Assembly (NCBI GenBank): GCA_964010765.1
Contig: CAXGMD010000049.1
Location: 1 to 27,006 of the forward strand
Source: an uncultured bacterium
GTDB lineage: Bacteria > SAR324 > NAC60-12
Length of the DNA: 27,006 nt
Reading direction: 5' to 3'
Made by a program: the position numbers and the translations under genes. Of the stretch, positions 1-27,006 are shown in pieces (position 1 is the stretch's first letter; each line of letters opens with the position of its first letter). A model generated the notes under the pieces. The model did no database searches, was not told the DNA's origin, and worked only from the letters and a program-made list of their open reading frames with translations.

Positions 1-60
1 TTCGCTGCAACTGGCAAACGTGTCAGAAGACTGCCAATCCGAAAGGAGGATCTGGCTTAG
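1..60 (+). CDS. C-terminal fragment of a xanthine dehydrogenase/isoquinoline 1-oxidoreductase-family molybdopterin-binding subunit (partial)
   Basis: Frame 1 reads FAATGKRVRRLPIRKEDLA-stop (TAG 58-60), matching the characteristic (NA)IFAATGKRxRxLP C-terminus of this family. Only 19 aa are visible. Confidence 0.7.
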   Translation, partial: FAATGKRVRRLPIRKEDLA

Positions 61-94
61 ATATCCATCGAAGCTGATTCAGGTTTAGATTGAA

Positions 95-1501
95 ATGACC
101 CCATCAATAGTCATTGTTGATGACTCCCGCAGCATTCGAGGGCACGTTCGCCGTGTCCTCGAATCTGCTCCAGAAACCTTTAGGGTAGTCGAGCACAAAG
201 ATGGACTGCAGGTCCTCCACTGGCTCAGCAAACTCTCCTCCAAAGAACTTCCTGACTTAATACTCCTCGACCGGAATATGCCTCATGTCACTGGAGATGA
301 GTGCATCCGGATACTCAAGGCTGATACCCACTGGAAAAACATTCCTGTTCTGTTTCTCACTGCCCAGGTCTCCACAGAGAACCTTGTCCAAGGTCTCGTT
401 CAACTTTCTGCAGATGACTACTTGCCCAAGCCATTCGCTGCAGATGAGTTGATCGCTAGGATTCAGGTTTTACTTCGCATGAAAAGAGCCGAGGATCAAT
501 CGAGAGATTTAAACAGACAACTTCAGAGCGCTTTTGATCAGCAGGTCTTGGCTTATCAAGAGTTAAAGACCACGAAGCTTAAGCTTGCAGAAACAGAAGC
601 AGCCAATCGGTTGACCAGGTTGTTCGAGAAGTTTGTACCGAAGGGCTTTTTAGAGAGAATCGCACCTGAGGGGCTAGAGTCTTTACGTTTTGGAACAGCA
701 GAGAGCGATGAGGCGACCATTCTTTTCAGTGACATTCGATCGTTTACGGATTTATCAGAACCACTTTCTCCCCAAGAGTTGATGGATTTTCTAAACGATT
801 ATCTAAAAATGATGAACATGTCGATCATGGTAAATCATGGTTTCGTCGATAAATTCATTGGGGATGCCGTCATGGCAATTTTTGACAAGACGGATCAGTC
901 AACAAATGATGCGAGGAATGCGCTGAATGCTGGGATGGGAATGCTACAAGTGCTGGGGACCATGAATCAAAAACGTCAGCGGCAAGGGCAAGTCCCAATT
1001 TCAATTGGAATTGGAGTACACACGGGACCTGTTGTTTTTGGAACACTTGGATTTGAAGAAAGAATGGATTCCACCGTATTAGGGGATGCAGTCAATTTAG
1101 CCTCAAGGCTTGAAGGGTTGACCAAATACTATGGAGCTTCTTTGCTCTTTTCAGATCAGACTCTGGAAACTCTCGGAGATCAACAAGATGGGCTGATGTT
1201 CAGAGAAATTGACCGGGTAATGGTGAAAGGGAGAAAGCAGCCGGTTACTATTTTCGAGTTGTTCAATAGCGAGAAGTCTGATGTGCAATCTGCAAAGAGG
1301 GCTGTGATGGAAAATCTTGAAGAACCACTGAGCTTGTACAGAACTCAGAAATGGGATGAGGCCGAGAAGATTTTCCGTGAGCTCGCTGAAAATCACCCTC
1401 TTGATTCGCTCCCTTCTATTTATGCGGAAAGGTGCCAGGAAATGCGAAAGAACCCTCCACCAGCCAACTGGGATGGTGTTCAGATATTCAATCAAAAATG
1501 A
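95..1501 (+). CDS. Response-regulator receiver domain fused to a class III adenylate cyclase with a C-terminal TPR-like tail
   Basis: REC motifs: VDDS, LLDRNMP (phosphoacceptor Asp), FLTA, PKPF. A coiled-coil-like linker follows. Cyclase motifs: FSDIRSFT, DKFIGDAVMA, GIGVHTG, DSTVLGDAVNLASRLE. The tail ends ...WDGV. Confidence 0.95.
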   Translation: MTPSIVIVDDSRSIRGHVRRVLESAPETFRVVEHKDGLQVLHWLSKLSSKELPDLILLDRNMPHVTGDECIRILKADTHWKNIPVLFLTAQVSTENLVQGLVQLSADDYLPKPFAADELIARIQVLLRMKRAEDQSRDLNRQLQSAFDQQVLAYQELKTTKLKLAETEAANRLTRLFEKFVPKGFLERIAPEGLESLRFGTAESDEATILFSDIRSFTDLSEPLSPQELMDFLNDYLKMMNMSIMVNHGFVDKFIGDAVMAIFDKTDQSTNDARNALNAGMGMLQVLGTMNQKRQRQGQVPISIGIGVHTGPVVFGTLGFEERMDSTVLGDAVNLASRLEGLTKYYGASLLFSDQTLETLGDQQDGLMFREIDRVMVKGRKQPVTIFELFNSEKSDVQSAKRAVMENLEEPLSLYRTQKWDEAEKIFRELAENHPLDSLPSIYAERCQEMRKNPPPANWDGVQIFNQK

Positions 1502-3507
1502 ATTTTGAAGCATTACCGGCAGAGGAATTTTTAGATGAAGCTCAAGAACTCCTGCAAGAGATTGAGGACTCCCTACTCTTACTGGAGGAAGAACCAAGCA
1601 GCTATGAAGTAATTCAACGATTATTTCGCTCCGCTCACACCCTCAAGGGTGGTGCTGCAATGGTTGGACTGATTGATTTAGCTAATGAAGCACACGAGTT
1701 TGAGGCAATTCTATCCAAACTAAGATCGGGTACCCTAAAAAGCTCTCCTCAAATTATCTCTGCCCTATTGAAAGGCAGAGATAATTTGCTTTCGTTGCTA
1801 AATCCCTTGATGAGTAGCTCACCAAATAATTCCTCCAGCAATGTTCAAAAAAAACCCACAGATCTTTCTCCAGATGAATCTAGCATTGAAGAGCTGACAC
1901 CGCTGAACAGATCTTCAATGCCACAAAGCAACACTTACCTAATTCATCTCAAATTTGATCCAGCTTGCTTGGAGCTTGGGCAAGAGCCAATGATGTTGTT
2001 GCGGCAGCTCGAGCAATTTGGGGAATTGACAGTAATCGCTCACACAAGTGATTTTCCCAACTGGTCTGATTTTGACCCTGTAAGATTGTACCTTTGGTGG
2101 AGTATTAAATTAGTCAGCAATAAGCCACTTGATGAAGTGGATCCACTACTGGAATTTTACCGAGGAGAACAATCGGAATTTCTGATTGAAGCAATAGAAA
2201 CTCCAGAAGAGAACGAACAGGAAGTTCAACAGGCTCACCAAAACATGCTTGCTCAAATCTCCGCTAAAGATGAGAAAATCGAGTATTCTGAACCAAGCCA
2301 AAATCCTGAACTGATGGAAGTTGATGTTTTAGAACTCCCAAAAACCAGCCAGACGATACGCGTTCCGGTTTCTAGATTAGATCGGTTGCAAAATTTGGTC
2401 AGTGAAACAGTCATCCGACAAGCTCGGCTCTTACGCCTTAATGATGCAATCCAGGCTACAGACGATCAATTGGGTGAGCAATTTCTTCAGTTTGTTGAAG
2501 ATAATGAACAAGCGGTCAGAGAGTTACAGGATCAAATCCAGCAAGTTCGTATGGTTCCAGTTGGGACAATCTTCGCTCCGATGAAGAGGGTTGTCCGTGA
2601 TTTTGCCAACCGCCGTCAAAAACAGATCAAACTAGACATTTATGGGGCTGAGACCGAGCTAGATAAAACAATCACTGAGCAGATTCAGGGGCCTCTGATG
2701 CACTTGCTTAGAAATGCCATGGATCATGGGATGGAAACTCCATCAGATCGAATTGATGCCGGGAAGAGCCCAACCGGCACGATAACTTTACAGGCTTCTC
2801 AACAACAGGGGTTTGTTATCGTTGAAATCGCCGATGATGGCCGGGGCCTGGACCCACAGAAGATCTTAGAAGCAGGCCGTAGGCTCGGAATGGTTGCTAT
2901 AGATCACCAGCCAAGCGAACAGGAAGTGCTTCAATTGATATTTCAACCAGGTTTCACAACCACCACAGAAGTCACAGAGACTTCTGGGCGTGGTGTAGGC
3001 ATGGACGCTGTAAAAAGAGATATTGAGGCGTTGCTTGGCAACATTGAAGTCAGCAGCCAACTTGGAAAAGGTACTGCACTCAAACTAAAGCTGCCTCTCT
3101 CGCTTGCAATTATTGAAGGGATGTTGGTTCGTGTTGGTAAAGAAATGTTTGTGCTGCCATTGTTGTTGGTCACCGAGACTCTTCGACCTCTTCCGAATCA
3201 GCAGAAGCGCTATAAAAATCAAGGCGAATTAATTGATATTCGAGGGCAGTATCTCCCCCTAGTACGGCTTCACCAGCGGCTCAAAATCGAGGGTGCTATT
3301 GATAAACCTGAAGAGGGATTGTTGATTGTCGTTCAACAGGGGACACAAAAATATTGTCTATTGGTTGACAGCATTGAAGATCAGTTGCCTGTTGTAATCA
3401 AGAGTCTGGAAGAACACTTCGTTCATATTCCAGGAATTGCTGGCGCAACAATACTTGGAGATGGTTCGGTGTGTTTTATTCTCGACGTCGCGGCTATTTT
3501 GAACTGA
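1498..3507 (+). CDS. cheA: Chemotaxis-family histidine kinase CheA
   Basis: Hpt (FRSAHTLKG), dimerisation (IRVPVSRLDRL), HATPase (HLLRNAMDHG, DDGRG, PGFTT, SGRGVGMD) and a C-terminal CheW-like domain. I place the start at ATG 1498, which overlaps the cyclase stop (ATGA), rather than 1432. Confidence 0.95.
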   Translation: MNFEALPAEEFLDEAQELLQEIEDSLLLLEEEPSSYEVIQRLFRSAHTLKGGAAMVGLIDLANEAHEFEAILSKLRSGTLKSSPQIISALLKGRDNLLSLLNPLMSSSPNNSSSNVQKKPTDLSPDESSIEELTPLNRSSMPQSNTYLIHLKFDPACLELGQEPMMLLRQLEQFGELTVIAHTSDFPNWSDFDPVRLYLWWSIKLVSNKPLDEVDPLLEFYRGEQSEFLIEAIETPEENEQEVQQAHQNMLAQISAKDEKIEYSEPSQNPELMEVDVLELPKTSQTIRVPVSRLDRLQNLVSETVIRQARLLRLNDAIQATDDQLGEQFLQFVEDNEQAVRELQDQIQQVRMVPVGTIFAPMKRVVRDFANRRQKQIKLDIYGAETELDKTITEQIQGPLMHLLRNAMDHGMETPSDRIDAGKSPTGTITLQASQQQGFVIVEIADDGRGLDPQKILEAGRRLGMVAIDHQPSEQEVLQLIFQPGFTTTTEVTETSGRGVGMDAVKRDIEALLGNIEVSSQLGKGTALKLKLPLSLAIIEGMLVRVGKEMFVLPLLLVTETLRPLPNQQKRYKNQGELIDIRGQYLPLVRLHQRLKIEGAIDKPEEGLLIVVQQGTQKYCLLVDSIEDQLPVVIKSLEEHFVHIPGIAGATILGDGSVCFILDVAAILN

Positions 3508-3517
3508 AAGAGGCCTC

Positions 3518-4057
3518 ATGGATTTCCAACCGCATCATGTGCTGGGGAATTTCAGTCTTCTAGATGAAGAAGATGAAAACTTTGATTATCAACTACTCCA
3601 TCACAATGGAGAACAGTGGCTTACTTTCAGGTTGGGGAAGGAGACCTATGGACTGGAGATTCTGCAAGTCCGCGAATTGATCAGTTATCCAGAGACCATC
3701 ACGCGCGTACCTAGGATGCCCTCATTTTTACTGGGTATGATCAATTTACGAGGAATGGTACTGCCCATAATGGATCTTCGAAAACGTTTTGAAATGGCTG
3801 AATATGAGACTGGCCCGTTCACAGTCATCATCATTGTTCAAATCAGAAGCAAAGTGATTGGTGTAGTAGTCGATTCTGTTGTGGATGTTGTGAATTTGCA
3901 GCAAGAAAATCTTTTAGAAGCTCCCGAAGAATCCACTGAACTAGACTCCAAGTTCGTTAAGGGACTCGCCAATCTGCGTGGAGAAATGGTCATTCTCCTA
4001 GATTTGGAACAATTACTAGCACCCGATGAATTAGAGCAACTCAGTATGCTCCGTTGA
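3518..4057 (+). CDS. cheW: Chemotaxis coupling protein CheW
   Basis: LTFRLGKETYGLEILQVRE, GMINLRG, VVVDSVVDV, ILLDLEQLL. AGAGG lies just upstream of the start. Confidence 0.95.
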   Translation: MDFQPHHVLGNFSLLDEEDENFDYQLLHHNGEQWLTFRLGKETYGLEILQVRELISYPETITRVPRMPSFLLGMINLRGMVLPIMDLRKRFEMAEYETGPFTVIIIVQIRSKVIGVVVDSVVDVVNLQQENLLEAPEESTELDSKFVKGLANLRGEMVILLDLEQLLAPDELEQLSMLR

Positions 4058-4073
4058 AATCCAGGTTAGCGTC

Positions 4074-5138
4074 GTGTTACCTCCCAAAATTCGTGTTCTG
4101 ATTATTGATGACTCGGCAATCGCACGAAATACTCTCAGCAGGATCTTGGAAACTGACCCAGAAATTCAAGTTGTTGGTACGGCTCCGGACGCCTTGATTG
4201 GGTTAAGAAAAATTAGTGAGTGCTTACCAGATGTTCTAACATTGGACGTCGAGATGCCCAAAATGGACGGACTGACCTTCTTAGAACGTCTGATGTCTTC
4301 CAAACCAATGCCAGTTGTGATGGTAAGCGCATATACTGCAGAGGGTTCCGAGACAGCTATGAAAGCCTTGGAATTGGGAGCTCTTGAAATCATTGAGAAG
4401 CCTCGGATTGATGTCAGTTCTGGACTTCAAGATCTTGCTCTGCAAATTACTGATAAGGTGAAAGCTGCCGCACAAGCAAAGCTCAAAACCCCTCAACAAC
4501 GATTCCATCAGCAAGTCATCCCAGGCAGACGAATTCGTTCAAATGCTAGCCAACTACCACGTATTGCCAACACACCCAACGTCATTGCTTTCGGGGCTTC
4601 TACGGGCGGAACCGATAGTCTTCGGGAAATTCTTGCAGAATTGTCCCCGGAGACTCCAGGGATCTTGATTGTCCAACATATGCCCAAAGCCTTTACCACC
4701 TCCTTTGCAAAAAATCTGGATCGGGTATCTAAAATCAGAGTCAAGGAAGCCGTCTCAGGAGATCGATTAGAACCTGGATTGGCCCTATTATCACCTGGTG
4801 ATCAACACCTTGAGTTGAGACGTGAGGCGTATGGTTATTGCGTTGAATTAAATTCTGGTGCCCTCTTCAATCGGCATAGACCCTCGGTGGATGTGCTCTT
4901 CGATTCAGTTGCTCAAAACGCCGGGATTGATTCAATGGGAATCTTGCTCACGGGTATGGGAAGTGATGGCGCAAAAGGGTTACTCCAAATGAGGCAAAAA
5001 GGGGCTTGGACGATTGCCCAAGAAGAAAGTAGTTGTGTCGTTTACGGTATGCCTAGAGTAGCAGTAGAATTGCAAGCACCTCGTGAAGTACTGAACCCTC
5101 AACAAATCATTGAACGTTTAGGGTTGCTTTTGCACTAA
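4074..5138 (+). CDS. cheB: Chemotaxis response regulator protein-glutamate methylesterase CheB
   Basis: REC domain (IIDDS, LDVEMP, EKP) plus methylesterase triad motifs GASTGG, QHMP and LTGMGSDG; RHRPSVDVLF. GTG start. Confidence 0.95.
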   Translation: MLPPKIRVLIIDDSAIARNTLSRILETDPEIQVVGTAPDALIGLRKISECLPDVLTLDVEMPKMDGLTFLERLMSSKPMPVVMVSAYTAEGSETAMKALELGALEIIEKPRIDVSSGLQDLALQITDKVKAAAQAKLKTPQQRFHQQVIPGRRIRSNASQLPRIANTPNVIAFGASTGGTDSLREILAELSPETPGILIVQHMPKAFTTSFAKNLDRVSKIRVKEAVSGDRLEPGLALLSPGDQHLELRREAYGYCVELNSGALFNRHRPSVDVLFDSVAQNAGIDSMGILLTGMGSDGAKGLLQMRQKGAWTIAQEESSCVVYGMPRVAVELQAPREVLNPQQIIERLGLLLH

Positions 5139-5180
5139 CTTATTGATAACTGGATATTTTTTGATATTCGTTTTCATTGA

Positions 5181-5226
5181 CTGAAGAATTCAATAATTTA
5201 GAAGTTGATCAATTATCCTTCTTCAG
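5181..5226. repeat. Interrupted inverted repeat between cheB and rpe
   Basis: CTGAAGAA (5181-5188) pairs with TTCTTCAG (5219-5226); inner ATAATT (5193-5198) pairs with AATTAT (5211-5216). Function unknown. Confidence 0.4.
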
Positions 5227-5253
5227 CAGATATCCTATACAGACAGTAAATGT

Positions 5254-5934
5254 ATGCCTGAAATCACCCTTTCTCCCTCAATTCTTTCTGCTGATTTTGC
5301 TCGTCTTGGTGAAGAAATTCGGGATGTATCCGAAGCAGGTGCAGACTGGATTCATGTGGATGTAATGGACGGTCACTATGTCCCGAATCTGACAATCGGT
5401 CCGGATGTTGTCAGAGCGATCCGTCCTTACACGTACAAGCCGTTCGATGTGCATTTGATGATTGAACCATATGAGCCCTATCTCGAGGCTTTTGCCAATG
5501 CGGGAGCAGACGTCATCACCGTTCATGTGGAGGCGGGTCATCACACTGATCGTGCAGTTCAACAGATTCGATCTAGGGGTAAGAAAGCCGGCGTTTCCCT
5601 TAATCCATCAACTCCCGAAAGTTCATTGGAGTATCTCATGGAGAAGCTGGATTTGATTCTGGTGATGAGTGTCAATCCAGGATTTGGAGGACAAACTTTT
5701 CTAGAATCACAACTACGAAAAATCCGAAGAATTCGAGAGATGATTGGGGATCGTTCGATTGAGCTGGAAGTCGATGGAGGAATCACACCTGAAAATATTG
5801 GAAAAGTTGTCGAGGCAGGTGCCAATGTAGTCGTAGCCGGCTCAGCGGTCTTTCAAGGTGGAACTTCAGCTGATTATAAGAAAAATTTGGATTCACTGCG
5901 GAAAGCAGCCAACGCTCACTACACTCCCAAATAA
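5254..5934 (+). CDS. rpe: Ribulose-phosphate 3-epimerase
   Basis: [50 protein letters not shown]. Confidence 0.97.
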
Positions 5935-6629
5935 CGGCGGATTAATTCAGGATTTTTCCGAAGCTCTTTGCTCATCCCCTCCCAAACAATCCGTCCACGT
6001 TCCATTAGAAAATGTTGATCAACCAAACGCATCAGTTGCTCAAGGTTTTTGTCGATTAACAAAATTGATTGACCCTGCTCCTTTAGGGACTCCAACACAC
6101 CCCAAATTTCATCTCGAATCAGTGGTGCAAGTCCTTCTGTGGCTTCGTCCAGTATCAGCAACTTAGGATTAGTCATTAAAGCACGGCCAATCGCCAACAT
6201 CTGTTGCTCTCCACCAGAGAGAGAGTTGCCCAATTGGTCTCTCCTATCCCGGAGAATTGGGAACAAATCATAAACTTTTTTGAGATCCCAAGCAGAGTTT
6301 AGATTGTGCCGATTCGCTGCGGTTGCGAGTAAATTTTCTCGGACAGTCAGCAATGGAAAAATCTGACGTCCCTCAGGGACCAAACCGATACCCAGCCGGC
6401 TGATTCGATATGCTGGCCATTGCTGAACTTCCTGACCAGAAAATCGAACTTTACCTGCGCTTGCTTGAGTGATCCCCAAAAGGGAGCGAATTGTCGTAGT
6501 TTTGCCCATTCCGTTACGGCCAAGAAGGGATACCACAGTTCCAGAATATACTTCCAGATTTACTCCAAACAGAACTTGGGACCTTCCATAGGCTGCTTGC
6601 AGATTTTCAATTTGCAACAGGGATTTCAT
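5919..6629 (-). CDS. Liv/HAAT-family ABC transporter ATP-binding subunit (LivF-like)
   Basis: Walker [45 protein letters not shown]. Likely start MKSLLQ at 6629. Confidence 0.93.
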
Positions 6630-7365
6630 GCTCACCCAAATAGGCACTACAAACTTCTTTATTCTCCCGGATTTCACTAGGTGTGCCGGTGGCAATCACG
6701 TGCCCATAAACCAAAACGGACACACGATCTGCAACAGAAAATACTGCATCCATGTCATGTTCAATTAAAAGCATCGTGATCTTGCCCTTCAATTGCTGCA
6801 GCAGCTCGACAACCTTCAAACTTTCCTCGGGCCCCATCCCTGCCATCGGTTCATCTAGTAGCAACAATTTAGGTTCTAAAGCCAAGGCCATTGCCAGTTC
6901 TAATTGACGTTGTTGACCATGCGCCAAGGCATAAGCTGGGATCTCTGATTCTCGATCAAGGCCAACCTGCTTTAAATATTCTTTGGCTTTTGATCGTAAT
7001 TCAAAATCATTACGAGCTACTTTCCAAAATCGAAAACTGTGTCCTTGTTGACTTTGTAGAACCAAATTGACATTTTCCAAGGCGCTGAACTCAGGAAATA
7101 CTGATGTGATTTGGAATGATCGAACCAGCCCCAATCTCGGGCGAATTGTCTCTGGAACCTGCAAAAAATTTCTTCCATGAAATTTGATCAGGCCTGAATC
7201 AGGTTGTAGCGATCCACTCAACAGTGAAATCAATGTTGTCTTGCCTGCTCCGTTGGGCCCGATCAAAGCGTGGAGTTCTCCCTGATTAATTTGCAGACTG
7301 AGATTATCAGTGGCAGCAAGTGCTCCGAATCTCTTGTGGAGATGCTCAATTTGCAAAAGCGCCAT
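6607..7365 (-). CDS. Liv/HAAT-family ABC transporter ATP-binding subunit (LivG-like)
   Basis: GPNGAGKTT, RSFQ, LLLLDEPMAGM, IEHDMD, AYLG. Confidence 0.93.
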   Translation of the reverse strand: MALLQIEHLHKRFGALAATDNLSLQINQGELHALIGPNGAGKTTLISLLSGSLQPDSGLIKFHGRNFLQVPETIRPRLGLVRSFQITSVFPEFSALENVNLVLQSQQGHSFRFWKVARNDFELRSKAKEYLKQVGLDRESEIPAYALAHGQQRQLELAMALALEPKLLLLDEPMAGMGPEESLKVVELLQQLKGKITMLLIEHDMDAVFSVADRVSVLVYGHVIATGTPSEIRENKEVCSAYLGEHEIPVAN

Positions 7366-8374
7366 CGACCCCTTTCATCTGCTTGAACACCAACGCATGC
7401 AGACCCCCTTTTGCAAAAAGTACAATGCCGATGAGGAGTGGACCGAAAACTAACCGCCAGTGTTCGCTAAACAGGTATAGCCCTATTTCTTGAAACAGCA
7501 GAGGGAGAAATTCCTCGAGCAACAGGAAGACAATCGCTCCCAGAATTGGCCCAGTCCAAGTTCCAATACCTCCGAGGATCACCATGATCAGTAGGTCCCC
7601 CGAGCGAGTCCAATGCAAAAAATCGGGACTCACAAACTCCATGTGATTTGTTAACAGAGCACCCGAAAGGCCTGCCAAAGCACCTGCAATCACAAAGGCC
7701 ACCAGCATGTAGGGGTAAGGTGGAACTCCAATGGCTTTCAGACGTGTTTCATTCTGCCGCAGTGCATGCAATACCATCCCAAATCGAGACATGGAAAGTC
7801 TTCGCAAAAACCATGTTGCCAGACCTAGTGCAACTAAGCTGAGCCAATACATTTGCCGATCTTCACCCAAATCAAGACCAGGGATTTTGTTTCGTCCATC
7901 CATCATCATCAGGCCGTCATCTCCGCCATATTGTTCCAAGGAAACGAAGAAGTAGAAAAGCATCTGAGCAAATGCAAGAGTGATCATGATGAAGTAGATG
8001 CCTCTAGTTCTGAGACATAGAGCACCAATTCCAAGCGCCACTATCCCAGAGACAATCATGGCGAATGGGATAGAGATGAATCCCTCCAGGGTTCCAGGCA
8101 ATCCCAAAAAATTTGTTTCCTCGTATTGATGCCAAGCCAGAATGCCCACAACATAAGCACCCACTCCCACATAGGCTGAGTGGCCAAAGCTGACAAGCCC
8201 CGCAAACCCGACAAGCAAATTCAGACTCATGGCAGCAAGCGCATAGATCCAGATACGTGAGGCTGTTGAAACCAGATAGGGTTCATCCAGCCAATCAGCA
8301 AACCAGGGGAAGCCAATGAGTAGAATACCAACTCCCAACATTAGTCTTGCCTCAAAATTCTCAGAAACCATCAT
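7346..8374 (-). CDS. Liv/HAAT-family ABC transporter permease (LivM-like)
   Basis: Multi-TM protein with GLVSFGHS, YFIMITLAFAQM, GGDDG and MVILGGIG. Confidence 0.93.
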   Translation of the reverse strand: MMVSENFEARLMLGVGILLIGFPWFADWLDEPYLVSTASRIWIYALAAMSLNLLVGFAGLVSFGHSAYVGVGAYVVGILAWHQYEETNFLGLPGTLEGFISIPFAMIVSGIVALGIGALCLRTRGIYFIMITLAFAQMLFYFFVSLEQYGGDDGLMMMDGRNKIPGLDLGEDRQMYWLSLVALGLATWFLRRLSMSRFGMVLHALRQNETRLKAIGVPPYPYMLVAFVIAGALAGLSGALLTNHMEFVSPDFLHWTRSGDLLIMVILGGIGTWTGPILGAIVFLLLEEFLPLLFQEIGLYLFSEHWRLVFGPLLIGIVLFAKGGLHALVFKQMKGVDGAFAN

Positions 8375-9294
8375 CGAACACGACCGAGGACAGGAAGAAT
8401 ACCTTGCGGTCGAAAGATTAAGACTAACGCCATCAGCAGGTAAACCGACATTGAAGAAAGGGCAGCACCAATACTGTCTGCAAAATCAAGTGGAAGTATC
8501 AGGCGTAGACCACTTGCCAAAAATGCCCTTCCGAGGGTATCGACCATGCCAATCAATAGGGCACCAAATAGAGCGCCCCGAATAGAGCCCAATCCACCAA
8601 TCACGATACAAACAAAGCAAAGAATCAGGACGTTTTCTCCCATTCCTACTTCTACTGAAATCAACGGCCCTGCCAGGGCTCCTGCAAAACCCGCCAAAAG
8701 TGCTCCCAACACAAAAAGCCCTGTATTCAGTAGAGTCAAATTTACTCCCAAGGCCTCGACCATCTCCCGGTGAGTAGTCCCTGCACGAAGAAGCATTCCT
8801 GCCCGAGTGTGCGAAATTAACAAATACAGGAAAAAAGCGAGGAGCAGACCAGTACCAATGATCAGCAGTCGGTAGAGTGGGTAGAGCAGGCCGGGTAAAA
8901 TTTCTACAGAGATGCTTAGCGTCTCTGGCAAACTGAGGAAGAGAGGAGCACGCCCAAAGCAGATCGTCGTTAACTCATTCAGAAAAAGAATTAAACCAAA
9001 GGTTGCCAAAACCTGGTCCAGATGATCTCTACGGTAGAGTTGACGGATTATAACCAACTCCACGAGCCACCCCGTGAAAGCAGCAGCAGGTAAGGCCATC
9101 AACAGGCCCCACCAAAAAGAGCCTGTCCACTGCATTCCAATTGCGGTGGCGTAGGCTCCAACCATATACAAGGAACCATGGGCAAGATTGATTACCCCCA
9201 TGATCCCAAAAATCAGCGTCAACCCTGCGGACACAAGAAAAAGGAATACGCCGAATTGAAGACCATTCAGTAGCTGTTCAATCAGCAGAATCAA
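8371..9294 (-). CDS. Liv/HAAT-family ABC transporter permease (LivH-like)
   Basis: QLLNGLQFG, GLTLIFGIMGVINLAHG, IGGLGSI, FRPQG. TTG start; stop overlaps the next gene (ATGA). Confidence 0.93.
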   Translation of the reverse strand: MILLIEQLLNGLQFGVFLFLVSAGLTLIFGIMGVINLAHGSLYMVGAYATAIGMQWTGSFWWGLLMALPAAAFTGWLVELVIIRQLYRRDHLDQVLATFGLILFLNELTTICFGRAPLFLSLPETLSISVEILPGLLYPLYRLLIIGTGLLLAFFLYLLISHTRAGMLLRAGTTHREMVEALGVNLTLLNTGLFVLGALLAGFAGALAGPLISVEVGMGENVLILCFVCIVIGGLGSIRGALFGALLIGMVDTLGRAFLASGLRLILPLDFADSIGAALSSMSVYLLMALVLIFRPQGILPVLGRVR

Positions 9295-9329
9295 GTAATT
9301 ACTCTGGAACCGCTAACTTATAAGGGCCC

Positions 9330-10508
9330 TTAGCGGAGCCCACATTCCTGAACGTAGGCATCCTGATGATCAGTTGCTACTTTTCGTAAAATACGGTTTT
9401 GCATCTGACCATTCTTTTTGACAACTTCACGAATGTAGAGATCGTGGATTGGATGCTGATTGGAAGCAAATCGAAAATTCCCTCGAACGGACGCAAACTT
9501 AGCGGTCTTCAATGCCTCACGGAAACCTGCCTTATCCTCCAGTACCTTTCCTCCTGTTGCTTTCAATGCGCTAGCAATGAGCTTTGCGGTATCGTAACCT
9601 TGGCTTGCGTAGAGAGTCGGCTCGCGTTCAAATTTACTCCGAAAACCCAAAAGGAATTGCTGATTGGCTGCATTGTCTAAGTCATGGTTCCACTGAGAAG
9701 TGCTGATGATACCGGAGCCAGCATCACCGATTGCGTTGAGAATTTTAATATCAGCCGAAAATCCTGAAACAACCATAGCAGAATCTTTCATCAGGCCTGC
9801 TTGTGAATACTGTTTGAGGAAGTTGATTCCCATTCCTCCGGGCAAAAACTGAAAGACCATTTCTGGCTTCGCAGCTCGGATCCGAGCGATTTCAGCAGCG
9901 TAGTCGTTCTGCCCCAGCTTGACATAAATTTCGTCAATGACTTCACCTTTGAAGAATCGTTTAAATCCAGCCAAAGCATCTTTCCCAGCCTGATAATTGG
10001 GCGCTAGCAACAGAGCTTTTTTATAGCCTAGTTCTGTAGCACCCATTCCTGCTGCCTCGTGTAGGGTGTCGTTCTGCCATGACACTACAAAATAGTTCTC
10101 ATGACATTCTTTCCCCGCAAAAGTCGAGGGAGCTGAGTTCGGAGAGATGTAGAAAATTCCATCCTTCAAGGCCATCGGTGCCACTACTGGAGAGATATTC
10201 GAAAAAATCACACCTGTTAAAATGGATATTCGATCCCGATCCAGGAATCTTTTGACGATTTGTCTTCCATTGACCGGATTTCGTCCATCGTCTTCAACAA
10301 GGACTTCAACAGGGACCCCACCAAGTTTTCCATCTTCTTCTTCGACGGCCAGAAGAAATCCATCTCGGACATCTTGACCAAGATAACCACCACCAGTAGA
10401 AAGAGTAGTGACCATCCCAATTTTGACTGGCTCTTGAGTGAAGCCCGCATTGGCCAAACCCAAGCCCAGTACCAAAGTTCCCAAAAGGGTTTGAAGCAGT
10501 TTTTTCAT
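9330..10508 (-). CDS. Liv/HAAT-family periplasmic substrate-binding protein, resembling aromatic-acid-binding members
   Basis: Signal peptide; VKIGMVTTLS, GGVPVEVLVEDD, SWQND, APNYQAGKD, QGYDTA. AAGGA spacing favours ATG 10508 (alternative 10514). The substrate class is an inference. Confidence 0.88.
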   Translation of the reverse strand: MKKLLQTLLGTLVLGLGLANAGFTQEPVKIGMVTTLSTGGGYLGQDVRDGFLLAVEEEDGKLGGVPVEVLVEDDGRNPVNGRQIVKRFLDRDRISILTGVIFSNISPVVAPMALKDGIFYISPNSAPSTFAGKECHENYFVVSWQNDTLHEAAGMGATELGYKKALLLAPNYQAGKDALAGFKRFFKGEVIDEIYVKLGQNDYAAEIARIRAAKPEMVFQFLPGGMGINFLKQYSQAGLMKDSAMVVSGFSADIKILNAIGDAGSGIISTSQWNHDLDNAANQQFLLGFRSKFEREPTLYASQGYDTAKLIASALKATGGKVLEDKAGFREALKTAKFASVRGNFRFASNQHPIHDLYIREVVKKNGQMQNRILRKVATDHQDAYVQECGLR

Positions 10509-10538
10509 TTTCATTCCTTATATGGTAGTTACTGAAAC

Positions 10539-10554
10539 GCTCTGTTCCCAGAGC
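10539..10554 (-). promoter_or_regulatory. Small intergenic hairpin with a GNRA loop ahead of the binding-protein gene
   Basis: Minus strand GCTCTG-GGAA-CAGAGC followed by GTTTC. Could be a weak terminator or an mRNA-stabilising hairpin. Confidence 0.35.
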
Positions 10555-10564
10555 CATGGTTTAT

Positions 10565-11395
10565 TCATTCTGAACGTAGCAGTTTCATAATAGCTTTTTC
10601 CACATTTGACCATGTCGTTGAAGCTGGATCCACCAACTCAAAATGGCCAATTTCTGCAATCTCCTCAAAATCTATTGCATTCGCCGGGGCATGCTTCCGA
10701 AGTTCGGCCACATCCTCCTGAACCATCTTTGCACGGACAATTTCGTCCTGCTCTCCAACCAAGTGAACCTGGGGTACTGTAATTGGTCCCATTTGACAAG
10801 GTGATGCCTGTTGGTAGCGTTCAGAAAACTCCTCAGGCGTTCCACCCATCAAATCGGCACATGCACCCTGGCAAACATCCCAGGCAACTCCACGAACTAG
10901 ATCAGCCACTCCTGCCAATGACAAGATCCCTTTGAGTGGCAGTGGATCTGGGAAATAGAGTTCAGAACTACTAGGCAAGTGAAATCGAGCTCCCAGCCAT
11001 AAGCTCAAATGTCCTCCCGCAGAATGACCGACTGCGATCACTTGTGAAAGATCCAGCGGATAAATCTTTGCCAGTAATCGCAAGTGATCAGCACCCCTTG
11101 CTACATCTTGCATCGTTGATGGCCACCCTCCCCCCTGACCAAGGCGCTGGTATTCCAGATTCCAGACAGCCATTCCCAATTGACGCAGAGTTTCTGCAAC
11201 ACGCCCCAGTGGCTCCAAACCAAAACGACTCCGCCAACAGCCACCATGAAGCAGAATCACCACCGGATGCGGTCCGTCTAAAGAGGGCAGATAGAGATCA
11301 CCAAACTGGTCAGTTTCTGTTCCATAACTCAGGCGGAAATCAGCCTCAACAGCGGGGAATCGTCCGTAATCTTCGCGTGTAAGGTGCTCGTTCAT
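10565..11395 (-). CDS. Alpha/beta hydrolase (HGGxW esterase/arylformamidase-like)
   Basis: HGGCW oxyanion motif, GHSAGG nucleophile elbow, GEQDEIV (Asp), GHF (His). Start overlaps the upstream stop (ATGA). Confidence 0.9.
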   Translation of the reverse strand: MNEHLTREDYGRFPAVEADFRLSYGTETDQFGDLYLPSLDGPHPVVILLHGGCWRSRFGLEPLGRVAETLRQLGMAVWNLEYQRLGQGGGWPSTMQDVARGADHLRLLAKIYPLDLSQVIAVGHSAGGHLSLWLGARFHLPSSSELYFPDPLPLKGILSLAGVADLVRGVAWDVCQGACADLMGGTPEEFSERYQQASPCQMGPITVPQVHLVGEQDEIVRAKMVQEDVAELRKHAPANAIDFEEIAEIGHFELVDPASTTWSNVEKAIMKLLRSE

Positions 11396-11667
11396 TCCCC
11401 AATAGAGAACATGTGTTCCAAGTCGTGACGAGAGTAAGTTCGGAAAGCGATCAGGGTCTCTGTAGCAGTGATCCCCTTCAGTGACCCAATCTTTTCTGTG
11501 ATTGTATCCGCCACCTCCTCTGTACTTTTGACACGTACTATCGCAATCAAATCGTATCGACCAGCGACCGAAAATACTTCTGTGACTTGGTGCATGTCTA
11601 CAAGTTTTTGGGCAACTTCCTTGATCTGCATTCGATCCGCATTCATCAGCACTATCGCTGTAACCAT
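11392..11667 (-). CDS. Stand-alone Lrp/AsnC ligand-binding (RAM) domain protein with no HTH
   Basis: 91 aa: MVTAIVL...VTEVFSVAGRYDLIAIVRV...GITATETLIAF. GGAG lies 8 nt upstream of ATG 11667. Confidence 0.9.
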   Translation of the reverse strand: MVTAIVLMNADRMQIKEVAQKLVDMHQVTEVFSVAGRYDLIAIVRVKSTEEVADTITEKIGSLKGITATETLIAFRTYSRHDLEHMFSIGE

Positions 11668-11712
11668 TTTCAAATCTCCAATTGCATCCTGAAAATTAAA
11701 TAAAATTTATGC

Positions 11713-11746
11713 GTTCAATAAAGGATCATCCTTTTCATTGTTGAAC
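11713..11746. promoter_or_regulatory. Candidate operator palindrome upstream of the RAM-hydrolase-ABC operon
   Basis: Perfect AAAGGAT-C-ATCCTTT (11720-11734), flanked by GTTCAA (11713-11718) and TTGAAC (11741-11746). Confidence 0.45.
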
Positions 11747-11834
11747 AAAGCAAGGCTGAGAAGTCAATCAGGATACGGAGCAGAAGATTCTGATTTTTTC
11801 TCCATGCACCGAGATGTTCCCCAAGCCCTTCCCT

Positions 11835-12530
11835 TCAACGAGTCATTCGATAAATGCGCTCTGGACGGCCAACACCACCATAACTCACATCCACCTCCAC
11901 ACTACCGCGGCTTACAAGATATTCCAGATAGCGACGTGCAGTTGTCCGACTCGCTCCAACCCTCTCGGCCATTTCCTCTGAGGTAAACATTGTTGAGCAC
12001 TCCTTCATTTCTTCAAAGATTTTGTCTAGAGTCACAGGATCAATTCCTTTCGGTAGCCCTGAATCCATCCGCGAGGAATCAGTTGGTTTTTCCTGGTGGA
12101 TGATCCGATCAATATCAGACTGATTCAGACTGTCCAAGGATTGTAGATTGGAATGGTGAGTGCGATAGCGCCGGAGAGTTTGTTCAAAGCGAGAGAACAC
12201 TACGGGCTTTAGAATGTAATCAAAGACTCCTCCACGGAGGGCTTCCTGAAGCAGACGCACTTCTTTGGCTGCAGTGATCGGAATGATATCCAGTGCTTGC
12301 GAACGAAGACGAATTTCCTTGAGCAACTCAATCCCTGAGCCGTCAGGAAAATAGATATCTAACAGAAGCAACTGTGGCTCCATTACTTCAATCTGAAGCT
12401 TAGTATCTTCCAAAGTATTAGAAAGGCCAATCACTTCAAATCCTTCGAATTTGCTGACGTAGTGCTGGTGAATCTCGGTAATCCGAGGATCATCATCCGC
12501 AATCAGAACTCTGGTGACCATCTTCATCAT
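11835..12530 (-). CDS. CitB/DcuR-family response regulator
   Basis: IADDD, LLDIYFPDGSG, ITAA, DYILKP, LPKGID, HTH SRTTARRYLEYL, YGGVGRP. The start could be 12530, 12527 or 12521. Confidence 0.93.
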   Translation of the reverse strand: MMKMVTRVLIADDDPRITEIHQHYVSKFEGFEVIGLSNTLEDTKLQIEVMEPQLLLLDIYFPDGSGIELLKEIRLRSQALDIIPITAAKEVRLLQEALRGGVFDYILKPVVFSRFEQTLRRYRTHHSNLQSLDSLNQSDIDRIIHQEKPTDSSRMDSGLPKGIDPVTLDKIFEEMKECSTMFTSEEMAERVGASRTTARRYLEYLVSRGSVEVDVSYGGVGRPERIYRMTR

Positions 12531-14154
12531 TCGTAGTGGTTTTAGGGATGTACGCGGTGAAACGGGCACCGCCTAATGAACTTTTCCCAATCGTCAGGTG
12601 CCCGTGAATTTGAATCAGATTTTTCTGCACTAGTCTCAGGCCAATTCCTCGTCCCATGCCTGATTTTGTTGTGAAACCCTCATCAAAAATTGTCTCTTGC
12701 TGCTCTTGGCTGATCCCTGGTCCAGAATCTTCTATTTCGAAGATCAACTCATTACCCACATCTGTCATTGACAGGGTCACTTTTTTTCTACCTTCAACCA
12801 AGGCCGATGCCTCCAACGCATTTTCTAGCAGATTCCCTATAATTGTAATGATTTTTTCACTGCGACTGGAATGGCCGATGTTACCCATTGAGCTTTCTGG
12901 ATCAATCTCCAACTCTGTTTTGAGTTCCAGAGCCCGATGATACTTACCAACAATAATCGCAGAGAGAAATGGGTCATGGATTTGGTCAGAAAGTTGACGC
13001 AACAGGGCATTATAACCGGAAGACTCACGGCCGATTAAGTCCAGTGACTCTTGCGTTGCACCAATCTGAATCAGACCTGCAAGAGTGTGTAATTTGTTCG
13101 AGTATTCATGTGTTTGTGCCCGCAATGCTTGAGAATATTCTCGAATACTTGTCAACTCTTGAACAAGTCGGTCAATCTCCTGTGCTCGCCGAAAACTGGA
13201 AACCACTCCCGTCACATGATCTTGTTCTAAAATAGGGACTCGGTTTACCACGACCTCTTCCTCTTCGATCAACATTTCTTGATCATACTCCCCTTTACCT
13301 GTTTTTAGGACTTCCAGCATTCTCGTTTCTGGCAGGAGTTGTTCGATGGGACGTCCCAGAGCTTCTTCTGGAGAGAAACCCAAGATCTGGGCTGCCTGAT
13401 GATTCATCACGGTCACATCCCCTTTCTCATTGATGGCAATGATTCCCTCACGAATCGACTCCAACAACGCCGTCCGCTCTCGATACAGACCGGCGATCTC
13501 GTAAGGCTCCAAACCAAAGATAGAACGCTTTACCTCTCGTGCAATGAACCAAGTTCCCAATGCTCCTACTGCGAATAGCCCTAGAATCCAGAAAAGAAGT
13601 CGCTGCTGATAAGGCTGGATTACATCCTGAACGGTCTCGATGAGGTAGCCCACAGAAACAACCCCAAGAATTTCCCCTCCGCTTGAGAAAATAGGAACCT
13701 TTCCACGGAGAGAAGGCCCCAGAGTACCAACGGCAATCGAGACATAGGACTGTCCTTGGACAAGTGCTCTCTCATTATCTCCTCCAACCATGTACTTTCC
13801 AATGCGCTCAGGAACGGGGTGACTGTAGCGTTTGCCTTCATAATCACCAACTACAACAAAACTTGCCCCTGTTGCCTCCCGCACACTTTCTGCGTATCTC
13901 TGGATCCCATCCGGCTCTAGCTGAATCAGTCCCTGAGAAACTATCGGCGAAAGAGAGACTGAGCGGGAAACATTCAGTGCTACTCGACCAATATATTCAT
14001 TGAGGATTCCTGTGACAATTTGATTCCCAATGAAACCCGTCGCACAAACCAACAGGACTAACAAACCCATCATCAACAACAACATTCTCTTACCAAGTGA
14101 ACGCGGCAGCCATTTTTGAAATGCGGAATAACTTGGTGTTGGATTAGGTAGCAT
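12493..14154 (-). CDS. CitA/DcuS-family sensor histidine kinase, probably citrate-sensing
   Basis: Two TMs flank a Cache domain with RYSHP and GTLGPSLRGK (CitA-type citrate-binding Arg/His/Arg/Lys pattern). PAS; H-box LRAQTHEYSNKLH; GNLLENA, DSGPG, GRGIGL. GAGG upstream supports ATG 14154. Confidence 0.93.
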   Translation of the reverse strand: MLPNPTPSYSAFQKWLPRSLGKRMLLLMMGLLVLLVCATGFIGNQIVTGILNEYIGRVALNVSRSVSLSPIVSQGLIQLEPDGIQRYAESVREATGASFVVVGDYEGKRYSHPVPERIGKYMVGGDNERALVQGQSYVSIAVGTLGPSLRGKVPIFSSGGEILGVVSVGYLIETVQDVIQPYQQRLLFWILGLFAVGALGTWFIAREVKRSIFGLEPYEIAGLYRERTALLESIREGIIAINEKGDVTVMNHQAAQILGFSPEEALGRPIEQLLPETRMLEVLKTGKGEYDQEMLIEEEEVVVNRVPILEQDHVTGVVSSFRRAQEIDRLVQELTSIREYSQALRAQTHEYSNKLHTLAGLIQIGATQESLDLIGRESSGYNALLRQLSDQIHDPFLSAIIVGKYHRALELKTELEIDPESSMGNIGHSSRSEKIITIIGNLLENALEASALVEGRKKVTLSMTDVGNELIFEIEDSGPGISQEQQETIFDEGFTTKSGMGRGIGLRLVQKNLIQIHGHLTIGKSSLGGARFTAYIPKTTTNDEDGHQSSDCG

Positions 14155-14171
14155 CAGTTCCTCAGCTTGAT

Positions 14172-14196
14172 TGTGAACTTTATGAACAGTATGCAC
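14172..14196. promoter_or_regulatory. Three tandem heptamers with a 9-bp period; candidate response-regulator binding array
   Basis: TGTGAAC (14172), TATGAAC (14181) and TATGCAC (14190) in the divergent kinase/tctC intergenic region. Confidence 0.5.
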
Positions 14197-14229
14197 GAAA
14201 CAGAATCAAAAAATTTTAAACCCAGAAGA

Positions 14230-14376
14230 TTGACCTGAAGGGAGGTTCAACATATTTCTTTGGTGCGAAAGTGCAAAGGAGTTTATCCTGCTGCATTACT
14301 CAGGTCGAAATGACAATTCCGACAATGGACGGAATCCATGCACTTTCGACATCAGGAACGGAGGTAACTTCGTTTT
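14230..14376 (+). ncRNA. Candidate structured cis-regulatory leader RNA of tctCBA
   Basis: Several overlapping, mutually exclusive stems and two GNRA-capped hairpins (see findings). I recognised no known riboswitch. Confidence 0.4.
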
Positions 14377-14410
14377 CAATTCATGTTTTACGAAAATTAG
14401 GAGGGATGGC

Positions 14411-15403
14411 ATGCGTAAATCAATGCAATCAATATTGGGAATCTTGACTGGAACAGCAATTGCGGCAACCACGATGCTTGGGGTTGCGATGGCTAAGCCA
14501 GGCAATACCGAATGTATCGCGCCGGCTGGTGCTGGAGGAGGATGGGATTTCACCTGTCGTGTACCAGCTGCGCAAGTAATGGGGGACATGGGGCTAATTG
14601 ACGGCACAATGGCGGTGACCAACATGTCTGGTGCCGGTGGCGGAAAAGCGTATGCCCACGTTGTAACAAAGCGAGGTGATGATGAGAATCTGATTGTCGC
14701 AGCTAGTATGGCCACTGCAGCACGTCTTGGACAGAACGTTTATTCTGGTTTCAAGGCCTCTGATGTTCGCTGGGTCGGTGCCCTAGGAGCAGACTACGGA
14801 GCGATTGCTGTTCATAAAGACTCTCAGTTCAAGACTTTAAGCGATCTCGTCACAGCAATGAAAGACAACCCTCGACGTACGGCAATTGTTGGGGGTAGTT
14901 CCGCAGGGGGGTGGGATCACTTGAAAGTTCTTATTGTGGCTGACAAAGCTGGGATCTCCGATCTGAAGGCAATCAATTACATCTCCTTCGACAACGGTGG
15001 TACGGCAATGTTGGAAATCCTATCCAAGCGAGCCGATGCTTTCACTGGTGACATCTCTGAATTAGTAGAATACGAGAAGCAGGGTAATATCCGAATCCTA
15101 GCGATTCTTGCCCCAGATCGAATACCAGCTGTTCCTTCAGCTAAAACAGCCAAAGAGCAAGGGTATGATGTGATTGGAGCTAACTGGAGAGGTTTCTACG
15201 TGCCCAAAAACATCTCCAATGCTCGTTACAAAGAGTGGGTTGACATTGTTACCAAAGTTGCTAATTCAAGCCAATGGTCTGACCTGAGCGCCAAGAACGG
15301 CCTAGCGCCATTCAAATCCTTCGGTAAAGATTTTGAGAACTTTGTAGGTGGGCAAATTGGAAAAGTTGCTCAAATTTCCACTGATCTTGGCTTCATGAAG
15401 TAA
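14411..15403 (+). CDS. tctC: Tripartite tricarboxylate transporter substrate-binding protein TctC
   Basis: Signal peptide; ECIAPAGAGGGWDFTCR, NMSGAGGG, GGSSAGGWDH, NWRGFY. RBS AGGAGG. Confidence 0.93.
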   Translation: MRKSMQSILGILTGTAIAATTMLGVAMAKPGNTECIAPAGAGGGWDFTCRVPAAQVMGDMGLIDGTMAVTNMSGAGGGKAYAHVVTKRGDDENLIVAASMATAARLGQNVYSGFKASDVRWVGALGADYGAIAVHKDSQFKTLSDLVTAMKDNPRRTAIVGGSSAGGWDHLKVLIVADKAGISDLKAINYISFDNGGTAMLEILSKRADAFTGDISELVEYEKQGNIRILAILAPDRIPAVPSAKTAKEQGYDVIGANWRGFYVPKNISNARYKEWVDIVTKVANSSQWSDLSAKNGLAPFKSFGKDFENFVGGQIGKVAQISTDLGFMK

Positions 15404-15858
15404 TGAAGTCCTGGGGAGAGGGAGGAGCAGACAGACTATCTGCCCTGATCATATTAGGATTTGGTTTGGCCTACGGATACGCAGGCAAATTCATTCAAGT
15501 AGGATTCTATAATGGGGATATTGGTCCTCATCATTGGATCTACATGGTTGCATCCGTAATGGTTTTGCTTGGTTTTGGACTCGTTCTTAGGCCAACACAG
15601 CACGAGTTTGAAGCCGAAGTCTGGGAGGATTGGCGAAAGCGACTTCCTCTTGTAGGTGTGATCATCATTTATTCATTGTTCCTACCCTACACTGGGTTTC
15701 TTGGTGCTATGATTCTGATGATGATTGTTGTTGCCAAACTTTTCGGAGCAAACTGGAAACAGGCCATTCTCTGCTCTGTCATCCTCTCTCTCCTCTGTCT
15801 GCTACTCTTTGACCACCTGCTGGGGATTTCCCTCGGTCGTGGCCTCTGGCTGAAATAA
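15403..15858 (+). CDS. tctB: Tripartite tricarboxylate transporter small membrane subunit TctB
   Basis: 151-aa multi-TM protein between tctC and tctA; GP motif, GFL, C-terminal LFDHLLGISLGRG; TAATG coupling with tctC. Confidence 0.88.
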   Translation: MKSWGEGGADRLSALIILGFGLAYGYAGKFIQVGFYNGDIGPHHWIYMVASVMVLLGFGLVLRPTQHEFEAEVWEDWRKRLPLVGVIIIYSLFLPYTGFLGAMILMMIVVAKLFGANWKQAILCSVILSLLCLLLFDHLLGISLGRGLWLK

Positions 15859-15872
15859 AGCTAGGAGGAAAC

Positions 15873-17366
15873 ATAGAATCCATTCAACTACTCTTTGAGG
15901 GCTTTGCAACCGCCCTCACTTTTCAAAATATCCTGTTCGTCTTGTTGGGAGTTTTCCTTGGAACCGTGATTGGTATGTTGCCGGGAATTGGCCCCGTTAA
16001 CGCCATTGCTGTCCTGTTTCCAATTGTTTACACATTGGAAGTTCCAGCAGCAACCGTGATGATCCTTTTCGCAGGAATTTACTACGGCTCACAATACGGG
16101 AACTCCATCTCCAGCATTTTGCTCAATGTTCCGGGAACATCTGCAGCAGCTGTCACGACCATTGATGGCTACGCGATGGCCAAACAAGGCCTGGGTGGAA
16201 AAGCACTTGCTATGTCGGCGATTGCTTCTTTCATTGGCGGTACTATCTCCATCTTTTTTCTTGCCTTCTTCGCACCAAAATTAGCTGAACTTGCGATCAA
16301 TTTTGGCCCTGCTGAGTACACAGTTTTGATGGTCTTCGCATTTATAGCCCTATCAAGTTTCAGCCAAGGGAGCCTGCTGAAAGCGATTATCTCTGCTTTT
16401 TTAGGGTTAGCAATAGCTGCAATTGGCATTGATTCCACCACCGGTGTCAGCCGGTTGACCTTCGGGATGATGGAGCTATACGATGGGATTGATTTCATCG
16501 TTGTTGTGATCGGATTTTTTGCTGTTAGCGAAATTCTGATTATGCTTGGACAAAAGGAAGGGGACCAATCTCAGATGCAACCGCTAACAAGCCTGTGGAT
16601 TACCTTCAAGGAAATCACAAATTCCCTGGCAACCTCATTGAGGAGTTGTGTCTCAGGATTTTTGATTGGGGTCTTACCGGGAGCAGGAGGAACGATTGCT
16701 AGCTTTATCGCCTATGCAACAGAGAAGAAAATCCTCAGACCCAATCAATTCGGCAATGGAGATATTCGGGGGGTAGCTGCTCCAGAATCTGCTAACAATT
16801 CAGCCTCCGTTGGTTCATTTATCCCTCTGCTCATTCTGGGAGTTCCCGGAAGCGAAACAACAGCCGTGATGCTAGGTGGACTGATCAGTTTTGGCATCAA
16901 ACCAGGCCCTCTATTACTGGAAACCAGCCCAGATGTCTTTTGGGGACTGGCAGCTTCCATGTTCATCGGCAATCTCTTTTTGATCATTCTGAACCTGCCT
17001 CTTGTTGGCCTCTTTGCCAAAATTCTTCAGACACCCCGATGGATTTTGATGTCCCTGATCACGATGCTTTGTGTGGTTGGTGCGTACACCATCAACGGCA
17101 GTGAATTCGACGTTCTATTGATTCTGATCTTTGGACTGATAGGCTATTTTCTTCGTCGAGCGGATTTCCCTCTAGCTCCACTGATTCTCGGAGTTGTCTT
17201 GGGAGATTTGATCGAAACCAATTTCCGCAGAGCCATGATCTATAGTGGTGGTGATGTAATCATCTTCTTTGAATCCAATATCTGTTTAACCCTCTGGATT
17301 CTTGCTGCGGTGAGCCTGTTCGCTCCAACCCTAATCAACTCAATTCAAAAAAAGGTTCACTCCTAG
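15873..17366 (+). CDS. tctA: Tripartite tricarboxylate transporter large membrane subunit TctA
   Basis: GMLPGIG, YYGSQYG, ILLNVPG, DGYAMA, GVLPGAG, APESANN. The open frame extends 23 codons upstream of the TTG at 15942 to an ATA at 15873 behind AGGAGG. Confidence 0.92.
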   Translation: MESIQLLFEGFATALTFQNILFVLLGVFLGTVIGMLPGIGPVNAIAVLFPIVYTLEVPAATVMILFAGIYYGSQYGNSISSILLNVPGTSAAAVTTIDGYAMAKQGLGGKALAMSAIASFIGGTISIFFLAFFAPKLAELAINFGPAEYTVLMVFAFIALSSFSQGSLLKAIISAFLGLAIAAIGIDSTTGVSRLTFGMMELYDGIDFIVVVIGFFAVSEILIMLGQKEGDQSQMQPLTSLWITFKEITNSLATSLRSCVSGFLIGVLPGAGGTIASFIAYATEKKILRPNQFGNGDIRGVAAPESANNSASVGSFIPLLILGVPGSETTAVMLGGLISFGIKPGPLLLETSPDVFWGLAASMFIGNLFLIILNLPLVGLFAKILQTPRWILMSLITMLCVVGAYTINGSEFDVLLILIFGLIGYFLRRADFPLAPLILGVVLGDLIETNFRRAMIYSGGDVIIFFESNICLTLWILAAVSLFAPTLINSIQKKVHS

Positions 17367-18406
17367 TGAACTTTGTTCTCTTAAGCTGGCTGAATCGGAA
17401 ACGGAGGATGGCCTTAGTCGCGGCCTCCCTTGGTTCAGTTGCCTTCCTGTTGTTGGGAATTCCTCTTCCACTTCTACTTGGCCCGATGGCAGGATGCCTG
17501 ATCGCAGCGCTCTGTCGACAACCCATGGAGGATATGGGAGTGTTCAGCATTTTCATGCGTACGTTCCTTGGAGTTGCGATCGGATCTTCCATCACACCTG
17601 AAGTGCTGCATGAATTCCCTCGGTACCTGCAGTCTATTTTCTTCGTACCAATCTTCGTACTCATAATTGGACTCATAGGATATCCCCTCTTTCGTCGAGT
17701 ATTTCATTACGACAAGGCCACGGCATATTACGCCTCTATGCCAGGAGGCTTGTCGGACATGCTGATTTTTGGTCAGGAAGCAGGGGGTAACCCAAGAGCA
17801 CTTTCCTTGATTCACGCCACGCGCGTAATGGGAATCATTTGGGTAGCACCGACTTTGATGGCGATGATTTGGCAGATTGATTTACACAACCCACCTGGAG
17901 TTCCTATCAACTCTGTTCCTGGTTTGGAGCTTCTATTGATGCCAATTTGTGGTTTGTTGGGCTGGAAAATAGCGGAACGCTTTCATCTTTTTGGGGCATC
18001 TATCCTTGGTCCAATGATCCTGACAGCAATCGTCTCATTATCTGGCCTGATTCATACCCGCCCACCAGCAGAAATCCTGTGGTGTGCACAGTTTTTTATT
18101 GGACTCTCCGTCGGAGTTCACTACACAGGGATTACTTTGGCAGAAGTACGTAGAGATATATTTGCTGGAGTCGTCTATAGCATAGTCCTAGCCACAATAA
18201 GTGGCTGTTTTATCATGATGATCATCGAACTAGGGATCGCCTCAGAATTGAATGCGCTCTTGGCTTTTCTAGCAGGGGGACAGGCAGAAATGATGATGAT
18301 CGCGGTTATCACTGGCGCGGATTTAACCTACGTTCTCACTCACCACTTGACTCGCTTAGTATTAGTGGTTTTGGGAGCACCCATCGTTCATCGGCTTTTA
18401 CGATGA
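17366..18406 (+). CDS. AbrB-family membrane protein (AidB-regulator type, often labelled 'putative ammonia monooxygenase')
   Basis: Two internal repeats: PLPLLLGPM...MPGGLSDM and GASILGPM...AGGQAEM, with HATR/HHLTR. GTG start overlaps the tctA stop (TAGTG). Confidence 0.88.
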   Translation: MNFVLLSWLNRKRRMALVAASLGSVAFLLLGIPLPLLLGPMAGCLIAALCRQPMEDMGVFSIFMRTFLGVAIGSSITPEVLHEFPRYLQSIFFVPIFVLIIGLIGYPLFRRVFHYDKATAYYASMPGGLSDMLIFGQEAGGNPRALSLIHATRVMGIIWVAPTLMAMIWQIDLHNPPGVPINSVPGLELLLMPICGLLGWKIAERFHLFGASILGPMILTAIVSLSGLIHTRPPAEILWCAQFFIGLSVGVHYTGITLAEVRRDIFAGVVYSIVLATISGCFIMMIIELGIASELNALLAFLAGGQAEMMMIAVITGADLTYVLTHHLTRLVLVVLGAPIVHRLLR

Positions 18407-18414
18407 TGAAGCAA

Positions 18415-19755
18415 TCAGGTGCCGCTAATGCTCATCTTATTGATGCGAAAGGGCGGAGTTAGGATCGGGTTTCTTGTGTCAACTTCGCAGCCAATCAGAT
18501 CAAGATTGTGCAACATCTGTTGGAAGGTGCTGGCAATGGTGAATTCACTGACAGGTTCAGCCAACTTACCCTCACGAATCCAAAGCCCCTGTGCTCCTCG
18601 GGAATAATCACCTGTGGTAACGTTTACTCCCTGTCCACTCATAGAGGTCAAATACAGCCCATTATCCACGCTACTGATCAACTCTTCTTCTGTGTATTTT
18701 CCAGGCTCTAGAACTAGATTGGAAATACCCCCTGCATGACCGGTGGATTCCATCTTTAATTTGTTTCCAGCATAAGTGGAGAGCATGTAATTGACTAGCT
18801 TACCATCTTCAATCAAAGTCAACGGTTTGGCGATGACCCCCTCGCTGTCGAAATAACGACTTCCTAACATTCCTGAAAGCAATGGTTGATCTGACAATTG
18901 GATTTGTGGATTCGCAACCAACTCGCCTAGCTTGTCCATCAGAAAAGACTGTTTCCTAAAAACATGATCCCCCATCATCGCAGAGCTGCAACTCGCTAAG
19001 AAGCTCCTGGCCATCTCCGCACTAAAAACAACAGGCACTTCGCAGGTAGGTGGTTTGATTGCCCCCAACTTGCGAAGCGTCCGTTGACATGCTTTATCTG
19101 CGATTGATTCAAGGGACTCTAATTTCTCCCAGAATCTTGCGCTGCTAAACCAGCCATCGGTTTGCTTTCTTCCAGTATTGAGACCTGAAGTTGCCTTATC
19201 TTCCGTAACTACGGAAATGCCAACACTGTAGAGCGTTTTAGAATAACCGTCTAAGAACCCATTTGAATCAGCATGCACTGTGTGAGAAACCAGGTCCGAA
19301 TAGTAGGCCTGCTCAGAACGTAGGCTTGATTCCAGAGCAAGGGTCTTCTCCTCTAACTCAATGGCCATCTCTACTTTTTGCTCAGACTGATGAATCGGAA
19401 AATCAGGATCTGAAAATTCCAAAGTAACATCGGCACGTCCCTGTAGTTTTGGATCAGGAAGACTATAAAAAGGATCCTTACCCATGAATGGCAAAGACTG
19501 CATGGCTGAACGCATCAATGGACGAAGAGTTTCCAACCGGAGGTCATTCGAAGAAATTGTTGAACGTTGCTGATCTTTGCATAGTGTCACGTACATCCCA
19601 GCAGAGCCCGATTCCTTTAAAGATTCGATTTTTCCATCACGAACTTCCACCTGAAAGGAAACTGCATTCACAAGTGAAGTTGAGACCTGATCCGCCCCCA
19701 GTTTCTTTCCGTATTCGACAATATTTGATGCCAACTGCTTGTACTGATCAATCAC
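18415..19755 (-). CDS. pmbA: Metalloprotease partner subunit PmbA/TldE
   Basis: VEVRDG, FDSEG, STGHAGG, GQGVNVTTGDYSRGAQG, EFTIA. GTG start at 19755 behind AGGAGG, overlapping the tldD stop. Confidence 0.93.
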   Translation of the reverse strand: MIDQYKQLASNIVEYGKKLGADQVSTSLVNAVSFQVEVRDGKIESLKESGSAGMYVTLCKDQQRSTISSNDLRLETLRPLMRSAMQSLPFMGKDPFYSLPDPKLQGRADVTLEFSDPDFPIHQSEQKVEMAIELEEKTLALESSLRSEQAYYSDLVSHTVHADSNGFLDGYSKTLYSVGISVVTEDKATSGLNTGRKQTDGWFSSARFWEKLESLESIADKACQRTLRKLGAIKPPTCEVPVVFSAEMARSFLASCSSAMMGDHVFRKQSFLMDKLGELVANPQIQLSDQPLLSGMLGSRYFDSEGVIAKPLTLIEDGKLVNYMLSTYAGNKLKMESTGHAGGISNLVLEPGKYTEEELISSVDNGLYLTSMSGQGVNVTTGDYSRGAQGLWIREGKLAEPVSEFTIASTFQQMLHNLDLIGCEVDTRNPILTPPFRINKMSISGT

Positions 19756-21248
19756 ATTCCTCCTACAGTCATTTCTGAGATCAATACGGTTGGCAAGCCA
19801 ACACCCACCGGTACACTCTGCCCATCTTTTCCACAGGTCCAAATCCCTTCACTGAACGCAAAATCATTCCCCACAAGACTAACCCTTGACATGGCATCTG
19901 GTCCATTACCGATCAATGTCAGATTCTTGATGGGCTTAGTTATTTTCCCCTTTTCAACTAAGTAGGCCACTGTCGGCACAAAGACAAAATCCCCATTTGA
20001 AATGTCTACTTGTCCTCCACTGAAGGAAACACAGTAAATTCCCTGATCCACTGCCTCAAGAATTTCTTCAGGATCCGTTTCGCCATTGGCCAAGTAGGTG
20101 GTCGTCATTCTTGGCATTGGGTAATGAGCATACGATTCCCTTCGACCATTGCCTGTGGGCTCTAGGTCATAGTGTGCAGCACTAATCCGATCGTGCATGT
20201 AGCCCCGTAAAATTCCGTTTTCGATTAAGAGATTTTGGCTTGGCAGAAATCCCTCATCATCACAATTCAGGGCTCCCCGGTCATAGTCAATAGTACCCGT
20301 GTCATAGATCGTACAAAGGGGGGACGCTACCTGTTCACCAATTCGCCCACTGTAGGCCGAAGATCCCTTCCGATTGAAATCTGCTTCCAGTGGGTGACCA
20401 ACCGCCTCATGCAACAAAATCCCAGATTGCGCTGGGCCAAGAATCACTGGCATTGATCCAGATGGGGCTTGTTCCGCTCCCAGTAGAAGAATTGCTTCTG
20501 CTGCTGCTTTTTTACCGATTTGATTGGGATGATCCTCTGCTTCCAAAAAAGGCAGGCCAACCCGTCCTCCGACACCAGCTGAGCCTGTCTGAACATTTTT
20601 TTCTTCTTGAGCAACACAGTGTACATTCATTCGGAACATAGGCCTGACGTCACTCACAAAACGTCCATCAGAGGTCACGATTCTAACAATATCTACCGTA
20701 TCTACCATTGAAACGGTGACTCGCTTGATTCGTGGATCGAAGTCATGGGCTGCTCTCTCTGCAGCCTGAATCTTCGTGATTTTATCTGCCAGAGGCAGAT
20801 CGGTTACCGTCCGCATCACAGGATAATGATTCGAGGGTTTTAACCTGTTAAATTGGTAGCCTTCATGTTCTTTGACAGTAGCTGAGGTCGCAATCGAGGC
20901 TGCAGTTCGGGCCGCTCGTTGCATTGCTTCGAAGCTGAGATCTTCACTGTAAGCATAACCCGTTTGATCTCCTTTCAGAACCCTCACGCCTACTCCTTTG
21001 GATATGGAAATTGAAGAGTTTTTGATGATACTCTCCTCCATTACCACAGAGGTCCGGTAAGCGTATTCAAAGTACAGATCTGCATAATCACCTCCTCGGG
21101 AAAGTGCAGCTTGCAGTACCTGATGCATGTGGGAATCAGTCACCCCCATTTGGCCTTCAAGCAGGGCCTTGGCCATTTGATCTGGGGTTCCAGTTGGAAG
21201 TTGCAGTACCGTTTCCTGCTCTTCAAAGAGTGCTTCTTCTTGATCCAT
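19752..21248 (-). CDS. tldD: Metalloprotease TldD
   Basis: DYADLYFE, GVGVRV, HEAVGHPLEADFNRKG, TGNGRRESYAH, PRMT, CGKDGQSVPVGVG. Confidence 0.96.
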   Translation of the reverse strand: MDQEEALFEEQETVLQLPTGTPDQMAKALLEGQMGVTDSHMHQVLQAALSRGGDYADLYFEYAYRTSVVMEESIIKNSSISISKGVGVRVLKGDQTGYAYSEDLSFEAMQRAARTAASIATSATVKEHEGYQFNRLKPSNHYPVMRTVTDLPLADKITKIQAAERAAHDFDPRIKRVTVSMVDTVDIVRIVTSDGRFVSDVRPMFRMNVHCVAQEEKNVQTGSAGVGGRVGLPFLEAEDHPNQIGKKAAAEAILLLGAEQAPSGSMPVILGPAQSGILLHEAVGHPLEADFNRKGSSAYSGRIGEQVASPLCTIYDTGTIDYDRGALNCDDEGFLPSQNLLIENGILRGYMHDRISAAHYDLEPTGNGRRESYAHYPMPRMTTTYLANGETDPEEILEAVDQGIYCVSFSGGQVDISNGDFVFVPTVAYLVEKGKITKPIKNLTLIGNGPDAMSRVSLVGNDFAFSEGIWTCGKDGQSVPVGVGLPTVLISEMTVGGM

Positions 21249-21327
21249 TAAAATTCCTGTAGTTGACAGGCTGCTGGGGGAAATCTCTATTGGCTAGAGT
21301 CCACGGCAAGTTGATAAGGGCAAAAAA

Positions 21328-21855
21328 ATGTTGTTCTTCAAACAAAAGACTTCGCAACTCAAAGTGATACGAACTGGTATCTTTCATGAAAGAGTGGCGA
21401 AAATTAGACCAACCCTCTTTATCTTCAGCTTGGCAACCCTGGTTATCTGGCTAGGTCTTCTCCCCAATGTGCTGGCAGGAGATGATCAATTACGTTACCA
21501 ACGATTTATGGCCGAGCAGAACCGCTATGGCAAGCCAAGACCGCGAACCGGAGATCGAGAGTCTGGGTATGCCGCTGAACATATGATCCGTAATAATCTA
21601 TGGTTTGTCGATGAATTAAAGTCTCCCCCCTACCGAGGGGCACGTGATCCCAACCTCTACCAACGGCACTTTCAGACCAGTCAGACTGTCAACAAAATGG
21701 TGCCGATTCCAAAGATTCGCCAAAGTGAGGCCGAGATCAACTCTGCTTACAAAGCCGCTGAAATGACAAGAAAATCCAATCGTTTTTCCCGTACCCCCCA
21801 AGATATCCAGGGTTTTCGACAAGCTCGCCGCAACTATTTGAATCGTCAACGCTGA
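21328..21855 (+). CDS. Hypothetical, probably secreted Arg/Gln-rich protein
   Basis: The only long ORF filling the tldD-purC gap. A hydrophobic segment ending NVLA|GD looks like a signal peptide if translation starts at GTG 21394. Confidence 0.65.
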   Translation: MLFFKQKTSQLKVIRTGIFHERVAKIRPTLFIFSLATLVIWLGLLPNVLAGDDQLRYQRFMAEQNRYGKPRPRTGDRESGYAAEHMIRNNLWFVDELKSPPYRGARDPNLYQRHFQTSQTVNKMVPIPKIRQSEAEINSAYKAAEMTRKSNRFSRTPQDIQGFRQARRNYLNRQR

Positions 21856-21893
21856 AGAGTTCAAAACTCCAGGCTCCGCACTCGGATAACCCT

Positions 21894-21922
21894 TTGACAT
21901 TTTAGAGGAGTCCGATAACTAT
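21894..21922 (+). promoter_or_regulatory. Possible sigma70 promoter of the pur operon
   Basis: Perfect TTGACA at 21894-21899; only a weak -10 (TAACTA/AACTAT) at 16-17 bp spacing. Confidence 0.3.
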
Positions 21923-21959
21923 TTCAGACCTCTACTTCAAACAAATCAATCGATCTTCG

Positions 21960-22694
21960 ATGCAGAGCACCCATCTATCGCCCTCCACTCTTCTCTACGA
22001 AGGAAAAGCCAAGCAGCTTTTTTTGACAGATGACCCTGAAGTTCTTTGGGTTCGTTACAAAGATGACGCAACAGCTTTCAACGGACAGAAATTCGACAGG
22101 CTCCTTGGCAAGGGTGTTTTAAACAATTTGATCAGTGCCCAAATTTTCAAAGACCTCGCTGACTTTGGTATTCCCAGCCATTTCATCGATATAGTTTCTG
22201 ATATTGAACAATTGGTACGTCGTGTAGAAATCATCCAGTTGGAGGTCGTGGTCCGGAATGCAGTAGCTGGTTCTCTCGCAAAGAGAATTGGTTGGAAAGA
22301 AGGACGTTCCTTAAAACAGCCAATCGTAGAATTTTACTACAAAAATGACGACCTTGGGGATCCCCTGCTAACTGAAAATCACATTGACCTACTTGACTTA
22401 GCCACAACCCAAGAAATCAAGGAATTGAGAGAAAGTGCTCTACGAATCAATGATTTTCTCACCAAAAGATTCAGCAAAATTGATCTACAACTAGTTGATT
22501 TCAAGCTCGAATTTGGTCGTCAGCCTAATGGGTCTTTGATTCTTGCCGATGAGATTTCCCCAGATACTTGCCGACTTTGGGATGGAAAAACCAATGAAAA
22601 AATGGATAAGGACCGTTTTCGTCGTAACCTTGGGGGTTTAGTGGAAGCGTATCAAGAGGTTTGGAAACGATTACACATGGGGAAAGATGCTTAA
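21960..22694 (+). CDS. purC: Phosphoribosylaminoimidazole-succinocarboxamide synthase
   Basis: LYEGKAK, KDDATAFNG, LEVVVRN, DFKLEFG, LADEISPDTCRLWD, DKDRFR. Confidence 0.97.
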   Translation: MQSTHLSPSTLLYEGKAKQLFLTDDPEVLWVRYKDDATAFNGQKFDRLLGKGVLNNLISAQIFKDLADFGIPSHFIDIVSDIEQLVRRVEIIQLEVVVRNAVAGSLAKRIGWKEGRSLKQPIVEFYYKNDDLGDPLLTENHIDLLDLATTQEIKELRESALRINDFLTKRFSKIDLQLVDFKLEFGRQPNGSLILADEISPDTCRLWDGKTNEKMDKDRFRRNLGGLVEAYQEVWKRLHMGKDA

Positions 22695-22935
22695 GGGAGT
22701 CATCACAGTGATGTTACAACCAAATGTGTTAGACGTTCAGGGCCAGGCTGTCCAAGGAGCTTTAAAGCATTTGGGCTTCGAGTCCGTGGAGAAGGTTCGT
22801 ATCGGCCGCCAAATTGAAATGATCTTGCCCACAGAAGACCGTGAGGCTGCAAGTCTCCAACTAAGGGAAATGGCGGAGAAATTGTTAGCCAATCCAGTGA
22901 TTGAAGATTTCCAGATCGAAATCCAGGAAGCTTGA
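22687..22935 (+). CDS. purS: FGAM synthase subunit PurS
   Basis: VLDVQGQAV, VRIGR, KLLANPVIEDF. Confidence 0.95.
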   Translation: MLKGVITVMLQPNVLDVQGQAVQGALKHLGFESVEKVRIGRQIEMILPTEDREAASLQLREMAEKLLANPVIEDFQIEIQEA

Positions 22936-23606
22936 TGCATTGTGCCGTTCTCGTTTTTCCTGGTTCAAATTGTGATGTTGATCTCTACAAGGCAATTCTA
23001 CAAATAAAGGGAGCAACTGCGGAATACGTCTGGCACACAGACACAGATTTGGACCGCTTCGATGTGCTTATGATACCTGGTGGATTCACTTATGGTGATT
23101 ACCTGAGACCTGGTGCTCTGGCTGGCGTCTCTCCAGTCATTGCCTCTGTGAAAAAAGCTGCCAATTCAGGAAAATTAGTTCTGGGAATTTGCAATGGATT
23201 CCAAATCTTGATTGAAGCAGGCTTGCTTCCCGGTGCTTTACTGCCGAATCAGAGTTTGCAGTTCATCTGTGATGTGGTCCCTGTAAAAGTGGTGCAGTCA
23301 AAATCTCCCTTTACTTCTAGCTACGAGCTTGGAGACCTCCTGAGACTTCCAATCGCGCATGGTTCAGGAAATTATTATTGTGACGAAGTTACTCATCAGG
23401 AACTGGAGTCAAACGGTCAGATAGCATTCTCCTTTCCCCCAGAAAACAATCCCAATGGTTCTCTCGCTGGAATCACTGGTTTGTTGAATGAACAAAGGAA
23501 TGTCTTAGGAATGATGCCCCACCCGGAAAGAGCTGTGAAGCAGTGGCTTGGCAGTACTGATGGACTTGGAATCTTTCAATCCATGCTTGATCACCACACA
23601 GCCTGA
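22935..23606 (+). CDS. purQ: FGAM synthase glutaminase subunit PurQ
   Basis: [39 protein letters not shown] 22935 overlaps the purS stop (TGATG). Confidence 0.97.
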
Positions 23607-23610
23607 CTCA

Positions 23611-25836
23611 ATGCCTCAGGAACCCTCCCCTCAGCAAATCGCAGAGCAAAAAATCTATCGTGAAATGGGATTGATCCCAGACGAGTACAATCGCATTGTA
23701 GAGCTCTTGGGCCGCCAGCCAAACTATAGAGAAACTGGCATCTTTGCCGTCATGTGGTCTGAGCACTGTAGCTACAAAAACTCGAAGCCTTTGTTGAAGT
23801 TATTTCCGACAGAAGGTCCCCAAGTACTTCAAGGCCCTGGGGAAGGAGCAGGAATAGTTGACATCGGTGATGGGTGGGCAGTCGTTTTCAAAGTTGAGAG
23901 TCACAATCACCCCACGGCGGTCGAGCCTTACCAAGGGGCTGCGACTGGGGTTGGTGGCATCTTGAGGGATATTTTTTCCATGGGAGCACGGCCGATTGCA
24001 CTGATGAACTCTCTCCGATTCGGCACGCTTGATAAAGCACACAATCGGTATCTGCTTTCCCATGCCGTCTCAGGAATTGCTGCATATGGGAATTGTATTG
24101 GTGTACCAACTGTTGGCGGTGAGGTATTTCTTGAGACTTGCTACGATGAAAATCCTCTGGTCAATGTCTTCTGTCTAGGAATTGTAAAGCATGACCAGAT
24201 TCAGCATGGCAAAGCAAGTGGTCTGGGGAATCCCGTTCTCTATCTGGGAAATGCGACAGGCCGAGATGGAATCCATGGGGCGACCTTCGCTTCGGAAGAA
24301 CTGAGTGAGGGGTCTGCTAGCAAACGACCTGCTGTCCAGGTTGGTGACCCATTTGCTGGTAAAAGGCTGTTAGAAGCCTGCGTGGAAATTTACCAGACTG
24401 GAGCTGTGGTGAGTGTCCAGGATATGGGTGCAGCGGGATTAACCTGCAGCAGCACCGAAATGGGTTTTAAGGGACAAACTGGTATTGACCTAAACCTTGA
24501 TAAAGTTCCAAAGCGAGCTGAATCAATGACAGCTTATGAAATTATGCTCTCCGAATCCCAGGAGAGAATGCTTTTTGTCATTGAAAAAGGTCGGGAGTCA
24601 GAAGTTCAAAAGATCTGTGACAAGTGGGAACTGCCGAACGCGATTGTTGGAGAGGTAACCAACAGCCAGCATTTGAGCTTATTCCAAGATGGTCAGCAAG
24701 TGGCAAACCTACCGCTTGATGCATGCTGTGAGTTGACACCCGTCTATCAGAGGGAAGCTCATCCTCCAGAAAAAGAGACGCTTCCAAAAAGTTCATCTCC
24801 AGAAAAAGAACCGGAGAACTACCTTGAAGTTCTAAAGCAACTCCTTGTTCATCCAAATATCTCAGATAAATCTTGGGTCTATCAACAATATGATTCGATG
24901 GTGGGGACACGTACTGCTCAGGGGCCAGGAGGTGATGCTGCTGTCATCATTTTAGAAGAATGCCAAAAAGCTTTGGCTATCAGCATGGACGGTAATAGCC
25001 GATACGTTGTTCTCGATCCATATTGGGGTGGACTGATTACAGTTGCGGAAGCTGCCCGCAACGTTGTTTGTGCAGGGGCGAGACCACTGGCGTTGACCGA
25101 TGGGCTGAATTATGGCTCGCCTGAAAAGCCAGAAATTTTCTGGCAGATGCAGGAATCTGTTCGAGGAATGGCCGAAGCCTGTGAGTTTTTATCACTCCCC
25201 GTTACAGGCGGAAACGTCAGCCTTTACAATGAATCCCATGGAGAAGCAATTTACCCAACACCAATCATTGGAATGGTTGGATTAATTGAGAATCTTAATC
25301 ATATAACCCCCTCAAATTTTCAGAGTCTGGGTGATCAAATCTGGCTTCTTGGTGAGACTTTCGCAGAGTTGGGAGGTTCTTGTTACCAAGAGATCAGTTC
25401 AGGTGGAATCTTCGGCGACGCTCCTAAACTAGAATTGGACCGAGAAAAACGTCTTCAGGAAGCTGTTCTCGTTGCAATTGAAAGTGGCTTGGTTTCCTCC
25501 GCTCATGATTTATCTCTCGGAGGATTGGCCGTTGGACTTGTGAAAGCTTCTACTGAATCTTTCTCGGCTAGTGTAAGTTTTGAATCAGCTCTTCGGGCAG
25601 ATGAATTTCTTTTCAGTGAAAGTCCATCACGGATCCTCCTTAGTATCCCAAATCAGTTTTCAGCATTACTCCAATCCATAATGGCTAAGCACAAGATCCC
25701 TGCTATGATGATGGGTAAGGTAGTTTCTGATCAGTTTCGTATTTCTTTCAATGATGAGCTTTTGATTCAAGATCAAATTCAATCGTTGAAAGCATGCTGG
25801 CGCAATGGCTTCCGCAACTACTTTACCAAAACTTGA
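23611..25836 (+). CDS. purL: FGAM synthase subunit PurL (small type)
   Basis: [54 protein letters not shown]. Start placed at ATG 23611, just after the purQ stop. Confidence 0.97.
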
Positions 25837-25867
25837 TTAAATCCCAAAAAATTCAACCAAAGGATCC

Positions 25868-27006
25868 ATGTCATTTTGGTTTGACGAAGATGGCCTGAAC
25901 GAAGAATGCGGTGTATTCGGCATTTTCAATCACCCTGATGCCGCAGAATTAACCTATTATGGGATGCATGCTCTTCAACATAGGGGCCAGGAGAGTGCAG
26001 GGATTTGTGTAAGTGATGAAGGGGTTCTAAACGTTCGTCGCGGGATGGGCCTAGTTACAGAAGCACTGAATAAACAAACTCTGGAAACACTTCCCGGCTG
26101 TCATGCAATTGGCCATGTCCGCTACACTACCGCTGGCGCCAGTATTATCACTAATGCTCAGCCCCTTCGCTTCCGCTACACTGGTGGTCAAGTCGCCATT
26201 GCACATAATGGGAACCTCGTAAACGCTCAAAAGTTGCGTGGTGATCTGGAACGCAGAGGCTCTATTTTCCAAACCGATAGTGATACCGAGGTGATTTCTC
26301 ACCTGATGGCGCAATCAGGGCTTAGTGTTGAAAAGGCTCTTCAAACTGCGTTGGTAGCAATTGAAGGGGCCTATGCGTTGGTTCTACTGACACCTGACAA
26401 ACTGATTGTGGCCCAAGATCCGCGTGGTTTTCGTCCACTCTGTTTAGGACAAATAGGTCAGAATTGTTGGGTCGTTGCCTCCGAAAGTTGTGCTTTTAAT
26501 GTCATCGACGCTGAATTTGTGCGTGACCTACATCAGGGTGAAATGCTCGTCATTGATGAGCAAGGTCCCCACTCCACCCGTTTTGCTCCAGAATTACCCA
26601 GAACCCTCTGCTCCTTTGAATACATCTATTTCGCCAGACCCGACAGCGACCTTGGGGGAGTGAGTGTCCATCTTGCCAGAAAGCAACTCGGAGCAAAACT
26701 CTTCCAAGAATCTCCTGCAGAAGCTGATATTGTCATCGGTGTGCCCGACAGTGGCCTCTCGACAGCAATTGGCTATGCGGAGGCTTCAGGGTTACCGTAC
26801 GAGGTAGGTATGATCAAGAATCGCTACGTTGGACGTACATTTATCCAACCGAACCAGATCATGCGGCGGCAGGGAGTCAAAATGAAGCTCAGCGTCGTTC
26901 GGCGGGTGATTGAAGGTAAACGAGTTGTCCTGATTGACGATTCGATCGTGCGGGGAAACACCTGCGGTCGTATTGTTCGACTACTTAGAGAAGCTGGTGC
27001 AAAAGA
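25868..27006 (+). CDS. purF: Amidophosphoribosyltransferase (partial, runs off the window; not in the ORF track)
   Basis: MSFWFDEDGLNEE-CGVFG (propeptide then catalytic Cys), QHRGQE, GHVRY, AHNGNL, CSFEYIYFARPDS, VLIDDSIVRG; the DDS motif checks in frame with the start. Confidence 0.96.
   Translation, partial: MSFWFDEDGLNEECGVFGIFNHPDAAELTYYGMHALQHRGQESAGICVSDEGVLNVRRGMGLVTEALNKQTLETLPGCHAIGHVRYTTAGASIITNAQPLRFRYTGGQVAIAHNGNLVNAQKLRGDLERRGSIFQTDSDTEVISHLMAQSGLSVEKALQTALVAIEGAYALVLLTPDKLIVAQDPRGFRPLCLGQIGQNCWVVASESCAFNVIDAEFVRDLHQGEMLVIDEQGPHSTRFAPELPRTLCSFEYIYFARPDSDLGGVSVHLARKQLGAKLFQESPAEADIVIGVPDSGLSTAIGYAEASGLPYEVGMIKNRYVGRTFIQPNQIMRRQGVKMKLSVVRRVIEGKRVVLIDDSIVRGNTCGRIVRLLREAGAK

Follow-up and report, generated by a model that had tools for sequence, protein, structure and literature searches.

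What does a chemosensory array control when the slot directly before cheA, the place of cheY, holds a gene for a receiver domain joined to a nucleotide cyclase? Such a gene opens a contig from the genome of an uncultured marine SAR324 bacterium, and the reading that we favour, and consider reasonably likely, is that phosphorylated CheA phosphorylates the receiver (REC) and thereby modulates cAMP synthesis – with both phosphotransfer and regulation being what we infer from the arrangement. With a REC-cyclase in the cheY slot, it is probably the cAMP level that chemoreceptor signals control. Directly established are the order of the genes, the intactness of the catalytic and phosphoacceptor residues and the conserved pairing of the two genes.

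The window – the whole stretch of DNA analysed, 27,006 nucleotides long – is the entire contig, and the cyclase gene begins 94 nt from its start. The features on which the argument draws are the following.

1–60, forward strand: 3′ end of a molybdopterin-binding oxidoreductase gene, truncated at the first base of the contig, which leaves 19 codons and a TAG stop
95–1501, forward strand: response regulator–adenylate cyclase gene (468 aa, P0001), with Pfam Response_reg and Guanylate_cyc
95–439, forward strand: receiver domain (aa 1–115), with D9, D10, D59, T89 and K112
440–634, forward strand: linker helix (aa 116–180), continuous from REC helix 5 (DSSP on the monomer model)
698–1264, forward strand: class III cyclase catalytic domain (aa 202–390), with D213, K253, D257, T327, N334, R338 and K378
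1277–1450, forward strand: C-terminal helical tail (aa 395–452), four helices in the model, without a Pfam match
1498–3507, forward strand: cheA (669 aa, P0002), which shares ATGA (1498–1501) with the end of the cyclase gene
1498–1821, forward strand: CheA P1 (Pfam Hpt) four-helix bundle, with H47 in an HTLKG motif
1930–2202, forward strand: β-α-β-β-α-β domain at the P2 position of CheA (aa 145–235), a conserved alignment block
2347–3504, forward strand: CheA P3 (dimerisation), P4 (ATPase) and P5 (CheW-like), from Pfam
3518–4057, forward strand: cheW (179 aa; Pfam CheW, 133.3 bits)
4074–5138, forward strand: cheB (354 aa), REC plus CheB_methylest (Pfam; NCBIfam NF001965, 409.8 bits against a cut-off of 293)

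The order REC-cyclase, cheA, cheW, cheB that an earlier note on this DNA had described is borne out by Pfam, and the ATGA overlap it had pointed to between the cyclase gene and cheA is there. CheA, CheW and CheB are the only chemosensory core genes within the window; cheR and a receptor gene are not on the contig. From base 1, frame 1 runs without a stop as far as the TAG at 58–60, and bases 1–94 align with the end of a MoCoBD_2 open reading frame lying just 5′ of the cyclase gene in a related locus (L003). Since only 94 nt of the window, itself an entire contig, precede the cyclase gene, the front of the operon is cut off, and the note’s statement that the operon holds no stand-alone CheY stands for the assembled DNA and not for the missing front. 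Where the upstream DNA of relatives is intact, it carries either STAS–MCP–CheR (more distant orthologues) or DUF4399–MCP–2Fe2S–molybdopterin oxidoreductase genes (DUF4399–MCP–Fer2–MoCo, in close relatives), with cheY in neither arrangement, and a STAS gene lies 5′ of the regulator in most relatives. An MCP of 534 aa is encoded at the end of another contig, C28, which probably precedes the cyclase contig (C49). In the C49-type cluster cheR is missing across the genus, and it is present in the genome’s two other Che clusters. A promoter and terminator scan of positions 1–6000 gave counts at chance level and nothing informative.

Both halves of the regulator are clear family members: residues 5–124 match Pfam Response_reg (PF00072; 80.1 bits against a cut-off of 30.2) and residues 203–385 match Guanylate_cyc (PF00211; 92.1 bits against 21.9). 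In the receiver, D9 and D10 (which we take to be the acidic pocket), D59 (presumably the phosphoacceptor) and T89 and K112 (presumably the conserved Thr and Lys) are all invariant in 17 relatives. The domain resembles CheY no more closely than an ordinary receiver does, and the receivers that it matches best in PDB and NCBIfam are of the PleD and PhoB types. What had been called a coiled coil is one continuous helix of 65 residues (116–180) in the monomer model (mean pLDDT 83.8; DSSP), followed by a short conserved helix (183–189) before the cyclase; the pre-catalytic residues E178, F180, V181, P182 and F185, invariant in the 17 relatives, form what we take to be a ‘cyclase transducer element’. 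The tail beyond the catalytic domain folds in the model into helices 395–406, 409–416, 420–433 and 439–452 (pLDDT about 90).

The catalytic domain is probably an adenylate-specific class III cyclase, with cAMP as the predicted product. Its closest solved relative is Pseudomonas aeruginosa CyaB (3r5g, E = 2.5e-31), followed by 2w01 (1.5e-27) and 1wc0 (1.1e-23), and D213, K253, D257, T327, N334, R338 and K378 each stand opposite an identical residue in the CyaB alignment. We take D213 and D257 to be the metal ligands, K253 and T327 to contact adenine, and N334 and R338 to serve the transition state; the phosphoacceptor Asp and the metal Asps, Lys, Asn and Arg that had been claimed for this protein are all present. 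The domain might instead make cGMP or another nucleotide product in vivo, or act only as a scaffold, and substrate choice is indeed read from K253 and T327 only, a Lys/Thr pair that is presumably the adenine-specifying pattern. We regard that reading as extremely improbable, however: alignment with the adenylate cyclases CyaB (3r5g) and cyanobacterial 1wc0 and 2w01 shows the corresponding residues to be in place, and the catalytic residues are all invariant in the 17 relatives (D213, K253, D257, N334 and R338 strictly, T327 nearly so).

On the kinase side, CheA has Pfam Hpt, H-kinase_dim (284–349), HATPase_c (400–535) and CheW (540–669) domains, and its ending at residue 669 with the CheW-like domain agrees with the earlier claim that it lacks a fused receiver. 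The N-terminus models as the P1 bundle, a linker and a conserved α/β domain of 90 residues (pLDDT 77–90 for the last); the P1 model superposes on Thermotoga maritima CheA P1 (1tqg) with a VIA-align Z of 18.2, and H47 is invariant in the 17 relatives. The domain at the P2 position is harder to place. A Pfam scan of residues 140–245 at E up to 10 returned no family; VIA-align of residues 143–234 (from a two-domain model) found ACT/ferredoxin-like folds only, at a best Z of 8.1 and with no CheA P2 entry among the matches; and the Foldseek top match is the Escherichia coli P1–P2 construct 2lp4, but at an rmsd of 16. We consider this conserved domain a candidate response-regulator docking domain, as the following model suggests.

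A complex of CheA 1–240 with REC 1–130, modelled alongside three controls, scored 0.65, against 0.00 for the best control. Of 157 solved complexes 116 reach this mark, as do 2 of 215 mismatched pairs, a benchmark that applies only roughly here because custom alignments were used; part of the pass may also reflect likeness, since CheA–CheY complexes have already been solved. The runs share at least 83% of contacts, with a partner pLDDT of at least 84. REC docks on the P2-position domain, with a predicted CheA interface at residues 146–150, 178–185, 202, 204 and 229–235 and a predicted REC contact face formed by helices 2 and 3 – to our knowledge not the face used in the solved CheA/CheY–P2 complexes. 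The modelled contact surfaces are strongly conserved in both proteins: the invariant CheA residues L148 and H182 are predicted contacts and invariant W201 adjoins contact residue 202, while on REC invariant L41, D68, D77 and W80 are predicted contacts and invariant G67 and I71 lie inside the contact stretch 64–80.

Whether the two genes belong together can be judged from how often they stay together, and conservation of the linkage in related genomes had been set as a test of the idea. Among 88 SAR324 genomes, 27 full-length matches of at least 46% identity were found in 21 genomes, and 26 of them are followed immediately by cheA in the same orientation (15/15 of the window type, 11/12 of a second type), so the pairing is not chance. 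Of the 15 window-type orthologues from reference genomes, eight show the ATGA overlap and seven have spacers of about 50–270 nt. On metagenome contigs, cheA follows within 450 nt at 54 of 80 loci, a contig end cuts 17 and nine have none, that is, linkage at 54 of 63 assessable loci and at all 54 with at least 47% identity. The one exception among the 27 (G057:C33, 50% identity) has its cyclase gene away from cheA and a classical histidine kinase two genes upstream.

That exception fits the view that another histidine kinase phosphorylates the REC-cyclase and that adjacency to cheA is regulatory or historical, as do the more distant REC-cyclases of the metagenome set (36–46% identity), of which nine out of nine are not linked to cheA. 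Against co-expression as the whole story stand the near-universal adjacency among closer relatives, which persists across a GC range of 38–61% and a rearranged remainder of the cluster, the overlap of the genes in many lineages, and a docking model that passes its controls; we judge it very unlikely. RNA libraries from four runs hold sequences at least 95% alike, and in two of them contigs bridge the cyclase/cheA junction (X1, 1454–1752; X2, 1454–1718) and cover cheA–cheW–cheB; as one contig is not one transcript and DNA carry-over is possible, they count as weak evidence. Library bins without contig cover (X2, X12, X18) were treated as uninformative and not read as absence.

Beyond SAR324, the pairing did not turn up in the searches made. 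In the phylum of G088 (which holds a Verrucomicrobia record), 301 genomes searched with five candidates per genome at E ≤ 1e-45 gave 21 matches in 18 genomes; the sole full-length one (G344:C38) has glycoside hydrolase genes and a LacI gene as neighbours and no cheA. In the phylum of G089, a search of 301 genomes at E ≤ 1e-50 found matches in 64, with cheA at 0 of 30 inspected loci (flanks of about 1.5 kb). Both searches are insensitive, and their query was a SAR324 family sequence, so they are blind to independently arisen fusions. Further matches outside SAR324 (L012–L019) are confined to the cyclase part, and their surroundings hold no che genes.

If CheA and the cyclase are partners, is the cyclase the only, or even the main, target of the kinase? 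The genome encodes flagellar proteins (two FlhA and four FliG_C matches) and an orphan CheY-like gene at C116:4614–4994 (179 bits against a cut-off of 189 on the CheY equivalog) that lies outside all three of its Che clusters, C49, C62 and C8, each of which encodes a REC-cyclase. Motility may therefore be a second output, and the claim that cAMP is the output of this system needs qualifying to the extent that cAMP need not be the sole one. In a stronger form of the argument, CheA would mainly phosphorylate the orphan CheY for the flagellar motor, and the REC-cyclase would be a side branch, either as an additional output or by drawing off phosphate and so shaping the kinetics of CheY~P. Across the phylum, FlhA occurs in 77 of the 88 SAR324 genomes and a CheY-family match at E ≤ 1e-35 in 67; those genomes of genus g2 that have flagellar genes have this cluster as their sole CheA match; and because none of the three CheA clusters here includes a canonical CheY, at least one CheA must serve the orphan CheY if it is used for taxis.

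Other observations weigh against a motility-first CheA. An intact and invariant catalytic centre speaks against a mere sink, and the docking model places the P2-position domain on REC residues that are conserved in the family. The presence of CheY does not track the cluster, since three g2 genomes (G021, G025, G030) have FlhA and a CheY-like match without a CheA match; conversely, two genomes of genus g11 (G058, G059) keep their clusters without a CheY match at E ≤ 1e-35, weak evidence because they are only 87–90% complete. As a discriminator, the phyletic pattern of CheY is patchy, confounded by incomplete genomes and not decisive. Overall we consider it unlikely that CheA works chiefly through the orphan CheY. 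As an aside, stops in the cyclase, cheA and flhA genes of one genome (G035) raised the idea of co-decay, which was dropped; with several genes split in a five-contig assembly, assembly frameshifts are the likelier cause. That the REC-cyclase is the output of this particular CheA, as had been proposed, gains from its being the only non-CheB receiver encoded with CheA, from its occupying the CheY slot and from the docking model, which together make it a probable partner.

How far does the system resemble those already known? The Wsp system of Pseudomonas (WspA–F plus WspR) has in common with it a core of chemoreceptor, CheW, CheA and CheB (with or without CheR) and a regulator composed of receiver, stalk and nucleotide cyclase. 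WspR is a REC-GGDEF protein, and WspE, the CheA of Wsp, carries a fused C-terminal receiver. A dedicated regulator of this build makes a second messenger, and not motor switching, the output of the array. The two systems differ in that the output domain is GGDEF in WspR but a class III adenylate cyclase in SAR324, whose CheA lacks the fused receiver and keeps the P2-position domain; SAR324 further has flagellar genes, an orphan CheY and, in most relatives, a STAS gene 5′ of the regulator. Within the chemosensory class scheme of Wuichet and Zhulin (17 F classes plus Tfp and ACF; PMC7534058), the Wsp-like (ACF-class) trait of a hybrid CheA with a C-terminal receiver is absent from SAR324, whereas that of a dedicated multidomain regulator with enzymatic output in the cluster is present in the 26 of 27 relatives. 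The proposed likeness to Wsp is therefore imperfect, and the cluster as a whole resembles CheY–CheA clusters.

Such clusters occur within SAR324 itself: at L095, L096, L097 and L099 a single-domain CheY lies immediately before CheA (32–36% identity), and the P1/linker/middle-domain layout of CheA and the position of the receiver gene directly before cheA are shared. Their receiver is a CheY of 120–136 aa, to which the SAR324 cyclase adds 350 residues of helix, cyclase and helical tail. A second comparison is with Pil-Chp and CyaB of P. aeruginosa, likewise a chemosensory system that ends in cAMP and the source of the closest solved catalytic domain. CyaB is not known to have a receiver domain, whereas the SAR324 cyclase has one in the same polypeptide, encoded beside cheA; Pil-Chp is described as reaching CyaB indirectly through single-domain regulators and accessory proteins.

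The layout is not without precedent. For a che cluster of delta proteobacterium NaphS2, chosen for its CheR-TPR fusion, Munoz-Martinez et al. 2012 (PMC3447774, supplementary file 3, row 107) list the regulator ‘REC - CHD Mononucleotidyl cyclase’, a table entry likened to SAR324 by its description. A REC-cyclase in a che cluster was thus already tabulated in 2012, and it is the wiring from chemoreceptor to cAMP that is inferred here. The suggestion of novelty survives insofar as no characterised Che-to-REC-cyclase system was found in full-text literature, whose coverage is sparse for subscription journals, including the 2010 classification paper; it does not survive for the layout itself. No principle is overturned, and surveys already hint at such regulators.

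How might the parts work together? As their families suggest, a membrane chemoreceptor – likely the 534-aa MCP at the neighbouring contig end – and CheW would control autophosphorylation of CheA on H47. The P2-position domain may then hold the cyclase receiver by its helix 2/helix 3 face, as in the model, allowing phosphorylated P1 to hand its phosphoryl group to D59. The resulting change in REC would be relayed through helix 116–180 and the pre-catalytic motif to a dimeric catalytic domain, raising or lowering the rate of cAMP formation, and CheB, phosphorylated by the same CheA, would reset the receptor. Further downstream, and speculatively, cAMP might act on the genome’s proteins with cyclic-nucleotide (cNMP) domains: an MscS-like channel, a GGDEF protein, an MBL-fold protein and an ABC exporter. 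No regulator of CRP type and size was found in the genome.

A bolder reading, tentative and on balance doubtful, is that cAMP has become the output of the chemoreceptor arrays throughout this SAR324 family. A receiver-cyclase would have taken the CheY slot in two ancient paralogous cluster types, with a third type having its own receiver-cyclase, so that all three arrays of a flagellated cell converge on cAMP; the P2-position domain would be a dedicated docking module for the helix 2/helix 3 face; and cAMP would act through the cNMP-gated MscS-like channel, the cNMP-GGDEF enzyme and the cNMP-ABC exporter rather than a CRP-type regulator. Behaviour, perhaps including motility, would then be set by a second messenger and not by CheY at the motor.

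For experiment, the locus offers a soluble regulator of 468 aa with all its catalytic residues and a cognate CheA whose candidate docking domain has specified contact residues; two paralogous systems in one genome allow specificity to be compared, with the orphan CheY as competitor. Chemotaxis-type arrays are the most sensitive, adaptive sensors of bacteria, and few of their non-motility outputs have been studied, the best known being c-di-GMP through Wsp. If true, a direct link from array to cAMP would add a second-messenger output with a different downstream logic, and would do so in SAR324, which few uncultured groups of the dark ocean exceed in abundance.

Open reading frames and Pfam domains confirm the gene order that the earlier note had read from the sequence – REC-cyclase (a receiver joined to a class III adenylate cyclase), cheA, cheW and cheB – on contig C49, whose 27,006 bases make up the entire window and which belongs to source genome G000 (3.86 Mb in 266 contigs, 92% complete). 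The stop of the REC-cyclase gene overlaps the start of cheA in an ATGA, and the proposed absence of a receiver from CheA is borne out by its domain content.

Genes of the operon and its downstream neighbour
95-1501, forward strand: REC-cyclase gene, 468 aa (Pfam Response_reg 80.1 bits, Guanylate_cyc 92.1 bits)
1498-3507, forward strand: cheA (domains Hpt, dimerisation, ATPase, CheW-like; no receiver)
3518-4057, forward strand: cheW (domain match)
4074-5138, forward strand: cheB (domain match)
5254-5934: ribulose-phosphate 3-epimerase gene, next after cheB and unrelated to the operon

A promoter and terminator consensus scan of this region (window 1-6000) gave no meaningful signal. Parts of window 1-5300 occur in 18 runs on record as RNA, and contigs of the RNA-library runs X1, X2, X12 and X18, labelled as metagenomes of salt marsh, estuarine and marine origin, match the operon with a likeness of at least 95%. 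The cyclase/cheA junction is bridged in X1 (1454-1752) and X2 (1454-1718), and contigs of the same two runs reach from the end of cheA across the whole cheW gene into the beginning of cheB (3280-4247 and 3280-4171, respectively). Such contigs reveal neither the strand nor whether one transcript covers the genes, could come from DNA and are only consistent with expression of the operon.

Elsewhere in the window, a DpiA/CitB-type response regulator and an sCache-PAS histidine kinase, encoded on the minus strand opposite a TctC-TctB-TctA tricarboxylate transporter operon (11835-17366), look like an ordinary carboxylate-sensing pair. The stretches 5919-10514 and 18415-27004 hold an unremarkable set of genes: those for an ABC transporter of the branched-chain amino acid type, with two ATPases, two permeases and a single binding protein, for two peptidases that form a TldD/PmbA pair, and for purine synthesis (SAICAR synthetase, parts of FGAM synthase, amidophosphoribosyltransferase).

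The description of the first protein as receiver, coiled coil and intact cyclase is right as judged by domains, residues and a structural model, the last being of a monomer, which cannot show coiling. The receiver has D9, D10, D59, T89 and K112, and the cyclase has D213, K253, D257, T327, N334, R338 and K378, each opposite an identical residue in the alignment with Pseudomonas aeruginosa CyaB, the best solved relative of the catalytic domain (3r5g, E 2.5e-31). Across 17 relatives – a set that takes in the third, divergent paralogue of G000 – no variation is seen at D213, K253, D257, N334 and R338, and T327 is nearly invariant. Because the Lys/Thr pair K253/T327 matches the family's adenine-specifying pattern, ATP is the substrate expected from the sequence. 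In the model (mean pLDDT 83.8), the receiver spans residues 1-115 and its last helix runs unbroken through residue 180; beyond this linker come a short conserved helix (183-189), the cyclase fold (202-390) and a four-helix tail (395-452).

The linkage of this gene to cheA in related genomes, which the earlier note had singled out for checking, proved to be conserved. When 88 SAR324 genomes were searched with the REC-cyclase and with CheA and the loci retrieved, 27 full-length matches of at least 46% identity emerged from 21 genomes, all within the window's family, and 26 of these are followed immediately by cheA on the same strand; four partial matches were omitted (G056:C382, G026:C138 and G051:C90, cut by contig ends, and G035:C4, with an internal stop). 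Six full-length loci from the first scan (L003-L008) are the same records as six of the 27 and are not independent; one of them, L003 from SAR324 cluster bacterium JCVI-SC AAA005, encodes a cyclase 93% identical to the window's. Two paralogous cluster kinds are represented, the window type (linked in 15 of 15 loci) and a second type (11 of 12) with the usual order STAS, REC-cyclase, CheA, CheW, MCP, CheR, CheB. The sole unlinked match (G057:C33; L041 3270-4706) has a 750-aa classical histidine kinase two genes upstream, and an epimerase gene also precedes it. An ATGA overlap is present in 8 of the 15 window-type loci, and the remaining 7, all from genus g2, have spacers. On metagenome contigs, cheA follows within 450 nt in 54 of 80 loci; a contig end cuts 17, and the 9 that have none are all at most 46% identical to the REC-cyclase. 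A metagenome subgroup of 58-61% GC retains the pairing though its CheA is mostly just 35-36% identical to the window's. Queries of two other phyla with this protein (301 genomes each) gave no cheA-linked relative among the loci inspected, and any such pairing outside SAR324 would therefore probably be a fusion that arose independently of this family.

Just 94 bases of contig precede the REC-cyclase gene, the first 60 being the end of another gene, which aligns with the last stretch of an ORF for a molybdopterin-binding oxidoreductase in L003. The upstream order in same-genus loci (L044, L104, L105) is DUF4399, a 534-aa MCP, a 2Fe-2S protein, the oxidoreductase and the REC-cyclase gene; since a 94%-identical DUF4399-MCP pair stands at the end of G000 contig C28, terminating 17 bases short of it, C28 is probably the contig that comes before C49. 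In orthologues farther removed (53-59% identity), the upstream genes are STAS, one to three MCPs and CheR. The claim that the operon lacks a stand-alone CheY agrees with its assembled part, and none of the relatives whose loci were inspected has a cheY within the cluster. As a block, the genes for the DUF4399 protein, the MCP (534 aa, two TM), the 2Fe-2S protein and the molybdopterin oxidoreductase accompany the window-type cluster (L029 7916-9986; L044 3525-8056; L054 1-3864; L055 2-3796), upstream of the cyclase in the window's genus and downstream of cheB in g2, and possibly hint at redox or aldehyde-related input.

G000 has three CheA genes, and every one of the three clusters includes a REC-cyclase.

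Che clusters of G000
C49, the window: REC-cyclase, CheA, CheW, CheB
C62 (L027 5592-14549): STAS, REC-cyclase (48% identity), CheA, CheW, MCP, CheR, CheB
C8 (L028 2664-15031): two single receivers, REC-cyclase, HAMP histidine kinase, CheA, CheW, two MCPs, CheR, CheB

At least six of the family's genera keep the C62-type order, and in most copies the small STAS gene directly adjoins the cyclase gene or overlaps it. All three tandem receivers of the C8 cluster share an insertion of about 30 residues after helix 1. Its CheA has a 150-aa N-terminal extension, and one of its MCPs (L028 9921-11333) has at its C-terminus a DFSEF-like motif whose second and fifth residues are aromatic and which resembles the CheR/CheB tethering pentapeptide.

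The genome also encodes flagellar proteins (two matches to FlhA, four to FliG_C), and a profile search of all its ORFs found 12 receiver ORFs of at most 200 aa. A cheY elsewhere, named beforehand in the earlier note as a refuter should it be the kinetically preferred partner, does exist: the CheY-like gene C116:4614-4994 (L032, L040) reaches 179 bits with the CheY equivalog model, a little under the cut-off of 189. A dual or motility-first role exerted through this orphan, which lies outside all Che clusters and is flanked by ExbB/ExbD/OmpA-like and riboflavin synthesis genes, is the main rival to a direct cAMP output, and in our estimation a rather unlikely one. The FliG_C matches lie on C7, C142, C66 and C177, and three have an identical score, 139.4 bits; the matches could reflect either true paralogues or strain contigs assembled in duplicate.

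Other SAR324 lineages (L095, L096, L097, L099) have a CheY of 120-136 aa immediately before a CheA of 32-36% identity, which carries a weakly recognisable version of the window CheA's middle domain. Judged by gene order, this comparison shows the REC-cyclase in the same gene slot as the CheY of its sister lineages. The fused receiver is 31-35% identical to these CheYs and to the orphan CheY; because this is ordinary receiver-level similarity, use of the slot is shared and the receiver's source is not indicated.

In 17 CheAs of both types, H47 in the P1 motif is invariant and a block at 145-235 is conserved between low-complexity linkers. The P1 bundle of the CheA model matches 1tqg (Z 18.2, rmsd 2.1, 104 residues aligned), and Foldseek with the whole model gave the E. 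coli P1-P2 construct 2lp4 as top match (E 2e-6, 256 columns, rmsd 16.2). The block, to which Pfam assigns no family, is modelled as a beta-alpha-beta-beta-alpha-beta domain (pLDDT 77-90), and the folds that VIA-align lists for it are all ACT-like (Z 8.1); we call it the domain at the P2 position, a name that gives its location in CheA and leaves aside whether it belongs to the P2 family.

Complex prediction of CheA 1-240 with REC 1-130 scored 0.65 (best of three controls 0.00), a level that 116 of 157 solved complexes attain, as do 2 of 215 mismatched pairs; these counts hold only roughly because our own alignments served as input. Runs share at least 83% of contacts, with a partner pLDDT of at least 84; because CheA-CheY complexes have already been solved, likeness to them may help the docking to pass. 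In the predicted interface, the middle-domain sheet (146-150, 178-185, 202, 204, 229-235) packs on helices 2 and 3 of the receiver (38-49, 64-80). Conservation is strong on both surfaces, the invariant contact residues being L148 and H182 of CheA and L41, D68, D77 and W80 of the receiver, while the invariant W201 (CheA), G67 and I71 (receiver) lie beside or inside the contact stretches. Solved CheY-P2 complexes engage the helix 4/strand 5/helix 5 face of CheY, a mode from which the modelled docking by helix 2 and helix 3 would differ.

As for possible receivers of cAMP, the cNMP_binding profile matched four proteins in G000, joined to an MscS-like channel (C202, L093), a GGDEF domain (C120, L094), a metallo-beta-lactamase fold (C13, L091) and an ABC exporter (C143, L092). 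Their ORFs, two of which a contig end truncates, measure between 425 and about 1000 aa and greatly exceed a CRP-type regulator in length. Because none is encoded in the window, to tie them to this operon is speculation.

A 2012 survey of CheR-TPR clusters includes 'mononucleotidyl cyclase' among receiver-fused domains in che clusters, and supplementary file 3 gives D8FCI6 of delta proteobacterium NaphS2 as 'REC - CHD Mononucleotidyl cyclase' (PMC3447774). A review of V. cholerae sets out the chemosensory class scheme and notes that roles can be unknown even for F-class systems (PMC7534058). A search of full-text literature that covered few subscription journals found no characterised array-to-REC-cyclase pathway. 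The genes, residues and pairing behind the earlier note's proposal – that CheA phosphorylates the receiver-cyclase directly, turning chemoreceptor input into cAMP – are confirmed, and we infer the control itself: that direct CheA-to-receiver phosphotransfer governs cAMP synthesis is the best-supported reading, and one we hold to be reasonably probable.

Chemosensory pathways whose output is a second messenger and not the motor are of a kind already known, and the REC-cyclase version would be a new variant of it; what gives this case its own interest is that one flagellated genome has the arrangement three times, that CheY is replaced in its own slot and that the docking model can be tested.
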